A stretch of DNA of 62,409 nucleotides, counting the filler, from Candidatus Tectimicrobiota bacterium (GTDB taxonomy: Bacteria; JACPSX01): NCBI GenBank assembly GCA_016193065.1. It is 7 parts of 7 records of this genome, joined end to end, with 100 filler letters (N's around TTAATTAATTAA, not from the genome) between each part and the next. Parts side by side here need not be neighbours in the genome. Positions count along the whole stretch, not along the records: positions 6,225 to 24,056 come from JACPSX010000259.1; 6 more parts are not named here. The stretch is one strand, 5' to 3'. How positions within the stretch are numbered: position 1 is the stretch's first letter; each line of letters opens with the position of its first letter. Of this stretch, positions 1 to 62,409 are shown piece by piece. The position numbers were made by a program, and so were the translations under genes. The notes under the pieces were generated by a model that did no database searches, was not told the origin of the DNA, and was given only the letters and a program-made list of their open reading frames with translations.

Positions 1-201
1 CGCCCGCTTCCAGGCATCTTCCCGGTAAGTCCCCTTGAAGGTGGCGGAAGGGTCGGGCTCGGGACGCAGGGCAAAAGGTTTCCACTGGATCTCAAAAGCA
101 TCTCCGGATTTTTCCCTGAGCCTGGCCAGCCGCACCGCGGTGGGGTAGCACCAGGGTCAGAGGTAGTCGGAGATTTCAAGCACCGTGATTTTTTCGCTCA
201 T
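1..201 (-). CDS. DsbA/FrnE-family thiol-disulfide oxidoreductase, probable selenoprotein (UxxC); 3' end runs off the window
   Basis: Manual translation from ATG at 201: MSEKITVLEISDYL-(TGA)-PWCYPTAVRLARLREKSGDAFEIQWKPFALRPEPD... The TGA (159-157) sits at the first Cys position of the SDxxCPWC motif and the frame stays open after it. The W-x-PF-x-L-x-P motif of FrnE-like proteins is present. Confidence 0.8.
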
Positions 202-243
202 GGGAATCTGTCCCCCTCCACTATTGCTATTCTTCATTTAGCC

Positions 244-654
244 TCAAGTCTTCAGGAGACTAAGGGCCCAGCTTCGGAAGCGCTCCAAAAGCTTGGATAG
301 GCGGGTCGTGTCAGCCCGGGTGTAGACATGGCCGCTATACGAGACGAGGTTTTTCTCGTCGATCAACCGGCGCAGATGATTCACGGCCGTCTTACCCTGA
401 CTATCCAGGGCCACTGTCTCCTCGATCAGGTCCACAAGGTCACGGTGATCCTCTCCGCGGGATTTCGTCCCCGCGACCTTGATAGTAATCGCATCGGCGT
501 AAGCGATGGCGGCATGGATGATCAACACGCCGGCCGCGTTCCAGTATTCGAACTCCCGTGCGACCTCCGCCCCCTCGTAAAAGTTTTCCGCTACCCGGAG
601 ATGGTCCCGGCTTCGGTGATGATCCACACGGACTCGCTTAGTCCTTCTGGTCAT
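244..654 (-). CDS. HEPN-like protein, partner of the upstream nucleotidyltransferase
   Basis: 136 aa with a HEPN-like pattern (YWNAAGVLIIHAAIAYADA...GEDH...KNLVSY); overlaps the 3' end of the MNT gene. Confidence 0.6.
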   Translation of the reverse strand: MTRRTKRVRVDHHRSRDHLRVAENFYEGAEVAREFEYWNAAGVLIIHAAIAYADAITIKVAGTKSRGEDHRDLVDLIEETVALDSQGKTAVNHLRRLIDEKNLVSYSGHVYTRADTTRLSKLLERFRSWALSLLKT

Positions 655-1264
655 CCAAGTACTCCGTGAGCCGGCCGCCTACGAATGAGTCAGCCTCACG
701 CAGTAGATTCCGGACCAAGGGGTCTCTCCTGGCGTTGCGACGCCGGAGATCGTTTCGGGTCAGGATAACGGGTGCAAGCCGTGCGCCGTAACGTTGCCAG
801 ATGGTCGGTGCCAGCTCTTGGGCCAGCGTGTGTGCCTTTTCCTTTGCATGTAACGAGGCAACAACCAAGCAGACGTCCAGGTCGCTCCCTGGTGCCTCTT
901 CTCGGCGGGCAACGCTGCCGAAAATTGCGCCCGAGAGCACCACCCCTTGGAACTTCCGGCGGAGCATCTCTTTCAACTGTTCCCTGAATTCTCGCTCGAT
1001 TCGAAGCAGCGGGACAATCCCCTTGGCCATAAGCTCGTGGTCTCGATTGATGGTGAAGAGGTGAGCTCGGCCACCTCGCTGGCGCCGCAAAAGGCCCAGG
1101 GTTTCCAGTCGGGTGAGAGCTTCGATGCAGGCTTGGTGGTTCATGCCGGCTTGCCGGGCAATCTCGCGCCCGGTCAGGCCGTGTGCAGAGTCAAGGAGCA
1201 CCCGGAGGACGGCGACCTGACTTCGCGCTGAGAAGATATGATCAAGCGGACGATGGAGGATCAT
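638..1264 (-). CDS. HTH + minimal nucleotidyltransferase (MNT) protein
   Basis: N-terminal wHTH (LTGREIARQAGM) and the nucleotidyltransferase signature FGSVARREE..SDLDV. Confidence 0.8.
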   Translation of the reverse strand: MILHRPLDHIFSARSQVAVLRVLLDSAHGLTGREIARQAGMNHQACIEALTRLETLGLLRRQRGGRAHLFTINRDHELMAKGIVPLLRIEREFREQLKEMLRRKFQGVVLSGAIFGSVARREEAPGSDLDVCLVVASLHAKEKAHTLAQELAPTIWQRYGARLAPVILTRNDLRRRNARRDPLVRNLLREADSFVGGRLTEYLDDQKD

Positions 1265-1293
1265 TCCCCAACCCCTAGCATTTGAGTGCCTAC

Positions 1294-1324
1294 TTTACCA
1301 GACACTTGTCCGTTTTTCCAGACA
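1294..1324 (-). promoter_or_regulatory. Putative autoregulatory operator upstream of the HTH-MNT gene
   Basis: Direct repeat TTTACCAGACA (1294-1304) / TTTTCCAGACA (1314-1324) with an overlapping GACA-CT-TGTC dyad (1301-1310). Confidence 0.35.
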
Positions 1325-1391
1325 AACATTTGAGGAAATCCCTCTGCCTCCTTTGGGCCTTTCCGGAGAGCTCGGAGATGGCACGAAAAGC

Positions 1392-1419
1392 TTGACTTTG
1401 ATCAGGTTGGAGTTATAGT
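1392..1419 (+). promoter_or_regulatory. sigma70-type promoter
   Basis: TTGACT-N16-TATAGT upstream of the nitroreductase gene. Confidence 0.55.
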
Positions 1420-1528
1420 TCGTGAAACGAAAGTACCCTTTTCAGCTTCCTTCATGACGCGAGTTATAACCGGTCTGAGCGCCGGAGAAAGCGGTCTTCT
1501 CACACGCTTTCCCGCGGAGGAGTCTAGC

Positions 1529-2056
1529 ATGGAAGCGTATCTGGCGATCGTGAGCAAGCGCGAGGTCCGGGACTATTTGCCGGATCCGATTCGCGAGGAG
1601 GAAATGAATCAGATCCTGGAGGCCGGCCGGGCGAGTGGCAGCAGCCGGAACCGGCAGCACTGGCGCTTCATCCTGATGCGCGATCGCAAGCGCCTGCGTG
1701 AGTTGAGCGTTCTGGTGACCCGTCCGGCAAATCTGACGGGGTGTGCGGCCGCGATTGTGGTTGTTCTCACGAATCCGCGCGCCCAGTTTGACGCCGGGCG
1801 GGCCGCGCAGAACATGATGCTGGCCGCCTGGAGCCTCGGGATCGGGTCTTGTCCCAACACGCCGGCCGATGAACCCGGACTGAAAACAGCGCTCCGTGTG
1901 CCAGGGGAGGCGGGCATTCCCACGATCATTTCTCTGGGATATCCAGCCCCGGGTGCTCCGCGCCCCCGACCCCGCGCCAAGCCCGAGGAAGTGCTTGCCC
2001 GCATTGACCGCCTGCCGCTCAAGGACCTGGTGTACAGGGAGGTCTACGGGGGCTAG
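1529..2056 (+). CDS. Nitroreductase family protein
   Basis: I.SKREVRDY, ASGSSRNRQHWRF, DAGRAAQNMMLAAWSLGIGSC motifs; GGAGG RBS before ATG 1529. Confidence 0.88.
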   Translation: MEAYLAIVSKREVRDYLPDPIREEEMNQILEAGRASGSSRNRQHWRFILMRDRKRLRELSVLVTRPANLTGCAAAIVVVLTNPRAQFDAGRAAQNMMLAAWSLGIGSCPNTPADEPGLKTALRVPGEAGIPTIISLGYPAPGAPRPRPRAKPEEVLARIDRLPLKDLVYREVYGG

Positions 2057-2077
2057 CGGGGGACCTCGCGAAGGCGG

Positions 2078-2118
2078 CCCCTCACCCTCCCCTCTCCCCC
2101 TCGCAGGGGGAGAGGGGA
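2078..2118. repeat. REP-like palindrome (CCCCTCACCC..CCCCTCTCCCC..GGGGAGAGGGG family)
   Basis: CCCCTCACCCTCCCCTCTCCCCCTCGCAGGGGGAGAGGGGA; a related inverted copy lies at 58923-58961. Confidence 0.65.
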
Positions 2119-2142
2119 AAAGCGAGAGTAGAGTTTTTCGAA

Positions 2143-3753
2143 ATGTCCGAGGACCCGCAAAAACTCGCGCGGGAGATATCGCGCACCATGCCGCTTATGA
2201 CGGCGGCAGACTTCTGTGATCGCCATGCCCGGGAAATCGGTCACCAGGAGGCTCTAGTGGATCGCTGGCGCCGCCTGAGCTGGTCTCAAGTCAAAGATCT
2301 CTCGGACCGGCTTGCCCTGCGTCTTCTTGCTCTGGGACTTCAGCGGGACGACCGGGTTCTGGTGCAGCTCCCCAACGGAGCGGAACTCTTTCTCGCCCGC
2401 CTGGCCTGCGAGAAGGCGGGGCTTCGCCTGCTTACCGTGACTCCTACATTCCGCCGGGCCGAGCTTGCTCCCATCGTTCAGTTTACGAAACCCGCGGCTG
2501 CTATCATTCCCCGGGAATATCGTGGGTTCAACCATCACGAACTTCTGGAGAGCATTCGCACGCCGGAGCTCAAGCATCTTCTGGTGGCGGGAGAGTATGT
2601 TCCTCCCGGGACTCTGTCTATGGAAGAGATTTTCTCCGCGCCGACGGAGAAGAATGGTGGCGTGGAGAGGCTCCAGAAGACCCGCTATACGGTCCTCGCT
2701 GTCTGCCAGGCGGCGACGACCAGCGGCTCCACGGGAACTCCCAAGTGCGTCGAGGTTCCCCTGTACACCCGCCTCCTCACCGGTTGTATTCATTTGAGAC
2801 GCTTTCGGCTGAATTCAGGGGACACGCTGGCCGCCGTGACCTCCATCGTGAGCGGCTCCGCGGATGCTTTAGCCTACAATGGGGGCTGCCAGTCCGGCGC
2901 GCGCGTCGTCCTCCTGGATCATTTCACTCCGGAGGAAACCTGCGCTGTCCTGGAAAGGGAGCGGGTCAACGCGATTCCGCTCGTGCCCACGATGATGGCC
3001 CGTCTTATGGCCATTCCGAATCTTTCCCGCTACGATCTCCGGTCCCTGCGGGTTGTTGTGAGTCACGGCTCCATCCTCCCTTACGCCCTGGGAGCAGAGT
3101 TCGAAGAACGCATGGGGTGCCGCATCACCCAGGGGTACGGGAGCGTCGATTGCGGGGGCATCTGCGCGAACTCCTGGGACGATCCACCGGAGGTTCGCCT
3201 CGGGACCGTGGGGCGCCCTCTGGACGGGAACGAGGTCAGGATCGTGGACGAAGAGGGGAGAGATGTTTCCCCCGGGGAAGTGGGACGGTTGCTCGTGCAC
3301 GGTCCCCACGCGGATGCTCACTTTTTCAACAATCCCGATCTCAACGCCCGCAGCCGCCGCGAGGGTTACTTCGACCTGCAAGAGCTGGGCCGGCTGGACG
3401 GGATGGGGAATGTGATTCTGATGGGCCGGGAGAAGGACCTGATCATCCGCGGCGGGCAGAACATTTTCCCGTCCGACGTGGAGGGGTTGTTGACCCAACA
3501 CCCGAAGGCTCTGGAGGTGTCCGTCGTCGGCATCCCGGATGAGGAAATGGGGGAACGGGTCTGTGCGGTAGTCGTGTGCCGTGAGGGCCAATCTCTTAGC
3601 CTCGCCGAGGTGAGATCCTTTCTAGAGGAAAAGGGAGCGGCCCGCTTTAAATGGCCGGAACGGATCGTACTCGTCGATTCCCTGCCCAAGGTGGCGGCGG
3701 GCCACAAGATCGACAAGAAAAAACTAAAAGAAGATCTGAGGAGGACCGTATGA
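2143..3753 (+). CDS. AMP-binding acyl/aryl-CoA ligase (class I adenylate-forming enzyme)
   Basis: TTSGSTGTPK, QGYGS, GREKDLIIRGGQNI and the C-terminal catalytic Lys region (LPKVAAGHKIDK). Confidence 0.9.
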   Translation: MSEDPQKLAREISRTMPLMTAADFCDRHAREIGHQEALVDRWRRLSWSQVKDLSDRLALRLLALGLQRDDRVLVQLPNGAELFLARLACEKAGLRLLTVTPTFRRAELAPIVQFTKPAAAIIPREYRGFNHHELLESIRTPELKHLLVAGEYVPPGTLSMEEIFSAPTEKNGGVERLQKTRYTVLAVCQAATTSGSTGTPKCVEVPLYTRLLTGCIHLRRFRLNSGDTLAAVTSIVSGSADALAYNGGCQSGARVVLLDHFTPEETCAVLERERVNAIPLVPTMMARLMAIPNLSRYDLRSLRVVVSHGSILPYALGAEFEERMGCRITQGYGSVDCGGICANSWDDPPEVRLGTVGRPLDGNEVRIVDEEGRDVSPGEVGRLLVHGPHADAHFFNNPDLNARSRREGYFDLQELGRLDGMGNVILMGREKDLIIRGGQNIFPSDVEGLLTQHPKALEVSVVGIPDEEMGERVCAVVVCREGQSLSLAEVRSFLEEKGAARFKWPERIVLVDSLPKVAAGHKIDKKKLKEDLRRTV

Positions 3754-4844
3754 CCCTGCTTCTCAGCAATGAGGACGTGGAAAAAGTTTTGACGATGGAG
3801 GTGTGCCTGGAAGCCCTGGAGACCTTGTACCGTGAGGTTGGAGAGGAGAGAGCGGTAGCCACCCCTAGAATGGATGTGCACTTACCAACCCCTCGATCTG
3901 AAGGAACCGAGGTGCCCATGGCCCATTACCTCAAGACCATGAGCGGTGGCACTCCTTCCTTTGGTGTGGCGGCTCTGAGGCTCACTTCGGACATTGTGGC
4001 CTGGAAGAAAGTCGGAGATCTGATCCGGCGCGAGAAAATTCCTGCCTTGCCCGGCAACCGCTGGCTGGGGCTCGTGCTCCTGTTCAGTTCGGCCAACGGG
4101 GAACTGCTGGCGATCATGAACGATGGGGTCTTGCAGAGAATGCGGGTCGGAGGGACAAACGGTTTGGGGATCAAGTACCTCGCCCGGCGGGATTGCCGCA
4201 GCGCCGGTCTTTTCGGGTCGGGCTGGCAGGCGGGCTCTCAGCTCATGGCCCTGTGCGCCGTCCGCTCCGTGACAACGATCAAGGTGTACAGCCCGACCCG
4301 GGAGCATCGGCAGGCCTTTGCCCAGGAGATGAGCGGCAAGCTCCGGGTGAAAGTGATCCCCGTGGATAGTCCCGAAGAGGCGGCTCGAAATGTGGACCTC
4401 ATCGTTACCGCCACGAACAGCCGACAGCCGTTTCTGAAAGGTCTCTGGCTCAAGCCGGGGATGCATCTAAGCTGCATGCAGCGCGACGAGGCGGAAGACG
4501 ATGCCTACGGGAAGAGCGACGTCCTGGTCATCCACACTCACGCGATGGAACACAACTTCGTCTCCAGAGATCTGGTGGAGCGCCACGGCCGGGACGGCTT
4601 CGAAGTCCGGGATCACCCGATTCCGCGCCGGATCGATTGGAGCCGGCTGCCGACCCTGGGGGACCTGGCGGCAGGCCGCATTCAAGGGCGCACCTCGGAC
4701 GAGCAGATCACGTGCTTCGTGAACAACATCGGCCTGGGGGCCCAGTTCGCCGCCGTCGGAGCCCGGGTGTATGAGCGAGCCCGCGCGCAGGGGCTGGGCC
4801 GGGAGCTGCCCATCGACTGGTTTGTGGAGTCCGTCCACCCTTGA
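3750..4844 (+). CDS. Ornithine cyclodeaminase / mu-crystallin family protein
   Basis: ATGA overlap with the ligase stop; LQRMRVGG, FGSGWQA, DLIVTATNS, GLGAQFAA motifs. Confidence 0.88.
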   Translation: MTLLLSNEDVEKVLTMEVCLEALETLYREVGEERAVATPRMDVHLPTPRSEGTEVPMAHYLKTMSGGTPSFGVAALRLTSDIVAWKKVGDLIRREKIPALPGNRWLGLVLLFSSANGELLAIMNDGVLQRMRVGGTNGLGIKYLARRDCRSAGLFGSGWQAGSQLMALCAVRSVTTIKVYSPTREHRQAFAQEMSGKLRVKVIPVDSPEEAARNVDLIVTATNSRQPFLKGLWLKPGMHLSCMQRDEAEDDAYGKSDVLVIHTHAMEHNFVSRDLVERHGRDGFEVRDHPIPRRIDWSRLPTLGDLAAGRIQGRTSDEQITCFVNNIGLGAQFAAVGARVYERARAQGLGRELPIDWFVESVHP

Positions 4845-4866
4845 GATTCTAAAAAGGGAAGTTCTA

Positions 4867-6042
4867 GTGAAATGGCGCGTTCTGGCTCTGTGCAGTCTGG
4901 CCTTTTCCATCTGCCACGCATACCGTGTCATTCTGTCCGTCCTCCTGCCTGCTCTCAAGGAGGACTTCCAGATGAAGTACGCTTCTCTTTCGGTCCTGGC
5001 TTCGGCCTACGATTTCGGCTATTTCTTGACCCTCGTCCCCGGAGCGTATATGGCGGGGAAGCTGGGCAGAAAGAAAGCGGTCTGGTTCGGAATCTCCCTG
5101 GTTGGTATGAGCAGCCTCCTTTCCGCCGCGACCGGCGGGAGTCCCCTCTGGCTGATGATCTACCGGATGTTGGGGGGGCTGGGTTTCGGCCTTTATTTCC
5201 CCGCGGGTTGGTCCTTGCTGGCATCCTTTTTCCCTCCGGAGGAGCGGGGGCGGGCTTTTGGATTCCACACTTCCGGATCCGCCATCGGGCGCGTCTATGG
5301 CCCTCTTCTGGTCGGAGCTCTCATTGGCGTGGGAAGCTGGAGGTTGCCTTTCTTGAGTTTCGGTCTTTTCGCTTTGGCGGCGGTCTTCTTGCTCATTTGG
5401 GGTTTGCCGGGATTTGATGATACTCAACAGAAAGCCGGGGTTGCTCTTGGTGGAAGTTTTGATTTCTTGTCGGAAAAAATGTTTCTCGTGTTCTGCGGCC
5501 TGAATATTTTGACTTCATTATTTTTTTTCGGCACCGTGAATTTTTTCCCCCTGTTCCTCTCGCGTCAGTTGGGGCTGCCTAACGCGAGCGTTTCCTGGCT
5601 CGTCTCCTTCCTCTCCGTGGTCACCCTTTTCAGCAACCCCCTGGTCGGACACATTTCGGACAAGGCAGGCAGATGTCGTATGATCCCGGCGGCTTACGGC
5701 TTTGGTGGTCTGGCCTTGCTGGCCCTGCCGCTGTTTGGAATCCATGGCCCGATCCTCCTGTACTCGGGACTCCTCGGAATCTCGATTACCGCCAACGTCT
5801 CCATGGTGATCTCATACATGACGGAATTCGACCCCCGATTTGGTCACCCTCTGGCTATCGCCGTTTATAACATGGTGGGGGTGCTCGGCGGCCTGCTGGT
5901 CAATGTTATCCTTGGAGTCGTGGCCGATTCCTTCGGCCTGAACAGCGTCTTTCTCGTGATGGCCCTTCCTCTGTTGGTTGGAAGCGTCGTTGCCGCCCTT
6001 CTCTTGAAGATTCCCCCTCTTTCTCAGCCAGCGATCGAATAA
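4867..6042 (+). CDS. MFS transporter
   Basis: About 12 hydrophobic segments; motif-A-like GYMAGKLGRK and GHISDKAGR; FPPEERGRAFG. Confidence 0.88.
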   Translation: MKWRVLALCSLAFSICHAYRVILSVLLPALKEDFQMKYASLSVLASAYDFGYFLTLVPGAYMAGKLGRKKAVWFGISLVGMSSLLSAATGGSPLWLMIYRMLGGLGFGLYFPAGWSLLASFFPPEERGRAFGFHTSGSAIGRVYGPLLVGALIGVGSWRLPFLSFGLFALAAVFLLIWGLPGFDDTQQKAGVALGGSFDFLSEKMFLVFCGLNILTSLFFFGTVNFFPLFLSRQLGLPNASVSWLVSFLSVVTLFSNPLVGHISDKAGRCRMIPAAYGFGGLALLALPLFGIHGPILLYSGLLGISITANVSMVISYMTEFDPRFGHPLAIAVYNMVGVLGGLLVNVILGVVADSFGLNSVFLVMALPLLVGSVVAALLLKIPPLSQPAIE

Positions 6043-6124
6043 CGGGAATCCGCAGTAAGTTAAATTCGAAAACTGCTTGCCCACCCCCACTTTTGCGACA
6101 GTATAGTGGTGAGGCCGCCCTCCC

Positions 6125-6224
6125 NNNNNNNNNNNNNNNNNNNNNNNNNNNNNNNNNNNNNNNNNNNNTTAATTAATTAANNNNNNNNNNNNNNNNNNNN
6201 NNNNNNNNNNNNNNNNNNNNNNNN
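6125..6224. other. Artificial contig linker
   Basis: N-run, TTAATTAATTAA (stops in all six frames), N-run. Confidence 0.98.
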
Positions 6225-6329
6225 CAGGTCGTACACGTGCAGGACGCCGAACTTGTTCCGCTTGACTGCCTCCTCGAGGTCGCGGGCCGCGGTCTCCACA
6301 TCCTTTGTGGTCTCAACGATGTACAACAT
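6225..6329 (-). CDS. DUF302 family protein, N-terminal 35 aa (cut by contig end)
   Basis: Manual translation MLYIVETTKDVETAARDLEEAVKRNKFGVLHVYDL; GGAGG RBS upstream. Confidence 0.7.
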
Positions 6330-6350
6330 GGATCGTTCCTCCCAACGGTT

Positions 6351-6905
6351 TTATTTCAGGGTCTTCAAGAACGCCACGAGATCCTCCGCATCGTCCGGGC
6401 TCATCTGCCAGCGAGGCATGGTCCAGTCCAGGGGATTGCCGGCCGGATCAATCCCCTCTGTGATGGCTCGCTTGATGAGGGGATCGGTGTAAGGAGGATG
6501 CTCCCGGGTCTTTTCGTCTTCCCGATGTTCCTCCTTGGTGAGCGCCTCATAGCGGATGTCCGAAGGGATTGCGCCGCCCATCATCACCGGCACGCCGCCG
6601 CGCCCCTCCACGCCGTGGCAGGCCACGCAACCGCCCCCGCGCATCCCGATCCACATAGGGCCACCCCGGGCCGGGAGCGGTCCGGTCCTCTCGCTAACCC
6701 CCGTATAGTAAATTCGCTCTCCATTCGAGGCGTACCGCGTCTTTGGATACCACCCAGTGAACCATCTACCCGCCATTCCAGGTCCCATCATGCCGGGGGC
6801 CCAGCCCAGGTCCGGCTCCCACCCGCCGCCAGCGGAAAGGAGGAGGAGCCCGGCGCCGCCAAGGAAGATGAGGACCAGGCCGAAAACCGGATATCGCTTC
6901 CTCAT
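6351..6905 (-). CDS. Membrane-anchored monoheme cytochrome c
   Basis: N-terminal TM segment, Met/Gly-rich linker, CVACHG heme motif, distal Met in MPRWQMS. Confidence 0.85.
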   Translation of the reverse strand: MRKRYPVFGLVLIFLGGAGLLLLSAGGGWEPDLGWAPGMMGPGMAGRWFTGWYPKTRYASNGERIYYTGVSERTGPLPARGGPMWIGMRGGGCVACHGVEGRGGVPVMMGGAIPSDIRYEALTKEEHREDEKTREHPPYTDPLIKRAITEGIDPAGNPLDWTMPRWQMSPDDAEDLVAFLKTLK

Positions 6906-6933
6906 GACACTGTCTCCTTGTGCAGGCGACGGT

Positions 6934-7188
6934 CTACAGCAGGTCTCTCTTCTTTGCCTCGAATTCTTCCTTGCCGATCTCGCCCCGGGCATAGCGCTTC
7001 TTGAGAATATCAAGGGCGGACTCGCTGCCCGCATCCGAAGCACTTCCGCGTCTGCCCTGCTCGACGAACCACTTCACAACCAGGACGATTCCGACAATGA
7101 TCAGCGCCCAGAAGACCAGCATGAAGATCATCCCGAAAGCTCCACCGCTCCAGCCGCCACCCATCCCCCAGCCCCACGGCATCATCAT
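6934..7188 (-). CDS. SHOCT-domain membrane protein
   Basis: Met/Gly/Trp-rich N-terminus, one TM segment, C-terminal SALDILKKRYARGEIGKEEFE. Confidence 0.88.
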   Translation of the reverse strand: MMMPWGWGMGGGWSGGAFGMIFMLVFWALIIVGIVLVVKWFVEQGRRGSASDAGSESALDILKKRYARGEIGKEEFEAKKRDLL

Positions 7189-7251
7189 GATCTCACCCTC
7201 CTCTTCGACAGCTCTTCCGAGTCAAAGAGTATACCATCCCTATCCCCTTGC

Positions 7252-7715
7252 TCACCCCTCGATGAACGCGCGAATCCGCATCTGCTCCACCTCGTCGAGG
7301 GTGAGGATTTTCCCCGGCTTTGTGACCGCAATCTTGACGTCCATTTCCGGGTAAGGGGCAAGGTAGACAAACTCCGGATACCGCCGCACGACTTCGGCGA
7401 GGCGCTCAACCGTCCCGTCCGGGCAGCGAAACTTCACGCAGTTATAGTTGATAATGACCCCGGGGCGGCCACCGCCGTCGGCGTGTTCCAGCATGTGCTT
7501 TTGAATCGCCAGGGGCATGGGGGTCGTGAGGATGTGGCCGGGGGGCACCTCCTCAGTGTGACCAACGATCGAGGTTGGAGGGAGCCGCTTGGTTGTAGCA
7601 ATCGAGTACCCGAGCCATCCCAACCCGGCGGCGCCTCCTTTTGCCGGGCCTTGAGCTGCCGTCGCTCCGTTCGGGAGAGGCCGCCTTTGGCCTCTTCTTG
7701 GATCTGCCGCATCAT
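7252..7715 (-). pseudogene. DUF3105-like His/Cys protein, split by a frameshift near 7625-7635
   Basis: A strong RBS and ATG at 7715 give a basic N-terminus (MMRQIQEEAKGGLSRTERRQLKARQKE). The conserved-looking part (GWLGYSIAT...QKHMLEHADG...VIINYNC...LAPY) is in another frame, and most of the expected TM helix is missing. Confidence 0.5.
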
Positions 7716-7769
7716 TCCCCTCCTCTCCGCAAGGTTCACCAAGGGCCGCCTCTCCAACGACCGGGAGGA

Positions 7770-8189
7770 TTAGTGGAGGGCCCAGCGAAACACTCGTACC
7801 GGGATGCCGGCCACGCCCTTCACGACCAGTTCAAGATTCTTCGGCTTCCGCTCCGGCCAGGCAAACCGAACGGTCGCTTTGCGGTGATGCCCACTCCCCT
7901 CGGCCCCCTCCACTGCCGTCGGCGCCAGCTCGCCGCCCCGCCCATCCCGCAACCGCACGATCTCCTCGAAGTGGTAGCTGTCCAGGTCCACCGAATGCGT
8001 ATCCAGAACCACCAGGAAGGTCGGGTCATCGCCACGCTCCGCGAGGAGCGTGACGTCTACCGTGACCCCACCCCCCCGGACCGACTGCTTTGCGCCGGGG
8101 GGCTCCTCAGCCGCGACCGGGCGCCCCGGCCCCATGAGAACCAGCGCGCCTGTCATCAGGATTCCCAACAGCATCCCTGCGAAGCCCAT
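7770..8189 (-). CDS. Exported hypothetical protein with His motifs (possible metal chaperone)
   Basis: Signal peptide; LDTHSVDL and GSGHHR motifs; GGAGG RBS. Confidence 0.7.
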   Translation of the reverse strand: MGFAGMLLGILMTGALVLMGPGRPVAAEEPPGAKQSVRGGGVTVDVTLLAERGDDPTFLVVLDTHSVDLDSYHFEEIVRLRDGRGGELAPTAVEGAEGSGHHRKATVRFAWPERKPKNLELVVKGVAGIPVRVFRWALH

Positions 8190-8221
8190 TGACGTGCCTC
8201 CTTCGCAATCCCAGATCCGCT

Positions 8222-9214
8222 TTAGCGTCCGGGAGCAAACACGATTTGATGCGGTTCTTTTCCGACACTGATTCTCCGAACCGTCGCCAGACTCTTCGCA
8301 TCCAGCAACACCAGCTCTCCTGCCTCCGGACGGGCCGCGACGATCCAGCGGCCGTCCGGGGTGATCTCCACGTGCTCCGGTCCGCTCCCCACCTTCGCCG
8401 TCCGAATGACCGCCATCGCTGCGGTGTCCACGGCCGACACGGTCCCATCTTCGTGACTGGACACGTAGGCCCGGGTCCCGTCCGGGCTCACGGCGACCCC
8501 GTGGGGCTCGTTTCCCACCCGGACTGCGGCCACCCCCTCCGCTTGGGCCACATCGAGCACGGCCAGCGTGCCGCTTCCCTCGTTCACCACATAGAGCCGG
8601 CGCCCGTCCGGGGAGAGGGCCATGTGACCCGGCGCCTGCTTCACCGGGATCCTCCGTGTGATCCGCAAGGCCGCCACGTCGATGACTACGACATTGTTGG
8701 CCTCCATATTGGAGACAAAGGCCGTCTGCCCATCCGCGGAGAACACCGCGTAATTTGCGCCTGCTCCCGTCTCAATGTCCCCCACGGCCCGCAGGGCCTG
8801 AACATCCACCACAACGGCGCGCCCCGCCTCCGACCGGGTGACATAGAGCCAGCGGCCGTCCGGGCTGAGACTCAAGTGGTGGGAACCCTTCCCGACGCCC
8901 ACCCGTCCGACCATCGAGCCGCTGGTAGAATCCACCACTTCCAGGGCGTCCCCCTTTGTGAGGTCGGCGGCAAAGACCCTGCGGCCATCCCGGGTGACGG
9001 CCGCACCGTGAGGCTCCACGGATAGAGGGAGCCTGGACAGCACCCGACCGGCGCCCAGGTCCACCACGGACACCGCCTTGCCCGGCCCCATGGCAACATA
9101 GGCGATACCTTCCCAGGAGGGAGGGGTACCCGCGCCGGCGCAGCCCGCCAGCGCCACGATGATTGCAGCCATCCCGGTCCACCACCAACGGTTCCGGCGC
9201 TTCGCGTACGTCAT
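8222..9214 (-). CDS. YVTN/YncE-type beta-propeller lipoprotein
   Basis: Lipobox LAGC; repeated PHG/PGH..(L/V)SPDGR..YV..V.V.D blades. Confidence 0.85.
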   Translation of the reverse strand: MTYAKRRNRWWWTGMAAIIVALAGCAGAGTPPSWEGIAYVAMGPGKAVSVVDLGAGRVLSRLPLSVEPHGAAVTRDGRRVFAADLTKGDALEVVDSTSGSMVGRVGVGKGSHHLSLSPDGRWLYVTRSEAGRAVVVDVQALRAVGDIETGAGANYAVFSADGQTAFVSNMEANNVVVIDVAALRITRRIPVKQAPGHMALSPDGRRLYVVNEGSGTLAVLDVAQAEGVAAVRVGNEPHGVAVSPDGTRAYVSSHEDGTVSAVDTAAMAVIRTAKVGSGPEHVEITPDGRWIVAARPEAGELVLLDAKSLATVRRISVGKEPHQIVFAPGR

Positions 9215-9263
9215 CTCGTGTTTCCTTTCCACAACGTGCCGGGAATACTGCCCGGAAAACTGT

Positions 9264-10235
9264 TCACCGCGCGACAGGGAGGCCGGGATCGGCCGCCCAC
9301 TCCACGAACGAGCCATCGTACAGGCGCACCTTCGGATACCCCAGGAGACGCAGCACAAAGTAGGTGTGGGAAGCGCGGACGCCCGTCCGGCAGTACACCA
9401 GGATCTCCTTGTCCGGCGTTACGCCCGCCCTGCGATACAGGCGCGCCAGCTCCGCGCCAGCCTTGAACCGCCGGGTCTCCGTTGGGGTGAGGTTTCGCAC
9501 CCAGTCCACGTTCACGGCCCCGGGGATGTGCCCGGGGCGCGACACTTCTCTCCCCGGGACCTCCCCATCGAATTCCTCGGGGGAGCGGCTATCCACCAGC
9601 ACCGCCGCGGGGTCGTCCAGGCGGGCCTTTACCCAAGCTGCGTCCGCAAGCCTGGTGGAATCAGGCGCCGCGCGATAGCGCGTGACCAGCGGTTGTGACG
9701 GATCACGGGCGACCGGCCGGCCCTCCCGCTGCCACAGCCCGAATCCCCCTTGCAGAACGCTCACCCGGGGGTGACCCATGAAATCCAGAGCCCAGAACAA
9801 CCGGGTCGCCTGATCGCCGCCGAAGTCGTCATAGATGACCACCCGGCTCTCGCGTGTTACCCCCCGGGCCCCCAGCGCCTGCTCCACCTCCCGGACGGGG
9901 GTCAGCATCCCGGGGACCCCGTTGATGGTCCGGCTAACCTCGGCGACGGGCAGGTTGACCGCGCCTGGAATGTGGCCGGCAGCGTACCGCTCCGGGCTGC
10001 GGGCATCGAGGATCCGGACCCCGGCTTCCCCGAGGTGGTCGGCCACCTCCTGTCCAGAGGCGAGGAGCGCCGCGTTCCCATAACCCTGGGCCTTCGCCTG
10101 GTCCCCCCAGCACTGCGCGTATCCTGTCGACGCGATCAGCAGCAGTACGGCAACCACTGCGCCGGCCCATGCCCACCGTTGTCTTACAGAGCTCAACACC
10201 GACCCCTCAGAGAAAAGCAGTCTCACCTTCTTCAT
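9264..10235 (-). CDS. Exported tandem-domain rhodanese sulfurtransferase (SseA/TST-like)
   Basis: Two GHIPGAVN repeats, active site YCRTGVRA, C-terminal LYDGSFVEW; N-terminal signal-like segment. Confidence 0.9.
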   Translation of the reverse strand: MKKVRLLFSEGSVLSSVRQRWAWAGAVVAVLLLIASTGYAQCWGDQAKAQGYGNAALLASGQEVADHLGEAGVRILDARSPERYAAGHIPGAVNLPVAEVSRTINGVPGMLTPVREVEQALGARGVTRESRVVIYDDFGGDQATRLFWALDFMGHPRVSVLQGGFGLWQREGRPVARDPSQPLVTRYRAAPDSTRLADAAWVKARLDDPAAVLVDSRSPEEFDGEVPGREVSRPGHIPGAVNVDWVRNLTPTETRRFKAGAELARLYRRAGVTPDKEILVYCRTGVRASHTYFVLRLLGYPKVRLYDGSFVEWAADPGLPVAR

Positions 10236-10318
10236 GGGCCATCTCCCCAGTCAGGAGGAGGATCGAGGCACCTCCAGAAAACGGATCAAGATTGGAAATC
10301 AGCGTTCGCCGGGGTGGA

Positions 10319-10597
10319 TCAGGCAGGCAATTCGGGGGGATGATCGATGGACTGAGCCAGGGACCAGATTGGATAGACCTCAGGCAAAGAACTTACGCCT
10401 GCATCCGGAAAAGCGTAGGGCACAAGAACAACCGGAAGGGGGATCTCCACGGAGCCGGCATTCAGGATGCCGCAGAAATCGCTGCTGCTCTGAGCAGGCG
10501 CAGTCGTCGCTGCTTCTGTACCCGGCACATCGAAGGCACAAAGGACGACCATTATAGTGAACAGGAGCAGGAAAATCTTTGCAGAATCAGATTTCAC
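10319..10597 (-). CDS. Small secreted/membrane leader ORF ending IDHPP (candidate CutF/DUF2946-like regulatory peptide)
   Basis: 92 aa: hydrophobic N-terminus ending in Cys, SSSDFC, Pro-rich tail SIDHPPELPA; first ORF of the sulfurtransferase block. Confidence 0.6.
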   Translation of the reverse strand: MKSDSAKIFLLLFTIMVVLCAFDVPGTEAATTAPAQSSSDFCGILNAGSVEIPLPVVLVPYAFPDAGVSSLPEVYPIWSLAQSIDHPPELPA

Positions 10598-10672
10598 CGT
10601 GGGTTCCCATCAATCCCGGCCTGCAAGGTTTCGGGAGGTTGGGCCTTCCTCCCGAGACCCGATAGGACTTCC

Positions 10673-10701
10673 TGGTTACCACCCCTGCCGGGGGCTGTCA
10701 A
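10673..10701 (-). promoter_or_regulatory. Candidate sigma70 promoter with a G/C-tract dyad in the spacer
   Basis: Minus strand TTGACA-GCCCCCGGCAGGGGTGG(17)-TAACCA; perfect -35, weak -10. Confidence 0.4.
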
Positions 10702-10932
10702 TGGGTATTTCTCCCTCAGCCAAAATGATCTTGTGATGCATTAACGTGCCCTGACAGGGCACTTATGCAATCCAAACTATAACAACCGCGCCAGCAAGAA
10801 CCTCCACACGCGGGGTCTCTGAGAAGGGGGTGGAGGCCCGCGACGGCGCGCCCGTGGCCGCCCCTGCCTGCGCGGTGCTGTTGCTCAGGGCGGCAAGCAG
10901 GCGGGTCTAGCCCAACTTTGACAACTCGGGGT

Positions 10933-11104
10933 GCTGATGATATTAAGCATTCTGAAGAGGAAAACCGCTTCTCTGCCCTCGGGCATACGGATAGCAGCAG
11001 GATGCTCTTTGTCGTATTCATTGTCGCGACGTGACAAAATACGGGTGATATCGGCAGGGGATATGAACCGCAAGGAAAGGAAGGTGTACGAGTCCCATGA
11101 ATAA
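10933..11104 (+). pseudogene. BrnT-family toxin remnant (5'-truncated, frameshifted)
   Basis: Manual translation DDIKHSEEENRFSALGHTDSSRMLFVVF / RRDKIRVISAGDMNRKERKVYE, with a one-base shift near 11025. Confidence 0.75.
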
Positions 11105-11361
11105 AAAGATACCCAAGTTCAAGAGCGAAGATGAGGAAGTTCTGGGCTACCCATGATTCCAGCGAGTACATCGGCTGGAAGAAGGCAAAACGGGTCGTAT
11201 TGCCCGAACTCAAGCCCTCGCTTAAGACCATCTCCTTGAGGCTTCCGGAGTCGATGATAGAGGAACTGAAGCTCCTTGCTCACAAAAGGGATGTGCCTTA
11301 TCAGTCGCTCCTGAAACTGTTCTTGTCGGAAAAGATAAGCGAGGAACTGAAGGCTCACTGA
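11097..11361 (+). pseudogene. BrnA/CopG-family antitoxin with a frameshift near 11135
   Basis: MNKKIPKFKSEDEE from ATG 11097, continuing in another frame as KFWATHDSSEY...KTISLRLP...KRDVPYQSL. Confidence 0.75.
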
Positions 11362-11397
11362 CGCACGGGTGACACCGGCGGCCGGAGCATTGTCTGC

Positions 11398-11460
11398 ATG
11401 CGAAGAACCAATATCGATCTTGACGAAAAACTGGTGAAGGCGGCTATGAGTCTCACCTGA
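11398..11460 (+). pseudogene. VapB-like antitoxin N-terminal remnant
   Basis: MRRTNIDLDEKLVKAAMSLT then stop; GGAG RBS; no vapC downstream. Confidence 0.55.
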
Positions 11461-12082
11461 CGCGCCGGGTGCCCGCCGACCGGGTCATCAACGCTCTTCC
11501 GCCCAGGGTTCGCAACCGCAAGCCGCCCAAGGCTCGCCCGCCCCGGGTGGTCGAGTTCCTCCGCAAGGCCCTCGAATGGTCCGTCGACCGGCGATCACTG
11601 AGCGCGCCCCTGGCCCATCGCGCAGCTCAAAGAGAACCGCGAGAGCAGTGGATCGCTTTTTCCGCGATGCAAGTATGAGAATCATGTTTCGGAAAGTGTC
11701 CGAAGCTACATGCCTCCAGCATCTTTCCGTCCGCTCGCACCATGAGCATCACCCTGCAGTCATCCCGAGATCTACTATATGGAGAGCAGGAATGCCTCGG
11801 AACTCGCCCCCATCGTCACTACAATCGGCGTACATCTGTCTTCACCAGACTCCTCATCAGGCATACTTATGTGGACGTTTAGCAGACGCAAACGTTGATC
11901 TGGATGCAAACCGAATCGGAGATTCGCACTGCGCAGTAGGGAGCGAGCGCGGTCCGGTAGGCGTCCTTCGCCCCGGCTTGGGCCTTCTCCAGCCCGCCCT
12001 TCGCGGTTTCAACCGGCTTGCGCAGGGCGTCGAGGCTCGAATGGGACTTGCAAATTAGAAATTTGTTTCTATAATACAAAAT

Positions 12083-13237
12083 ATGATCCGGCGGGCGGTA
12101 CGTGAGCTTGTTCTGGAACGCCTGGGGGCCTATCCGGCTGTGTTGCTCGTCGGGCCGCGCCAGTGCGGAAAAACGACCCTGGCCCGGGCGATCGGCGGGA
12201 CGTATTTCGACCTGGAACAGCAGCCCGAACGCCTGCGCCTCGACCTCGAATGGGAGACGATCGTCGCCCAGAGGAACCTGGTCATCCTGGACGAGGCCCA
12301 ATCCTGGCCCGAAGTCTTCGCCCGGCTGCGCGGAGCCATCGACCGGGACCGCAAACGCACTGGCCGTTTTCTGCTCCTGGGCTCCGTCTCACCCTCGCTC
12401 ATGGTGCAAGTGTCGGAGTCGCTGGCAGGTCGCTTGTCGCTGGTGGAGCTGACGCCGCTTCTATTGACCGAACTGAAAGCGAAGGTGTCGCAAGGCCGGC
12501 GATGGCTGTGTGGCGGCTATCCGGACGGCGGCGTGCTCGAACCCAAGCGCTTTCCCCGATGGCAGCGGGATTACGCGGCGCTCCTGTCTCAGCGCGACCT
12601 GCCGGCGTGGGGCCTTCCGGCCAAGTCGCAGACGACGGATCGCCTGCTGCGCATGCTGGCCGCGCTGAACGGCCAGGCCTGGAACGCCTCGCAGGTGGGC
12701 CAAAGTCTCGGCCTGTCCTACCAGACGGTCAACAGCTACCTCGATTATCTCGCGGGAGCCTTCCTGATCCGGAGGTTGCCGCCGTACCAGGCGAATCTCA
12801 GAAAACGATTGGTCAAGAGCCCCAAGATCTACTGGCGGGACAGCGGCCTGCTTCATACCTTGCTGAACGTATCGGACGAAAACACCTTGCTCGCCCAACC
12901 GTGGGTGGGTGCGAGCTGGGAGAGCTACGTGATCGAACAGGCGCTCGGGGTGCTTTCGAGCAAAGGGCGGACCTACGATGCCTACTACTTCAGGACCAGC
13001 GATCAATACGAGCTCGATCTCATGCTGGACTTCGGGAAGGATCTGTGGGCCATCGAGATCAAACTGACGTCCTCTCCAGGCCCCGAGGATATGGCCCGAT
13101 TGGACAAGACGGCCGATCTGGTCAAGGCGTCGCGGCGCTTCCTGGTCTCGCAGACTCGCCGACCGAGCGGCGATGAACGCCGCGTCTCTTGCGACCTTCC
13201 GTCCTTCCTCGATCGCCTCCGCGAGAACGAATCGTAA
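12083..13237 (+). CDS. AAA+ ATP-binding protein (AAA_14 + DUF4143)
   Basis: GPRQCGKTT, ILDEAQ, LLGS, ESLAGR, GGYP, KSPKIYWRDSGL, YYFRT..ELDL..IEIK. Confidence 0.9.
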   Translation: MIRRAVRELVLERLGAYPAVLLVGPRQCGKTTLARAIGGTYFDLEQQPERLRLDLEWETIVAQRNLVILDEAQSWPEVFARLRGAIDRDRKRTGRFLLLGSVSPSLMVQVSESLAGRLSLVELTPLLLTELKAKVSQGRRWLCGGYPDGGVLEPKRFPRWQRDYAALLSQRDLPAWGLPAKSQTTDRLLRMLAALNGQAWNASQVGQSLGLSYQTVNSYLDYLAGAFLIRRLPPYQANLRKRLVKSPKIYWRDSGLLHTLLNVSDENTLLAQPWVGASWESYVIEQALGVLSSKGRTYDAYYFRTSDQYELDLMLDFGKDLWAIEIKLTSSPGPEDMARLDKTADLVKASRRFLVSQTRRPSGDERRVSCDLPSFLDRLRENES

Positions 13238-13450
13238 AGGGGAAGGACTCCATCCAGCCGACCTCCTCCTTCGGGCTGACGTGCTTGTCGGTGTAGGCGC
13301 AGGCGGCCTTGTTGATGGACTCCTTGAGAGCGGCAAGGGGGATCACCTCCTCTTCCGTCCCGGGGTAGAGTGGCAGGCGGAATTTCTGAGATCCGGGCAG
13401 CTCAAGCAACAGGCACTGTTGCCCGTCCCCGGCATGAGGACGAACGGGTC

Positions 13451-13526
13451 GTCAAAAGCGATGGTTGAAAAATACACTCTTCACAACGCCCGCCGTATCC
13501 ATGACCACCCGCAGCACCATATGGTT
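13451..13526 (-). repeat. Direct repeat copy 1: duplicated 3' end of the metal-dependent hydrolase gene (att-like)
   Basis: 74/76 identical to 17248-17323; encodes NHMVLRVVMDTAGVVKSVFFNHRF*. Confidence 0.92.
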
Positions 13527-13824
13527 TCCCCCCTGCCCTGCGCAGGTGCTGAGCCGTAGGGACGACTTTGCCCTGGACGCTCGGCAGAAGCTGTCGTGCT
13601 TTCCGCTTGAAGCCCTCCGGGCAACGCGAATCACACGGGTCCGGCCAGCAGCCCAAGCAGCATTGTCCGGCAGGCGCGAGGGGTCGCCTCGGCCACCAAA
13701 GGTGCAATATCGAGATGTGCCCGTGCAGTGGCGACTTGTCCCGAACACTCTCCGCTGAGATCTCCCGGATCGGGAGCGCCACCTCGATCAGGCGGGGGCA
13801 AGTTGTGTCGTTTTGTATGGTCAT
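13527..13824 (-). pseudogene. DUF1156 DNA-methylase-associated protein N-terminal remnant
   Basis: MTIQNDTTCPRLIEVALPIREISAESVRDKS..HGHISILHLWWPRRPLA..WPDPCD; truncated against the direct repeat. Confidence 0.7.
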
Positions 13825-13946
13825 TTGCGTTCTCTCAGCATATACGCCCGGTACGGGTCCTTGGGACCGCTGCTTCGCCAGCGTAAACGGACAGGATACC
13901 TCGGCGAAGAGCTCGGACGCTACTCGGACATCAATATCGTCCGAGT

Positions 13947-14264
13947 TCATTTCCGAGCATGGCTGCTCATCAAGGAATGTGTTTCGGGCCAGCCGCGACT
14001 GCGCTCGTAGCGCATGGCCACGTCCATGGCGATGGACTCGACCTCGTTGTCCCGGCGCATCGGAACACCCTTCGACGGCCCTTCTTCCTCGCTTTCCACG
14101 GTGGCCATGGGCACTGGAGCAATCACGGCTTCCGTCAGGAGATCGGGGAGATCGGCGGTCAGGCGCTCGAAGCTGCGCACACCGAACAGGTCGAGCAGCC
14201 ACTGGTGGAGCACCAGCCGTTGCTCGAAGCGCAGTCTATCGGCTGTCTTCGACTGCCTGGGCAT
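13947..14264 (-). pseudogene. Chimeric remnant: type III Res-like N-terminus fused to a DUF3883-like helicase C-terminal fragment
   Basis: RFEQRLVLHQWLLDLFGV..FE.L followed by EVESIAMDVAMRYERSRGW; no complete domain. Confidence 0.5.
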
Positions 14265-14956
14265 CAGACTCCGATCCCCTGTCTAAGTCGTTCCAACTTG
14301 CGAATCCATTCGTCAAAGTGTCTGCACTTCGACCGGAGCGCGGAAAGCCCGATCTTTTCGGCCACCAGCGGTCCTGCGGAGACCTTCATCCCCTCATACT
14401 CCGGAATTTCCTTTATGATGCGCTTGGAAGGCGCGGCGTCATCCCCGTCGTCAATCAACTCGGGAGAATTGAATTCGGATGCCATCTGAATGAGGTTCTG
14501 AATAGCGGCGTCGTGTTCGAGGTATATCCAGTCCAGTTTTCGCGGGTCAGCCAACAACAACGCCTCAAACTCGTGAAGTTGAATGTACGGAACAAATCGC
14601 GAATTCCCAATGTCTTTGTGCATAGCATTTTCCAGAGCCGATACGCGACCATAGGGATCGGTTATCCCGTGTGCGTTTTCATAGCCGGGGAAATTGCTCG
14701 GCAAGGCGTAAAGGTCAAACATGGTGGTGAAGACCACGTCTGGATTCTGATCTTCCTTCATCCACAATTGGATGTCCCTCTTGGCTTGTTCGTAGCTTCG
14801 AAGACCGCCCCGATATTTGACCCCACGCTTTCGGCTTGTCATGACACAGCGGACCTTGCCCCAAACGGAGCAATTTGCCAGATGGGGAATCAGTATCCGG
14901 TTGACGAAGGTTTCCTCCGTTTGGCCTTCAACGATAAAGTGAAGCCTCACACTCAT
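14264..14956 (-). CDS. DUF4276 family protein (TOPRIM-like)
   Basis: LHFIVEGQTEETFV, TTMFDLY, PYIQLHEFEALL, PELIDD..APSKRI, CRHFDEWI; ATGA-coupled to the ATPase. Confidence 0.85.
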   Translation of the reverse strand: MSVRLHFIVEGQTEETFVNRILIPHLANCSVWGKVRCVMTSRKRGVKYRGGLRSYEQAKRDIQLWMKEDQNPDVVFTTMFDLYALPSNFPGYENAHGITDPYGRVSALENAMHKDIGNSRFVPYIQLHEFEALLLADPRKLDWIYLEHDAAIQNLIQMASEFNSPELIDDGDDAAPSKRIIKEIPEYEGMKVSAGPLVAEKIGLSALRSKCRHFDEWIRKLERLRQGIGV

Positions 14957-16065
14957 GCTGGCCGCCCTCCGAGCACATTCTTTTCCCACAACTCGGAGAG
15001 CGAATAGTTCTTCAGCCACTCCTCAAGGGCTCTGCCGTCCAAGCGACAAAACTTGGATTCTCGCTGTTCGCGCTCCACCACGACAATGTCGTTCGGCTCG
15101 AAGCAGTCAACGAGGGCCATCGATTGCGTTGCCACAATGACCTGAGTCTTCTCCGAAACGCCGCGAATCAGTCCTCCCACTAGGTTGATGGCGTAGGGAT
15201 GAAGCCCAAGCTCCGGTTCGTCGAGAATCAAAACATCTGGAAGGTCCCTTTCGGGCTGGAGGAGAAGCGTCACCAACGCCATCGCCCGCAGCATGCCGTC
15301 CGCAGCTTGCGATGCGTTGAACACTCGGTCACTGCTTTGCTCACGCCATTTCAAGAGGAGCCTGCTGTTCTCCGGCTCCAACTCGAAGTCGGCAAAGAAC
15401 GGCAGGATCAGCCGGATCGTCTCCACGATTCGCGAGTAATACCTGGGCTCATTTTGTTGCAAGCGGCGCAGGAAGGGTGCCAGGTTAGCGGCGTCTTCTT
15501 TGAGCCAGCGGTTGTCTTCCACGTCCCATTTGCTGCGCATTCGAGCCGTAGCCGAGGTGTTGTGGAACTGGTACACGATGATCTTGCGCAGGAGACCGAG
15601 AATCACTCGGGCCGTGGTATTGCCCTCGTCAGCCTTCGCGATGAGGTTCGGCTCCCGATGTCCGGCACCCAGTTCCTGCCAATAGGCTGGTGACGGCAAT
15701 CCCTCTTTGGAGAAACGGAATCGTTCATCGGTGTAAATCAGTGTATCGCCCGCGGCAAAGACGAGCCGAAAAGTATATTGGTTTTCCCCGGCGTTGGTCA
15801 CCAATGTCAGGTCAGCTTCGATTTCGCGGGTTATGGCCGGCCCATCGTGTAGCAGGGCACTCGCCCCGCCCAATTCGCTGACGTGAACTTGCAGGTTTCC
15901 AGGCGAAGCGAGCGTCCAGGAGAGCATTCGAAAGAAGGAGATGAAGTTCGACTTTCCCGCGCCGTTCGGACCGATGAGTACGGTTAGGGAACCGGGCTTG
16001 AAATCCGAAAGGTCGCGGATGGTCTTAAATCCCTTTAGGGTCAATTTCCCCAATCGGTTTCGCAT
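14953..16065 (-). CDS. ABC/SMC-like AAA ATPase (AAA_21 type)
   Basis: GFKTI, Walker A GPNGAGKSN, signature-like ADGMLR, Walker B ILDEPELGLHP; H-loop position reads VATQS. Confidence 0.9.
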   Translation of the reverse strand: MRNRLGKLTLKGFKTIRDLSDFKPGSLTVLIGPNGAGKSNFISFFRMLSWTLASPGNLQVHVSELGGASALLHDGPAITREIEADLTLVTNAGENQYTFRLVFAAGDTLIYTDERFRFSKEGLPSPAYWQELGAGHREPNLIAKADEGNTTARVILGLLRKIIVYQFHNTSATARMRSKWDVEDNRWLKEDAANLAPFLRRLQQNEPRYYSRIVETIRLILPFFADFELEPENSRLLLKWREQSSDRVFNASQAADGMLRAMALVTLLLQPERDLPDVLILDEPELGLHPYAINLVGGLIRGVSEKTQVIVATQSMALVDCFEPNDIVVVEREQRESKFCRLDGRALEEWLKNYSLSELWEKNVLGGRPA

Positions 16066-16074
16066 TGGTGCCTC

Positions 16075-16848
16075 CTACACGTCCTGCACGTCGAACATGA
16101 GCCGCCTGAATTCCTCCTCGATGAGCCGGACTTTCCAGGTCTGGTCGAGCTTGCGGAGGTTCTCCAGGTTGTTGTCGCCGTTCATGTAGATGACGTCGAA
16201 TTCCTGGTCCTTGGTGCTGTAGCCCTGCTTGCGCAACCACGCGTCGAGGGCCTGCTGTGGCCCCGTGCGCTTGACCTTGAGGTTGTTGAACGTGTCCTCG
16301 TAGGATTCGAGGCGGAGGACCTTCACAATACGCGGGCTGCGCTCGGCCTCTTCTTCCGTGGCCATCCGTTTCGGCTTTCCGTCCTTCCACTGGACGGGAC
16401 GAACATCGGACGCGCGGGCGCTGGCGAAGTGCGTCGACGTGACCACGATCTCGTCCGCCTCAAAGGGATTGGGCACCCCCCGAGCCTGTCGGTCCCGGTA
16501 CTCCTTCGCGTCGAGGATGACCGTCGGCAGGTTGAACTTCTCCGCGAGCTCGAGCGCCCACTGCTTGCGAATGGATGCGGGGCAGATGACGAGGAGCCGT
16601 CGCCGCCTTTCGGCCCAGAGCTGGCAGAGGACCAGGCCGGCCTCGATGGTTTTCCCAAGACCGACCTCGTCCGCGAGAAGGACGCCCTTGGAGATAGGAG
16701 ACCGGAAGGCGAACAGTGCCGCCTCGATCTGGTGCGGATTCAGATCAACGCACGCGTCGAAAAGGGACCGGGAAAGACCCTCCACCCCTGCCCCGCCGAT
16801 GCGGGTCAGCTCGCACGCAAAGTACTTGGCGTGGTAGGCCGTGCTCAT
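16075..16848 (-). pseudogene. In-frame chimera of an SNF2 helicase N-terminus and type III Mod methyltransferase C-terminal fragments
   Basis: LNPHQ..LLADEVGLGKTIEAG..ICPASIRKQW stops just before Walker B, then WKDGKP..LRLESYEDTFNNL and FDVIYMNGDNNL..LIEEEFRRLMF. Confidence 0.7.
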
Positions 16849-17069
16849 CGTGGAGTCTTCCCCTTCGGTCGCTTGTTCTCGCTTTCATCCAGCTCGCGTT
16901 TCATCTCCAAGAGTCGTTTTACGAGAAAAGGGAGGGGTACTCGCTTGCCGTTCTCCCAGTGGTTCACGGTGCTGTAGGTGACGCCGACCGTCTGGGCGAA
17001 CTGCTCCTGGGTGAGATCGAGCCGTTGTCGAAGCTCTTTGATGAGCGCCGGAATGGCCTCATTCTTCAT
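16845..17069 (-). CDS. XRE-family HTH regulator (controller-like)
   Basis: IKELRQRLDLTQEQFAQTVGVTYSTVNHWENGK; GAGG RBS; coupled to the helicase start. Confidence 0.85.
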   Translation of the reverse strand: MKNEAIPALIKELRQRLDLTQEQFAQTVGVTYSTVNHWENGKRVPLPFLVKRLLEMKRELDESENKRPKGKTPR

Positions 17070-17122
17070 GGAGCCACCTCGAACCTTCATTTTGCGGACG
17101 CGATGGGAACATGTAGGGCGAT

Positions 17123-17152
17123 ATGCTAGCTTACATGATGGGGTGTTGTCAA
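17123..17152 (-). promoter_or_regulatory. sigma70-type promoter for the island operon
   Basis: Minus strand TTGACA-N18-TAGCAT. Confidence 0.5.
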
Positions 17153-17247
17153 TCTTCCTTCTCGTCCCGGGGCCGGAGTGGCTGGAATCCGGACAGACCA
17201 CGCTGCGGGCATCATCGTCCGTCTCCCGGCATCGGGGCAGGTGGGCG

Positions 17248-17323
17248 GTCAAAAGCGATGGTTGAAATATACACTCTTCACAACCCCCGCCGTATCCATG
17301 ACCACCCGCAGCACCATATGGTT
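17248..17323 (-). repeat. Direct repeat copy 2 (3' end of the intact hydrolase gene)
   Basis: 74/76 identical to 13451-13526. Confidence 0.92.
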
Positions 17324-18187
17324 GGTCTCCCCGTCAGCCCCAAAGCGGATGTCGCGGTATTCGACGATGTGCTCCCCGCCACTCTCGAGATAACGGATCC
17401 AGGGAAAGCGGGCGAACCACAGGAACAGGCGAACCGATTCCGCCGCATCGCTCCGCTCCACATAGCGGTTCCGGGGTGCCTGAATGTAGGAGCGAACGTC
17501 CATGTTGCCGCCGGGCCAGGGGGCCACTGCAGCCTGGTACAGGCGACCAGGCGCCTGAGCCACGGCCCTCCATCGGAAAGGGCTGTGAAGGCGGGGAACT
17601 ACTCCGATCCGGTCGGCCGCGATCACTCGCCGGTCCAGCTCCGCGGCAAACCGCGCCTGGGCCGCCGCCTTGGCCCCGGCAGCCAGGGCAAGGTAGAGGA
17701 CCGCAACGCTCAGGCCGGCCCACACCGCGCGCGCTGCAAGTCGGGGCCGCCGCCAGGCCACCAGCAGGGGGACGGCAAAGGTGGCGGTGAGGATCGGATC
17801 TATGATGAAGGCCAAGTCCCAGGCCAGGCGCGCGTCGCTGAACGGATAAAATACCTGGATGCCGAACGAAGTGATCAGGTCCAGGCCGATGTGGACCAGA
17901 ATTCCGAGGTAGACCAAACCCACGAGCTTCCCATACTGCTTGTGGGCACCCCACCGGTAGATGGGCCAGGCAACCAGAAGGGCCAGGAGGATCCCACCGA
18001 GGAGCGAGTGAGTCAGTCCTCGGTGGTACTTGATGGCCGCAAACTGATCCCAGAGCCCCATGACGCTGTCCAGATCCGGGGCGATTGCACCGGCGGTCAC
18101 CGCCAGGAGAGCAGACCGACCAATCCGCTGGCGGAAGCCCGCGTTGGCCACTGCGATACCGGATAGGGTGTGAGTTATGAAGTCCAT
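17249..18187 (-). CDS. Inner-membrane metal-dependent hydrolase (YdjM-like)
   Basis: MDFITHTLSG, PDLD, HRGLTHSL, HIGLDLITSFG motifs with TM segments. Confidence 0.88.
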   Translation of the reverse strand: MDFITHTLSGIAVANAGFRQRIGRSALLAVTAGAIAPDLDSVMGLWDQFAAIKYHRGLTHSLLGGILLALLVAWPIYRWGAHKQYGKLVGLVYLGILVHIGLDLITSFGIQVFYPFSDARLAWDLAFIIDPILTATFAVPLLVAWRRPRLAARAVWAGLSVAVLYLALAAGAKAAAQARFAAELDRRVIAADRIGVVPRLHSPFRWRAVAQAPGRLYQAAVAPWPGGNMDVRSYIQAPRNRYVERSDAAESVRLFLWFARFPWIRYLESGGEHIVEYRDIRFGADGETNHMVLRVVMDTAGVVKSVYFNHRF

Positions 18188-18269
18188 GTACGATACGTTC
18201 TCCCGCAGGTGGGTCCGCGTCGAGCCAGTGCGAATTTGATCCGCAAGCTGGCCCGACCGCCTCGATCAT

Positions 18270-18707
18270 TCAACGCTGCCGATTCCCCAAAGGGAAACCG
18301 GCTCTCTGCCAGGCAATCATGCCGCCCTTCAAGTCAAACACATTTGTGTAACCCAATCCAGCCAGAGTCCGCGCGGCAATTTCCGACATTGTCCCGCTGC
18401 GGCAGTAGATAACGATCTTTGCCTTCTTATCTTTGGGGAACCGGTCCAGGTTTCTCTCCACTTCATTGTATGGCACATGGAGATCCGTGCCCTTTATCTC
18501 TCCTTCGTACGGGATGTGGACGTTGACAAAAAGAAAGTCCTTTGCCCTGAGAATCTTTTCCAAATCTTTTGCCGTCAGTTCGGCGTACTTTGCCACCTGG
18601 TTCTGCGATCCAGACTGTTGCGCAAACGCATCCCGAGTGGAAAAAGAACTGGCCAAGATAACAACCAGCCCGATAAGAATTCCCTGAACCATCCCTTTGA
18701 CAACCAT
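18270..18707 (-). CDS. Exported single-domain rhodanese
   Basis: Signal peptide (..DAFA), YCRSGTMS active loop, LKGGMIAW; GGAGG RBS. Confidence 0.85.
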   Translation of the reverse strand: MVVKGMVQGILIGLVVILASSFSTRDAFAQQSGSQNQVAKYAELTAKDLEKILRAKDFLFVNVHIPYEGEIKGTDLHVPYNEVERNLDRFPKDKKAKIVIYCRSGTMSEIAARTLAGLGYTNVFDLKGGMIAWQRAGFPLGNRQR

Positions 18708-18810
18708 CTCTCCTCCCTCCTGTCCATCCTCCTGTTTCAGCGCCTCGCCCTGAGTACCTGATCTCTTCTGAACAAACCCGGTTAGCAACCACTTGCCAGA
18801 AAAGAAAAAA

Positions 18811-19242
18811 TTAAAGATCCGGATCGTACTTGGGCCGCCGATCCCAGAGCACTGGAAACGATGGGGCAGGAACAACTTCGGGCCGCCGGATCGGGAAAGA
18901 GTAACTGCAAACCCCGCCTAGGTCGCGCAGATCCCGCTCATCAATGGGGAACCGCTTGCACACGTCAGGCCTGCACGTGTTGTAGATGAGGCAGCAGTCT
19001 CCCTTGAGGTAAGGGCAGGAAAAAACCAGTTTGCAGCAGGCGCCGCACTGGTTGCAGGAGCCCTGCCGCAGGGTCATTTGTTGCTCGACGTAATGCAGGG
19101 CAAACAGGCAGAACCCAAATCGCCTGATTTTTCCCCACAACAGGCGCAGTCCTCTGACAGAAAAAAACGTCGGTACAACCGTAAGACAACGAAAGGGATG
19201 GGCGAGCATCTTCGCCACAATGATCGACTGGCCTCTGAGCAC
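18811..19242 (-). CDS. YkgJ-like CxxCxxCC cysteine-cluster protein (start uncertain)
   Basis: CNQCGACC..CPYL..CLIY..RPDVCKRFP. Confidence 0.7.
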   Translation of the reverse strand: MLRGQSIIVAKMLAHPFRCLTVVPTFFSVRGLRLLWGKIRRFGFCLFALHYVEQQMTLRQGSCNQCGACCKLVFSCPYLKGDCCLIYNTCRPDVCKRFPIDERDLRDLGGVCSYSFPIRRPEVVPAPSFPVLWDRRPKYDPDL

Positions 19243-19277
19243 GTTGGTCCTCCCGATGGCATCTAAAATTCAAATCC

Positions 19278-19697
19278 TCAGGGACTGGCAATAAATTTCT
19301 CCATGTAGCCTTTGGCTTCCTTACTGGCCCAATCCCGACTCCCGACGGCCTCGGCGGCAACCCTGCCGAGACGGTCAATCAGATAGGTCGTGGGTATCCC
19401 CCGCACCCTGTAGAGCGAAGCGACGGCTCCATCCCGATCGAGCAGCGGAGTGAAGGTCAAATTCAATTGTTGGAAGAAATCCTTCACCCGTTCGGGCCTC
19501 TCCCGGATATCAACCGCCAGCATGACCAAGCCCCGGTCTTTATAGAGATTGTACAGCTTCTCCATGGACGGCATTTCCCGGCGGCAGGGGGGACACCATG
19601 TGGCCCAGAAGTTAACAAAGATAACGTTCCCTCGCAAGTCCTTCAGTCGAACTTTTCGGCCATTTAAGTCAGGAAGCGTGAAATCCGGAGCCTCCAC
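19278..19697 (-). CDS. TlpA/ResA-family thiol-disulfide oxidoreductase (N-terminus uncertain or lost)
   Basis: APDFTL.DLNG, VNFWATWCPPCRREMP, GIPTTYLID; no signal or TM segment between it and the oxidase stop. Confidence 0.82.
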   Translation of the reverse strand: MEAPDFTLPDLNGRKVRLKDLRGNVIFVNFWATWCPPCRREMPSMEKLYNLYKDRGLVMLAVDIRERPERVKDFFQQLNLTFTPLLDRDGAVASLYRVRGIPTTYLIDRLGRVAAEAVGSRDWASKEAKGYMEKFIASP

Positions 19698-19750
19698 CTT
19701 CTCTTTAAGTACTTGCAGCCGCAGGGCAGAGGCATAAGGGACCGACCCGG

Positions 19751-21265
19751 CTAGGCTACCCCTCTGTACTCGAACACGCTTGCCATGCCAGTGGCCAGGT
19801 GCCACTCGATGTGGCAGTGGAACAGCCAGCGCCCGGGGTTGGTGGCAGCCCACTGAAGCACAAGCGTATTTCTCGCCGGGACGTCCACCGTGTCCTTCAA
19901 CAGGGGATCGGTCAGGTTGAGACGGTCCGGCCTGCCCAGTACGTAGAACGAGTGGCCGTGCAGGTGCATCGGGTGATCCATTTCCGTGGGGTTCTCCAGG
20001 ACGAGACGGATCGATTCCCCCCGCTCAACCGGGATCGGGGAGGACTGGGGATAGGCCTGGCCGTTGATGGTCCACGAATACGGCGCCATGTTCCCACCCA
20101 TCTGCAGGGTCACCTGGCGAAACGGCGCCCGAGCAAGGTTCACCGGCTCCAGCGGGCGCAGCATGGCGAGGGTGAGCGCCCTGCGCCCCCACACCACCGG
20201 ACCCGGGCGCGGCTCGGCCGGGCGTGCACCCCGCGTGCGGAGGATCGCCCGGACCTCCTTGCCGTCCAGAGTGACCGCGCGAATCCAGTACGCGCCCGCC
20301 CGTTTTCCCTCCACGAGGACGTCGTAGCGCTCCCCAATGGAGACCAGCAGATTGTCCACCGTGACCGGCTTTACGGGGGTCCCGTCAGCGGCAATGACCG
20401 TAAGAGGGTGACCGTCGATCTGGAACCGGAACGCGTAGGTGGAAGAGGCGTTGATGATCCGGAACCGGATTCGCTGGCCCTGGCCCACCTCAAAGGTGGT
20501 CAGGGGGCTTTTGGTGTCGCCGGGCGCGCGTCCCCGGCCGTTGATCAGGCCCATCTCGAAGGGGACATCGGCAATGTCGGCCATCTCTTCCATCTTCATG
20601 CCCGGCATGTGCCCCATTTGCATCCCCTGCATTCCCCCCCTCTCCCCGGCACCTCCACGGATCAGGCCCTGGAGGATCTCCTCGGAAGGTTTGCGGAACC
20701 AGTCGTTGATCACCAGCACCTCGTCCCGGTCGTAGTTGCTCCGCTCCTCCCGGCGCTCGATGATCAGAGGGGCAAGGAGCCCCTCGGAGTATTGGACCCC
20801 CGTGTGGGAGTGGTACCAGTGAGTCCCTGCGGGGCTGGCGAGAAACTCGTAGATGAATTCGGCTCCAGGCGCGATCCCGGCCTGAGTGAGCCCTTCCACA
20901 CCATCCATCCGCCAGGTCCCGATCTGATGCAACCCGTGCCAATGAATCGTTGTGGGCCGGGCCAGTTCATTTTTCACGCGGATCCGAAACATGTCCCCCT
21001 CGGTGGCACGGATGATGGGGCCCGGTACTTGCCCGTTATAAGCCCAGACCTCCCGTTGAACCCCGTAAGGGGCTCCGGGCAGTATGCCTACCCGCAGAGA
21101 AAACGGGATGACCCGGCCTGCTTTTTCCTGGGCGTTTGCCTTTCCAACCGGGAGCCCTCCCACCAGCAATGGGCTGAGCAGTAGGGATCCTCCGGCAGCC
21201 CCCGTCACAGACAAAAACCGACGTCGACTCATAGAAAGATTCATCTTTCTGTGCTCATTTCGCAT
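19751..21265 (-). CDS. Tat-exported three-domain multicopper oxidase
   Basis: SRRRFL Tat motif; HWHG, WYHSH, HPMHLHG, HCHIEWHLATGM copper motifs; Met-rich insert GMQGMQMGHMPGMKM. Confidence 0.95.
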   Translation of the reverse strand: MRNEHRKMNLSMSRRRFLSVTGAAGGSLLLSPLLVGGLPVGKANAQEKAGRVIPFSLRVGILPGAPYGVQREVWAYNGQVPGPIIRATEGDMFRIRVKNELARPTTIHWHGLHQIGTWRMDGVEGLTQAGIAPGAEFIYEFLASPAGTHWYHSHTGVQYSEGLLAPLIIERREERSNYDRDEVLVINDWFRKPSEEILQGLIRGGAGERGGMQGMQMGHMPGMKMEEMADIADVPFEMGLINGRGRAPGDTKSPLTTFEVGQGQRIRFRIINASSTYAFRFQIDGHPLTVIAADGTPVKPVTVDNLLVSIGERYDVLVEGKRAGAYWIRAVTLDGKEVRAILRTRGARPAEPRPGPVVWGRRALTLAMLRPLEPVNLARAPFRQVTLQMGGNMAPYSWTINGQAYPQSSPIPVERGESIRLVLENPTEMDHPMHLHGHSFYVLGRPDRLNLTDPLLKDTVDVPARNTLVLQWAATNPGRWLFHCHIEWHLATGMASVFEYRGVA

Positions 21266-21378
21266 TGAGTAGCTCCTCGAACTTCTGTGAGAATCCGGCA
21301 CCAAACGGCTTACGACCGGCCCGTGCCGCCAACAACTCCAGCGAGCGGGTTCGATCGGAAAAGGAATCTGGCGAGGAC

Positions 21379-21627
21379 TTAGGATCGGGGCGGCCTGTAG
21401 GGAAGGGAGTCCATCCGGGGGGGCACGGGACGAGCAAAAAGCCAGGAACCCCAGATGATCGAGAGAAACAGGACGAGGCCAAAGGAGCCGATTGCCAGAG
21501 CCAGGCAGAAAGAGCTGTGGTCCTGGAGATGGGAAAAGGATGAAGCCAGCCCGCTGGAGGGGGCAACCAGGCAAACAATCCCGGATACAACAACAAAAAA
21601 GGCCAGCACACTCGCTGCGGTCTTCAT
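21379..21627 (-). CDS. Small leader ORF ending YRPPR (candidate CutF/DUF2946-like regulatory peptide)
   Basis: 82 aa from ATG 21627 with GAGGGGG RBS and its own promoter: hydrophobic N-terminus with Cys, HLQDHSSFC, second hydrophobic stretch, Pro-rich tail PVPPRMDSLPYRPPRS. Confidence 0.68.
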   Translation of the reverse strand: MKTAASVLAFFVVVSGIVCLVAPSSGLASSFSHLQDHSSFCLALAIGSFGLVLFLSIIWGSWLFARPVPPRMDSLPYRPPRS

Positions 21628-21658
21628 TGTCCCCCTCTGGTCTAAAAGTTCGTGTTTC

Positions 21659-21687
21659 ATTTTAACGAAAACCAATCTCTTCGACAA
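21659..21687 (-). promoter_or_regulatory. sigma70-type promoter for the leader ORF/oxidase block
   Basis: Minus strand TTGTCG-N17-TAAAAT, about 30 nt upstream of ATG 21627. Confidence 0.5.
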
Positions 21688-21765
21688 CCGCATCCCCCAG
21701 AAAGTTCCCGCGATCCCCTTTCGGCGAAACTCTTCCCCGAGTTCCCTGTTGCCCGCAGGTCTTCT

Positions 21766-22104
21766 GTGATAGAATCCTCGAAAAACAGTCCGAGCCGAAT
21801 CGTCAGCGAGAGGGAAGAAGAATACTTCGCCCGCGTCGAGTTCGAGCGCAAGCAGAAGGAAGCCCAGGAGCGGGAAGCAAAGCTCAAGGAAGAGGAACGC
21901 CGGCAGCGCAAGGCCCTCCACTTCATGTGCTGTCCCAAGTGCGGCATGGAGCTCATCGAGATCGAGTACAAAGGGGTGAAGATCGATAAGTGCAGCGACT
22001 GCGCGGGAGTGTGGTTGGATTGCGGGGAATTGGAACGGATACTCGGCACGGACAGGAATTTCCTCGCAGAAATGCTGGACATCTTCCGCCGCAAAACCGA
22101 TTAG
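21766..22104 (+). CDS. zf-TFIIB zinc-ribbon domain protein (start uncertain)
   Basis: SEREEEYFAR coiled coil, then CPKCG..IDKCSDCAGVWLDCGELE. Confidence 0.8.
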   Translation: MIESSKNSPSRIVSEREEEYFARVEFERKQKEAQEREAKLKEEERRQRKALHFMCCPKCGMELIEIEYKGVKIDKCSDCAGVWLDCGELERILGTDRNFLAEMLDIFRRKTD

Positions 22105-22159
22105 GTCTCATAGGACTATGCCAATCCCTGCATCAGGCATGCTTCTCCCCCTCTCTTCT

Positions 22160-22293
22160 GAGACTGTGTGATAAGTCCGTTCATGGTTCGCCAGGCTCAC
22201 CACGAACGGATGATGACAAACAGAAAATCAATCACATAGCCGTTCGCCCTGAGCGTGTCGAAGGGCGAATAGCAGATTGCGACACAGTATCTC
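22160..22293. repeat. Composite REP/MITE-like element (CCGTTC..GAACGG family)
   Basis: Imperfect terminal inverted repeats GAGACTGTGT / ACACAGTATCTC enclose two palindromes, at 22177-22209 and 22240-22269. Confidence 0.7.
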
Positions 22294-22335
22294 TGGCGGG
22301 AGAAGACAGAGTGAACAAGGGTTTTCTGAGCGGAC

Positions 22336-22665
22336 TTACCGTCCTAGGTCCTCGCTCCGAGGACGACCCCGGAGGTATCCTGTCAGATCCCCGTAAAAGT
22401 TCTCATGCACCCCCACGTCCAGAACTTCAATCACGTTGGACTTGGGAAAGAAGTGGTAAGCCAGGAGATACTGGTGATCACCCCCGCGGAACTTGACTAC
22501 TCGCACCCCTTTAAGCGCCCCGGTCTTTGGCTCTCCGAGTAACGGGTCCCCCACGATGGCCCTTACCTGTCCATCCACAGCATCTTGGATTGCGCCAGGC
22601 AGCCTCCGCTTGGCCCTTCGGAATCGGGGAACCTGCTGAACCCTTCGAGGCGAAGTCTCATTCAC
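22336..22665 (-). CDS. RelE/ParE-like toxin
   Basis: GEPKTGALKGVRVVKF..YLLAY..VGVHENFY; GTGA overlap with the antitoxin. Confidence 0.85.
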   Translation of the reverse strand: MNETSPRRVQQVPRFRRAKRRLPGAIQDAVDGQVRAIVGDPLLGEPKTGALKGVRVVKFRGGDHQYLLAYHFFPKSNVIEVLDVGVHENFYGDLTGYLRGRPRSEDLGR

Positions 22666-22937
22666 CCGATCCGTCCCCACTGGTAGGGTTCAGCGAGTCC
22701 CGTCCGGCTTTCCTCCAACCCCTCCAGGATCCCTTCGATGAAACTCATAGGGAGATCCGGGTTCTCCTTTCCCATCATCCCCAGGTGAGCATAGTACTTG
22801 ATTTGTTCCGAGAGGGATCGCTTGCTTGCCCGGGCTCGCGCCCGCAGGACCCGTACCATCGGTTCGTCGTCCTTTCGGAACCGGATCGACACAGGAGTAC
22901 TGATCCCTGTTGCCCTTTTCCTGGCTGTCTTCGCCAT
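22662..22937 (-). CDS. ParD-like antitoxin
   Basis: RSLSEQIKYYAHLG..ENPDLPMSFIEGIL; directly upstream of the toxin. Confidence 0.8.
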   Translation of the reverse strand: MAKTARKRATGISTPVSIRFRKDDEPMVRVLRARARASKRSLSEQIKYYAHLGMMGKENPDLPMSFIEGILEGLEESRTGLAEPYQWGRIG

Positions 22938-23252
22938 CTCTGCCTTCCTTTCTGCTTTCTTGTACGACTACATTGTAGTTATCGTGGGGAAGGCTGTCAA
23001 GGCGGGTAAGACACTATTTGTTGATGAATGCGAATTCCCCCGGTTCGGATGTCGGCCCTTTTTCGGTTTGGGACTATCAGGCGCCATGGTTCGAAAGGAC
23101 TATGGCGGCCTGGTCCGAACGGGTTGGGGTAGGCTCATCAAGAAATTGAGTCAATTGCCCTTCCTGTCTTTTCTTGATCTCTCTGTTAACCTCACGAAAG
23201 AATCGAACCGCGAGAGAAGCCGATCAGAAACCCGATCCTCACGGAGGAGCGG

Positions 23253-24056
23253 ATGCCTGGCAAATTTCAAGTAGAACTTCCAGACTTCTCGCACTGGCAG
23301 AAAACCGTCAAGTGCCAGGATGCCTGTCCCGTTCACACGGATGCCCGAGGGTATGTCGCGGCCATCGCGGAGGGGGATCCTGAAAAGGCGTACGTCATTG
23401 CCAGGGAACCGAACCCCTTTGCGTCGATTTGCGGCCGGGTCTGCGCGGCTCCCTGCGAGATCGCTTGCCGCCGGGGAGACGTGGATGCTGCCATCGCAAT
23501 CCGGGCACTGAAGCGCTTCGTAACCGAGCGCTTCGGCGTCGAGGCTCTCCTCACGCTGGGAAGAAAGGCAGAAGTCGCTGCGGAAAATCTGGGTTTTAAC
23601 CTGGTCGCAAAGAGAAAGCTCCTGCTGGAATCTCACAGCATCCAGGACCTTAGTGCTTTGCAGAACCTAGCTACACTTTCCGGACCCCCTCTGAAGAAAG
23701 ACGTCTCGGGCCCCAAGCGCGTGGCGGTCATCGGCTCGGGAGTTGCGGGCTTGACGTGCGCTCACGATCTGGCCGTCCTGGGGTACCGGGTGACCGTCTT
23801 CGAGGCCCAGAAGATTCCGGGAGGAATGCTGGTCCTGGGTGTGCCGGAGTACCGCCTGCCGAGAGCTCTCATCCGGGCGGAGATCGACGCGATCCTGGAG
23901 TTGGGGGTCGATCTCAAGATGGGCCGGAAACTGGGCCGGGATTTTTCGATTCAGGACCTGCGGGCGGAGGGGTTCGATGCGATCTTCATCGCCATCGGAG
24001 CCCACAAGACCAGGGAGTTGAGAATGGATGGAGTGGAGTTCGATGGAGTCTTCCGG
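23253..24056 (+). CDS. GltD-like FAD/Fe-S oxidoreductase (partial, cut by contig end)
   Basis: CQDACPVH, NPFASICGRVCAAPCEIAC, VAVIGSGVAG, GVPEYRLP. Confidence 0.88.
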
Positions 24057-24156
24057 NNNNNNNNNNNNNNNNNNNNNNNNNNNNNNNNNNNNNNNNNNNN
24101 TTAATTAATTAANNNNNNNNNNNNNNNNNNNNNNNNNNNNNNNNNNNNNNNNNNNN
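24057..24156. other. Artificial contig linker
   Basis: N-run, TTAATTAATTAA, N-run. Confidence 0.98.
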
Positions 24157-26660
24157 CCCGCAAGGTTGTCCGTGCTGGATCTGGAGAGGGGAATCTGCCG
24201 GAGGAGAAGCGTCTTGGCCTGCCGCAGTTCGGCGGCAGTGACCGGAGTCGTTTGCATCTGGTGCAGATTACGTTCCACCAGGGCGCGGGCTTTCGACACA
24301 TTGGGCGGATCGCAGGCGTATGAGACCTGATAGAGCGAGCGGGTTTTCCCGGCCCTGAGCCAGGCCTCCACGCTGTAAACCAGACCGCTCCGCTCGCGCA
24401 GATCCCGGTACAGGCGCGTTGCGTAGAAGGCACCGGTCAGGACGTGGTTTCCGACCTGGAGGGCGTAGTAGTCCGGATGAGACCGCGTGAGACCCACCGT
24501 TTCCGCCAGGGTCACCTCGGACTGCACCCGGCTCGCGTCTGGCACTGCAGTTGCCGACCGTTTGCTGAGGGGCACGGGAGGAAGGTCCGTCTCCGGTTTG
24601 GGTCCCTGAGACTTCCAGCCGCCGAAGTATTTCTCGATGATTCCCCTGGCCTGTTCCGGGGTCACCTGGCCGATGACGACGATGGTCGTCAGATCAGGCC
24701 GGAAGACTTTGTTGTAATAGTCTTGGACGTGTTCAAGCGTCAAGGACGCCACGGTATCCGGAGTGGCTTCGCGCAGCGCCGGATCATCCTTCGGATAGAG
24801 CGCCGTGCGCAGCGCACGATTGGACAGGTATGCGGGGCTCTGCAATTGGCCGGCCACGGTGCTGATCGTCTCCTTCCGCACGATCTTAAATGCGTCTTCT
24901 GGAAGCGCCGGATGGAGCAAGTGGTCCGCCAGCAACTGCGCGCCCCGCTCAAAGCGTTCCGCCAGAACTTGCAGCGAAAAACTTGTTCCCGCCGACTCAT
25001 TGGCGGCAATCTCGTCCAGCGCTTCCTGGAAGGCCAGGCGGTTCAACGTGGCGGTGCCGTAGGAAAAGAGGCCGGCGAGGACATCCGCGACCCCTTCCTG
25101 ACCTTTCGGCGCTTGTAGGTATGGGTTGTTCTTGACCTGTCCAAAGACGCTGATCGTCGGGCTGATCGTCTCGGGCTGGACGATCAGGCGCAAACCGTTC
25201 GGCAGCACAGTGACGGTCGGTTTCACCGACAGGGCCGGAAGGGCGGGCGGTGCCATGGCTTTTTTCGCCCACGAGGGCAGGGCCACGCGCTTGGTCTCCT
25301 GGGGGGCAAACGATTCCTTGCCGCGGGAGCCCTTCGATTCGACCGGCTGGCCGGAAGGGCGCGCAGTCAAGACGGCCTCGACGGCCGTGTCGTTGACCAG
25401 ATATTCCCTGGCAACGCGATTCACGTCTGCGGGTGTAACCTTCTTGATCGCCTCGATGTCGTCCTCGGGGGAGTTGCGGCCTTCCACGGCGAGTGCCTGG
25501 GACCATGCGGCGGCCATTCCCGCCACCGAGTTTTTCTGGAATTCGGCATCCGCGACCTCGTGATGTTTGGCCGCCTCCACGAGACCCTCAGGAACGCCGT
25601 TTTTCACGTAATCAGCGATGATGTCCTTCATCATCGTGACCAGGGCAGAGCCATCTCCGCCGTGGGGAAACGCCGCCATTGCATAGCCGAAAGCGGCCTT
25701 TGGAAGCGCGCTCGCGTTGAATCCGGCAAACAGCGCTTTGCCCTCGGGAACCAGCGCGTAGAGATTCCCCCTGCGGCTGTCCAGCACGTCCGCCAGGACC
25801 TGGCCTGCGGCAAAGTCCGGGCTGCCGTAGCCGGGCAGGCGATAGGCCACGACATCCAGTCCGTAAGGCAGATCCGTATCGAGGGTGATGGTGGCGGGTT
25901 TGGGCGGGGGCAGTTGGACCGCAGGCCGGGGCGGCACAGGGCGCCTGGGAATTGCCTCAAAGAGCCGTCTGACCTTGGCAAGCGTTCGGTTCGGGTCCAC
26001 GTCCCCGACGATAATCAGGATGGCGTTGTTTGGTCCGTACCAGGTTTTATGAAACTTCTTGAGCATGGCGCCCGTGGTTCGTTGAAACGAGGGGCGGGTG
26101 CCGAGAGCATCGTGAGCGTAAGGAGTTCCGGCGAACATGGCCTCCAGCAGCCGGGTGTAGAAGATGTATTGGGGATCGGAGAGATCCTGGGCGACCTCCT
26201 GTTCAATCGCTCCCCGCTCCTGCTTCCAGAGCTTCTCCGTGTCCAGGACGTCCCGCATCCGGACCGCCTCGATGTGCAGGGCGACATCGAGGGCGTCGGC
26301 GGGGACAGTGAAGAAGTACTGGGTCACGGTCTGCTGAGTGTCGGCATTGAATTCGCCGCCCAGGGCCGCGATGAGGTTGGAAAGCTGGGCCGCCGACAGG
26401 CCCGGGCTGCCCCGAAACATCATGTGCTCCTGGGCGTGCGCCATGCCGGGAAAGCCGGGCGGGGATTCCTTGGCACCGACGAGATAATTGACCTGCGTGG
26501 TCACGACCGGTGCCAGGGTGTTTCGCACAATGACCACCCGCAAGCCGTTCTTCAAAGTGGCCCGGACGATGTCCGCTGCGGCTGCCGTACGTAGGAAACA
26601 TGCGGACAGCGCGAGGAGAGAACTCACGACGAGAAAAACTTGCCTGGAGAGCGTTCGCAC
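24157..26660 (-). CDS. M16 (pitrilysin-family) zinc protease, exported; 3' end cut by contig end
   Basis: Signal peptide; inverted zinc motif HAQEH; duplicated L.NGL domain starts; RLYRDLRERSGLVY. Confidence 0.9.
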
Positions 26661-26735
26661 GACTTTTCCCCTTACCTGAAATGGGATCCTATCTATGCCT
26701 GGAAAATGTACCGTAGGATTTGCCGATTGGGCAGC

Positions 26736-27104
26736 CTACCCTCGCCAGGCTCTCCAGGCCAGGCAGAGCCACCCGGCCAGGAAGGCCAAGCCGCCCACGG
26801 GAGTGATCGCTCCCAACCAGCGCAGGCCGGTTAAGCTGAGGCGGTAAAGGCTGCCGGAAAAGATCAGCGTGCCGGCCACGAAGAGCCAGCCGGCCGCTGC
26901 GAGCGCCGGGCCGGGCCAGCGCGTAGCAGCCCAGGCGGCGCCCAGCAAGGCCAGGGCGTGGTAGATCTGGTAGCGAGCCGCCGTCTCAAAGACGAGGAGC
27001 ATGTCCGGCGCAAGCCGCCCTCGTAGACTGTGGACGCCCAAAGCGCCGGCGGTTACCGCAAGGAAGGCTGAACCCGACCCAAGGATAAAGAACAGGCGCT
27101 CCAA
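26736..27104 (-). CDS. DUF423 (YgdD/TMEM256) membrane protein
   Basis: GALGVH, FETAARYQIYHAL, IFSGSLY, GAITPVGG. Confidence 0.88.
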   Translation of the reverse strand: MERLFFILGSGSAFLAVTAGALGVHSLRGRLAPDMLLVFETAARYQIYHALALLGAAWAATRWPGPALAAAGWLFVAGTLIFSGSLYRLSLTGLRWLGAITPVGGLAFLAGWLCLAWRAWRG

Positions 27105-27109
27105 TTTCT

Positions 27110-28051
27110 TTACTCCCCGGCCGGACGGAAAGGGGAAGGCGCGGCCGCCGCGACCCGCGCGGCGTCTGACGGCTGGGTTTTCCAGCGTTGGTGGAGCCAG
27201 AGCCAGTGATCGGGATGGGCGCGGATGAAAGACTCCAGGGCCTGGCTGAAGCGGGCCGTGTTTGTTTCGATGTCCCGGTGCAAGTCTCCGGTAGTAATCA
27301 CGGGGATCTCATCGCCGATGAACATCCGGTGCTTCCCCTTGCCTAACCGAACAATGTGCGCTGGGAGGACAGGGGCACCCGTTCGAATGGCGGCCAGAGC
27401 GACGCCGATCGTCGTGCTGGCGGGCCGTCCCAGGAAATCGACAAAGACCCCTTCCCGGGCCACCGTGTTCTGGTCCATGAGGATCCCAATCGCTTCTCCT
27501 TGGCGCAGGGTGCTCAAGATGTCCGACATCCCTTGCCACTTGGAGATGAGCTTCGTGCCATGCATCGATCGTATCTCGGAGACCACCATGTCCAGGGGAG
27601 CCCAGTCCATCGGGCGCACAATTACCCGCAGCGGATAGCCCCGCAGGGCCGTGGCCGGAGGCATGAGCTCCCAGTTGCCGAAATGGGCGGTAATCAGCAC
27701 CACCCCGCGTCCCTTGGCCAGCGCCTGCACCACTTTCTCGAGCCCTTCGATCTCTACCAGCCGGGTGAGATTATTCGAGTTGAGGCGCGGAATCCGGCAA
27801 AACTCCATCAACGTGCGCCCCAAATTTTTGTAAGACTCCCGCACGATCCTCTTCTCTTCTTGGGGTGTCACCTGCGCGCCCAGAGCCTGGTGCACGTTGT
27901 CCACAGCAATCTGGCGCCGGCGGCCCATGAGGCGAAATGCCAGCAGTCCCAACCCTGCTCCCAGAACCAGAGCCGGCCGCAACGGCAGGCGGGAGAAGAA
28001 CCAGACGGTTTTCTTCAAGACCCGGTACGATAACCGATCCAATGTGTTCAC
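27110..28051 (-). CDS. lpxL: Lipid A secondary acyltransferase (HtrB/LpxL family)
   Basis: TAHFGNWE, LMDQ, VDFLG, WLWLHQRWK; lipid A operon context. Confidence 0.85.
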   Translation of the reverse strand: MNTLDRLSYRVLKKTVWFFSRLPLRPALVLGAGLGLLAFRLMGRRRQIAVDNVHQALGAQVTPQEEKRIVRESYKNLGRTLMEFCRIPRLNSNNLTRLVEIEGLEKVVQALAKGRGVVLITAHFGNWELMPPATALRGYPLRVIVRPMDWAPLDMVVSEIRSMHGTKLISKWQGMSDILSTLRQGEAIGILMDQNTVAREGVFVDFLGRPASTTIGVALAAIRTGAPVLPAHIVRLGKGKHRMFIGDEIPVITTGDLHRDIETNTARFSQALESFIRAHPDHWLWLHQRWKTQPSDAARVAAAAPSPFRPAGE

Positions 28052-29199
28052 GAGACTCGGGTCCTCCTCTCCACAAGCGACCAGAATTCTTTTTCGGACC
28101 GCAGCCGCAGCCCCAGGCGCAGGACCAGGCAGGTCGGGTTCCAGCGGCGCTCCAGCCCTTCGATCCGGACCCCGTCTTTTTCCGTCGTGACGAGAAACCG
28201 GGCGCCACGGGCCCGGGCCTCGACTTCCAGGTCCGCAATCTCACCCGCAGTGTACCAGTGATGGTCACCAAAATCACGATGACCGATCAGGTTCGCCCCC
28301 AGACTTTTCAAAAGAGCCAGAAAGGACGCAGGATCGGCCAGGCCTGAGAAGGCCATTACAGGACTCTCCCGCAATAAGTCCACGGGATGCGCGGGCCCGG
28401 CGTCGATTTCCAGCAGGGCCTCGGCCGTGTAGTCTACCTCAAACAAGGGCACCTCGGGGCACAGAGATTGTACGGTGGCCCGGACTTGCGCAAGCCCCGC
28501 AGAAAGATTGGCCCGGGTGATGAAGATCCCGTGAGCTCTGCGCAGGGCGCCGGGAGGCTCCCGCAGAATCCCGCGGGGAAAAAGGCAGCCGTCACCAAAC
28601 GGGTCCATCCCATCCACCAGAACCAGATCCAGGCAGCGCCGCAAGGCCAGATGCTGGAAGCCGTCATCCAAGATGAAGAAATCGACCCCACAGTTTTTTC
28701 TGGCCCACATCCCACCGCGGTAGCGGTTCTTGTCCACTACAACAGGGACCTCGGGGAGCCGGCCCGCCAGCAAAAGAGGTTCATCTCCGCACTGGGCGGC
28801 GGACAGAGAATTCCCTTGCGCATCCCCGACCCGGAAGGGCACCCCCACCCGCTTCGCGGGTACCCGGGCTCTGCGGGCTCCATACCCGCGCGTTAAAATG
28901 GCTACCTTCTTTCCTCTCCGGCTGAGAGCTTCCGCAAGCCACAAGGAGAAGGGCGTTTTCCCGGTTCCCCCGAGAGTGAGATTTCCCACACTGATCACCG
29001 GGCAGGGTAAAGAGCGGGATCGCAAGACGCCCGCCCGGTAGATCCCGCGCCGTGCCGCCAGAGCAGCCCCGTACCCCCAGGAAAGAACAGACAGGAGAGC
29101 TGACAGCGCTGCCGGGAGCTTGCCTTGTCGCCACTTATGCACGAGAGCGTTGCCTCCCCGGCCCCGCACTTCGTCGAATTTTTCCGCTTCAGATTCCAA
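28048..29199 (-). CDS. lpxK: Tetraacyldisaccharide 4'-kinase
   Basis: SVGNLTLGGTGKTP, TRGYG, GDEP, LDDGFQH, DHH, TTEKD. Confidence 0.95.
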   Translation of the reverse strand: MESEAEKFDEVRGRGGNALVHKWRQGKLPAALSALLSVLSWGYGAALAARRGIYRAGVLRSRSLPCPVISVGNLTLGGTGKTPFSLWLAEALSRRGKKVAILTRGYGARRARVPAKRVGVPFRVGDAQGNSLSAAQCGDEPLLLAGRLPEVPVVVDKNRYRGGMWARKNCGVDFFILDDGFQHLALRRCLDLVLVDGMDPFGDGCLFPRGILREPPGALRRAHGIFITRANLSAGLAQVRATVQSLCPEVPLFEVDYTAEALLEIDAGPAHPVDLLRESPVMAFSGLADPASFLALLKSLGANLIGHRDFGDHHWYTAGEIADLEVEARARGARFLVTTEKDGVRIEGLERRWNPTCLVLRLGLRLRSEKEFWSLVERRTRVS

Positions 29200-30526
29200 T
29201 TGCTTCTCTCTGGTTCAGGGAGCCGGCGAGAGCTTGCAAAGCCCGCTCCACAGCTCCCTGGTTCTGGACGACGACTCGATACGCTTTCTCGCCCACATCG
29301 AGCCCGAGGGCCGGATTTTCCAGAATCCGGCGGGCCCACGTTTGCAGATCCCCAGGTGTGCCTACCTGAAGCCCGCCTCCACCCGCTCGGAGGGCTCCGG
29401 CAATCTCGGCAAAATTATCGACGTGGGGACCGAACAGAACGGGTTTCTTCCAGGCAGCCGGCTCCAGGAGATTGTGCCCGCCAAAGGGAACGAGGCTTCC
29501 ACCCACAAAGGCCAAGACCCCGACCCGGTAGAGAGCGGACAATTCCCCCAAGGTATCCACGACGACTACGGGAGAGGAAGCCCGGTCCGTCCCGTCCCGA
29601 GAAGGGAAATGGCTTAGCCGAACGCTCCGAAGTCCCCCCCGGCGGACCACCTCCTCGACCTCCTCCAGGCGTTCCAGGTGCCGGGGAGCCAGGATCAGGA
29701 GGCGTCCCGGTCGCTCCTGCACCAGAGGGCCCAAAGCGCTGAGGATCAGTTCCTCCTCTCCGGGATGTGTGCTGCCGGCCACAATGGCCTGATAGGCGGA
29801 AAACTCGCGGCAAAATCTCTCCGACAGTTCCAGTGTGCGGGGGTCTTCTGCAAGAGCCCCGTCATATTTCAGGTTCCCCTGCACCAGGACCCGCTGCGGG
29901 GGAGCACCCAGGTCAATGATCCGGCGGGCGTCCTCCGCCGTTTGCATGGAAAAGGTGTCGATCCCGGACAAAACAACCCGCATAAAGGGCCGCAAGGTCC
30001 GGTAGCGCCGGAAAGAGCGCGGGGAGATGCGGCCGTTGATCATGAGGCTCGGAACGTTGCGGCGCTTGAGTTCCCGCAGCATGTTGGGCCAGATCTCCGT
30101 CTCCATCATGACAAAACAGGAGGGCCGCAGAATTTCAAGCGAGCGCCTCACCGCGGGGGCAAAGTCAAAAGGGAAAAAGAAGATCCGCTGTGCCTCTGCC
30201 AGGCGCTGCCGGGCCACGGCCTGGCCGGTGGGGGTTACCGTGGAGACGGCAATTCGCAGGTCGGGAAAGCGGCGCGTGATTTCGCGCACCAGAACCTCGC
30301 TGGCAGCCACCTCCCCAACGGATACGGCATGCAGCCAGAGAAGGGGGCCCGTCTCCGGATTATGAACGGGGCCCAGGGAGAAGCCCAGGCGCTGGGCCAG
30401 ACCCGCCCGGTATTTCTTCCGAGTGGCCAGCCTCCAGGCCAGCACCGGCAGGCCTCCGACCCCGGCCAGAACCAGGAGGGCATTGTAAGCCAAGTAGGCC
30501 AGACGTTCAGCCGCGGCAGAGGGCAT
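29189..30526 (-). CDS. waaA: Kdo transferase
   Basis: WLHAVSVGE, ETEIWPN, GNLKYD, AGSTH, APRH, GGHNLLEP. Confidence 0.95.
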   Translation of the reverse strand: MPSAAAERLAYLAYNALLVLAGVGGLPVLAWRLATRKKYRAGLAQRLGFSLGPVHNPETGPLLWLHAVSVGEVAASEVLVREITRRFPDLRIAVSTVTPTGQAVARQRLAEAQRIFFFPFDFAPAVRRSLEILRPSCFVMMETEIWPNMLRELKRRNVPSLMINGRISPRSFRRYRTLRPFMRVVLSGIDTFSMQTAEDARRIIDLGAPPQRVLVQGNLKYDGALAEDPRTLELSERFCREFSAYQAIVAGSTHPGEEELILSALGPLVQERPGRLLILAPRHLERLEEVEEVVRRGGLRSVRLSHFPSRDGTDRASSPVVVVDTLGELSALYRVGVLAFVGGSLVPFGGHNLLEPAAWKKPVLFGPHVDNFAEIAGALRAGGGGLQVGTPGDLQTWARRILENPALGLDVGEKAYRVVVQNQGAVERALQALAGSLNQREAIGI

Positions 30527-31160
30527 CGACCTCCTCCGTGATCCGGTTCAGCCCCTCTTCCAAAAGGAGTCGGGTCTCCTGCCCGCGCTGCCGCAGATCT
30601 TCCGGGGTGACCCGCAAGAGTCCGCCGAACTGGATGACGACCCGGCTAAACGGCAAGGGAATCAGGAAGCGGTCCCAGCTCTTGCACACGAAGGCGCGGC
30701 GGGCCGCGGATGTGGTCAGGAGCAAGGGCGCTCCGGTTCTCGCCGCCAGATCCAACGCACCCTCCTGGGCCTGGAAGCGGGGCCCGCGGGGTCCGTCCGG
30801 GGTAATGGCCACGTCATGGCCGGCCTTCACCTCCCGCACCAGCGCCGTGAGCCCCCGCGCCCCGCCGCGAGAGGAGGAGCCCCGGACCGTGCGGAATCCC
30901 AGACGCTGGAGAAACGCATTAATAATTTCCCCGTCCCGGCTGAGGCTCACCAGTGTGCAGATCTGGCGATGGCTGCGGGACAGGATGGGGCACAGCATGC
31001 GGCCGTGCCAGATCGCATAAATGAAAGGCCGGCCGCCGGCCCGCAGGCGCTCCTCGGCTTCGGAGTTGCGGACCTCGATCCGCAGGGACTTGTAGAGGGC
31101 CCAGAGAAGCGGGATTCCCAGACGCGGGATCAGGAATTGAAGAGTGCGCTGCCATTTCAC
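30507..31160 (-). CDS. DUF374 lysophospholipid acyltransferase family (LpxJ-like)
   Basis: WHGR, SRDGE, VRGSSSRGG, ITPDGPRGP, SWDRFLIPLPF. Confidence 0.85.
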   Translation of the reverse strand: MKWQRTLQFLIPRLGIPLLWALYKSLRIEVRNSEAEERLRAGGRPFIYAIWHGRMLCPILSRSHRQICTLVSLSRDGEIINAFLQRLGFRTVRGSSSRGGARGLTALVREVKAGHDVAITPDGPRGPRFQAQEGALDLAARTGAPLLLTTSAARRAFVCKSWDRFLIPLPFSRVVIQFGGLLRVTPEDLRQRGQETRLLLEEGLNRITEEVDALCRG

Positions 31161-32308
31161 TCCAGCGCTCTCCCCGGGCGTTCTTCCAGGAAAGTGGCGA
31201 TCTCCCGCGCCGCCCGTGCCGCCGCTCCACCGGGTCCCAGCATCCCGGCGATCCGGCCCAGTTCCTCCTGCAGGCGACGGCGACGATCCTCATCACACAA
31301 AAGGGGGACTGCAGCGGCGGCGATTTCCCGGGGGTTGGCCCGGCCCTGCAGCAGCTCCGGCACCAGCTCCTTGCCGGCCAGGATGTTCACCAAGCCTGCC
31401 CAGGAAACCTTCACCAGAGCCTTTGCAAACATCCAGCTCAACGGGTGCAGCTTGTAAAGGATCACCATGGGAGCTCTGAGCAGCGTCGCCTCCAAGGTCG
31501 CCGTCCCCGAAGCCACCAGGAGGAGGGAAGAAAGTCGTATGAGGTCGTGGGTCCGGTCTTGAACCACGAGGATAGGAACGGGGTTTCCCTGCAGGAGCTC
31601 CTGCACCAGCTCATCGGGAATTGTGGCGGCCTGGGCCAGAGCAAAGCGGGCTGCCGGGACCTGCTCACGGATCAAGGGCAGGGATTCGACCATGAGCGGG
31701 AGGAGGGTGCGAACCTCTCTCTCCCGGCTGCCGGGAAGCAGGCCCACCACAGGTCCGCCCTTCTCCAGGCCCAGCTCCACCGCCAGTTGGGAATCTCCGC
31801 CGCCGGTTTCCAGGCGATCCACCAGCGGGTGCCCGACGCACGTGACATCCACTCCAGCGCGTTTGTAGAGGGGAACCTCGAAGGGAAACAGGACCAGCAT
31901 TTTGTCCACGCAGCGCGCGATTTGCCGGATCCGTCCGGGGCGCCACGCCCAGATCTGGGGACTGACATAATAGATGACCCGGATTCCGGCCCGGCGGGCC
32001 ATCCGGGCCAGGCGCAGGTTAAAGCCGGGGTAGTCGATGAGGATGGCGGCAGCGGTCGTGCCCTTGCCGATTTCGTATCTCAAGTCCTTATAGACCCGGC
32101 GCAAGAGCGGGATCTTCTTCAGAACTTCCGCGACGCCGACCACGGCCATCTCGCGGGAATCGTGCCGGGTGCGCACTCCTGCGGCCCGCATCTGCGGGCC
32201 CCCGACCCCCCAAAACTCCCAGTGGGGCTGCAGCGCCTTCAGGGCCGCCACGAGTTCGGCCCCCAGCGCATCTCCCGATGCTTCTCCGGCAACTACGAGT
32301 AACCTAAT
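31157..32308 (-). CDS. lpxB: Lipid-A-disaccharide synthase (apparent ATT start)
   Basis: AGEASGD, IDYPGFN, YYVSPQIWAWR, VGHPL, LLPGSR, ASGTATLE. The conserved N-terminus lies upstream of the ORF-track start at 32251. Confidence 0.93.
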   Translation of the reverse strand: MRLLVVAGEASGDALGAELVAALKALQPHWEFWGVGGPQMRAAGVRTRHDSREMAVVGVAEVLKKIPLLRRVYKDLRYEIGKGTTAAAILIDYPGFNLRLARMARRAGIRVIYYVSPQIWAWRPGRIRQIARCVDKMLVLFPFEVPLYKRAGVDVTCVGHPLVDRLETGGGDSQLAVELGLEKGGPVVGLLPGSREREVRTLLPLMVESLPLIREQVPAARFALAQAATIPDELVQELLQGNPVPILVVQDRTHDLIRLSSLLLVASGTATLEATLLRAPMVILYKLHPLSWMFAKALVKVSWAGLVNILAGKELVPELLQGRANPREIAAAAVPLLCDEDRRRRLQEELGRIAGMLGPGGAAARAAREIATFLEERPGRALE

Positions 32309-32353
32309 TGTTCGCCCCTTATCAACGGATCAGGGTCTTCAGTCATTCCCAAC

Positions 32354-33178
32354 TTATCCGCGAGCTTTGCTTCCGGTCACCGCGACCAGCTTGATGCCGC
32401 ACTGCTGCGCCCGCTCCACAGCCCGGGGGCGATCGAGAACCAGGGTGCTGCCGGCCTCCACGGCCAGCACGGAAGCCTTGCCCGCGGCCATTGCTTCCAC
32501 GGTCCTTAACCCGACCGCGGGAAGATCGAAGCGCAGATCCTGGCGAGGACGGCTCACCTTCACCACGACAGCCCCCTCCCCGGCCAGGCGGCAGCCCCTG
32601 TCAATGGCGTCGTCTGTCCCTTCCAGAGCCTCGACGGCAACAATCGTTTTCTCTTTGACCACCACGGTCTGGCCGATGTCGAGTCCGGCCACGGCCTTGG
32701 CCAGGCCGAAGCCGAAATCGACGTCTTCCTGTTCCCGGACCGTGAGCTTGCCCCGGGTCAGGCTCCCCGGCCGTGGAATCAGGTCTCCCAGGAACCGGGA
32801 CTGCTCCAGGATCTCCATTCCCTCCTTTTCCATTTCCTGAACGATGGCCTGGAAGATCGTCATGTCGTTCTGGTTGCGCAGGCGGCGCAGGATCTTGAGG
32901 GCCCGCAGGTCGAGGGCAGGGCGGGAAAACAGGAGCCCCTTGTGGATCTTGCCGATCATGAGAATTTGCCGGATCTGCTCCTTCTTCAGGCAGGCCAGGA
33001 TCTTGTTGGCCTGTCCGATGCCGAGGCGATACACCCGGGCGCTTAACGGGGCCAGCTCTTCGCGGGCAGCGTCGCTGAGGGCAATCCCGATGACTTCGTA
33101 GCCCTGGCCGGCCGCGCCGCGGGCGCACAGGGCGGGCAGCGATCCTTCCCCGGCAATGAGTCCCAACCTCAGGGTCAT
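32354..33178 (-). CDS. lpxI: UDP-2,3-diacylglucosamine pyrophosphatase LpxI
   Basis: LGLIAGEGSLP, DIGQTVVV, AVEALEGTD, QDLRFDLPAVG. Confidence 0.92.
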   Translation of the reverse strand: MTLRLGLIAGEGSLPALCARGAAGQGYEVIGIALSDAAREELAPLSARVYRLGIGQANKILACLKKEQIRQILMIGKIHKGLLFSRPALDLRALKILRRLRNQNDMTIFQAIVQEMEKEGMEILEQSRFLGDLIPRPGSLTRGKLTVREQEDVDFGFGLAKAVAGLDIGQTVVVKEKTIVAVEALEGTDDAIDRGCRLAGEGAVVVKVSRPRQDLRFDLPAVGLRTVEAMAAGKASVLAVEAGSTLVLDRPRAVERAQQCGIKLVAVTGSKARG

Positions 33179-33180
33179 CC

Positions 33181-34143
33181 CTACCGGTCTCTCGCCAGTT
33201 GTGCCAGGATATCCAGGGCGATCTGGAGGGAGTAAAGTTCTTCGTCGACGGAAACCGCCCGCGGGGCGCCGTTCGTGGCGCACTCCAGCAGATGCTTGAT
33301 TTCGGACTTCAGAGGATTGTCCCGATGGACGAAGATGCGCTCGATGAGCGACTCCTGCTTGTAGCGCAGCTCGGTGCGGGACAGAACGTGCTCGGAGGAG
33401 GCTTGCCGGTAGACCCGAATATCCTGATCGGTGAAATTGAGGAAGATGTAGGCATCGGGCTGGGTGATGGCCATGCTGCGCACTTTATTCTGGGTGACCC
33501 GGCTGGCCGTGATGCTGGCCAGGCAGCCGTTCGCAAACTTCATCTGCACGTTGGCCAGATCCTCCCGCCGCCCGAGCACCGAAGATCCCACCACGTGCAT
33601 AGAAGCCACCGGGGATCCCACCAAGTTCAGCACGATGTCGATGTCGTGAATCATCAGATCGAGGACTACCCCGTCGTCCCGCACCCGCGGCTCGTAGGGC
33701 CCCAGGCGGTGGCACTCGATGAAGATCGGATTTGTCACGATCTTCTTCAGTTCCTGAACGGCGCCGTTGAAGCGCTCCACGTGCCCGACGTGCAGGACGA
33801 CCCCGCGCTCCTGGGCAATCCGGAACAGGTCCTGCGCCTCTTCCAGGGTGGTGGTGATGGGTTTTTCCAGGAGCACGTGGATCCCGGCCTCGAGAAATTG
33901 CCGGGCCACGTCGTAGTGCTGGGCGGTGGGCACCGCAATGCTGACCACGTCCACCCGGCCGATGAGCTCAGCGGGATCTCCGTACGCCGTGGTGCCGTAC
34001 TGCCCGGCCACCTGTCGCGCCCGCTCCAGGTCCCGGTCCACCACCCCGGCCAGATCCACGTTGAATAGCTCCGAATAAACACCCACGTGGTAGCGTCCCA
34101 TGTGTCCGACGCCGACCACTCCCGCACGCACCTTCTCCATCAT
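33181..34143 (-). CDS. Gfo/Idh/MocA oxidoreductase (GnnA-like)
   Basis: GVGHMG, EKP, VGHVERFN, DLMIHD, TASRV; lies between lpxA and lpxI/lpxB. Confidence 0.88.
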   Translation of the reverse strand: MMEKVRAGVVGVGHMGRYHVGVYSELFNVDLAGVVDRDLERARQVAGQYGTTAYGDPAELIGRVDVVSIAVPTAQHYDVARQFLEAGIHVLLEKPITTTLEEAQDLFRIAQERGVVLHVGHVERFNGAVQELKKIVTNPIFIECHRLGPYEPRVRDDGVVLDLMIHDIDIVLNLVGSPVASMHVVGSSVLGRREDLANVQMKFANGCLASITASRVTQNKVRSMAITQPDAYIFLNFTDQDIRVYRQASSEHVLSRTELRYKQESLIERIFVHRDNPLKSEIKHLLECATNGAPRAVSVDEELYSLQIALDILAQLARDR

Positions 34144-34922
34144 TGCTTCCCCGCTGATAAAATCCCGCGCTCGGACTTTTCGATAAACTCCAGCAGATGC
34201 CGGATCTCTTCCCCAAGCTCGATTTCGGACCGGATGCGGTCCAGAGCCTGGGAAACATTGCATCCGGAGAGGAACAAGATCTTGTAGGCCCTCTGAATAT
34301 CCTGGCGCACGGAAGCTGGAACCTGACGGCGCCGAAGCCCGATCGTGTTCACCCCTCTGGCCACGGCCGGCCTGCCTTCGGCTATGATATAGGGGATCAC
34401 ATCCTTGGTGACCCCGGACATCCCCGCGATGATGGCCAGGCAGCCGATCCGGTTGAACTGGTGCACCCCGGCATACCCGGACAGGATGGCGCCGTCCTCC
34501 ACGGTCACAAACCCCGAAAGGCCCACATAGTTGGTGAGCACGACATCGGATCCCACCTGGCAATCATGCCCCACATGGCTGTACGCCATGAGGAAACAGC
34601 GCTCGCCGACGACCGTGGCCTCGCCCTCCCGGCTGGCGCGGTGTACCGTGGCAAACTCTCTCACCATCGTCCCCGCCCCGATTTTAACACAGGAGGGCGC
34701 CCCTTTGTATTTCACGTCCTGAGGGGGGCCCCCCAGGACGGCGCCGGGACCGATGAGGCAATCCCGGTCAATCTCCGTATACCCCTCGATGACCGCGTGG
34801 GGGCCGATCCGGGTGCCGCTGCCGATGCGGACCCCTTCGCCAATGACCGCATAGGGGCCGATGGAAACGTCTTCCCCGATTTCGCAAGACGGGTGAATGA
34901 CGGCGGTCGGGTGAATTGCCAT
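34140..34922 (-). CDS. lpxA: Acyl-ACP--UDP-N-acetylglucosamine acyltransferase
   Basis: IHPTAVI, hexapeptide repeats, PQDVKY, HVGHDC, VHQF. Confidence 0.95.
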   Translation of the reverse strand: MAIHPTAVIHPSCEIGEDVSIGPYAVIGEGVRIGSGTRIGPHAVIEGYTEIDRDCLIGPGAVLGGPPQDVKYKGAPSCVKIGAGTMVREFATVHRASREGEATVVGERCFLMAYSHVGHDCQVGSDVVLTNYVGLSGFVTVEDGAILSGYAGVHQFNRIGCLAIIAGMSGVTKDVIPYIIAEGRPAVARGVNTIGLRRRQVPASVRQDIQRAYKILFLSGCNVSQALDRIRSEIELGEEIRHLLEFIEKSERGILSAGKQ

Positions 34923-34934
34923 GTCCCGCTGCTC

Positions 34935-35417
34935 TCAGGATCGGGAGGAGGAATCCTCTCCGGATCCGATGTTTTCCCCCTCCTGGACCACCATGGCCTC
35001 GAGCTCGGCCTCGCACACCAGGCGGTCCTCCACCAAGGCTCTGCCCTGAAACCGCCAGAAAGGCCCGCGCCGCTTCAGGACCTCCAACTCCAGGCGGAGC
35101 TGATCGCCGGGCAAGACCGGCTTGCGGAACCTGGCTTTGTCAATGCCCACGAAATAAGCCAGGGAGCCTTTCTGATCCATCACCTGCAGCGCCAAGACTC
35201 CGGCCACCTGAGCCATTGCTTCCAGGATAAGAACTCCGGGCATGATCGGGTGCCCGGGAAAGTGTCCCTGGAAAAAAGGCTCGTTGATGGTGACATTCTT
35301 GAGCCCCACGATCCTCTTGTCCCCCTCTATCTCCAGAATGCGGTCGACAAGCAGGAAGGGGTAGCGGTGGGGGAGAGCCCGTATCGCTTCCCGAAAATCC
35401 GTCATGGCTGACCTCAC
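34935..35417 (-). CDS. fabZ: 3-hydroxyacyl-ACP dehydratase
   Basis: [33 protein letters not shown]. Confidence 0.96.
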
Positions 35418-35433
35418 GTTGTCCCGACCTATT

Positions 35434-36468
35434 TTAGTCTTTTTCCTTCTGCTGTTCTAGCTGGCGCAAGCGCTTGTCGAGATTCTGGAGCTTGCGCACC
35501 ATCTCCGGCAACTGGGGCACGCAGGCCTGCACCCTCCGCCACAGGACATGGGGAATTGCGGGGGTGCCCGTGAGGACAGAGCCGGGCTCCACGTCCTTGG
35601 CAACCCCGGACTGGCCCGCGATCGTGCTGCCGTCGCCCACGGTAATGTGGTCCCCGAGTCCGGCCTGGCCGGCAATGGTGACCCCCTTGCCGATGGTCAC
35701 GCTGCCGGAAATCCCCGCCAGCGCCACGATGATCGAGTCCTCACCAACCTTCACGTTGTGGGCGATCTGCACCAGGTTGTCGATCTTGGTGCCGCGCCCG
35801 ACTCGGGTCACCCCGAGGGTCGCCCGGTCGATGCAGACGTTGGCGCCGATTTCCACATCATCCTCAATGACGACTCCGCCCACCTGGGGAATCTTCTGGT
35901 GCCGCCCCCCCTCGGCGGGCACGAAGCCGAACCCATCGCTGCCCAGAACAGCCCCGCTGTGAATGATCACCCGCTGGCCGATCGTCACGCCCGGATAAAT
36001 GCTGACGTTGCAGTGGATGACCGTATCGCGCCCAATCGTCACCCCTTCGCCAACCGCGACCCCCGCATGAAGGATTACCCCCGCTCCCAGCCGGGCCCCC
36101 TTCCCGACCCAGGCAAAAGGGTAAATGGAGACCTCCCCTTCCAGGACCACGCCCTCCTCCACGAACGCTCTGGGATCCACTCCGGTTCGCGGCGCCGCCG
36201 GCGGGTGGAAGTGAGCGAGGATCTTGCTGAAAGCCAGATAAGCGTTGGAAACCACGAGCGCGGGGCGATCAACGGATAAACCGGGCTCGATGATGACCGC
36301 CGAGGCTGCGCTGCGGGAAAGCAGAGGCAGATACTTCTTGCGGGCCACAAACGTGATCTCGCCCGCGCGGGCATCTTCCAGGGCAGCCACTCCGGAAAGT
36401 TCCAGCTCCGGATCCCCCTGAACCGTCCCCCCGACCAGTGCCGCCAGTTGAGCCAGGGTCGCCTTCAC
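35434..36468 (-). CDS. lpxD: UDP-3-O-acylglucosamine N-acyltransferase
   Basis: [29 protein letters not shown]. Confidence 0.96.
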
Positions 36469-36483
36469 CCCCCAACCCTCTCT

Positions 36484-37041
36484 TCAGCGCTTGCTGGATG
36501 CATTCACTCGGCGGATAACTTCGTCGGTGAAATCCGTTCCTTCACCGACATAATAGATCCCGTCCCGGCGCTCCGCGATCAGGGTATAGCCCTGCTCCTT
36601 GCCGATCTGCTGGATCACCTTGCGGATCTCCACCAGTACTTTCTGGGTTGCATCCCGCTCCCGGATCCCCAGCTCCTCGTTGGCGTCATCAACGAATCTC
36701 TGAGCATCTCGGAGTTTTTTCCGGTAAGTGGTTTCCTTTTCTCTCCGGACCGCTTCGCTGAGAATGAGCCCTTGGGTGCGGATCTCGTTCTGCAGCCTCC
36801 GCACCTCTTCTTCCCGGCGGTCAATCTCGGTCTGGGTCTTTTCTTTTGCGCGCTGCAGTTCCGCCATGGCCTGTTTGCCGGGGCTGGATTCGTTGAGCAC
36901 CCGATTCATGTCCACGACGGCGATTTTCACAGGGCGCTCGGCTCCCTCAGCGACTGCCCCAGGAAGCATGCTGAGGCCCGTGAATCCCGCCAAGGCGCCC
37001 AAGAGAAGCGCCGCCTTCCCTACCCTGCCAAGCTGTGTCAT
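36484..37041 (-). CDS. skp: Skp/OmpH periplasmic chaperone
   Basis: Signal peptide, KIAVVD, coiled coil, DFTDEVI; between bamA and lpxD. Confidence 0.9.
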   Translation of the reverse strand: MTQLGRVGKAALLLGALAGFTGLSMLPGAVAEGAERPVKIAVVDMNRVLNESSPGKQAMAELQRAKEKTQTEIDRREEEVRRLQNEIRTQGLILSEAVRREKETTYRKKLRDAQRFVDDANEELGIRERDATQKVLVEIRKVIQQIGKEQGYTLIAERRDGIYYVGEGTDFTDEVIRRVNASSKR

Positions 37042-37089
37042 CTGGTACCTCCAACGTATTCCAGGTAAGTTAAGCGCCGAGCGCTCTGC

Positions 37090-39360
37090 TTAGAAAAAAG
37101 TCCCTACGGCGAAATGATATTCGCTGCTCGTCTCCCCCTCCCGCTTGCCGATCTTGTGCCCCCAGTCGATGCGGATGGGACCAAAAGGGGTCAGAAACCG
37201 GAGCCCCGCCCCCACGCTCTTGCGCAGATCGCCGAGCTGTATCGTCTTCCCCTGCGCAAACACGTTCCCCATGTCGTAGAAGAGCACGGTGCGGACGACC
37301 TCATGGACGGGAATCTGGAACTCCGTATTGAGCAGGAACTCGGAATGGCCGCCGATCGGGTCGTTGTTGATGTCCTTGGGACCCACCTCCCGGCGCTTGT
37401 AGCCCCGCAGATCCGTCCCCAGCCCGCCCAGGTAAAAGCGCTCGTAAATCGGCACGTCCTTTTCCCCATAGCCCCGGGCGTAGCCGAGCCGGCTCCGCAG
37501 CAGCAGGATGAGCCGTTTTCCCAGGGGAAGGTAGCGGCCGTTGTCGGCAACGAACTTCACAAAGTCATTGTCGCCGGCAAATGGTCCCCCGGCAATCTCC
37601 ATGGAGAAGCGGTTGCGCCAGCCGGTGGTGGGGTTGAAGAAATCGTCCCGGGTATCCCGGTTCACGTAGGGGGTGACGCTGCTGGTCGCTGACCTTCCCT
37701 CCAGATCCTTGATGGATTGGGAGGCGGACTCCGCGACGTTCTCGATGCGATCGAGCTCGTAGCGATACTCGGCGCCTCCCTGCCAGAATTCCCGGAGGTT
37801 CTTGCCGCCGCGCAGGACCAGCCCGCGGCTGCCCAGATCATAGGACTCGAACTCATTCCTCCGATTGAACAGATCGAAGCCCGCGCTGATGGGCCGGTCA
37901 AGGAACCAGGGCTCCGTAAAGGAGAGAGTATACTCGGTCCGGCGGGAGCCCAGCTCCGCCGATATGGAGGCGCGCTGGCCGCGCCCGAACAGGTTGCGCT
38001 CCGAGACGCTGACCAGGCCGATGACATGATCCACGGAACTGTAGCCGGCTCCGAAGCTCACGGCTCCGGTGGGTCGCTCCTTGACATCCACCTTCAGATC
38101 CACCAGATCCTCGCCGGTGTGCTTCTCCGTCCCGATCGTGACGCTTTCAAAATATCCCAGCCGGTTGAGCATCTGGCGGCTCAGCTTGAGCTTGGAGCTG
38201 TCGAACACCTCCCCTTCGTGGAGGCGCATCTCACGGCGGATCACCTTGTCCCTCGTCTTGGTGTTGCCGCTGATCAAAATCTGACCGAGGTATTGCTTGT
38301 TGCCCCGGTTCACGCTCAAGCCCACGTCCACCTGGCGGTTGACATCGTCCACGTTGGTCGTGGGGATCACGTCTGCAGCGGCATACCCCTTCTCGGCATA
38401 CAGATCGGTGATGCGCAAGATCCCCTCGCTCAACTTCTGCCGGCTGAAAACCTCTCCTTCCTGCACCCCCAGGGTGCGGCGCAGCGCCTCGGCGGCAAAT
38501 ACGTCATCCCCCGTGACGCTCAGGTTCGCGATGATGTATTGGGGGCCTTCCCGCAAGGGGATGACGACCTCCACGCGCCTGGCAACCCGGTCCATGTTGA
38601 TCTTGGGCTCCTCCACGACCGCCTTCAGGAAGCCCCGGTTCTGGTAGAAGCCCTCCAGGCGGGCGCGGTCCTGGCGCAGGACTTCCGGGTTATAAGCGCC
38701 CGAGCCGGTGATGAAAGACCAAAACCCCTTCTCGCTGGTCTCCATGGCGCTCTTCAGCTCGTACTCGGAGAAATAGCGGTTGCCCTCGAAGCGAATCCGG
38801 GAGATCTTGACCTCCTGACCCTCGTCGATCACGAAATCGATCCGCACCTGATTCCCCTCCAGGGGAATTACCCGGTGCTCGACCGCGGCGAAGAAGCGGC
38901 TCTTTTCCTGGTAGAGAGCCAGGATCTTGTTGTCGCTTTCCCGCAGCGTGGCCTCGTTGAGAATCGTGTTTACCTTGATGGTCAGAGCTTTTAAGATGTC
39001 GTCGGTGCCGATCTCGGAGTTTCCCGTCAGGCGGATCTCGCGGATCCAGGGGTTTTCCTCCACCAGATACGTGAGCTTGAGCCCCCCCTCAAACGGCTCC
39101 GCATCCACCCGGGTGTCACGAAAAAAGCCCAAGTCGTAGAGCCGCTTGATGTCCGTCTGGATCGAGGAGACCGAAAAAGGATCCCCGACCTTGGTGGTCA
39201 GATAGAACCGGATTGTCGACTCTTCAACCCTGACGTTCCCCCGGACAACGATGGCCCGAATCGGCAGCGGAGGTTGTTCAGCCCCTTCGACCCGACCCGA
39301 GAAAAAAATGAAGACGGCAGCCCAGAGAAAGAACCAGCCCCCCATCCACCTTACGCGCAT
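37090..39360 (-). CDS. bamA: Outer membrane protein assembly factor
   Basis: POTRA repeats (GN..), LRGY motif, TPFGPIRIDW, C-terminal Phe. Confidence 0.95.
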   Translation of the reverse strand: MRVRWMGGWFFLWAAVFIFFSGRVEGAEQPPLPIRAIVVRGNVRVEESTIRFYLTTKVGDPFSVSSIQTDIKRLYDLGFFRDTRVDAEPFEGGLKLTYLVEENPWIREIRLTGNSEIGTDDILKALTIKVNTILNEATLRESDNKILALYQEKSRFFAAVEHRVIPLEGNQVRIDFVIDEGQEVKISRIRFEGNRYFSEYELKSAMETSEKGFWSFITGSGAYNPEVLRQDRARLEGFYQNRGFLKAVVEEPKINMDRVARRVEVVIPLREGPQYIIANLSVTGDDVFAAEALRRTLGVQEGEVFSRQKLSEGILRITDLYAEKGYAAADVIPTTNVDDVNRQVDVGLSVNRGNKQYLGQILISGNTKTRDKVIRREMRLHEGEVFDSSKLKLSRQMLNRLGYFESVTIGTEKHTGEDLVDLKVDVKERPTGAVSFGAGYSSVDHVIGLVSVSERNLFGRGQRASISAELGSRRTEYTLSFTEPWFLDRPISAGFDLFNRRNEFESYDLGSRGLVLRGGKNLREFWQGGAEYRYELDRIENVAESASQSIKDLEGRSATSSVTPYVNRDTRDDFFNPTTGWRNRFSMEIAGGPFAGDNDFVKFVADNGRYLPLGKRLILLLRSRLGYARGYGEKDVPIYERFYLGGLGTDLRGYKRREVGPKDINNDPIGGHSEFLLNTEFQIPVHEVVRTVLFYDMGNVFAQGKTIQLGDLRKSVGAGLRFLTPFGPIRIDWGHKIGKREGETSSEYHFAVGTFF

Positions 39361-39571
39361 GATCCGGAAACCCTTCCCAATTGAGCAACGTGAGCGTGCA
39401 GTTCACGACCCTTCTCCTGCCCCGCAGGGCAGCATACGGCATCCCCGGGAAACACACCTGACTCTGAAACGGTGGAAGAGCAAATGGCGTTGAAAAACTT
39501 GCGAAACCGGGAGGGCCGAGGGATTTCTCCCTCCCGGGCGAGGGCGGTGAGATTTTGAAGCCCAAGAGGAG

Positions 39572-41273
<1,702 letters not shown>

Positions 41274-41373
41274 NNNNNNNNNNNNNNNNNNNNNNNNNNN
41301 NNNNNNNNNNNNNNNNNTTAATTAATTAANNNNNNNNNNNNNNNNNNNNNNNNNNNNNNNNNNNNNNNNNNNN
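41274..41373. other. Artificial contig linker
   Basis: N-run, TTAATTAATTAA, N-run. Confidence 0.98.
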
Positions 41374-42816
41374 AATGGTCCGGGCCACCTTGAGGATGCG
41401 TTGGTGTCCCCGGGCGCTCAAACCCAGCTTCTCCACCGCCAGCTCCAGGAGCTTTTCTCCTTGCAGGTCAATCCGGCAGTACCGCCGGGTATGCCGCGGC
41501 GCCATGTGCGCATTGCAAAAAATCCTGTCCCGGGCAAACCGTCGCTGCTGGCAGTGGCGGGCTCGCTCCACACGGCGGGCAATCTCCGCCGAACTCTCTG
41601 CTCCTCCCTCCCCGGCCATCTCCTGGTACTTGAGGGCGGGCACTTCGATGTGAATGTCAATGCGGTCCAGCATGGGCCCTGAAATCCGGTCCCGATAGCG
41701 CTTGATCTCCAGGGGTGTGCACTGACACGATCTTGTAGGATCAGTATGGTGCCCGCACGGGCAGGGATTCATGGCCGCCACAAGAGTGAAGCGGCATGGG
41801 AATGTGAGAGACATGGAAGCACGGGCGATGGTCACCCTGCCATCTTCAAGGGGCTGGCGCAGGACCTCGAGAACATTGCGGCGGAATTCGGGGAATTCGT
41901 CCAGGAAAAGAATTCCATTGTGAGCGAGGCTGGCCTCTCCCGGAGCAGGTACCGTGCCTCCGCCAATCAGGCCCGCATCGGAGATGGTGTGGTGGGGAGA
42001 CCGGAAGGGGCGCATCGTGATGAGGGCTTTCCCCTTCGGGATGATTCCCATGACGCTGTGGACCCGGGTCACCTCCAAGGCCTCCTCCAACGTAAGCGGA
42101 GGCAGGATCGTCGGGAGACGGCGGGCCAGCATTGATTTTCCCGCCCCGGGGGGACCGATCATCAAGATGTTGTGTCCTCCTGCCGCTGCCACCTCCAGCG
42201 CCCTCTTGACGTGGTGCTGACCCCGCACCTCGGAAAAATCCACTTCGCAGCTTGAATCCCCTTCGAAGAGTTCGCTCACCTCCACCCGGGCTTCGGGCAA
42301 GGCAGTCTCCCCATTCAGATAGGAAACGAGTTGGGCCAGGTTCTCCACCCCGATCACTTTAATCCCCTGTACGACGGCTGCCTCCGGGGCATTCTCCACC
42401 GGGACAATCACCTTCAGGTACCCGCCACGCTGGGCAGCCACCGTGATCGGCAGGATTCCCCGCGTCCCCTTGACCCGCCCGTCCAGGGAGAGCTCCCCAA
42501 AGAAGAGAACGCCCGAGACGCTCTCGACTGGGACAAGACCGGTGGCCGTCAGAATCCCCACGGCAATAGGCAGATCAAAGGAGGTCCCCTCCTTGCGCAG
42601 GTCCGCCGGGGCCAGATTCACCGTGATCCGGCGCTGTGGAAAGGAGAAACCGCTGTTCGTGATGGCCGCCTTGACCCGGTCCCGGCTCTCCCGCACGCTC
42701 GCATCCGGCAAGCCCACCGTGGAGAAAGTGGGGAGTCCCAGAGCCAGATCCACTTCCACCTCTATGGGGCAGGCCTCGACCCCAAGCACCGTAGCACTGT
42801 GAACTCGGGCAAGCAT
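41374..42816 (-). CDS. comM: YifB/ComM Mg-chelatase-like ATPase (3' end cut)
   Basis: VGLPD, NLAPAD, GELSLDG, GPPGAGKS, RSPHH, FLDEFPEF, NPCPCG. Confidence 0.9.
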
Positions 42817-42907
42817 TCAGCGACCTCCAACAACAGACTCGGCGCGGTTGTTTCCGCACAAACCTCTCATGCGAATTTCAGATCAGGATTGAATTACCCC
42901 ATGGACG

Positions 42908-42924
42908 AGCAAAAGAAATACCAA
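42908..42924 (-). promoter_or_regulatory. Candidate sigma54 (-24/-12) promoter for comM
   Basis: Minus strand TTGG-TATTTCTTTT-GCT, exact GG-N10-GC spacing. Confidence 0.5.
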
Positions 42925-43020
42925 GAAAAGGCAGAGCACCAAAAAAAGCAGTAAGCCCAAGTTATTCAGGTGCCTGCAGGATTTGACCGCTCATCGGGAA
43001 GAGGAGCCGAAATCCTGGGT

Positions 43021-43059
43021 TGCACAGTTTATTGTGCAGATCGCACAATTTTCGATGCA
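43021..43059. promoter_or_regulatory. Tandem palindromic sites (candidate enhancer-binding-protein sites)
   Basis: TGCACA-N6-TGTGCA (43021-43038) and an imperfect CGCACA-N6-GATGCA (43042-43059). Confidence 0.45.
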
Positions 43060-43264
43060 CTCATATCGCGCGTTCGGAGGAGCCGCCAGAATGTTTCTTG
43101 CTGGGAGACCCTCTTGGTATGAACCTGGGAAAGCATTCACCGATCTCCTGCGGATTGCCATTTGTTTGGCTTGAAACGGTGCGGACTCCGTGGTAGGAAT
43201 CGGGTATCGTTTAACCCTAGAGAAATCCGGGAAAACACAGCCCATAGAGCGCGGAGGATCCCAG

Positions 43265-44410
43265 ATGAAAGTACCGGCTTCGATCAGAACGGATGTCGTG
43301 GGAAGCCTGTTGCGTCCCCCTTACCTCAAGGAAGCCCGGCTGAGCCATGACGAGGGAAAGATCGGAGCAGAAGAGTTCCGAGCCGTGGAGGACCGGGCGA
43401 TCCGCGAGGCGGTGCGGCTCCAGGAGGAAGCAGGGCTCGATGTCGTCACGGACGGGGAGTTTCGCCGTCTCAACTTCCAGGACAGCTTCGGCGCCTCCGT
43501 GAGCGGTTTTGAAGCGAGCCGGGGCGATATGCGGCGCGTTGCCGGAATGTCCGAGGGAGGAAAGCCTCTCGAGAGATGGGAGATCCCCCTGACGGAACCC
43601 AAGGGGATCGTGATGCTGAACCGCCGCCCCGTCGTGGAGCGCCTCAGTCTGGCCCGCAACGGTCCTCTGGAGGAATACCGTTTCGTCAGCCAGGTCGCAC
43701 GCAAGCCCGCCAAGGTGACCCTGATCGGGCCTGACCGCATCTGCCAGCGCTTCGACCACTCCGCTTCCACCTCCGTGTACCCGACCGTTGATGATTTCCT
43801 GGCCGACGTTGTGGAGATCGAGCGGCAGATGATCCGGGATCTGGTGGAGGCCGGCTGCCCATACATTCAGATCGATGCTCCTGGGTATACCGCCTACGTG
43901 GACCCACCGTCCCTCCAGGCCATGCGGGAACGCGGGGAGGACCCCATGGCGAACTTTACTCGTTCTCTCAAAGCCGACAACAAGATCCTGCGGGGCTTCG
44001 AAGGTATCACCTTTGGGATCCACCTGTGCCGTGGAAACCAGCGCAGCATGTGGCACCGGGAAGGGACCTACGACGCGATTGCTGAACGGCTCTTCACGGA
44101 ATTGAACCACCATCGATTTCTGTTGGAATACGACAGCCCCCGTGCCGGAGGCTTCGAGCCCTTGCGTTTTGTGCCGAAGGGAAAAGTAGTCGTTCTGGGC
44201 TTGGTCAGCACCAAGGTTCCCCAGATGGAAACCATCGAAGGCCTCAAGGGGCGCATCGAAGAGGCCAGCAAGTTCGTGCCCCTGGAGCAACTAGCCATCA
44301 GCCCCCAGTGCGGCTTTGCCTCCGACGTGGTGGGCAACCTGATCAGCGCAGACGATCAGAAGCGAAAGCTCGAACTCGTCGTAGAAACCGCCCGCCAGGT
44401 CTGGGGATAA
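43265..44410 (+). CDS. Cobalamin-independent methionine synthase II family protein
   Basis: VVGSLLRP, TDGEFRR, IQIDAP, HLCRGN, LLEYD, SPQCGFAS. Confidence 0.92.
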   Translation: MKVPASIRTDVVGSLLRPPYLKEARLSHDEGKIGAEEFRAVEDRAIREAVRLQEEAGLDVVTDGEFRRLNFQDSFGASVSGFEASRGDMRRVAGMSEGGKPLERWEIPLTEPKGIVMLNRRPVVERLSLARNGPLEEYRFVSQVARKPAKVTLIGPDRICQRFDHSASTSVYPTVDDFLADVVEIERQMIRDLVEAGCPYIQIDAPGYTAYVDPPSLQAMRERGEDPMANFTRSLKADNKILRGFEGITFGIHLCRGNQRSMWHREGTYDAIAERLFTELNHHRFLLEYDSPRAGGFEPLRFVPKGKVVVLGLVSTKVPQMETIEGLKGRIEEASKFVPLEQLAISPQCGFASDVVGNLISADDQKRKLELVVETARQVWG

Positions 44411-44615
44411 AGTGCAGATCAGCTCGCCAGTGCGCGGATTGCAAATAACTGCACCGTCCGGTGATCTCCCGCCATGTTCATCTCAGCTAGATAGCAGTCG
44501 CAACAGCCCCGGGAGCAGAACCGCCGGGACCTTTGAAGTTGCACAATTGCCTGTGCAGTGAGGTTGCTATCACCGCGGGCGACTCCAAAGGAATTTTCAC
44601 TCCATCCAGGTGTAC

Positions 44616-45275
44616 CTACTTCCCCGTGGGGGAAGAGGCCGAGAGTTCCACCGTCTCTCCCCGCAGGGCGGCCAGGAGGCTGCGGGACTGGGCCACTTCC
44701 CCGAAGTACTTGCTGATGTTCAGCAGGGTACCCTGGTGTTCTTCGGGTGAGGTCGCGGCGCAGCAGTCTTCCACCAGGATCACCTGGTAGTCCTTCATGA
44801 AGGCATGCCGGGCGGTGGACTCTACGCAGACGTTGGTGGCCACCCCCGTGAGCAGGAGATGGGAGACCTTGTGGCTGCGCAGGATGAGATCCAGATCCGT
44901 GTCGATAAAGGCGCTGTAGCGGTGCTTGATGACGACGCGGTCCGCCGGCGTGGGTTGCACCTGGTAAAATTCAGCCCCCCAACTCCCCTCCACGCAAATG
45001 GGGACGATCTTCTCCGTTCCGCGGCGCAGGCGCCGGGTCAGCCAGGTGGGGGAGTTCGTCCACTCGCTGTGCTGGGTGCGGATGAAGAGGACCGTTATAC
45101 CCGGCTGTCTGGCCTCTTCTATGAACGAAACCAGGCGGGGAACCATGTCCTGAATGCTCTGCAGGGGAATCCCCATTTGACCAAAAGACCCCCGGTCATG
45201 ACAGTAATCATTCTGGACATCGATCACGAGGAGCCAGGTATTCTTCGGATCCAGGTGGAAAGCGTTGGATGCCAT
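44616..45275 (-). CDS. Isochorismatase-family cysteine hydrolase
   Basis: VIDVQND, KHRYSAF, GVATNVCVEST (Asp-Lys-Cys triad). Confidence 0.9.
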   Translation of the reverse strand: MASNAFHLDPKNTWLLVIDVQNDYCHDRGSFGQMGIPLQSIQDMVPRLVSFIEEARQPGITVLFIRTQHSEWTNSPTWLTRRLRRGTEKIVPICVEGSWGAEFYQVQPTPADRVVIKHRYSAFIDTDLDLILRSHKVSHLLLTGVATNVCVESTARHAFMKDYQVILVEDCCAATSPEEHQGTLLNISKYFGEVAQSRSLLAALRGETVELSASSPTGK

Positions 45276-45519
45276 CGGCCGCCTCCTTCCGGAAAAAAGA
45301 GGGTGTTTGGACTGGGTTCAAGGCCGGATGTTCGGTGTTTAGCAAAATCGCTCTGCGGGGTCAAGGGAATTCAGGGAACACGGACGGCAAGCGTTCGGCA
45401 GTCAGCAATCAGCCGTCAGGTCAAGGCAGAGGGAGTACCGCTTAATGATTAAGATGTTGAGGGGGAATGATCGGCACACAAAGGGTCCGGCGGGAGGCAG
45501 TCCGGACAGGAAAAATGCC

Positions 45520-45549
45520 TTGACAATACGCAGATTTGTCCCATAGTAT
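45520..45549 (+). promoter_or_regulatory. sigma70-type promoter
   Basis: TTGACA-N18-TAGTAT upstream of the polyprenyl synthase gene. Confidence 0.5.
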
Positions 45550-45584
45550 CCTACACTTACGGCATCTCTGCGGGTCCTGCAGGG

Positions 45585-46583
45585 ATGCCACCGGCGGGCG
45601 AATTCATGACATTTCCTGATGTCCTAAAGCTCCTGCAAGACGACCTCCAGGCCGTAGAACGCGCAATTCAGGGGAACTTCACCTCGGACGTGAGCCTGAT
45701 CCCCATCATCGGCCGCTATCTCTCCCAGGGGGGAGGCAAACGTATCCGTCCGGTCCTGGTGCTCATCAGCTCCAAGCTGTGTGGTTACCAGGGGGGAAAC
45801 CGCCACATACTCTACTCCTGCATCGTCGAATTCATTCACACCGCCACCTTGCTGCACGACGATGTGGTGGACGGTGCCGACAAGCGGCGGGGAAACCCCT
45901 CGGCGAACTCGAAGTGGGGGAACGAGGCCAGCGTCCTGGTGGGGGACTTCCTGTTCTCGAAGTCTTTTGCCCTCATGACGAACGACGGCGACCAGCGCAC
46001 CCTGGATGCCATGTCGGACACCACACTGAAGCTGGCCGAAGGGGAGGTTTTGGAGCTCGTCAAGACCTGCGACGTGGAGACGGCAGAAAACGAATACCTG
46101 GACGTGGCCTTCCGCAAGACGGCGGCGCTTATTTCGACCTGCTGCCGTCTTGGAGCCCTTCTTGCCAAAGCGAGTCCCGAGAGAGAGAAAGCCCTCCTCG
46201 CCTTCGGGACCCAGGTGGGCCTGGCTTTCCAACTTGTCGATGACGCCCTGGACTACATGGCCAGCGAGGAGCGCTTGGGGAAGCCCGTGGGCAAGGATCT
46301 CCAGGAGGGGCACGTCACTCTCCCTCTGATTCACACCTACGGGCAGGCCGCTGCAAAAGAGCGCGAGGAGATCCGCACCATCGTTGCTTCCGACGTGATT
46401 TCGGAGCCACAGCTCAAGCGCATCCTGGAGTTAATTGACGCGTACGGCGGGATCGACTATACCATGAACCGGGCCAGAAGCCTGGTAGCCCAGGCCAAGC
46501 GGGAGATCGAGATTTTCGAGGACTCCCGTTATCTACAGGCCCTCCGCACGGTGGCCGATTACATTGTGGAGAGGGATCAATAG
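45585..46583 (+). CDS. Long-chain polyprenyl diphosphate synthase (IspB-like)
   Basis: [34 protein letters not shown]. Confidence 0.92.
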
Positions 46584-46609
46584 AGGGGGCTCTCCTTCCA
46601 GGAGATCCG

Positions 46610-47134
46610 ATGAAGGAGCATCCCTACCTCAAGTTGGCAAGAGAGGCAATCCGAACCTACCTGGAGACTTCCGAGATCTGTTCGCTCCCCGCGCCGCTCT
46701 CGGAGGAAATGGAACGTCACGCGGGGACTTTCGTGTCCTTGAAAAAGCGGGAGGAGCTGCGCGGCTGCATCGGCACTTATCTGCCGAGTCAAAAGAATAT
46801 CGCTGAAGAGATCATTCACAACGCGATCAGCGCCGCCACCCGGGATCCCCGCTTTCCACCGGTCACTCTCCAGGAACTGGACAACCTGGAGATCAGCGTC
46901 GACGTTCTCGGTCCCCCAACGCCGGTCAAAGCTCTCAATGAACTCGACCCTCGGCAGTATGGTATCATCGTTGAGCACGAAGGCCGCCGGGGGCTCTTGC
47001 TCCCCGATCTCGAAGGGGTGGACACCGTTGAGCAGCAAATCGAGATTGCCCGCAAGAAAGCCGGAATCGGCGCGGATGACCCCGTCGAGATCCGCAAATT
47101 TGAAGTGGTCCGCTACAAGCAAAGATCCCGCTAG
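46610..47134 (+). CDS. amrA: AmmeMemoRadiSam system protein A (AMMECR1 domain)
   Basis: GTFVSL..LRGCIG, DPRFPPV..EL, GLLLPD. Confidence 0.9.
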
Positions 47135-47747
47135 ACCTGAGATTTTCCTGGCTTCTGCCTCCCCCCGGCGGCGTCAACTCCTGGAACAGTTGGGGCTCAT
47201 CTTCCAAGTCCATGCCCCTTCTCTGGATGAAACCCCTCGCCCCGGGGAGACCCCCGAAGACTATGCCCTGCGCCTGAGCGAGGAGAAAGCCTTCCAGGTT
47301 TCCTGGCGCCATCCGGAGGCTGTGGTCATCGGAGCCGACACCGTTGTCATCCTAAGCGGGGACATGCTGGGCAAGCCCAGAGACTCTGACCATGCCCGGG
47401 AAATGCTCACACGGCTCAGCGGTCAGACTCATCAGGTCATCACGGGGATTACGGTCCTGTGCCCCCCGCGCCAGATTTACCTGAATCAAGCCGTCGCCAC
47501 CGAGGTTACTTTGAAGAGGCTCTCCCGGGAAGAAATTGACCATTACGTGGCCACAGGAGAGCCCATGGACAAGGCCGGGGCCTACGGGATTCAGGGCAAA
47601 GGAGCCTTGCTGGTCGAGAAGATCGCCGGCTGCTACAACAACGTGGTGGGACTGCCCCTTTTTGCTTTGGGAATCCTTCTCGAACAGGCAGAGATCCGCT
47701 TGTGGTCCCCGGACAGTTCCCCTCCAGCAGCAGCTCCTCGACACTGA
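47076..47747 (+). CDS. maf: Maf-family nucleotide pyrophosphatase (start uncertain)
   Basis: [31 protein letters not shown]. Confidence 0.92.
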
Positions 47748-47838
47748 GGATCCACTCCGAACTCTCGTGGAGGTGTCAGGAGGGCTAACTCCGGGTACAA
47801 TGGGTCAACCAAAAGGCGCAGGACCGACAAAGACTCCC

Positions 47839-48582
47839 ATGCCGGAGCCCCCGCGCAAGGCAAGCGTAGAGATGGAAATAGGCGGAGAGCAGGGGATTCA
47901 CCTTTATTTATTTCGAGGCCTGATTTTCCTCGTCCCCGACGGGGTGCAACCTCCCAAGCAAGGATCGACTCTGCTGGCTCGAACGGTGGCATTTCGTCCC
48001 GATGACACGGTCCTGGAACTGGGAACCGGGATGGGACTTGCGGCTCTAATGGCCGCGCGTACCGCCGGTCGCGTCATCGCCACCGATATTTCTCCGGAGT
48101 GCACCTCCAGCACTCTCAAGAATGCCGTACTGAACGGGTTAAGCGACAAGATCGAGGTCCGCACCGGCGACCTTTACGACCCCGTGATCGGTCTTACCTT
48201 TGATAAGATCCTGGCCAATCCCCCTCAGATGCCGGTCCCCCCATCGCGAGAGCGCGGTGATCCACAGGCCCTGCCAGACAACGGGGGAACGGACGGCTGG
48301 GCAATCCTGGACCGCATCATTACCGCTGCGCCTGAATACTTAAAACCCGCAGGCTGTCTCGTGTTCACGCTGTTTGATTTTCTAGGGCAAGAGAAGGCCT
48401 TCGCCAAACTCGGGCGCGCCGGGCTCAACCCCCGGCTCCTGGCTCGCGAACTCCAGTGGTTTCCCCGGCTGGGTTACGAGCGGCTGGACCACCTGCGCGC
48501 GATCGATGAAGAAGGGACCATCCCGCAGGGAAATCAACCACTGCACTGCTGGCGCCTGGTCATTGCGGGAGCAAAGGGGTAG
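47839..48582 (+). CDS. HemK/PrmC-like class I SAM methyltransferase
   Basis: VLELGTGMG, GDLY, ILANPPQ, GGTDG. Confidence 0.82.
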   Translation: MPEPPRKASVEMEIGGEQGIHLYLFRGLIFLVPDGVQPPKQGSTLLARTVAFRPDDTVLELGTGMGLAALMAARTAGRVIATDISPECTSSTLKNAVLNGLSDKIEVRTGDLYDPVIGLTFDKILANPPQMPVPPSRERGDPQALPDNGGTDGWAILDRIITAAPEYLKPAGCLVFTLFDFLGQEKAFAKLGRAGLNPRLLARELQWFPRLGYERLDHLRAIDEEGTIPQGNQPLHCWRLVIAGAKG

Positions 48583-48585
48583 ATC

Positions 48586-49386
48586 ATGTCGGCCCAACAC
48601 TTCCTGATCGTCAATGCCGATGACTTTAATCTGACCCCTGCTGTAAGCCGGGGGATCGTCACCTCCCACCGGGAAGGGATCGTGACCAGCACCACGGCCA
48701 TGGTCAATTTGCCCGGCCTGGAGGAGAACTTGGCTCTGCTGGTCCACGTACCGTCCCTGGGAGTTGGCCTCCATGTCAACCTGACCCTGGGTCCTCCGGT
48801 ATCGCCTCCCAACGAGGTCCCCTCCCTGATCGATGAGAAGGGGCAGTTTATCCGGGATCCGAAAGGCCTCGCTGCTCGCGCCCGACTCGAGGAAGTTGCT
48901 CGGGAGCTGGCCGCTCAGAGGGAGCGCTTTGACCGGGTCTTCCCCCGCGCCCCGACCCATGTGGATAGCCACCATCACGTGCACCACCTCGAACCTCTGG
49001 ATCAACTTTTCCTGGACTCGTGCCGCCGGTGGGGTCTCCCCCTGCGCAGCGCCAACTCCTCTCTCCGGGAGAAAGCTCGCAGCCTGGAAATTCCCACCCC
49101 GGATCACTTCCTGGGAGACGTGAGCGAGGCCCCTTACTGGAGCGAGGAAAATCTCAGCGCCACTCTGGAAAGCCTCCCGGAGGGAGTCACGGAACTCATG
49201 TGTCATCCGGGCTACTGGGAGGACTCGATCATAACCAGCAGCTACAGCACCCAGAGAGAGGGAGAATTAAAGGCACTGTGCTCTCCCCATCTGCCGCCGA
49301 TTCTGGATACACGGGGGATTGTCCTCACCATCTTCGCGACGCTTGGCAAAAATTCTGCGCAGACCTCTCGGGAGAAGAGAATATGA
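48586..49386 (+). CDS. YdjC/ChbG/HpnK-family deacetylase
   Basis: IVNADDF, GLHVNLT, HVDSHHH, ELMCHPG. Confidence 0.9.
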   Translation: MSAQHFLIVNADDFNLTPAVSRGIVTSHREGIVTSTTAMVNLPGLEENLALLVHVPSLGVGLHVNLTLGPPVSPPNEVPSLIDEKGQFIRDPKGLAARARLEEVARELAAQRERFDRVFPRAPTHVDSHHHVHHLEPLDQLFLDSCRRWGLPLRSANSSLREKARSLEIPTPDHFLGDVSEAPYWSEENLSATLESLPEGVTELMCHPGYWEDSIITSSYSTQREGELKALCSPHLPPILDTRGIVLTIFATLGKNSAQTSREKRI

Positions 49387-50072
49387 CCCGACAAGAAGTA
49401 ATCGCCAGCCTGGACGTGGGAGGAACGACGATCTCCGCCGGGATCGTAAGTACTCAAGGGGAGATCCTGCTCCAGCGCTCGGCTCCTACCTATGATCTGG
49501 GGAGGAGCGATTGCGTCCTTCTTCACATCATGTACATTGCCCGGGAAATGGCACTGAAAGCCCGCGAGATTGGATTTAACCTTCTGGGGGTGGGGGTCGG
49601 CCTTCCCGGCGCAGTCAATGTGGACACCGGTACCATTGGCTACGATATCCAGAACATCCCCGAGATCGCCTGCTTTCCCCTCGGAGTGATCCTCAACAAT
49701 TACTGTGAAGCAACCACTGTCCTCGACAATGATGTGAACGCCCTGGCCCTGGGGGAAATGTACTTCGGGCAAGCCCGCGGAGTGCGCAACCTGGTTTTCA
49801 TTGCTCTTGGCACCGGAGTCGGTGGAGGGGTCGTGCTGAACGGGGAGATCCACCGGGGCGCCAACTGGTACGGGGGGGAACTGGGACACATGACCCTGAA
49901 CCCCAACGGTCGCCCCTGTTTTTGCGGCAGCCGGGGCTGTCTTAAAACCTACGTGTCAGGGCCTGACGTGGTTGCCCAGATCCGGGAACGACTTGATGCC
50001 AGGGAAGCTCCGCTCCTTATGAACCTGTGCGGGAATGATCCCGCGCGGGTCCTCCCCGAACAGGTCTTCGCC
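49383..50072 (+). CDS. ROK-family sugar kinase (partial)
   Basis: DVGGT, DNDVN, LGTGVGGG, GELGH, CFCGSRGC. Confidence 0.9.
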
Positions 50073-50172
50073 NNNNNNNNNNNNNNNNNNNNNNNNNNNN
50101 NNNNNNNNNNNNNNNNTTAATTAATTAANNNNNNNNNNNNNNNNNNNNNNNNNNNNNNNNNNNNNNNNNNNN
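50073..50172. other. Artificial contig linker
   Basis: N-run, TTAATTAATTAA, N-run. Confidence 0.98.
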
Positions 50173-50832
50173 GCCAACAACAATGTGCTGCGGATCGACA
50201 CCGAGAGCGGCAAGCCGATCAACTACGGCCCTTGCGCAGGCACCTTCCCGCAGATCAAGGCCGTCACGTTGCGCTGGGTGGGAGCCGTGGCCAAGGAGGT
50301 GGGGATTCCGGTCTTTGCCGGTCGCGGGGCCACCACCTGGCAGGACGCCGTGGAGTTCCTCATGGCGGGGGCCGCCGGGGTCCAATACTGCTCTTCGATC
50401 ATGCTGCGGGGGTTGGGCTATGTGAAAACCCTGGTCGACGGACTGGAAGGGTTCATGATCCGCAAGGACTACCGGAAGATGTCGGAAATCCAGGGGCGCG
50501 CGGTCAAGCACCTGCTGTCGGCCAAGGAATTCATCGAGAAGGTGAAGCCCCGCTATGCCGTCGTTGATCACAAGAAGTGCGAAGGGTGCTTCCGCTGCTA
50601 TGAGGTCTGCTTTTACGACGCCATCAAGAAGCTGCGCCGGAAGATCCAGGTCATCAAAGAGAACTGCGCCGGCTGCACCCTGTGCACGCAGGTGTGCCCT
50701 TCTCAGGCGCTCATCACGAAGGAGAGGGAATCGGTCCTGGAGCACTTCCAGGCCATGGCGGCGGCCCACAAGGACCTGGTGCCCGAGGACATCTACCCCA
50801 GCAAAGAGTTTGAGCAGAAGGTTGTGGCCTGA
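50173..50832 (+). CDS. PreA-like dihydropyrimidine/dihydroorotate dehydrogenase family protein with 2x[4Fe-4S] (5' cut)
   Basis: DAVEFLMAGAAGVQ FMN-barrel end; CEGCFRCYEVC and CAGCTLCTQVCP. Confidence 0.82.
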   Translation, partial: ANNNVLRIDTESGKPINYGPCAGTFPQIKAVTLRWVGAVAKEVGIPVFAGRGATTWQDAVEFLMAGAAGVQYCSSIMLRGLGYVKTLVDGLEGFMIRKDYRKMSEIQGRAVKHLLSAKEFIEKVKPRYAVVDHKKCEGCFRCYEVCFYDAIKKLRRKIQVIKENCAGCTLCTQVCPSQALITKERESVLEHFQAMAAAHKDLVPEDIYPSKEFEQKVVA

Positions 50833-50843
50833 AAGGAGGGACC

Positions 50844-51881
50844 ATGGCCGACTACAGGATCGCCCTGGTCCCCGGAGACGGGGTTGGCCCGGAGGTGATT
50901 TCGTCAGCCCGCCAGGTTCTGGAAGCGGTGGCCGTCAGGACCGGGATCGAATTTGCCTTCGCAAGTTTTCTGGCCGGCAAGGCGGCTTACGACGAGACAG
51001 GCAATTCTCTTCCGGACGCGACTTTGGACGGAATCAGAAACGCGGATGCTGCTTTGATGGGGGCCATGTCCACGGGCCTGGTGCCCCCTCCCAGTCCCAT
51101 GGGGGTCTTGCGCCGGGCCCTTGACCTCTACGCGGACGTGCGGCCTATCCAGTCTTATCCCGGCGTCTGGTGCTTGCGGGACAACCTTGACCTCTACGTG
51201 GTGCGGGAAAATACGGAAGGTTTCCTGGCGGACCGCAACCTTTATAAAGGTTCGGGGGAGTTCATGCCGGATCCGGACACGGTCCTCTCCCTGCGGGTGA
51301 TCACCCGGAAAAATTCCCGGCGCATCGCGCGCTTCTGCTTCGAGCTGGCCCGCAACCTGCGGCGCAAGAAGATCACCGTGGCCCACAAGGCGAACGTCCT
51401 GCGCCTGGGCTGCGGATTCTTCCTGGAGATCGTCCGCGAAGCGGGCAAGGAGTACCCCGAGATCACGCTGGAAGACACGTACGTGGATTCCGTGGCCAAC
51501 GATCTCGTGCGCCACCCCGAGCGCTTCGACGTGATCCTGACCACGAACCTCTTCGGGGATATTCTCTCGGACGAGGCTGCGGCTCTGGTGAGCAGCCTGG
51601 TGCCCACCGCGAACTTCGGCGCGGATTGCGCCCTGTTCCGCCCGATTCACGAGGCTCTCCTCCCCCAGCCGGGAAAAAATGTAGCGAATCCTCTCCCCAC
51701 GATCCTGTGCGGTCAGATGATGCTCGACTGGCTAGGTGAGACCGAGGCTGCCTGGGTCCTTCAGGAAGCGGTGCGCAGGTTCCTTGCAGACGGCAAGGAT
51801 TTCCCCGCCGACCTGGGTGGCAGCGGCACCACGACAGAGGTGACTGTCGCCGTGTGCCGGAAGGTGAAGGAGATCGAGTAA
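50844..51881 (+). CDS. Isocitrate/isopropylmalate dehydrogenase family protein
   Basis: PGDGVGPEV, VRENTEG, HKANV, NLFGDILSD; the C-terminal EPxHG is diverged to RPIHE. Confidence 0.88.
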   Translation: MADYRIALVPGDGVGPEVISSARQVLEAVAVRTGIEFAFASFLAGKAAYDETGNSLPDATLDGIRNADAALMGAMSTGLVPPPSPMGVLRRALDLYADVRPIQSYPGVWCLRDNLDLYVVRENTEGFLADRNLYKGSGEFMPDPDTVLSLRVITRKNSRRIARFCFELARNLRRKKITVAHKANVLRLGCGFFLEIVREAGKEYPEITLEDTYVDSVANDLVRHPERFDVILTTNLFGDILSDEAAALVSSLVPTANFGADCALFRPIHEALLPQPGKNVANPLPTILCGQMMLDWLGETEAAWVLQEAVRRFLADGKDFPADLGGSGTTTEVTVAVCRKVKEIE

Positions 51882-53182
51882 TGGGGATGACTCTGACGGA
51901 AAAGGTCATGGCCCGCAACTCCGGCAGGGAATCCGTCTCTCCCGGTGAGATCGTGGAGGCCGCGGTCAACGTGGCCATGCTTCACGACGTAGGGACCCCG
52001 GGAGTGCAGGAGCCCCTGAAGGCTCTGGGCGTTAGTACGATCCCCTCTGCGCTGGAAGTGGTCATCATCCAGGACCATTTCGTCCCCGCGCCCACCGTGA
52101 AGGCCGCCGAGAACATCAAGCTTACCCAGGAATACGGCGAGCGCATGGGAATTGAGAATTATTACGGGGTAGGCCGGGGCGGGATTTGCCATCAGGTGAT
52201 GCCCGAGAAGGGACACGTGCGTCCGGGGGAGATTATCATCGGGACGGATTCCCACACAACCACTTACGGGGCCTTTGGCGCCCTGGGGACGGGGGTCGGG
52301 GTGACGGACATGGCCATCGTCCTGGGGTTGGGGAAGCTCTGGCTGCGGGTCCCCGGCACGGTTCGCGTCGAGATCACCGGCGTGCTTGGACCCGCCGTCT
52401 CGGCCAAGGACGTCGCTCTCATGCTTCTTAAGGAATTCGGGGAGGACGGGCTTCTCTACGACTCCGTGGAACTTGTGGGCCCGGCCATTGACTCCCTCAG
52501 CATGGACAGCCGCATGTGCCTGTGCGACATGGCCGTGGAGATGGGGGCCAAGTTCGCCGTGGTCCCCCCGGACGAGAAGACCCGCCGGTATTTGCAAGGA
52601 AGAACTCGCAAACCCTTCAGCGAGTTTCACAGTGATCCGGATGCCCGCTTCGAGCGCAGCTTCCAGTTTGACGTCTCCAACCTGAAGCCTCTCGTGGCGA
52701 TCCCTCACAGTCCCTCCAACGTAGAGGAGCTGGACCGCATCGGCTCCGTCTCCATCGACCAGGCCTTCCTCGTTTCTTGCACGAACGGACGGCTGGAAGA
52801 TCTGCGGATCGCGGCGGGCATCCTTAAAGGGAAGAAGGTCCATCCCCGCGTGCGTCTCATCGTGGCCCCCGCCTCCCGGGACGTTTACCTCCAGGCGCTG
52901 GATGAGGGCCTGATCCGCACCTTCGTGGAGGCGGAAGGGACCGTGACTCCGCCCACCTGCGGGGCCTGCGTGGGAGGCCACCTGGGGCTTCTGGCCTCCG
53001 GGGAGGTGTGCATCTCTTCCTCCAACCGGAACTTCCGCGGCCGCATGGGGAGCAAGGACGCCGCCGTCTATCTTGCTTCTCCGGCCACCGTGGCGGCTTC
53101 GGCCCTGGCCGGAAAGATCGTGCCTGCCTGCCGCGCCAAGCGTCGCGGCGCAGGCAGGGACCCCCGGGAGGTGCTGTCATGA
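51881..53182 (+). CDS. LeuC/HacA-family aconitase-type dehydratase, large subunit
   Basis: DH, GICHQ, DSHT, SCTNGR, CGAC, NRNFRGRMG. Confidence 0.92.
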   Translation: MGMTLTEKVMARNSGRESVSPGEIVEAAVNVAMLHDVGTPGVQEPLKALGVSTIPSALEVVIIQDHFVPAPTVKAAENIKLTQEYGERMGIENYYGVGRGGICHQVMPEKGHVRPGEIIIGTDSHTTTYGAFGALGTGVGVTDMAIVLGLGKLWLRVPGTVRVEITGVLGPAVSAKDVALMLLKEFGEDGLLYDSVELVGPAIDSLSMDSRMCLCDMAVEMGAKFAVVPPDEKTRRYLQGRTRKPFSEFHSDPDARFERSFQFDVSNLKPLVAIPHSPSNVEELDRIGSVSIDQAFLVSCTNGRLEDLRIAAGILKGKKVHPRVRLIVAPASRDVYLQALDEGLIRTFVEAEGTVTPPTCGACVGGHLGLLASGEVCISSSNRNFRGRMGSKDAAVYLASPATVAASALAGKIVPACRAKRRGAGRDPREVLS

Positions 53183-53709
53183 TCCTCAAGGGCAGAGTGT
53201 GGAGGTACGGCGACAACGTGGATACCGACGTACTTTACCCGAGCAAGTACCTGGTCACCTTCGATCTGTCCGAGGTGGGCAAGCATGCCCTGGAGGGGCT
53301 GGACCCGGAATTCAGCCGGGAGGTCAAGGCCGGAGACATCATCGTGGCCGGCCGGAATTTCGGCTGCGGCTCGGCCCGGGAGCAGGCCGCCACGGCCATC
53401 AAGGCGGCCGGCGTCAGCGTGATGCTGGCCGAGTCCTTCTCCCGCACCTTCTACCGCAATGCGATCAACGTGGGTCTTCCCGTGCTGGTTGTTCCGGGGA
53501 TCGGCAAGCTCTGTGCAAAAGGAGATCTTCTGGAGGTAAGACTGGAGGAAGGGAGAATCCGCAATCTCGGCTCCGGCAGCGAACTGCAGGTCGCGCCGCT
53601 GCCCGACTTTGTCCTTCAAATACTCGCCAAGGGGGGGGCGATTCCTTACTACAGAGAAAGGATGGCCCCGCATGGTAGAGTCCAAGATAAGACGACAGGA
53701 GTTCGATGA
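53179..53709 (+). CDS. LeuD/HacB-family dehydratase, small subunit
   Basis: GDNVDTD, NFGCGSARE, FYRNAINVGLP. Confidence 0.92.
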   Translation: MILKGRVWRYGDNVDTDVLYPSKYLVTFDLSEVGKHALEGLDPEFSREVKAGDIIVAGRNFGCGSAREQAATAIKAAGVSVMLAESFSRTFYRNAINVGLPVLVVPGIGKLCAKGDLLEVRLEEGRIRNLGSGSELQVAPLPDFVLQILAKGGAIPYYRERMAPHGRVQDKTTGVR

Positions 53710-54364
53710 GCAGTTCCGCCCCAGACTCGAAAAGCTCGCCACCACGAACCTAGCGGACGCCTGCGACAAGGTCGGGATCCGCGGCGCCGTCATCGGGATC
53801 CGTCCCCTGTTCGGCTCCCCGAAGGTCATAGGCCGCGCCCTCACCATCAAGATCACCGCTTCCGGAATGGCCTTGGCCTCCCGGCACCTGGGGATTGACG
53901 TCATCGCCCTGGCCGAGCGCGGCGACGTGGTCGCCATCGATAACCGGGGGGATCTCTACAACAACTGCTGGGGGGAGATCCTGTCCTACGCCGCCCGGGA
54001 GAAGGGCGTTTCCGGCGTCGTGATTGACGGAGCTGCCCGGGACATCGACGCTTGCCAGGAGATCAACTTCCCCGTCTGTGCGCGAGGGGTGGTTCCCATC
54101 ACGGCCCGTGGGCGGATCATGCAGGAGAGCTTCAACACGATCATCCGCCTGGGGGACGTGCAGGTGAGGCCTGGGGACGTGATTGTCGCCGACGTGAACG
54201 GCGTCGTGGTGATACCGCCCGAGCGTCTCGAAGAAATTCTGGGAGCCGCGGAGGAAATCGCCGCCAAGGAGGCGCAGATGGTCTCCGAGATCCTGGCCGG
54301 AGGGGACATCCTGGAGATCGACAAGAAGTATTCCTACGAGAGCATGCTGAAGAAAAAAGAGTGA
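53672..54364 (+). CDS. RraA / HMG-CHA aldolase family protein
   Basis: NLADA, WGEI, IDGAARD, VRPGDVIVADVNG. Confidence 0.88.
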   Translation: MVESKIRRQEFDEQFRPRLEKLATTNLADACDKVGIRGAVIGIRPLFGSPKVIGRALTIKITASGMALASRHLGIDVIALAERGDVVAIDNRGDLYNNCWGEILSYAAREKGVSGVVIDGAARDIDACQEINFPVCARGVVPITARGRIMQESFNTIIRLGDVQVRPGDVIVADVNGVVVIPPERLEEILGAAEEIAAKEAQMVSEILAGGDILEIDKKYSYESMLKKKE

Positions 54365-54399
54365 GTGGGGGGAGAGGGGCAGGGGGCTCAGGAGACATC

Positions 54400-55059
54400 A
54401 TGGAAAATAACACAAAGGAACTCGTCAGGCAATTCGCAGAGCTGTCCACGGCCACCGTTTCCGACGCTCTGGACCGCTTCGGCATCAAGGGAGGGTGCGA
54501 GGGGATCGTCCCCATCGGCCAGGGGATGAGGCTCCTGGGTCCGGCTTTCACGGTGCGCTATCTCCCCGTCGGGGTCGTGAAAGGGACCGTCGGGGACTAC
54601 ATCGACGACGTGCAGCCGGGAGAGGTCGTCGTCCTGGACAACGGCGGGCGCCTGTTCTGCACCGTGTGGGGGGACATTCTCACCATCTTCGCCAAAATAA
54701 AAGGGGTGGCCGGCACTGTGATCGACGGGGTCTGCCGTGACGTCCCCGCCATCCTGGCGGAAGGATATCCGGTTTTCTCCCGTGGGAAATTCGTGATGAC
54801 GGGTAAGGACCGGGTCGAGGTCGCGGGAGTGCAAGTGCCCGTTTCCCTGGGAAACGTGCAGGTGAAGCCCGGCGACATCGTCTTCGGCGACGACAGCGGG
54901 GTGATTGTCATCCCCGCCGAGAAGGCCCGCGAGGTTCTGGACGCGGCCCTTGAAATCGAGAGAGCCGAGAAAGGGATCGAGGAGATGCTGCGCCAGGGGT
55001 ACACGATCCGAGAGGCCCGCCAGAAGTATCAGTACCACTCCCTGCAGAGCAAGAAGTAA
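54400..55059 (+). CDS. RraA / HMG-CHA aldolase family protein (second paralog)
   Basis: TVSDALD, WGDI, IDGVCRD, VKPGDIVFGDDSG. Confidence 0.88.
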   Translation: MENNTKELVRQFAELSTATVSDALDRFGIKGGCEGIVPIGQGMRLLGPAFTVRYLPVGVVKGTVGDYIDDVQPGEVVVLDNGGRLFCTVWGDILTIFAKIKGVAGTVIDGVCRDVPAILAEGYPVFSRGKFVMTGKDRVEVAGVQVPVSLGNVQVKPGDIVFGDDSGVIVIPAEKAREVLDAALEIERAEKGIEEMLRQGYTIREARQKYQYHSLQSKK

Positions 55060-55073
55060 GAAAGGAAAGGTTC

Positions 55074-55151
55074 ATGGAATACTCCCAACAACTCTCCGAG
55101 TACGCCGCCCATCTCAAGTTCGAGGATCTCCCTCCCAAGGTGGTCGAGGCC
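55074..55151 (+). CDS. MmgE/PrpD family protein, N-terminus (cut by contig end)
   Basis: Manual translation MEYSQQLSEYAAHLKFEDLPPKVVEA; AAGG RBS. Confidence 0.65.
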
Positions 55152-55251
55152 NNNNNNNNNNNNNNNNNNNNNNNNNNNNNNNNNNNNNNNNNNNNTTAAT
55201 TAATTAANNNNNNNNNNNNNNNNNNNNNNNNNNNNNNNNNNNNNNNNNNNN
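55152..55251. other. Artificial contig linker
   Basis: N-run, TTAATTAATTAA, N-run. Confidence 0.98.
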
Positions 55252-55391
55252 CGGAGTCCATGGAGGTCGAGATCCGCGGCTCCATCGACAAGGAGCTGGA
55301 TGACGCCGTCGAGTTTGCGCGCCGCAGCCCGCTGCCGGCCCCCGAGGAGGCCCTGGAGCACGTCTTTGCTTCACCGGTCAAATACCTGTAG
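55252..55391 (+). CDS. TPP-dependent dehydrogenase E1 alpha subunit, C-terminal fragment
   Basis: Manual translation ..DKELDDAVEFARRSPLPAPEEALEHVFA..*; upstream of E1 beta. Confidence 0.75.
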
Positions 55392-55521
55392 CAGGCCGCT
55401 GAACAACCCTCCGTTCGCCCTCACCCGGAAGCCGGGTACCCGGGTTCCGGGTGAGGGCGAACGGAGGAAAGCTCGAAATCATTGATCATTTTCCGTTCGT
55501 GGTGAGCTTGTCGAACCACGA
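55389..55521. repeat. Composite REP-like element (CCGTTC..GAACGG family)
   Basis: Long palindrome at 55411-55464 centred on GGGTACCC, then CCGTTCGTGGTGAGCTTGTCGAACCACGA at 55493-55521. Confidence 0.75.
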
Positions 55522-55534
55522 TAAGGAGAGTCCC

Positions 55535-56524
55535 GTGGCTGCCAGAGAAACACGCTACCTCAACGCGATCAGCGAGGCTCTGCAAGAAGAGATGCGTCGT
55601 GACCCCTCGGTCTTCGTCATCGGCGAGGACGTGCGGGCCGGCGCCTTCGGCTACACCATGGGAATGGTCGCCGAGTTCGGTGAGGAGCGGATCATCAACA
55701 CCCCCATTTCCGAGTCGGGATTCTGCGGGGCCGCCCTGGGCGCGGCCATGCACGGGCTCAGGCCCGTCGTGGATCTCAAGATCTCCTCGTTCATGTACGT
55801 GGCCCTGGACCCGATCGTTAACGGAGCTGCCAAAGTACGCTACATGTTCGGCGGCCAGACCAAGGTCCCCCTCGTGTACCTGTGCCGCAGCGGCGCCTCC
55901 GGCAACAATGCGGCCCAGCATTCGGACAACCTCTACCCCCTACTCATCAACTCGCCGGGGCTCAAGGTGGTCACCCCGGCCGACGCCTATGACATGAAAG
56001 GGCTCCTCAAGACGGCGATCCGGGACGACGATCCGGTGGCGGTCCTGGCCACCGTGCGCGGCACCTCGGCCATGGTTCCGGAAGAGGATTACACGATCCC
56101 CCTCGGGCAGGGAGCCTTGAAGAGAACGGGGAAAGACGTCACCATTGTAGCCGTCATGAACCTGGTGACCGAGGCGCTGAGCGCCGCCGGGGAACTGGAG
56201 AAAGAGGGAATTTCCGTCGAAGTCGTGGATCCCAGGACGCTGGTGCCCCTGGACCGCGACCTGATCCTGGCCTCCGTAGCCAAGACGGGTCGAGTCGTCA
56301 TCGCGGATGACTCCCCGAGGTCCTGTGGCTTCGCCGCGGAAGTGGCGGCCCTGGTGGCCGAAGAAGTACTCGACGCACTGAAGGCCCCCATCCGCCGGGT
56401 GACCCGCTTGAACGTCCCCATCCCGTACAGCACCCCCATGGAAAACCTGGTTCTGCCGAGCCGCGAAAAGATTCTTACGGCGGTGCGAGAAACCGTATCC
56501 TCTCCCCGCAGAGGACAGACTTGA
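55535..56524 (+). CDS. 2-oxoacid/acetoin dehydrogenase E1 beta subunit
   Basis: GEDV, NTPISESG, AAQHS, EVVDPRTLVPLD; AAGGAG RBS before GTG. Confidence 0.92.
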   Translation: MAARETRYLNAISEALQEEMRRDPSVFVIGEDVRAGAFGYTMGMVAEFGEERIINTPISESGFCGAALGAAMHGLRPVVDLKISSFMYVALDPIVNGAAKVRYMFGGQTKVPLVYLCRSGASGNNAAQHSDNLYPLLINSPGLKVVTPADAYDMKGLLKTAIRDDDPVAVLATVRGTSAMVPEEDYTIPLGQGALKRTGKDVTIVAVMNLVTEALSAAGELEKEGISVEVVDPRTLVPLDRDLILASVAKTGRVVIADDSPRSCGFAAEVAALVAEEVLDALKAPIRRVTRLNVPIPYSTPMENLVLPSREKILTAVRETVSSPRRGQT

Positions 56525-56540
56525 AAAGGAGAATCCCTGG

Positions 56541-56771
56541 ATGTACGAGATCCTCATGCCCAAACTCGGAATGGACATGACCGAAGGGAAAATCAACCGC
56601 TGGCTTGTTTCCGAGGGATCCCCGGTCACGAAAGGGGATCCCATCGTAGAGATCGAAACGGACAAGACCGTGATGGAACTGGAAGCGGGCGAATCCGGAG
56701 TCCTCAAACAGATCCTGGTGGGTCCTGACAGCGTGGTCCCCCCCGGGGAGGTCCTCGGAATCATCGAGTAG
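56541..56771 (+). CDS. Stand-alone lipoyl-carrier domain
   Basis: MPKLG..MTEG, IETDKTVME lipoyl-Lys motif; stops after 76 aa. Confidence 0.88.
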   Translation: MYEILMPKLGMDMTEGKINRWLVSEGSPVTKGDPIVEIETDKTVMELEAGESGVLKQILVGPDSVVPPGEVLGIIE

Positions 56772-56799
56772 CACAAAGAACCGGTTGGAGGGTGTAACC

Positions 56800-57816
56800 A
56801 TGAACCGGCACTTTTCTCGGCAGTCGATCCTGGTAGTGCTGATTCTCTGCACGATTGTCTTCGGCTCTCTCCAGGCCCAAGGAGCCGAGTCGGCCCGCCA
56901 GGTCACCCTGGCGGTGAACCCGGGCCTGGCATCCGTCGCCTATCTCTGGCTCGCGAAAGACGCCGGTCTCTTCGACAAATACGGGCTCAACGTGCGATTC
57001 AACTGGGGATACGGGCAAAACCTGCCGGCTACCCTCATTGCCGGTGAGGTCCCCGTGGCCACCGGGGCGGACGCTCAGGCCTTGAACGCCCAGGCGGCGG
57101 GACAGGATATCGTCATCGCTTCCAGCGCCGTGAGCCTCCTGGCCCAGGAACTCACGGCTCGCGGCGACGTGAAGTCCCCGCAGCAGATCAAGGGGAAGCG
57201 CTTCGGTGCCTACCTTCCCGGCTCCCCCGTCCATGTTTCCACATTGATCGCCCTCAAGTACATGGGGCTTGATCCGAAGCGGGACCAGATCTCCATCATC
57301 TCCATCGGTCCCCCCAGCGACCGCTTGCAGGCGTTGCTGGCCGGCAGCGTGGACGTGACGATCCTGGATTCAGGTTCCACGAAAGCCTTTGCCGGACAGG
57401 GTCTGCACGTCCTCCTGGACCTGGTGGACTTGAAGATCCCTTACAACCAGGCCTCTCTTCTCACCACCAAGACCTTGCTGCGCAACCAGCGTGCGCTCCT
57501 GGAAGCGATCTTCAAGGGGAGCCTGGAAGGGATCGCCTATGTCTTGCGGCCTGAGAACCGATCCAAGGCTCTTGCTCTCATGAACAAGCAGATGAGACTC
57601 GGGGATCCGGAAAAGGCGGCTCCGTTCTACGAGGCCTTGCTGCGCAGCTACGCCCGAAAGCCCTATGCCAGCGTGGAAGGAGTCCGGAGCGTCCAGGCTG
57701 CGCTCAAAGAGGTAAACCCGAAGGTGGCCGGCGTTGATCCGGCCCAGGTGATCGACGACAGCCTGCTGCGGGAAATCGACGCGAGCGGCTTCATCGACAG
57801 CCTGTACAAGAAGTGA
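56800..57816 (+). CDS. NitT/TauT (NMT1/THI5-like) ABC substrate-binding protein
   Basis: Signal peptide; AKDAGLFDKYGL, IKGKRFG, RLQALLAGSVD, IDDSLLREI..SGF. Confidence 0.85.
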   Translation: MNRHFSRQSILVVLILCTIVFGSLQAQGAESARQVTLAVNPGLASVAYLWLAKDAGLFDKYGLNVRFNWGYGQNLPATLIAGEVPVATGADAQALNAQAAGQDIVIASSAVSLLAQELTARGDVKSPQQIKGKRFGAYLPGSPVHVSTLIALKYMGLDPKRDQISIISIGPPSDRLQALLAGSVDVTILDSGSTKAFAGQGLHVLLDLVDLKIPYNQASLLTTKTLLRNQRALLEAIFKGSLEGIAYVLRPENRSKALALMNKQMRLGDPEKAAPFYEALLRSYARKPYASVEGVRSVQAALKEVNPKVAGVDPAQVIDDSLLREIDASGFIDSLYKK

Positions 57817-57825
57817 CCATTCTCT

Positions 57826-57910
57826 CCGTTCGCCTTCACCCGGAAACCGCACCCGCTTCGCGGGTACCCGCGGTCGAAGGGTGAACGGAGATTTTTCAGC
57901 AGCCTTCTAG
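57826..57910. repeat. REP-like element, inverted relative of 55389-55464
   Basis: The reverse complement reads TAGAAGGCTGCTGAAAAATCTCCGTTCACCCT..GGGTACCC..TTCCGGGTGAAGGCGAACGG. Confidence 0.72.
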
Positions 57911-57928
57911 GCTCTTTGAGGGGGAGGA

Positions 57929-58798
57929 GTGGCAGCCAAAGAGATACGGATCGGCACCGCCGGCTGGAGTTATCCGACAGGAGCAGGGAGCTGGAGCGGA
58001 GTTTTCTATCCGAAAGGGCGGGGCGACGAGCTCGAGTTCTATGCCCGCTACTTCGACATCGTAGAGATCAACTCCACCTTCTACCGGCCCCACACCCCCG
58101 CCATGGCTTCCGCCTGGGTGCGCCGGACGCCCCGGGACTTCAAGTTCGCCGTCAAGCTCTGGCAGAAATTCACTCATCCCAGGATGTTCGAGGCCCAATC
58201 CGGCCAGTCCGAGAACCCCACCGCCACCGATGCGGACCAGTTTCGCCGCAGCCTGGAGCCCCTGGTGCGGGCGGGAAAGTTGAGCGCCCTGCTCATTCAA
58301 CTCCCCCCTTCCTGCCACAACGGCGAGGCAAGCCGGGAGAAACTGACCTGGACGCTGCGGCAATTCCGCGACTACCCGCTCGTCGTCGAGTTTCGCCACC
58401 AGAGCTGGAGCGAGTCCACCGCGGCCACCGACCGCTTCCTGGCCGAGTACAAGGCCTCCTGGGTGCAGATCGACGAGCCCAAGTTCGAATCTTCCATCCA
58501 GCAGGATTTCCGCCCTCACGGCCCCCATTACTACCTGCGCTTCCACGGCCGCAACAAAGACCAATGGTGGGCCAAGGAGGCCAACGAGAAACGCTACGAT
58601 TATCTCTACACCCGGGAAGAACTGGAACCTTTTGCTGAAAAGGTCAAGGAAGCGCCCGCTCAGACGGTCTCCGTCATCTTCAACAACCACTACGGCGGCA
58701 AGTCCCTGGCCAACGCCCTCCAGTTCCTCGCCCTCCTCGGGCAAGAAACCGAGAGGCCTCCGGACAGCCTCGTCTCAAAATTCTCCTTCCTGAAATAG
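57929..58798 (+). CDS. DUF72 family protein
   Basis: IGTAGWSY, VEINSTFY, LIQLPPS, VEFRH.SW, YLRFHGRN, RYDYLY, FNNH. Confidence 0.92.
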   Translation: MAAKEIRIGTAGWSYPTGAGSWSGVFYPKGRGDELEFYARYFDIVEINSTFYRPHTPAMASAWVRRTPRDFKFAVKLWQKFTHPRMFEAQSGQSENPTATDADQFRRSLEPLVRAGKLSALLIQLPPSCHNGEASREKLTWTLRQFRDYPLVVEFRHQSWSESTAATDRFLAEYKASWVQIDEPKFESSIQQDFRPHGPHYYLRFHGRNKDQWWAKEANEKRYDYLYTREELEPFAEKVKEAPAQTVSVIFNNHYGGKSLANALQFLALLGQETERPPDSLVSKFSFLK

Positions 58799-58810
58799 CT
58801 CTCTAATTGC

Positions 58811-58860
58811 CGTCATTCCGGCTTTTTCTTGTCGTCATTCCGGCGAAGGCCGGAATTCAG
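58811..58860. repeat. GTCATTCCGGC..GCCGGAAT REP-like palindrome with a partial tandem copy
   Basis: CGTCATTCCGGC at 58811 and CGTCATTCCGGCGAAGGCCGGAATTCAG at 58833. Confidence 0.6.
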
Positions 58861-58922
58861 GCTTTTTCATTTCCCCTCCCCTTCTCCATTCCATCCTCCT
58901 CCCTCCCATCTTTCTTTTTTTA

Positions 58923-58961
58923 TCCCCTCTACCCTTTGGGGAGAGGGGAGAGGGTGAGGGG
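58923..58961. repeat. REP-like palindrome, inverted relative of 2078-2118
   Basis: TCCCCTCTACCCTTTGGGGAGAGGGGAGAGGGTGAGGGG. Confidence 0.65.
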
Positions 58962-59009
58962 TCTTCCTGAGCCACTGATATCCTCAGCTATGCTATACTT
59001 TCCCAGTGT

Positions 59010-59096
59010 GCCGGGGTGGCGGAATTGGTAGACGCACGGGACTTAAAATCCCGGGCCTGAAAGGGCATGCGGGTTCGACTCCCGCCCTCGGCACCA
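59010..59096 (+). tRNA. tRNA-Leu (anticodon TAA)
   Basis: Acceptor GCCGGGG/CTCGGC, D-arm GCGGAATTGGTAGACGC, anticodon arm CGGGA-CTTAAAA-TCCCG, long variable arm, GGTTCGA T-loop, encoded CCA. Confidence 0.97.
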
Positions 59097-59151
59097 GAGA
59101 TTTCAATCCCTTCTCCCATGCGCTTATCACTTCCGTCTTCCCCGATTCCTG

Positions 59152-59193
59152 AAATTGTGCCCAAATTGTGCCCAAACTCATGAACCTGTGCCC
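59152..59193 (+). repeat. Short direct repeats downstream of the tRNA (integrase arm-site-like)
   Basis: AAATTGTGCCC twice in tandem, plus AACCTGTGCCC. Confidence 0.6.
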
Positions 59194-59198
59194 GCAGA

Positions 59199-59298
59199 NN
59201 NNNNNNNNNNNNNNNNNNNNNNNNNNNNNNNNNNNNNNNNNNTTAATTAATTAANNNNNNNNNNNNNNNNNNNNNNNNNNNNNNNNNNNNNNNNNNNN
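59199..59298. other. Artificial contig linker
   Basis: N-run, TTAATTAATTAA, N-run. Confidence 0.98.
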
Positions 59299-60122
59299 AT
59301 GGAGTCGGCGATGCGGTCCTTGATCAAGATCTTGCCCTCCGGTCTTTTCCCGCCGAGCTTGTCCCACAAATCGGCTTCGGTGACTGTGACGTCGGCAAAT
59401 TCCTCCCTCGCCAGTTCGTATCCCCAGTCCCGGAAGGCCCCCTCGGTGAACTTCATGATGTTCCCTTTATGGACCAGGGTGACGCTGTCTCTCTGATGAT
59501 CCAGAGCATAGCGGATCGCCTTGCGCACCAGCCGCTTCGTTCCCGTCACACTCATGGGTTTGATGCCGATCCCCGAATCCGGCCGAATCTTCTTCCCCAT
59601 TTCCTTGGAGAGAAACTCGATGAGCTTCTTCGCCTCCGGGGTCCCCTCCTTCCACTCGATTCCGGCGTAAACATCCTCGGTGTTTTCCCGATACACGACG
59701 ATATCCACCTTCTGGGGTTCCTTGACGGGGCTGGGGACTCCGGAAAAGTAGCGCACCGGACGCACGCAAGCGTACAGGTCGAGAAGCTGGCGGAGGGTCA
59801 CGTTCAAGCTGCGGATTCCTCCTCCCACGGGAGTAGTCAATGGACCCTTGATGGAGACCACGTATTCCTTAAAAGCCTGCACGGTTTCATCGGGAAGCCA
59901 GTTCCCCACTTTCTTATAGGATTTTTCTCCCGCCAGAACTTCCATCCAGTGGATCTTACGCCTGCCGCCGTATGCCTTCTGGACAGCCGCATCGAAGACC
60001 CGGACCGACGCAGCCCAAATATCGGGACCGGTGCCGTCCCCTTCAATAAACGGGATGATGGGCTGGTCAGATACCTGAATACCGCCATCAGGGCGAATCG
60101 TGATCTTCTCACCTACTGCCAT
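59299..60122 (-). CDS. icd: NADP-dependent isocitrate dehydrogenase (3' end cut)
   Basis: [48 protein letters not shown]. Confidence 0.95.
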
Positions 60123-60264
60123 GTTTTCCTCCCACCCCTCCGGACGACTACGTTATTTACTCAATTTCTCCCCCTCTCCCCACCCTCTCCGCACCCAGAG
60201 GGCAAGCTGAGGGGGTGTGATCGCGCGCGGCAAAGTGCATAGGACTTTACTTTTGCAGTCCTCA

Positions 60265-62175
60265 CTAGTTGCCCTTCGCAACCGCAAGTGCCCCTCCAGC
60301 TTTCAGCATGGCAATTTCCCGGTCGGTCAGGTTGTGGCGGACGGGGATCTCAACTCCTCGAGTCAGGTTCTTGACAACCAACTTCCCACGTAGGTCGGAG
60401 ACCGCTACTTCCAGTTGATCCCCTTGCTCGAGGCGGACGAAGTCCTCCTCGTTGCCCAGGGTTAAAGGCAGGATTCCGAAATTGATCAGATTCGCCAGAT
60501 GAATGCGAGCGAAGGATTTCGCGAGTACCGCCTTCACCCCCAGGTACATGGGAGCCAGAGCCGCGTGCTCCCGGCTCGAACCTTGCCCGTAGTTCGCTCC
60601 GCCCACGACGACTCCTCCCTTACTCTTGCGGGCACGCTCGGGGAAGGTCGGATCTACTCCTTCAAAAACATAAGCGGAAATCGCCGGAATGTTGGAGCGC
60701 AGAGGCAGGATCTTGGCGCCGGCGGGCATGATGTGATCCGTAGTGATATTATCCCCTACCTTGAGTAGAACCTCTCCGCGGATAACTTCCGGCATCCTCT
60801 CCTTCACGGGAAGCGGCTTGATGTTGGGACCCCGGATCACCTCAATTTTCTCGGGCTCGGCCGCCGGAGAAAGGATCAGGTTATCGTCCACGATGAACTC
60901 GGCGGGCCACTCCACCCGGGGGGGCGTCCCCAGGGTGCGGGGATCCGCGATCACGCCGGCGAGCGCGGTAGCTGCTGCTACCTCGGGACCCGAAAGATAG
61001 ATCCGGGCATCCTTCGTACCGCTGCGGCCCTCGAAGTTGCGGTTGAAAGTGCGCACGGAGACAGCGCCCGAGGGAGGTGCCTGCCCCATGCCGATGCAGG
61101 GCCCGCAGGAGCTTTCCAGGATCCGGGCGCCGGCCGCAATCACATCAGCCAGGCCTCCGTAGGCGGTGAACATACGCAGGACCTGGTTCGACCCCGGGCT
61201 CATCACCAGGCTGAGATCCGGGTGAACCGTTTTCCCCTTGAGGATGGCGGCCACCGTCATCAGATCCCGGAAAGAAGAATTGGTGCAACTGCCGATGGCT
61301 ACCTGTTGGACCTTGGTCCCCGCCACCTCCTCCACTTTGCAGACGTTGTCCGGCATGTGCGGCCTGGCAATCAGGGGCTCCAGCCGGTTCAGGTCGATCT
61401 CGATAACCTCCTCATAGGCGGCATCCGGGTCAGCGCTCAGCGGAACCCAGGACTGCTCCCTTTTTTGCGCCCTCAGGTAGGCCCGGGTAACTTCGTCGCT
61501 GGGGAAAACGGACGTGGTCGCCCCCAGTTCAGCTCCCATGTTTGTGATCGTGGCCCGCTCGGGAACCGACAGAGTTTTCACCCCTTCCCCAATGTACTCA
61601 ATAATCTTCCCCACGCCGCCCTTGACAGTCAGACGGCGCAACAACTCCAAGATAATGTCCTTGGCCGAGACCCAGGGCTGGAGCCGGCCGCTCAAATGAA
61701 CTCCGACCACTTTGGGCGTGGTCAGGAAGAAAGGCTGGCCCCCCATGGCCAGGGCCACATCGAGCCCGCCGGCGCCGACGGCGATCATGCCCAGACCACC
61801 TCCCGTGGGGGTGTGGCTGTCAGAGCCCAGCAGAACCTGGCCCGGCACGCCGAACCGCTCCAGATGAACCTGGTGGCAGATGCCGTTGCCCGGCCTGGAA
61901 AAGGTAATCCCGTACTTGGCTGCTATGGACTGCAGGAAGCGATGATCGTCGGCATTCTCGAAGCCGGTCTGCAGCATGTTGTGATCGACATAGCTTACCG
62001 ACAATTTGGTGCGGACCCGGGGGATGCCGAGGGCCTCATACTGAAGATAGGCCATCGTACCCGTCGCATCCTGAGTCAAGGTCTGATCGACCCGAATCCC
62101 GATCTCACAGCCGGGTTTCAGTTCCCCCGAAACCAGATGTTCTTTCAGGATCTTCTGGGTCAAGTTGGCGCCCAC
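60265..62175 (-). CDS. Aconitate hydratase (compact type)
   Basis: TQDATG, GICHQ, DSHT, GSCTN, CGPCIG, NRNF, TTDHI, GSSREHA; directly upstream of icd. Confidence 0.92.
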   Translation of the reverse strand: MGANLTQKILKEHLVSGELKPGCEIGIRVDQTLTQDATGTMAYLQYEALGIPRVRTKLSVSYVDHNMLQTGFENADDHRFLQSIAAKYGITFSRPGNGICHQVHLERFGVPGQVLLGSDSHTPTGGGLGMIAVGAGGLDVALAMGGQPFFLTTPKVVGVHLSGRLQPWVSAKDIILELLRRLTVKGGVGKIIEYIGEGVKTLSVPERATITNMGAELGATTSVFPSDEVTRAYLRAQKREQSWVPLSADPDAAYEEVIEIDLNRLEPLIARPHMPDNVCKVEEVAGTKVQQVAIGSCTNSSFRDLMTVAAILKGKTVHPDLSLVMSPGSNQVLRMFTAYGGLADVIAAGARILESSCGPCIGMGQAPPSGAVSVRTFNRNFEGRSGTKDARIYLSGPEVAAATALAGVIADPRTLGTPPRVEWPAEFIVDDNLILSPAAEPEKIEVIRGPNIKPLPVKERMPEVIRGEVLLKVGDNITTDHIMPAGAKILPLRSNIPAISAYVFEGVDPTFPERARKSKGGVVVGGANYGQGSSREHAALAPMYLGVKAVLAKSFARIHLANLINFGILPLTLGNEEDFVRLEQGDQLEVAVSDLRGKLVVKNLTRGVEIPVRHNLTDREIAMLKAGGALAVAKGN

Positions 62176-62409
62176 GAAATCTTTCCTCCAGAAGCGAAAT
62201 TTCCAGGAGCCCCCCACCCAGGACAGCCCGCGGACCCGCGATGGTCCGCCCAAGAGCAGACGGATAGTAGCAACGCCCCCCCGATCCTGTCAAGGACTTT
62301 CCCCCCCTGCGAAAGCCGTGTGGGGAACCGACGCGCGCATTCCTCGCAGGGACTGTCCAAGCCCCCGAAGAGCATATGGCGCGAGGCCGCCAAGAGAGAG
62401 ACATCAGAC

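Follow-up and report, generated by a model that had tools for sequence, protein, structure and literature searches.

Two short ORFs on the minus strand of a 62,409-nucleotide stretch of Candidatus Tectimicrobiota DNA (the window, seven genome parts joined with filler) each stand in front of a gene block, and the question they raise is whether such peptides form a new family of secretion-coupled, metal-sensing arrest leaders. That idea came from a sequence-only reading of the window, which described one layout for both: MK, a hydrophobic helix closing on Cys, a second Cys 22 residues later, a GS pair and a terminal HPP or RPP. Both ORFs exist with this layout. In ORF A, the helix ends in VVLC (Cys20), the second Cys sits in SSDFC, five residues precede GS, and HPP is followed by four amino acids. 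In ORF B, the helix ends in GIVC (Cys19), the second Cys sits in SSFC, again five residues before GS, and RPP is followed by two amino acids.

10319–10597, minus strand: ORF A, 92 amino acids, GTG start, TGA stop; 124.3 bits against the SIDHPP family profile
10538–10594, minus strand: ORF A residues 2–20, predicted export helix (AF2) closing on Cys20 (10538–10540)
10472–10474, minus strand: ORF A Cys42, in an FCG motif, exactly 44 residues before His86
10331–10366, minus strand: ORF A residues 78–89, WSLAQSIDHPPE, candidate arrest segment
10340–10342, 10337–10339 and 10334–10336, minus strand: ORF A His86, Pro87 and Pro88
21379–21627, minus strand: ORF B, 82-amino-acid candidate leader, marginal family paralogue
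21571–21573 and 21505–21507, minus strand: ORF B Cys19 and Cys41
21388–21396 and 21418–21426, minus strand: ORF B RPP and VPP

ORF A belongs to an unnamed peptide family

On sequence evidence, ORF A is a member of a real family, hitherto without a name, of predicted exported leader peptides of about 90 residues. A profile search of 1.84e9 representative proteins gave 51 matches at E ≤ 1e-3, of which 46 cluster representatives were kept once five very long multi-stretch matches (574–4546 amino acids) had been left out. Public loci carrying the family number 11 (2 + 9). It is present in uncultured groundwater lineages; of 251 genomes from the phylum to which genome G002 belongs, 8 carry it, two of them in two copies. 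In G001, a genome of the window's own genus, neither ORF A nor ORF B nor orthologues of the window's oxidase and rhodanese were found. In every member, a predicted N-terminal export helix closes on Cys and is followed by a second Cys, a variable linker and an invariant C-terminal ..SIDHPP. The first Cys and HPP are kept without exception and the second Cys is near-universal, as the sequence-only reading had anticipated. Across 35 sequences of 24–52% identity, Cys20, His86, Pro87 and Pro88 are the sole invariant columns (35/35 each).

The comparison with DUF2946 that the earlier reading had proposed gave no match, nor did any other Pfam or NCBIfam model match the family. Specifically, PF11162 at E ≤ 10 matched none of 11 members, and at E ≤ 1e-3 it matched nothing in genomes that bear the family. 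Most named clusters near ORF A by language-model features are labelled 'DUF2946 domain-containing' (score 0.91), a likeness that serves as a lead only.

The dodecapeptide WSLAQSIDHPPE, which closes the peptide ahead of its tail, is near-identical throughout: 10 of 12 residues are the same in 12/12 loci, and the W and the first S in 11/12 each. Its codons differ synonymously at most positions across the 12 loci, and such changes beneath fixed residues show that it is the peptide that is under selection. The same pattern counts against a reading in which the conserved 3′ end of the ORF serves as a nucleic-acid element (RNA or DNA; for instance an operator or riboswitch-like leader), with the frame incidental. 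What speaks for such an element is the avoidance of CCG at the two proline codons (0 of 32 prolines, versus 36 of 131 at other prolines of the same ORFs), which yields CCYCCY, complementary to a Shine–Dalgarno sequence; in short-context folds, these codons pair with the next gene's Shine–Dalgarno sequence in 5 of 10 loci. The codon bias at the PP site also counts in favour of the arrest-leader reading. This pairing is lost in longer context, no covarying structure was found, and RNAalifold returned 0 conserved pairs for 9 family loci. We consider the element reading very improbable.

A fixed spacing and an abrupt end to conservation

In 49 of 56 members, His stands exactly 44 residues after the second Cys; the distance is 43 in three and 42 in two, the Cys being absent from the remaining two; P0047, a full-length member, has no Cys at this ruler position. 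The first Cys to His distance floats between 60 and 68 in the same 56 members, and the linker between the second Cys and His varies in sequence at near-fixed length. The ruler position is occupied by a single Cys, not CXXC. Conservation then stops abruptly just after PP: the tail is variable in sequence and has four amino acids in 46 of 56 members, one in five, seven in four and 35 in one. Neither the 44-residue spacing nor the abrupt end was anticipated by the sequence-only reading. Together they strengthen the interpretation of these ORFs as arrest peptides.

The predicted export signal, the conserved Cys, His, Asp and Glu residues and the metal-operon setting would also suit a small mature periplasmic protein, for instance a metal-binding factor or a CzcI-like regulatory partner, that acts after its release with no programmed pausing and uses the invariant dodecapeptide as a binding epitope. 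CzcI clusters occur among the language-model neighbours, the available portion of PMC9973294 describes CutF-like proteins that lack a proline motif (CzcI), and at locus L032 a family member is followed by a histidine kinase and a sigma-54 regulator. However, no globular fold is predicted. In ORF A, the AF2 model has a helix at residues 2–21 (pLDDT 83–88) and a non-globular middle (mean pLDDT 60, below 50 at residues 27–37 and 52–76). Moreover, a linker that varies in sequence but holds a length of 44, preceded by a segment with insertions and deletions, is hard to reconcile with either a folded or a disordered protein. Conservation also halts at PP, five members ending one residue later, and the leader is always first in its operon, with a conserved spacer length. 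We judge the mature-protein explanation unlikely; most likely, the family's peptides act during their own synthesis rather than as finished proteins.

Family members precede metal-related genes

The block behind ORF A contains the following genes.

9264–10235, minus strand: tandem-rhodanese protein, predicted exported, first gene after ORF A (PF00581, E 1.6e-44)
8222–9214, minus strand: YncE/cytochrome-D1-like beta-propeller protein, probable start MTYAKRR.. (read from the translation)
7770–8189, minus strand: 139-amino-acid predicted exported protein, no Pfam family, 68% identical to its L004 counterpart
7252–7623, minus strand: DUF3105 protein, partial match (PF11303, E 2.1e-6)
6351–7043, minus strand: cytochrome c domain protein with a Met/Gly-rich N-terminal part (PF00034, E 1.3e-7)

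The rhodanese and beta-propeller genes directly behind ORF A are not classic copper genes. Elsewhere, family members lie upstream of genes for Met-rich secreted proteins, DUF3105, YdjM, NicO-like proteins, multicopper oxidases and HMA/P-type ATPases, in keeping with the expectation that homologues would precede metal-related exported proteins. Of 16 distinct loci whose downstream DNA is readable, 11 encode there a Met-rich secreted protein or a Pfam domain linked to metals (Metal_resist, HMA, YHS, E1-E2 ATPase, Cu-oxidase, YtkA or NicO-like); DUF3105 recurs in six loci and YdjM in four. At L005, an ORF A homologue is followed by a tandem-rhodanese gene, as in the window. At L004, a single operon headed by an ORF A homologue holds orthologues from both window blocks. 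Because Cys and HPP are conserved, the context is one of metal genes and DUF2946 gives no match, the proposed novelty of the family is retained.

ORF B is a marginal relative

ORF B is the ATG-started portion of a longer open frame, with GAGGGGG 5 nt ahead of the ATG, and it heads a second block.

19751–21265, minus strand: multicopper oxidase with a twin-arginine-like leader (PF07731, PF07732, PF00394)
19278–19853, minus strand: TlpA/AhpC-type thioredoxin-fold protein
18811–19242, minus strand: Cys-rich protein, no Pfam/NCBIfam match
18270–18875, minus strand: single-domain rhodanese
17249–18187, minus strand: YdjM-family membrane protein, 70% identical to YdjM of the L004 operon

The sequence-only reading had placed both ORFs in one family. 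Its interpretation is partly supported: ORF A belongs, whereas ORF B is only a weak relative whose membership is marginal. Among 22,629 six-frame ORFs of its own genome, the ORF B frame ranks second against the family profile (19.5 bits, E 9.6e-4), 10 bits ahead of the third-ranked ORF (9.4 bits, E 1.3). A pattern written post hoc to capture the layout (hydrophobic run, Cys, 21 residues, Cys, and [HR]PP 1–6 residues from the end) is matched by just 2 of these ORFs, namely ORF A and ORF B. The two share the Cys-21-Cys spacing and the SSxFC context, and ORF B has a strong Shine–Dalgarno sequence and a promoter-like site. Its codon-usage score is positive and favours its frame, but is unremarkable. 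It also heads an oxidase, thioredoxin-fold and YdjM block, and at L031 a true family member is followed by the same gene kinds. ORF B probably arose as a copy of an ORF A-type leader, since diverged, that heads the oxidase block within one shared set of genes.

These points weigh against an unrelated origin, by which ORF B would be either an open frame that arose by chance within the oxidase mRNA's 5′ region or a two-helix membrane peptide of other ancestry, resembling ORF A through signal-peptide-like composition and coincidence. Such an origin is nonetheless favoured by several observations. ORF B has no homologue besides itself in 5.8e9 clusters and is on record from Logan gene calls only. 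BLASTP against ORF A gives 9/26 identities at E 0.027, and hhalign against the family gives P 0.0015 over 35 columns with a probability of 16.7%. No such ORF lies upstream of 26 oxidase homologues (best 2.5 bits). ORF B lacks HPP and the four-residue tail, its Cys-to-RPP distance is 37 rather than the 44 of the ruler, and its middle is a hydrophobic helix, unlike the family linker. We regard an unrelated origin as doubtful, though less so than the mature-protein explanation of ORF A. If functional, ORF B would use a different geometry from the ORF A family.

Promoters and spacers

21659–21687, minus strand: sigma-70-like promoter match upstream of ORF B, TTGTCG-17-TAAAAT (1 found, 0.2 expected)
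10236–10318, minus strand: 83-nt spacer, ORF A to the rhodanese gene
21266–21378, minus strand: 113-nt spacer, ORF B to the oxidase gene

A promoter had been predicted ahead of each ORF. This holds for ORF B (21687–21659), whereas the sigma-70 scan upstream of ORF A found 0 promoter-like sites in 9900–11200. Spacers of 83 and 113 nt with 5′ ends complementary to the next ribosome-binding site had also been described; the lengths are correct and the complementarity is present, but it does not exceed chance. The duplex between spacer head and ribosome-binding site has an energy of −13.0 for ORF A (shuffled heads, −12.6 ± 3.1; 42% as good or better) and −9.7 for ORF B (−8.9 ± 2.4; 34%). In the minimum-free-energy fold of the ORF B spacer by itself, a post-stop UCCUC pairs with the GAGGA Shine–Dalgarno sequence. 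The spacer is 81–91 nt long in 10 family loci. When the footprint of a stalled or terminating ribosome was masked, the next Shine–Dalgarno sequence was not consistently freed. No RNA run containing the locus was found.

A proposed model for export-coupled arrest

The sequences show the family itself, how it is conserved, its fixed spacing and its gene context. We lean towards the ORF A family being a new family of arrest leaders that act co-translationally, are coupled to export and sense metal; export, stalling and metal sensing are inferred, as are the direction of regulation and its route. In this model, the N-terminal helix would bring the nascent chain to the Sec translocon, and the ribosome would pause at the ..SIDH-P-P codons through slow peptide-bond formation. 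With the ribosome held there, 44–46 residues would separate the conserved Cys from the peptidyl-transferase centre, a distance that places it immediately outside the exit tunnel, within the translocon or barely past it. Its state, either Cu(I)-bound (possibly together with the export-helix Cys) or disulfide-bonded, could set the pulling force on the chain and so determine how long the ribosome pauses. Pause length would in turn control copper-handling genes starting 81–91 nt downstream. The logic of CutF, in which metal prolongs the pause and genes are switched ON, seems more likely than that of CruR because the downstream genes are of the detoxification type. The pause may be transmitted by local unmasking of the ribosome-binding site or by protection from Rho.

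Several observations run against arrest: DHPP lies outside the described arrest motifs, no RNA element linking the pause to the next gene was found, the ruler position holds one Cys and not a CXXC, and the genes directly behind ORF A are not classic copper genes. Diproline alone is normally resolved by EF-P (bioRxiv 10.1101/2025.02.05.636593).

Comparison with known systems

By language-model features, the nearest named clusters are CzcI, DUF6769 and DUF6660 (0.91 for ORF A, 0.85–0.86 for ORF B), with no HMM match at E ≤ 10. As far as the accessible part of PMC9973294 goes, CzcI lacks a C-terminal proline motif, unlike the family.

Aligned without gaps on the last Pro, the SecM 17-mer FSTPVWISQAQGIRAGP (from the abstract of PMC11669330) and the family tail agree at 5 of 17 positions (S, A, Q, I and P), a by-eye likeness without a statistical test. 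Trp is one position off, and an N-terminal signal is common to both. Asp takes the place of the key SecM Arg in the family, whose downstream gene is not secA.

RAPP-like or 'RQH' peptides (ApdA, ApdP), as described in the accessible parts of PMC10987492 and PMC12992588, resemble the family in their N-terminal localization signal, variable body, conserved C-terminal X-X-Pro-Pro near the stop and patchy phylogenetic distribution. Their motif is [RQH][AG]PP rather than D/E-H-P-P, and the string 'HPP' is absent from both papers. They precede secA, secDF or yidC, whereas the family precedes metal genes.

CruR (Bordetella pertussis Bp2923; DUF2946, PF11162) is, like the family, a small exported uORF heading a copper-related operon. 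According to the available portion of PMC9426467, it has an export signal and a CXXC motif that 45 residues, a number held to within 1–2, separate from RAPP, which stands three residues before the end. Both have a Cys motif at a fixed distance from X-X-Pro-Pro, 3–4 residues before the stop, with 43 intervening residues in the ORF A family (Cys to His). The family differs in lacking a PF11162 match, in having one Cys instead of CXXC and DHPP instead of RAPP, and in its intergenic length (81–91 nt versus 162). CruR represses an uptake system under copper, whereas the family's downstream genes look like detoxification; DUF2946 occurs mostly in Proteobacteria, unlike the family.

CutF (Rhodobacter capsulatus cutFOG, DUF2946-like) is described as a copper sensor that is exported by Sec, is encoded ahead of a multicopper oxidase and stalls at a proline motif in its C-terminal part; its copper-stabilized stalling is proposed to expose the oxidase ribosome-binding site (bioRxiv 10.1101/2025.02.05.636593). 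It resembles the family in its Cys residues and C-terminal proline motif, and ORF B in its place immediately ahead of a multicopper oxidase gene, whose product CutF's operon exports by Tat. It differs in its CXXXC motif with two further Cys, in its PPP motif and in a stem-loop, demonstrated for CutF, that covers the cutO Shine–Dalgarno sequence; no conserved stem-loop was found at the family loci. A comparison of the family by hhalign with a DUF2946-type protein from the same phylum detected no similarity (probability 1.8%). The family looks new at the sequence level, yet its order of export signal, Cys, about 45 residues, diproline and short tail parallels the architecture of the CruR and CutF leaders.

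Two like-built ORFs on one contig

The two short ORFs lie on the single 17.8-kb contig at positions 6225–24056, which is part of a 2.9-Mb, 86%-complete metagenome-assembled genome. The public runs that hold this stretch are groundwater metagenomes from one study, with no RNA run among them.

ORF A, 10319–10597, minus strand: 92 aa, GTG start
ORF B, 21379–21627, minus strand: 82 aa, the ATG-started part of a longer open frame

GAGGGGG stands five bases ahead of the ORF B ATG, and the portion of the longer open frame above this ATG overlaps a divergent zinc-ribbon gene. The sequence-only reading had described a shared layout for the two peptides, and its observation is largely correct. Both begin with MK and carry a hydrophobic helix that closes on a Cys, with a second Cys 22 residues on (SSDFC in ORF A, SSFC in ORF B) that is followed by five residues and then GS. 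ORF A ends in HPP plus four residues and ORF B in RPP plus two, and the spacers to the next gene are 83 nt and 113 nt long, as had been noted. A pattern derived from these two ORFs finds only them in their own genome, a result that is descriptive and not independent. From this layout both ORFs had been taken for arrest leaders. For ORF A the comparative evidence supports this interpretation well, for ORF B the support is weak, and the RNA part of the interpretation is unsupported.

ORF A is one of a peptide family

A word-indexed search with ORF A returned two relatives, and pattern scans of genome and metagenome collections gave 2 + 9 loci, one of them in a Candidatus Methylomirabilis metagenome-assembled genome. 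A profile built from 11 members was then compared with 1.84 billion representative sequences and gave 51 matches at E ≤ 1e-3, five of which were set aside as long, multi-stretch, low-complexity proteins (574–4546 aa), leaving 46. Within the phylum of the Methylomirabilis-type genome, the family occurs in 8 of 251 genomes, two of which hold two copies. On this comparison of sequences, ORF A is a member of a real family.

The family has gone unnamed. All three members for which a source supplies a name are called 'hypothetical protein', and a Pfam scan of 11 members at E ≤ 10 matched no model apart from one stray hit to DUF3868. Similarly, an NCBIfam scan of ORF A and two further members (P0005 and P0040) found no model at E ≤ 0.1. 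Neither the sequence family nor its HPP-type motif or strict 44-residue ruler seems to have been described in the searchable literature.

Conservation points to selection on the peptide

An alignment of 35 sequences, 24–52% identical to ORF A, has no invariant columns except the helix-end Cys and the His-Pro-Pro near the C terminus, and the second Cys is nearly invariant. Among 12 loci with available DNA, the twelve residues WSLAQSIDHPPE are near-identical, with ten positions invariant and the exceptions (W and the first S) each changed in a single locus. The codons for these residues differ synonymously at most positions (TCC/TCG/TCA/TCT/AGT, CTG/CTC/CTT/TTG, GCT/GCG/GCC, CAG/CAA, ATC/ATT/ATA, GAT/GAC, CAT/CAC and GAA/GAG). 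Such synonymous change beneath fixed amino acids indicates that selection acts on the peptide rather than on an RNA or DNA element.

Conservation ceases directly after the second Pro, where the tail varies in sequence. Across 56 members, the motif at this site is [DEQY]HPP and the tail is 4 residues long in 46, 1 in five, 7 in four and 35 in one, so that the diproline lies 1–7 residues ahead of the stop in 55 of them; one further sequence (P0042) has lost its C terminus altogether. Pro codons at the PP site in 16 family loci are CCC, CCT or CCA, with CCG in 0 of 32, although these loci are not independent; elsewhere in the same ORFs, CCG accounts for 36 of 131 Pro codons.

The second Cys precedes the His by 44 residues in 49 of the 56 members, by 43 in three and by 42 in two, and it is missing only from one fragment and one full-length member, even though the stretch it bounds is the most sequence-variable part of the peptide. 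The invariant helix-end Cys lies 19–24 residues ahead of the second Cys (FCG), and its distance to the His floats between 60 and 68 residues. Thus, the peptide accommodates insertions and deletions ahead of the second Cys, whereas the stretch behind this Cys does not.

Each of the 35 aligned members has a basic N terminus and a hydrophobic run of about 14 residues, which predicts an N-terminal export signal, either a signal peptide or an N-in/C-out helix. The first Cys was also considered as a lipoprotein site, a reading that we rejected because the preceding residue is G, A or S in no more than 16 of the 35 sequences and Q, L, V or E in the others. An AlphaFold2 model of ORF A based on the same alignment has a mean pLDDT of 60, in which only the N-terminal helix (residues 2–21) is confident (pLDDT 83–88); short helices are placed at 40–47 and 77–81, and pLDDT falls below 50 at residues 27–37 and 52–76. 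A globular mature protein is therefore not indicated.

Family members head metal-related operons

In 10 loci the family ORF comes first and the next gene begins 81–91 nt after it. Downstream DNA could be read at 16 distinct loci, and in eight of these the first gene encodes a secreted protein rich in M-x-x-M or GMM repeats, as read from translations; only one of these Met-rich proteins reaches a Pfam family (Metal_resist). A ninth locus (L005) retains a remnant of the Met-rich gene, a 25-codon ORF (MKQMSGMMERMAEMQKRMSEMLGAT) at its positions 4370–4447. Farther downstream are DUF3105 in six loci, YdjM in four, and NicO-like transporters with scores below the Pfam cut-off. Single loci carry a multicopper oxidase followed by a DsbA-like protein (L031), a YHS+HMA protein with a P-type ATPase (L030), or an HMA-repeat ATPase (L033, a weak family member that ends in TVDHPP), and YtkA, DUF302 and cytochromes c also occur. 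In total, 11 of the 16 loci have a gene for a Met-rich secreted protein or a metal-linked domain downstream. The family ORF thus appears, from gene order and annotation, to be the first gene of copper or metal homeostasis operons, as is typical of DUF2946-type leaders.

The genes behind ORF A in the window encode a tandem rhodanese, a beta-propeller protein, a 139-aa exported protein, a DUF3105 protein and a cytochrome c; the first two also stand behind the L005 homologue. Between the 139-aa protein and its counterpart in the operon of another family locus, L004, identity is 68% (89/131), and between the YdjM that ends the ORF B block and the YdjM of this L004 operon it is 70% (219/314). Together, therefore, the two window blocks hold families that elsewhere stand behind a single leader. 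The kinds of gene in the ORF B block (oxidase, thioredoxin-fold protein and YdjM) are also those behind the true family member in L031.

Several smaller features accompany these operons. Two loci (L007 and L014) carry, about 85–90 nt after the family ORF, a different small ORF that is conserved between them (MA.PEL.CRL.MTCPGSLRALT..). The 139-aa exported protein of the ORF A block, encoded at 7770–8189 on the minus strand, is of a conserved type of about 140 aa (..GAKQSV.GGGVTVDVT..HH..) with homologues in L004, L009 and L028; it belongs to no Pfam or NCBIfam family, and its gene is the second or third in these operons. A promoter-like element (TTGACT, 17 nt, TA[CG]CAT) lies about 30 nt or about 100 nt ahead of the family start codon in eight of 10 aligned loci (L004, L005, L007, L008, L009, L011, L012 and L014), and the window copy upstream of ORF A is only degenerate (TTGGCT..).

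The contig has other features near the two blocks. Between the blocks are an antitoxin gene of the CopG type without an obvious toxin partner (11131–11361, plus strand) and an AAA_14/DUF4143 ATPase gene (12083–13237, plus strand). A 99-nt direct repeat (13428–13526 and 17225–17323, 89% identical), which duplicates the ydjM 3′ end, flanks a 3.8-kb segment with a DUF4276 protein (14264–15019), an AAA_21 ATPase (14953–16065), an SNF2 fragment and an HTH gene. The ATPase and DUF4276 proteins match PADLOC HEC-01A/B (E 1.5e-130 and 4.2e-78) and are AriA-like. This defence insert looks polymorphic in the population, because two public runs each have one contig in which 13407 runs straight on to 17213, skipping 3805 nt. 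Public contigs from two runs also carry 39 extra bases at 21803/21804, inside the N-terminal part of the divergent zinc-ribbon gene, which is an assembly or strain difference.

ORF B as a candidate diverged relative

ORF B scores 16.4 bits against a profile of 57 family sequences. When all 22,629 six-frame ORFs (≥ 40 aa) of its genome are scored, the ORF B frame ranks second after ORF A (19.5 bits, E 9.6e-4), and the third-ranked ORF reaches only 9.4 bits (E 1.3). Comparison by hhalign gives P 0.0015 over 35 columns, yet a probability of 16.7%, and the alignment to the family covers only the N-terminal 51 residues of ORF B. Beyond this point the peptide departs from the family, with RPP (and VPP) in place of the invariant HPP, a tail of two residues rather than four, and a second, hydrophobic helix in place of the polar linker of the family. 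Its distances from Cys41 are 37 residues to Arg78 and 27 to Val68, compared with 44 in the family. The PP codons of ORF B are CCG CCC.

A word-indexed search for ORF B homologues returned ORF B itself alone, and the 900 nt upstream of 26 oxidase homologues yielded none; three further oxidase loci, in genomes flagged as unpublished, were left out of this upstream scan. A genome of the same genus has neither ORF A nor ORF B, nor orthologous operons. For an attempted dN/dS estimate, contigs covering the ORF B region in four runs from one study differ almost nowhere, and the codon-usage score of ORF B is positive and not decisive. Matches of ORF B to MerTP (NCBIfam, E 0.031) and TMEM43 (Pfam, E 0.0075) are sub-threshold and were taken as composition effects. 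We place at about one half the chance that ORF B is a diverged paralogue still acting as a leader.

At another locus (L038, in genome G205), a 108-aa ORF lies about 200–520 nt upstream of a multicopper oxidase homologue. It has an N-terminal hydrophobic segment, several Cys residues and the C-terminal sequence ..APRSPPSLAA, matches no Pfam model at E ≤ 1, and may be another kind of proline-ended leader before an oxidase.

Candidate RNA routes from pause to expression

The sequence-only reading held that the 5′ end of each spacer is complementary to the next ribosome-binding site, a complementarity that proves to be at chance level. Minimum free energy folds of short contexts pair the H-P-P codons with the next Shine–Dalgarno sequence in five of 10 loci, as would suit sequestration of the ribosome-binding site that a stalled ribosome relieves. 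This pairing is gone when 90 nt of upstream context are included, forcing the ribosome footprint open does not raise Shine–Dalgarno accessibility, and modelled 'stalled' and 'terminating' states differ in no consistent direction; we therefore rejected this device. RNAalifold applied to nine loci found 0 conserved pairs. In the spacer-only fold of ORF B, a single sequence, UCCUC right after the stop pairs with the GAGGA Shine–Dalgarno, a helix that a ribosome at or near the ORF B stop would open.

As a raw ratio, C/G exceeds 1 in the first 60 nt after the stop at 15 of 16 loci, which hints weakly at a C > G bias of the rut-like kind. The pause might be passed on by a Rho-type route, as in CruR.

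Search for DUF2946 homology

A strong match to DUF2946 (PF11162; membership cut-off 23.7 bits), the family of the known copper-related stalling leaders, would have removed the novelty claimed for the two ORFs. Neither ORF A nor ORF B matches this profile at E ≤ 1, and the novelty claim stands in this respect. Likewise, none of 11 family members matches at E ≤ 10 (0/11), and a scan of the genome from which the window comes gave nothing at E ≤ 1. In the phylum that holds most family loci, PF11162 is almost missing: it matches five of 251 genomes at E ≤ 1e-3, one of them above the cut-off, and these five do not overlap with the eight genomes that bear the family.

We also sought remote homology through a RAPP-ending protein of the same phylum (L065), which has no profile similarity to the family (hhalign probability 1.8% for this single protein). 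The L065 protein ends in ..S-I-R-A-P-P plus four residues, resembling the ..S-I-D-H-P-P plus four of the family. By language-model features, the nearest named clusters to ORF A are 'DUF2946 domain-containing' (0.91), with low shared-feature counts that make them leads only. The family may be either a very remote offshoot of DUF2946 or a product of convergence.

Proposed action of the leader

PPE-type sequences are EF-P-dependent. The ribosomal tunnel accommodates about 30–40 residues, and therefore a Cys 44–46 residues behind the peptidyl-transferase centre would have just left the ribosome, and would lie in the translocon or be coming out of it, when the Pro-Pro bond is due. The state of this Cys (metal-bound, free or disulfide-bonded) could set the pulling force on the chain and hence the pause, and its partner is perhaps the invariant Cys that closes the signal helix on the periplasmic side.

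CutF is described (bioRxiv 10.1101/2025.02.05.636593; PMC9973294) as a Sec-exported peptide directly upstream of a Tat-exported multicopper oxidase, and it is proposed that copper on its periplasmic Cys motif causes a stall at the C-terminal PPP that opens a stem-loop at the oxidase ribosome-binding site. This direction, in which metal lengthens the pause and turns genes ON, is the likelier one for the family, because the downstream genes are of detoxification type. Cys state, pulling force, pause and direction are all parts of a mode of action that we infer.

Taken together, these points permit a broader reading, to which we give somewhat less than even weight. The ..W-S-L-A-Q-S-I-D-H-P-P peptides would be an undescribed class of arrest peptide, without detectable DUF2946 homology and arisen independently, that converged on the thiol-to-stall ruler of about 45 residues in CruR and CutF and on a SecM-like S-x-A-Q-x-I tunnel segment. 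Periplasmic Cu(I) would be sensed by a single Cys as it leaves the translocon, paired with the Cys of a signal helix that has not yet been detached, and entire copper-resistance operons of uncultured groundwater bacteria would be turned on in response. ORF B would be such a leader duplicated and re-tuned for a second operon.

Comparison with known arrest leaders

To our knowledge, metal sensing by a nascent exported chain has been studied only in CruR and CutF, which belong to one Pfam family and act in opposite directions. The concept of a metal-sensing nascent leader is thus already known. According to PMC9426467, DUF2946 proteins have an export signal in >95% of cases, a CXXC motif and a C-terminal RAPP three residues before the end, and in CruR the 45 residues between the Cys and proline motifs are conserved to within 1–2. 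Arrest by CruR has been demonstrated in vitro with the two Pro codons in the P and A sites (PMC12992588).

The family has an export helix, one Cys, 43 intervening residues, D-H-P-P, four more codons and a stop. Its Cys-to-proline spacing (44 in 49 of 56 members, 42–43 in five) agrees with the DUF2946 spacing of about 45 residues. In place of CXXC or CXXXC, however, it has a single conserved Cys (FCG) at the equivalent position, and in place of the CruR RAPP or CutF PPP it keeps the diproline and its position without Arg-Ala. It also differs from the 'RQH' arrest peptides, which, according to PMC10987492, carry [RQH]-[AG]-P-P or RAGP/RAPG and lie upstream of sec/yidC, whereas the family has DHPP and metal-related genes. 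The string 'HPP' is absent from PMC10987492, PMC12992588 and PMC9973294, and none of 10 papers listed for stalling contains 'DHPP' or 'HPP motif'. DHPP is not among the described arrest motifs, and it would be a new one in a catalogue dominated by R-A/G-P-P.

Were a second, unrelated family to share this geometry, the design (export signal, thiol, spacing of about 45 residues and stop-proximal diproline) would prove to be a general one. Such a family would give an independent system for testing what the fixed spacing measures. It would also serve annotators as a marker of copper-resistance operons in poorly known phyla, where genes of this kind are now called 'hypothetical protein' or are not called at all. 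CruR and CutF are the closest precedents, and the family copies their geometry with other residues.

Follow-up and report, generated by a model that had tools for sequence, protein, structure and literature searches.

A small open reading frame upstream of a multicopper oxidase gene in Candidatus Tectimicrobiota: a tentative copper-sensing leader peptide

Does the small open reading frame (ORF) that precedes a multicopper oxidase gene in the genome of Candidatus Tectimicrobiota bacterium (GCA_016193065.1) encode a leader peptide through which copper controls the oxidase? Copper-sensing leader peptides such as CutF, CruR and CopL represent a recently described route by which periplasmic or cytoplasmic metal is reported to the ribosome. 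To our knowledge, detailed studies exist for only two copper-sensing leaders, which are members of one protein family. The locus lies within a window of 62,409 nt, i.e., the whole stretch of DNA that was analysed, in which seven parts of the genome are joined with filler between them; positions 6,225 to 24,056, including the locus, come from JACPSX010000259.1. A sequence-only reading of the window had proposed that an RPP-tailed leader and a stem sequestering the oxidase's Shine-Dalgarno (SD) sequence together form an arrangement like cutF-cutO of Rhodobacter capsulatus.

Table 1. Coordinates of the features at the oxidase locus, in the direction of transcription.
Feature	Position	Strand	Remarks
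Promoter-like TTGTCG-17-TAAAAT	21659..21687	(-)	9/12 matches
Leader SD-like AGAGGGGG	21631..21638	(-)	3 nt before ATG 21627; read directly
Leader ORF	21379..21627	(-)	82 aa + TAA; tail ARPVPPRMDSLPYRPPRS
Codons of H33-x3-H37-x3-C41 (CAU 21531, CAC 21519, UGC 21507)	21505..21531	(-)	Start of second helix
First Pro-Pro, P69 P70 (CCC CCC)	21418..21423	(-)	Context RPVPPR
Second Pro-Pro, P79 P80 (CCG CCC)	21388..21393	(-)	Followed by Arg, Ser, stop; candidate pause site
C>G bubble, candidate Rho loading (rut) region	21333..21450	(-)	Last ~24 codons of leader + first 46 nt of intergenic region
TCCTCG (anti-SD)	21372..21377	(-)	Begins one base past leader stop; exact complement of CGAGGA 21279-21274
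Inner hairpin CGGCAC (21328-21323) / GTGCCG (21301-21296)	21296..21328	(-)	Complementary
Oxidase SD CGAGGAG	21273..21279	(-)	7 nt before ATG 21265
Multicopper oxidase	19751..21265	(-)	504 aa; Tat motif SRRRFL; Met-rich insert (GGMQGMQMGHMPGMKMEEM)

The minus-strand leader ORF runs from ATG 21627 to the TAA at 21381-21379 and its C-terminus reads directly as ..DSLPYRPPRS. The 82-aa ORF ending in LPYRPPRS and its ribosome-binding site were thus found as the sequence-only reading had described them (21627..21379, minus strand). The promoter that it had named is present as a hexamer pair; the evidence for it is weak, since a scan of 19600-22100 returned 1 site compared to 0.5 ± 0.8 in shuffled sequences. 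An alternative in-frame ATG at 21660 would extend the ORF to 93 aa, and would be excluded if transcription starts about 7 nt downstream of the promoter-like site. An inverted-repeat scan of 21240-21800 for operators yielded three pairs, none of them in the promoter region. Codon log-likelihood favors the leader frame, which with +0.19 per codon is the best of the six (the remaining frames range from −0.63 to +0.06); this value is lower than the in-frame mean of known genes (0.46) and higher than the 95th percentile of off-frame windows (−0.14). The oxidase frame and the third frame are likewise open over much of the leader stretch 21266-21650.

The encoded peptide carries K2, followed by the hydrophobic residues 3-22 (20 residues) and then small residues (GLA/SS), and this segment is a predicted signal peptide or, given its length, a membrane anchor. 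A second hydrophobic stretch spans residues 40-64 (25 residues). Both this second segment and the Cys..HxxxHxxxC pattern had already been noted from the sequence, and indeed the peptide contains C19, H33, H37 and C41 while CxxC and CxxxC are absent. Residues H33-x3-H37-x3-C41 represent a candidate metal site that may bind the metal. An AlphaFold2 model computed with no alignment (mean pLDDT 68.9) has helices at 4-21 and 32-65, predicted to form a hairpin, and an unstructured tail.

To judge how unusual this peptide is, we surveyed all 1534 start-stop ORF variants that the window contains at a length of 40-149 aa, whereby a hydropathy rule, which the leader ORF passes, defined a signal-like N-terminus. 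Pro-Pro within the last 15 residues is present in 136 variants (8.9%), and a signal-like N-terminus in eight, three of which belong to the leader ORF. Five variants combine both features, namely three starts of the leader ORF, one internal start in an MFS transporter gene and the ORF 10597..10319. The feature combination of the leader ORF moderately exceeds chance. The ORF 10597..10319 is a second small ORF of the window with a signal-like N-terminus and a Pro-Pro tail.

A phmmer search with the leader against 1,835,955,588 representative proteins (E up to 0.001) recovered only the leader itself, as did a word-index search (among two candidates). No match was obtained by tblastn against 72,556 plasmids, no Rfam family matched positions 21000-22000 at E up to 1, and a Pfam search at E up to 10 gave no match of the leader to DUF2946, DUF6769 or CzcI. 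The only Pfam match at this threshold, TMEM43, was rejected; the 82-aa version scores 16.1 bits and the 93-aa version 20.6 bits, both below the gathering score of 23.3, and because of this score and an alignment that covers the hydrophobic helices, we consider it compositional. MerTP_fusion, the only NCBIfam match of the leader, was likewise rejected (13.9 bits vs. a cut-off of 180). Among named clusters of the language model, DUF6769 (‘DUF2946 domain-containing’), CzcI and DUF2946 lie closest to the leader with scores of 0.84-0.86, a proximity that by the tool's own standard amounts to no more than a lead. In the protein atlas, the leader has a ‘recognition’ value of 2735; a value of 2300 is reached by about 9 of 100 shuffled sequences compared to 91 of 100 real families.

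Conservation was also analyzed from the side of the oxidase. A scan of genome contigs with the oxidase identified 30 loci, with 27-56% identity for whole-length matches and higher values for four partial ones. Eight loci were left out of the comparison, as they start at or near the match (L003, L015, L016 and L017) or align solely over the final 25-58 residues (L026, L028, L029 and L030). None of the 22 related loci with enough upstream sequence carries an upstream small ORF with a signal-like N-terminus and a Pro-Pro tail.

The oxidase itself contains the domains Cu-oxidase_3, Cu-oxidase and Cu-oxidase_2 with E-values of 1e-32 to 3e-44. Its best NCBIfam match is copper_res_A (292 bits, below the cut-off of 479), and TAT_signal_seq scores 16.7 bits, exactly its cut-off, with an RR motif that aligns with homologues. 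A second possible start, ATG 21244, is at a shorter distance from the RR motif, similar to some homologues, and has no comparable SD. From the leader stop to ATG 21265 there are 113 nt on the same strand. The gene after the oxidase is thioredoxin-like.

How could the leader be connected to the oxidase? The sequence-only reading had placed an anti-SD immediately after the leader stop, about 10 nt from the Pro-Pro codons, and an inner hairpin between it and the SD. On the level of sequence this holds: TCCTCG is the exact complement of CGAGGA, lies ten bases from the second Pro codon (21390-21388), and the two arms of the inner hairpin are complementary. The proposed stem was not supported beyond chance by the folding analysis. 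With the intergenic region folded alone, five of the six anti-SD:SD pairs have probabilities of 0.70-0.84; these drop to about 0.1 when 20-60 nt of the leader are added and to about 0 once the leader is included in full or the oxidase gene contributes more than 65 nt. The helix is favored (0.60-0.79) in 12 of 54 sequence contexts and stays at or below 0.36 in the other 42, and in the context 21440-21230 the structure with the enforced helix is only 1.3 kcal/mol above the minimum. Folding z-scores are −0.24 for 21381-21263 and +0.88 for 21400-21250; the minimum-energy fold contains the inner hairpin for the former and lacks it for the latter, which covers the region that the sequence-only reading had singled out for folding.

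Comparison with shuffled sequences gave a similar picture. Among 5000 dinucleotide-preserving shuffles of the intergenic region, 14.4% contain a complement of at least 6 nt over the SD core, and in 1.7% it also starts no more than 10 nt from the leader stop. The mean pairing probability of GAGGA is 0.856 vs. 0.737 ± 0.148 in 500 shuffles, 21% of which reach the observed value, and 5 of 33 other SD sites of the window reach 0.85. With 8.25 kcal/mol, the oxidase start site is more open than 26 of 34 control sites. Opening this start site costs 9.8-11.2 kcal/mol with a ribosome footprint masked at P79, P80 or the stop codon, compared to 9.1-10.2 kcal/mol unmasked, so that a stalled ribosome is not computed to open it. 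In these calculations, the SD-hiding stem is no better than chance and has neither statistical nor thermodynamic support.

A different feature of the same region, the C>G bubble, had been missed by the sequence-only reading. Its peak window, 21430-21353, contains 36 C and 14 G among 78 nt, corresponding to (C−G)/78 = 0.28. Of 12,254 windows on the two strands, 0.37% attain this value, and in the sense strand of 28 confident genes 4 of 3188 windows do so. Twelve other stretches of the whole window attain the same level. By analogy with cruR, the bubble is a candidate rut region, and it points to a Rho-dependent output of the CruR type.

We tentatively interpret the ORF as a lineage-specific copper-sensing leader that belongs to the CutF/CruR kind, acts in cis and would control the downstream oxidase, a reading to which we give somewhat less than even confidence; a copper-sensor leader that is a variant of the described type is plausible, though unproven. 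The leader would be translated from its own SD, which codon usage supports without proving it, and its N-terminal hydrophobic segment may bring the nascent chain to the membrane. With the ribosome at P79-P80-R-S-stop, the H33/H37/C41 site would be 39-47 residues back, freshly out of the exit tunnel and facing the periplasm; the position just outside the tunnel is suggested by geometry, and the matching distance in CutF measures 43-47 residues. Copper bound at H33/H37/C41 could then, by analogy, lengthen the pause on the last codons, and the held ribosome would cover the 3′ part of the C-rich, G-poor tract together with the UCCUCG straight after the stop. Oxidase expression might thereby be increased by keeping Rho off the transcript, as for cruR and tnaC, and/or by keeping UCCUCG from the SD, as for cutF. 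We weight both routes about equally, since the SD route lacks thermodynamic support and the Rho route has one compositional outlier.

The same features might also have a separate origin, with the ORF encoding a nascent-chain copper sensor outside DUF2946 that combines a membrane hairpin, a periplasmic H-x3-H-x3-C site, a diproline pause two codons before the stop and a dual output in which both the rut-like tract and the anti-SD are covered; we regard this as unlikely. More speculatively, a +1 slip on CCC-C at the second Pro codon could shift ribosomes into the third frame and couple oxidase initiation directly to the pause. The third frame is open over the entire intergenic region and ends with TGA 21257-21255, 8 nt past the oxidase ATG.

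Regulation may not be involved at all if the product of the ORF is a genuine small membrane protein that has two hydrophobic segments and is co-expressed with the oxidase, e.g., as a copper-binding or anchoring accessory, and if its Pro-Pro tail and the TCCTCG are incidental. The codon score in favor of the leader frame and the two predicted helices forming a hairpin agree with such a protein, a Pro-Pro tail occurs in 136 of 1534 variants (8.9%) of the GC-rich window, and the stem is at chance level; excerpts of PMC4176338 further report that the tripeptide RPP, unlike RPPP, is non-stalling in an E. coli reporter. However, phmmer, Pfam and NCBIfam revealed no family of such accessories, the ORF is found at 0 of 22 related oxidase loci, and the signal, the Cys/His motif, PP-R-x-stop, the anti-SD and the C>G bubble in front of a copper oxidase jointly fit the described regulatory class, so that we consider an accessory protein rather unlikely. 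The orphan sequence, the weak promoter match, a codon score (+0.19) under the known-gene mean of 0.46 and the openness of the oxidase and third frames over much of the stretch would be in line with an untranslated stretch 21266-21650, a long 5′ UTR of the oxidase gene whose open frame and features arose by chance. This is improbable in view of a leader frame that is the best of six and above the 95th percentile of off-frame windows (−0.14), with its own SD at the right spacing, of hydrophobic stretches (20 residues after Lys at the N-terminus and 25 further on) that are rare among chance ORFs, and of a ‘recognition’ value (2735) above a level (2300) that about 9 of 100 shuffles reach compared to 91 of 100 real families.

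Within the regulatory readings, the long-range UCCUCG:CGAGGA stem over the inner hairpin might be the sole mechanism, hiding the oxidase SD until an RPP-stalled ribosome melts it, with Rho uninvolved. An exact 6-nt complement one base past the stop, five pairs at 0.70-0.84 in the isolated intergenic region, an enforced helix only 1.3 kcal/mol above the minimum (21440-21230) and the cutF-cutO precedent are in line with this model. Nevertheless, the helix does not persist in 42 of 54 contexts, the masked footprint gives no computed unmasking, the start site is not unusually closed and 21% of shuffles sequester the SD equally well. In addition, the loop of ~95 nt contrasts with an intergenic region of 40 bp in R. 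capsulatus, and the authors of that work, in the excerpts available, expect melting of the cutF-cutO type for short intergenic regions only. A stem acting alone is therefore very unlikely.

If the ORF is indeed a copper-sensing leader, the principle would be wider than the family in which it was described, as the leader has His/His/Cys as its candidate site, an additional membrane segment, no more than a diproline and an intergenic region that is long. Homology searches would undercount such leaders, and the locus would offer a natural case to separate SD unmasking from Rho blocking. Should the reading of an independent origin be true, control of the CutF/CruR type would arise repeatedly from scratch, also in membrane-anchored form. 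If the ORF instead encodes an ordinary membrane protein or is untranslated, it is a mere look-alike, and would call for caution, as Pro codons of GC-rich genomes and C-rich tails readily mimic an anti-SD.

Several known systems share parts of this architecture. In TnaC-tnaA, a ribosome held at or near the leader stop blocks Rho and thereby controls the downstream gene. In SecM, a ribosome held near the leader end opens an SD-hiding stem (as excerpted from bioRxiv 10.1101/2025.02.05.636593), and MifM-type leaders combine an N-terminal membrane segment with a C-terminal arrest sequence (excerpts of PMC10987492). In contrast to our locus, these three have other ligands and arrest motifs, and the downstream gene in the window is outside the protein-export machinery. 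For CopL-CopA of Xanthomonas and Stenotrophomonas, according to the summary given in PMC9973294 alone, a small cis-acting upstream gene is needed for the copper-controlled expression of the CopA-type copper oxidase that follows, and copper_res_A is the best NCBIfam match of the oxidase studied here.

CruR (Bp2923)-BfrG of Bordetella pertussis is the DUF2946 prototype, and a C>G bubble marks the cruR rut region (excerpts of PMC9426467). As in CruR, the upstream ORF of the window has a signal-like N-terminus, a candidate metal motif and a Pro-Pro close to its end; the excerpts place the Pro-Pro arrest motif of CruR at three residues from its C-terminus. Both intergenic regions are long (162 bp in CruR-BfrG vs. 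113 nt here), and in both a C>G bubble reaches into the intergenic region from the upstream ORF's 3′ end, with the role of Rho suggested here by analogy. CXXC and RAPP are separated by 45 residues in CruR and by 45 ± 1-2 residues in the family in this description, whereas the leader has neither, with 36 residues between C41 and R78, and no Pfam match to DUF2946. None of its segments YRPP, RPPR, PVPP and RPVP fits the RAPP-like (RQH) motif (R/Q/H)-(A/G/D)-(P/G/S)-(P/G) as excerpted from PMC10987492. Moreover, copper is described to relieve the CruR arrest and to switch an importer off, and the oxidase would require the opposite sign.

The closest parallel is CutF-CutO, as far as excerpts of PMC8456105 and PMC9973294 describe it; the cutFOG operon is also treated in bioRxiv 10.1101/2025.02.05.636593 (likewise used in excerpt). 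R. capsulatus CutF has 118 aa, a Sec signal, C69xxxC73 and the C-terminus ...GPPPRL (PMC8456105), and cutF lies 40 bp upstream of the gene for the oxidase CutO, which is exported by Tat; a stem-loop covers the cutO SD (PMC8456105; PMC9973294). The excerpted filters for CutF-like proteins in PMC9973294 ask for a length below 150 aa, a signal, Pro-Pro among the final 15 residues and, less than 1000 nt away, a neighbor on the same strand; the published rules further name a Cys/His motif and a metal gene downstream, both of which are seen here. The leader has 82 aa (93 aa from ATG 21660), two diprolines in this range (P69P70 and P79P80), 113 nt to the oxidase ATG 21265, and an N-terminus that passes the hydropathy rule and forms helix 4-21 in the AlphaFold2 model, in a stretch that is also of anchor length. 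Relatedness to CutF-like sequences was not detected by Pfam (E up to 10) or phmmer (self only); of the match to cutF-cutO that the sequence-only reading had seen, the architecture holds and homology to DUF2946/CutF-like families was not found. Apart from the absence of detectable sequence similarity, the leader differs from CutF in length, in H-x3-H-x3-C instead of CxxxC, and in having diprolines only (PVPPR, YRPPR) instead of PPP, the EF-P-dependent stalling motif. It also has a second hydrophobic segment between motif and tail, which, unlike in CutF, is expected to be still inside the exit tunnel at the pause. The 113-nt region with a proposed long-range multibranch pairing contrasts with the 40-bp region with a local stem-loop, and a thioredoxin-like gene stands in the place of CutG. 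Nevertheless, both are small ORFs with an N-terminal hydrophobic segment, in the leader a candidate export signal, and a central Cys/His motif, located in cis straight upstream of a Tat multicopper oxidase and followed by an intergenic complement of the oxidase SD. The PP-R-x-stop tail of the leader parallels ...PPPRL of CutF, where likewise Arg and a single further residue follow the Pro-Pro. The spacing of metal motif and prolines is similar, with 37 residues intervening from the last ligand to the first Pro in the leader compared to 40 in CutF and 47 in CruR.

The 82-codon ORF upstream of the multicopper oxidase gene is tentatively read here as a lineage-specific leader of the CutF/CruR type, in which a ribosomal pause would act by blocking Rho or by unmasking the oxidase Shine-Dalgarno sequence (SD). 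Leaders of this kind are already known, and the present one, if real, would be a new variant, unrelated in sequence to the known family. The sequence-only reading had proposed a cutF-cutO-like leader from a promoter, a ribosome binding site, the ORF with its RPP tail, an SD complement (anti-SD) and an inner hairpin, and we confirmed each of these in the sequence, the promoter as a promoter-like match. Likewise, the differences it had named are all present: absence of CxxC and CxxxC, an H-x3-H-x3-C motif and a second hydrophobic segment. The SD-hiding stem at the core of its case is nevertheless the weakest part of the evidence.

Features of the leader locus and of other parts of the window
Feature	Position	Strand	Remarks
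Promoter-like site TTGTCG-17-TAAAAT	21687..21659	minus	scan: 1 site versus 0.5 ± 0.8 in shuffles
Leader SD AGAGGGGG	21638-21631	minus	3 nt, then ATG 21627
Leader ORF	21627..21379	minus	82 codons, ATG 21627 to TAA 21381-21379
C>G bubble	21430-21353	minus	78 nt with C 36, G 14; spans the final 17 codons of the leader plus 26 nt past its stop
Anti-SD TCCTCG	21377-21372	minus	begins one base past leader stop; exact complement of CGAGGA 21279-21274
Inner hairpin arms CGGCAC/GTGCCG	21328-21323/21301-21296	minus	complementary
Oxidase SD GAGGAG		minus	includes part of CGAGGA 21279-21274; 7 nt upstream of ATG 21265
Multicopper oxidase	start 21265	minus	504 aa, three cupredoxin domains, SRRRFL twin-arginine motif, Met-rich insert
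Thioredoxin-like gene	19278-19853	minus	next after oxidase; AhpC-TSA/Redoxin match, WCPPC motif
TFIIB-type zinc-ribbon gene	21652-22104	plus	divergent; Pfam Zn_ribbon_TFIIB, E = 3.7e-14
ParE/ParD pair	22336-22937		near leader locus
Second small ORF	10319-10597	minus	GTG start, 92 aa, ends ..SIDHPPELPA; signal-like N-terminus, PP near end
Double-rhodanese gene	10235..9264	minus	83 nt downstream of second small ORF
N runs	6125-6224, 24057-24156, 41274-41373		contig joins
N runs	50073-50172, 55152-55251, 59199-59298		contig joins

The encoded peptide starts with MK, followed by hydrophobic residues 3-22 (20 residues) and a short polar loop; H33-x3-H37-x3-C41 marks the start of a second hydrophobic stretch (residues 40-64, 25 residues), and the tail reads ARPVPPRMDSLPYRPPRS. 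An AlphaFold2 model built with no alignment has two helices (4-21 and 32-65), with the tail unstructured (mean pLDDT 68.9). Such a layout is also that expected of an ordinary small membrane protein, an explanation that we consider unlikely, though the likeliest of the rivals. That the ORF is a gene is favoured by how rarely its features coincide: of the window's 1534 start-stop variants with 40-149 aa, PP within the last 15 residues occurs in 136, a signal-like N-terminus in eight and both in five, namely three start variants of the leader, one start inside an MFS transporter gene and the 10597..10319 ORF. Slightly less probable still is that the ORF is an untranslated product of chance. Codon usage speaks for a gene: with a codon model trained on 28 Pfam-confirmed genes of the window, its frame scores +0.19 bits per codon, compared to -0.63 to +0.06 for the other five frames. 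This exceeds the 95th percentile of off-frame windows (-0.14), although in-frame windows average higher, at 0.46. On the opposing side, a word-index search plus phmmer over 1.84 billion representatives returned only the leader itself, Pfam and NCBIfam gave only sub-threshold matches over the hydrophobic helices, tblastn against plasmids gave no match, and none of the 22 related oxidase loci with usable upstream sequence carries a comparable upstream ORF. In a language-model atlas the leader lies closest to unnamed clusters (0.92-0.93); the closest named ones, DUF6769 ('DUF2946 domain-containing'), CzcI and DUF2946, which are the families of the published metal-sensing leaders, follow at 0.84-0.86 with few shared features, a nearness that by the tool's own calibration is a lead only.

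The preferred reading of the ORF as a pausing leader draws on a C>G bubble across its stop codon, which was absent from the sequence-only list. Its (C-G)/78 is 0.28. Counting both strands, 0.37% of 12,254 windows attain this level, as do 4 of 3188 sense-strand windows taken from confident genes, and the whole window has 12 other stretches that match it; Pro, Ser and Leu codons in the leader tail account for some of the C surplus. The same 78-nt measure was used for cruR of Bordetella pertussis, where, as described in PMC9426467, a bubble that extends from the upstream ORF's 3′ end into the 162-bp intergenic region marks a Rho-dependent terminator's rut site, which a ribosome stalled on RAPP shields from Rho.

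That the stem alone controls the oxidase, as initially proposed, is improbable. The exact TCCTCG/CGAGGA complement stands, and the intergenic region folded by itself forms a three-way junction closed by UCCUC:GAGGA (five pairs at 0.70-0.84, the sixth at 0.04), although its folding energy is ordinary: the fold of 21381-21263 has z = -0.24 (72 of 200 shuffles equal or better), and the suggested folding check, on 21400-21250, did not support the stem, with z = +0.88 (163 of 200). Of 54 contexts (nine 5′ ends by six 3′ ends), 12 favour the helix (0.60-0.79), all starting at or after 21390 and ending at or before 21230; in the other 42 it stays at or below 0.36, and it drops to about 0 once the transcript includes the complete leader or extends more than 65 nt into the oxidase gene. 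The SD then pairs with Pro codons (GCCCC, 21390-21386) or with 21219-21226 in the oxidase gene. When the SD was fixed and the 101 nt upstream shuffled 500 times, mean SD pairing was 0.737 ± 0.148 versus 0.856 observed, a value reached by 21% of shuffles; 0.85 is attained at 5 of the window's 33 other SD sites. An SD complement of at least 6 nt arises in 14.4% of 5000 shuffles, and next to the stop in 1.7%. Placing a 27-nt ribosome footprint at every leader codon (transcript 21652-21170) gave no unmasking: opening 21280-21260 costs 9.1 kcal/mol without a ribosome and 10.0-10.1 kcal/mol with one at P80, R81 or S82. In line with this, freeing the entire leader and anti-SD in three shorter contexts shifts the opening energy by at most 0.5 kcal/mol. 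At 8.25 kcal/mol (-150..+50 frame), the oxidase start is more open than 26 of 34 control sites (mean 10.7 ± 3.75). Equilibrium folding, a method blind to a kinetically trapped stem, gives the stem no support.

Two inverted repeats may have arisen by chance in C/G-rich sequence: 21317-21330/21419-21432 (14 nt, 86% complementary) joins the leader RPVP codons to the inner hairpin's 5′ arm, and CCCCCTC, 67 nt inside the leader, is an exact 7-nt complement of its own SD (21557-21563/21631-21637). A putative +1 slip at the second Pro codon, CCC followed by C (21387-21390, minus), would reach the third frame, open through the entire intergenic region (21255-21386, minus) up to TGA 21257-21255, 8 nt beyond the oxidase ATG. 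The oxidase frame is likewise open upstream, to 21574; both frames have negative codon scores over the leader. At the second small ORF (with 10225-10345), the minimum-energy fold pairs the His-Pro-Pro codons with the rhodanese GGGGAG SD, at z = +0.49 and with 128 of 200 shuffles doing no worse; this ORF has no family match.

Among NCBIfam models the oxidase matches copper_res_A best, with 292 bits where the model's cut-off is 479, and its closest relatives in a set with one genome per species share 42-56% identity with it (Planctomycetota, Desulfomonilaceae, Methylomirabilota, Verrucomicrobiae). In an alignment with six homologues the RR motif holds the same position; homologues often have Met 6-8 residues before it, and ATG 21244 (minus) is a second possible start, with no clear SD comparable to that of ATG 21265. 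A small hairpin, AGAAAGAUGAAUCUUUCU, has this ATG in its loop. The thioredoxin-like gene scores 22.7 bits against SCO1/SenC (cut-off 22.8); the stretch from the oxidase stop to its domain encodes no hydrophobic N-terminus, and the protein is therefore cytoplasmic or N-terminally truncated. The zinc-ribbon gene, for which we know of no copper link, likely starts about 110-140 nt from the leader start. An XRE regulator, an AbiEii-like ATPase and an SNF2 fragment also lie nearby, and the surroundings look like an accessory region. The window consists of contigs chained via N spacers, with the leader locus inside the piece 6225-24056.

CutF of R. capsulatus is described as a 118-aa protein with an SRP-targeted Sec signal, C69xxxC73 and a C-terminal ...GPPPRL (PMC8456105, PMC9973294, bioRxiv 10.1101/2025.02.05.636593). 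Its gene lies 40 bp upstream of that of the Tat oxidase CutO, whose SD is covered by a stem-loop (PMC8456105, PMC9973294), and periplasmic copper binding is reported to lengthen the PPP stall, overriding EF-P (PMC9973294, bioRxiv 10.1101/2025.02.05.636593). In contrast to CutF and CruR, the present leader lacks CxxC or CxxxC, PPP or RAPP, and a family match; unlike in CutF, its second hydrophobic segment would remain in the tunnel at the pause, and its intergenic region is longer than in most of the class, where under 100 nt is typical (PMC9973294). In the reporter work of PMC4176338, RPP was non-stalling in E. coli and RPPP the strongest XPPP, and most RAPP-like motifs in ordinary proteins are reported not to stall (PMC10987492). 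The cutF-cutO likeness nevertheless holds in part, with an oxidase downstream and agreement with the published filters for CutF-like proteins (length <150 aa, PP among the final 15 residues, signal peptide, same-strand neighbour within <1000 nt; PMC9973294), the signal being a candidate one judged by hydropathy alone; published CutF-like clusters include Cys, His and mixed motifs (PMC9973294). As in cruR, a C>G bubble extends from the 3′ end of the ORF into the intergenic region, and the 37 residues between last metal ligand and first Pro, compared to 40 in CutF and 47 in CruR, span about one exit-tunnel length.
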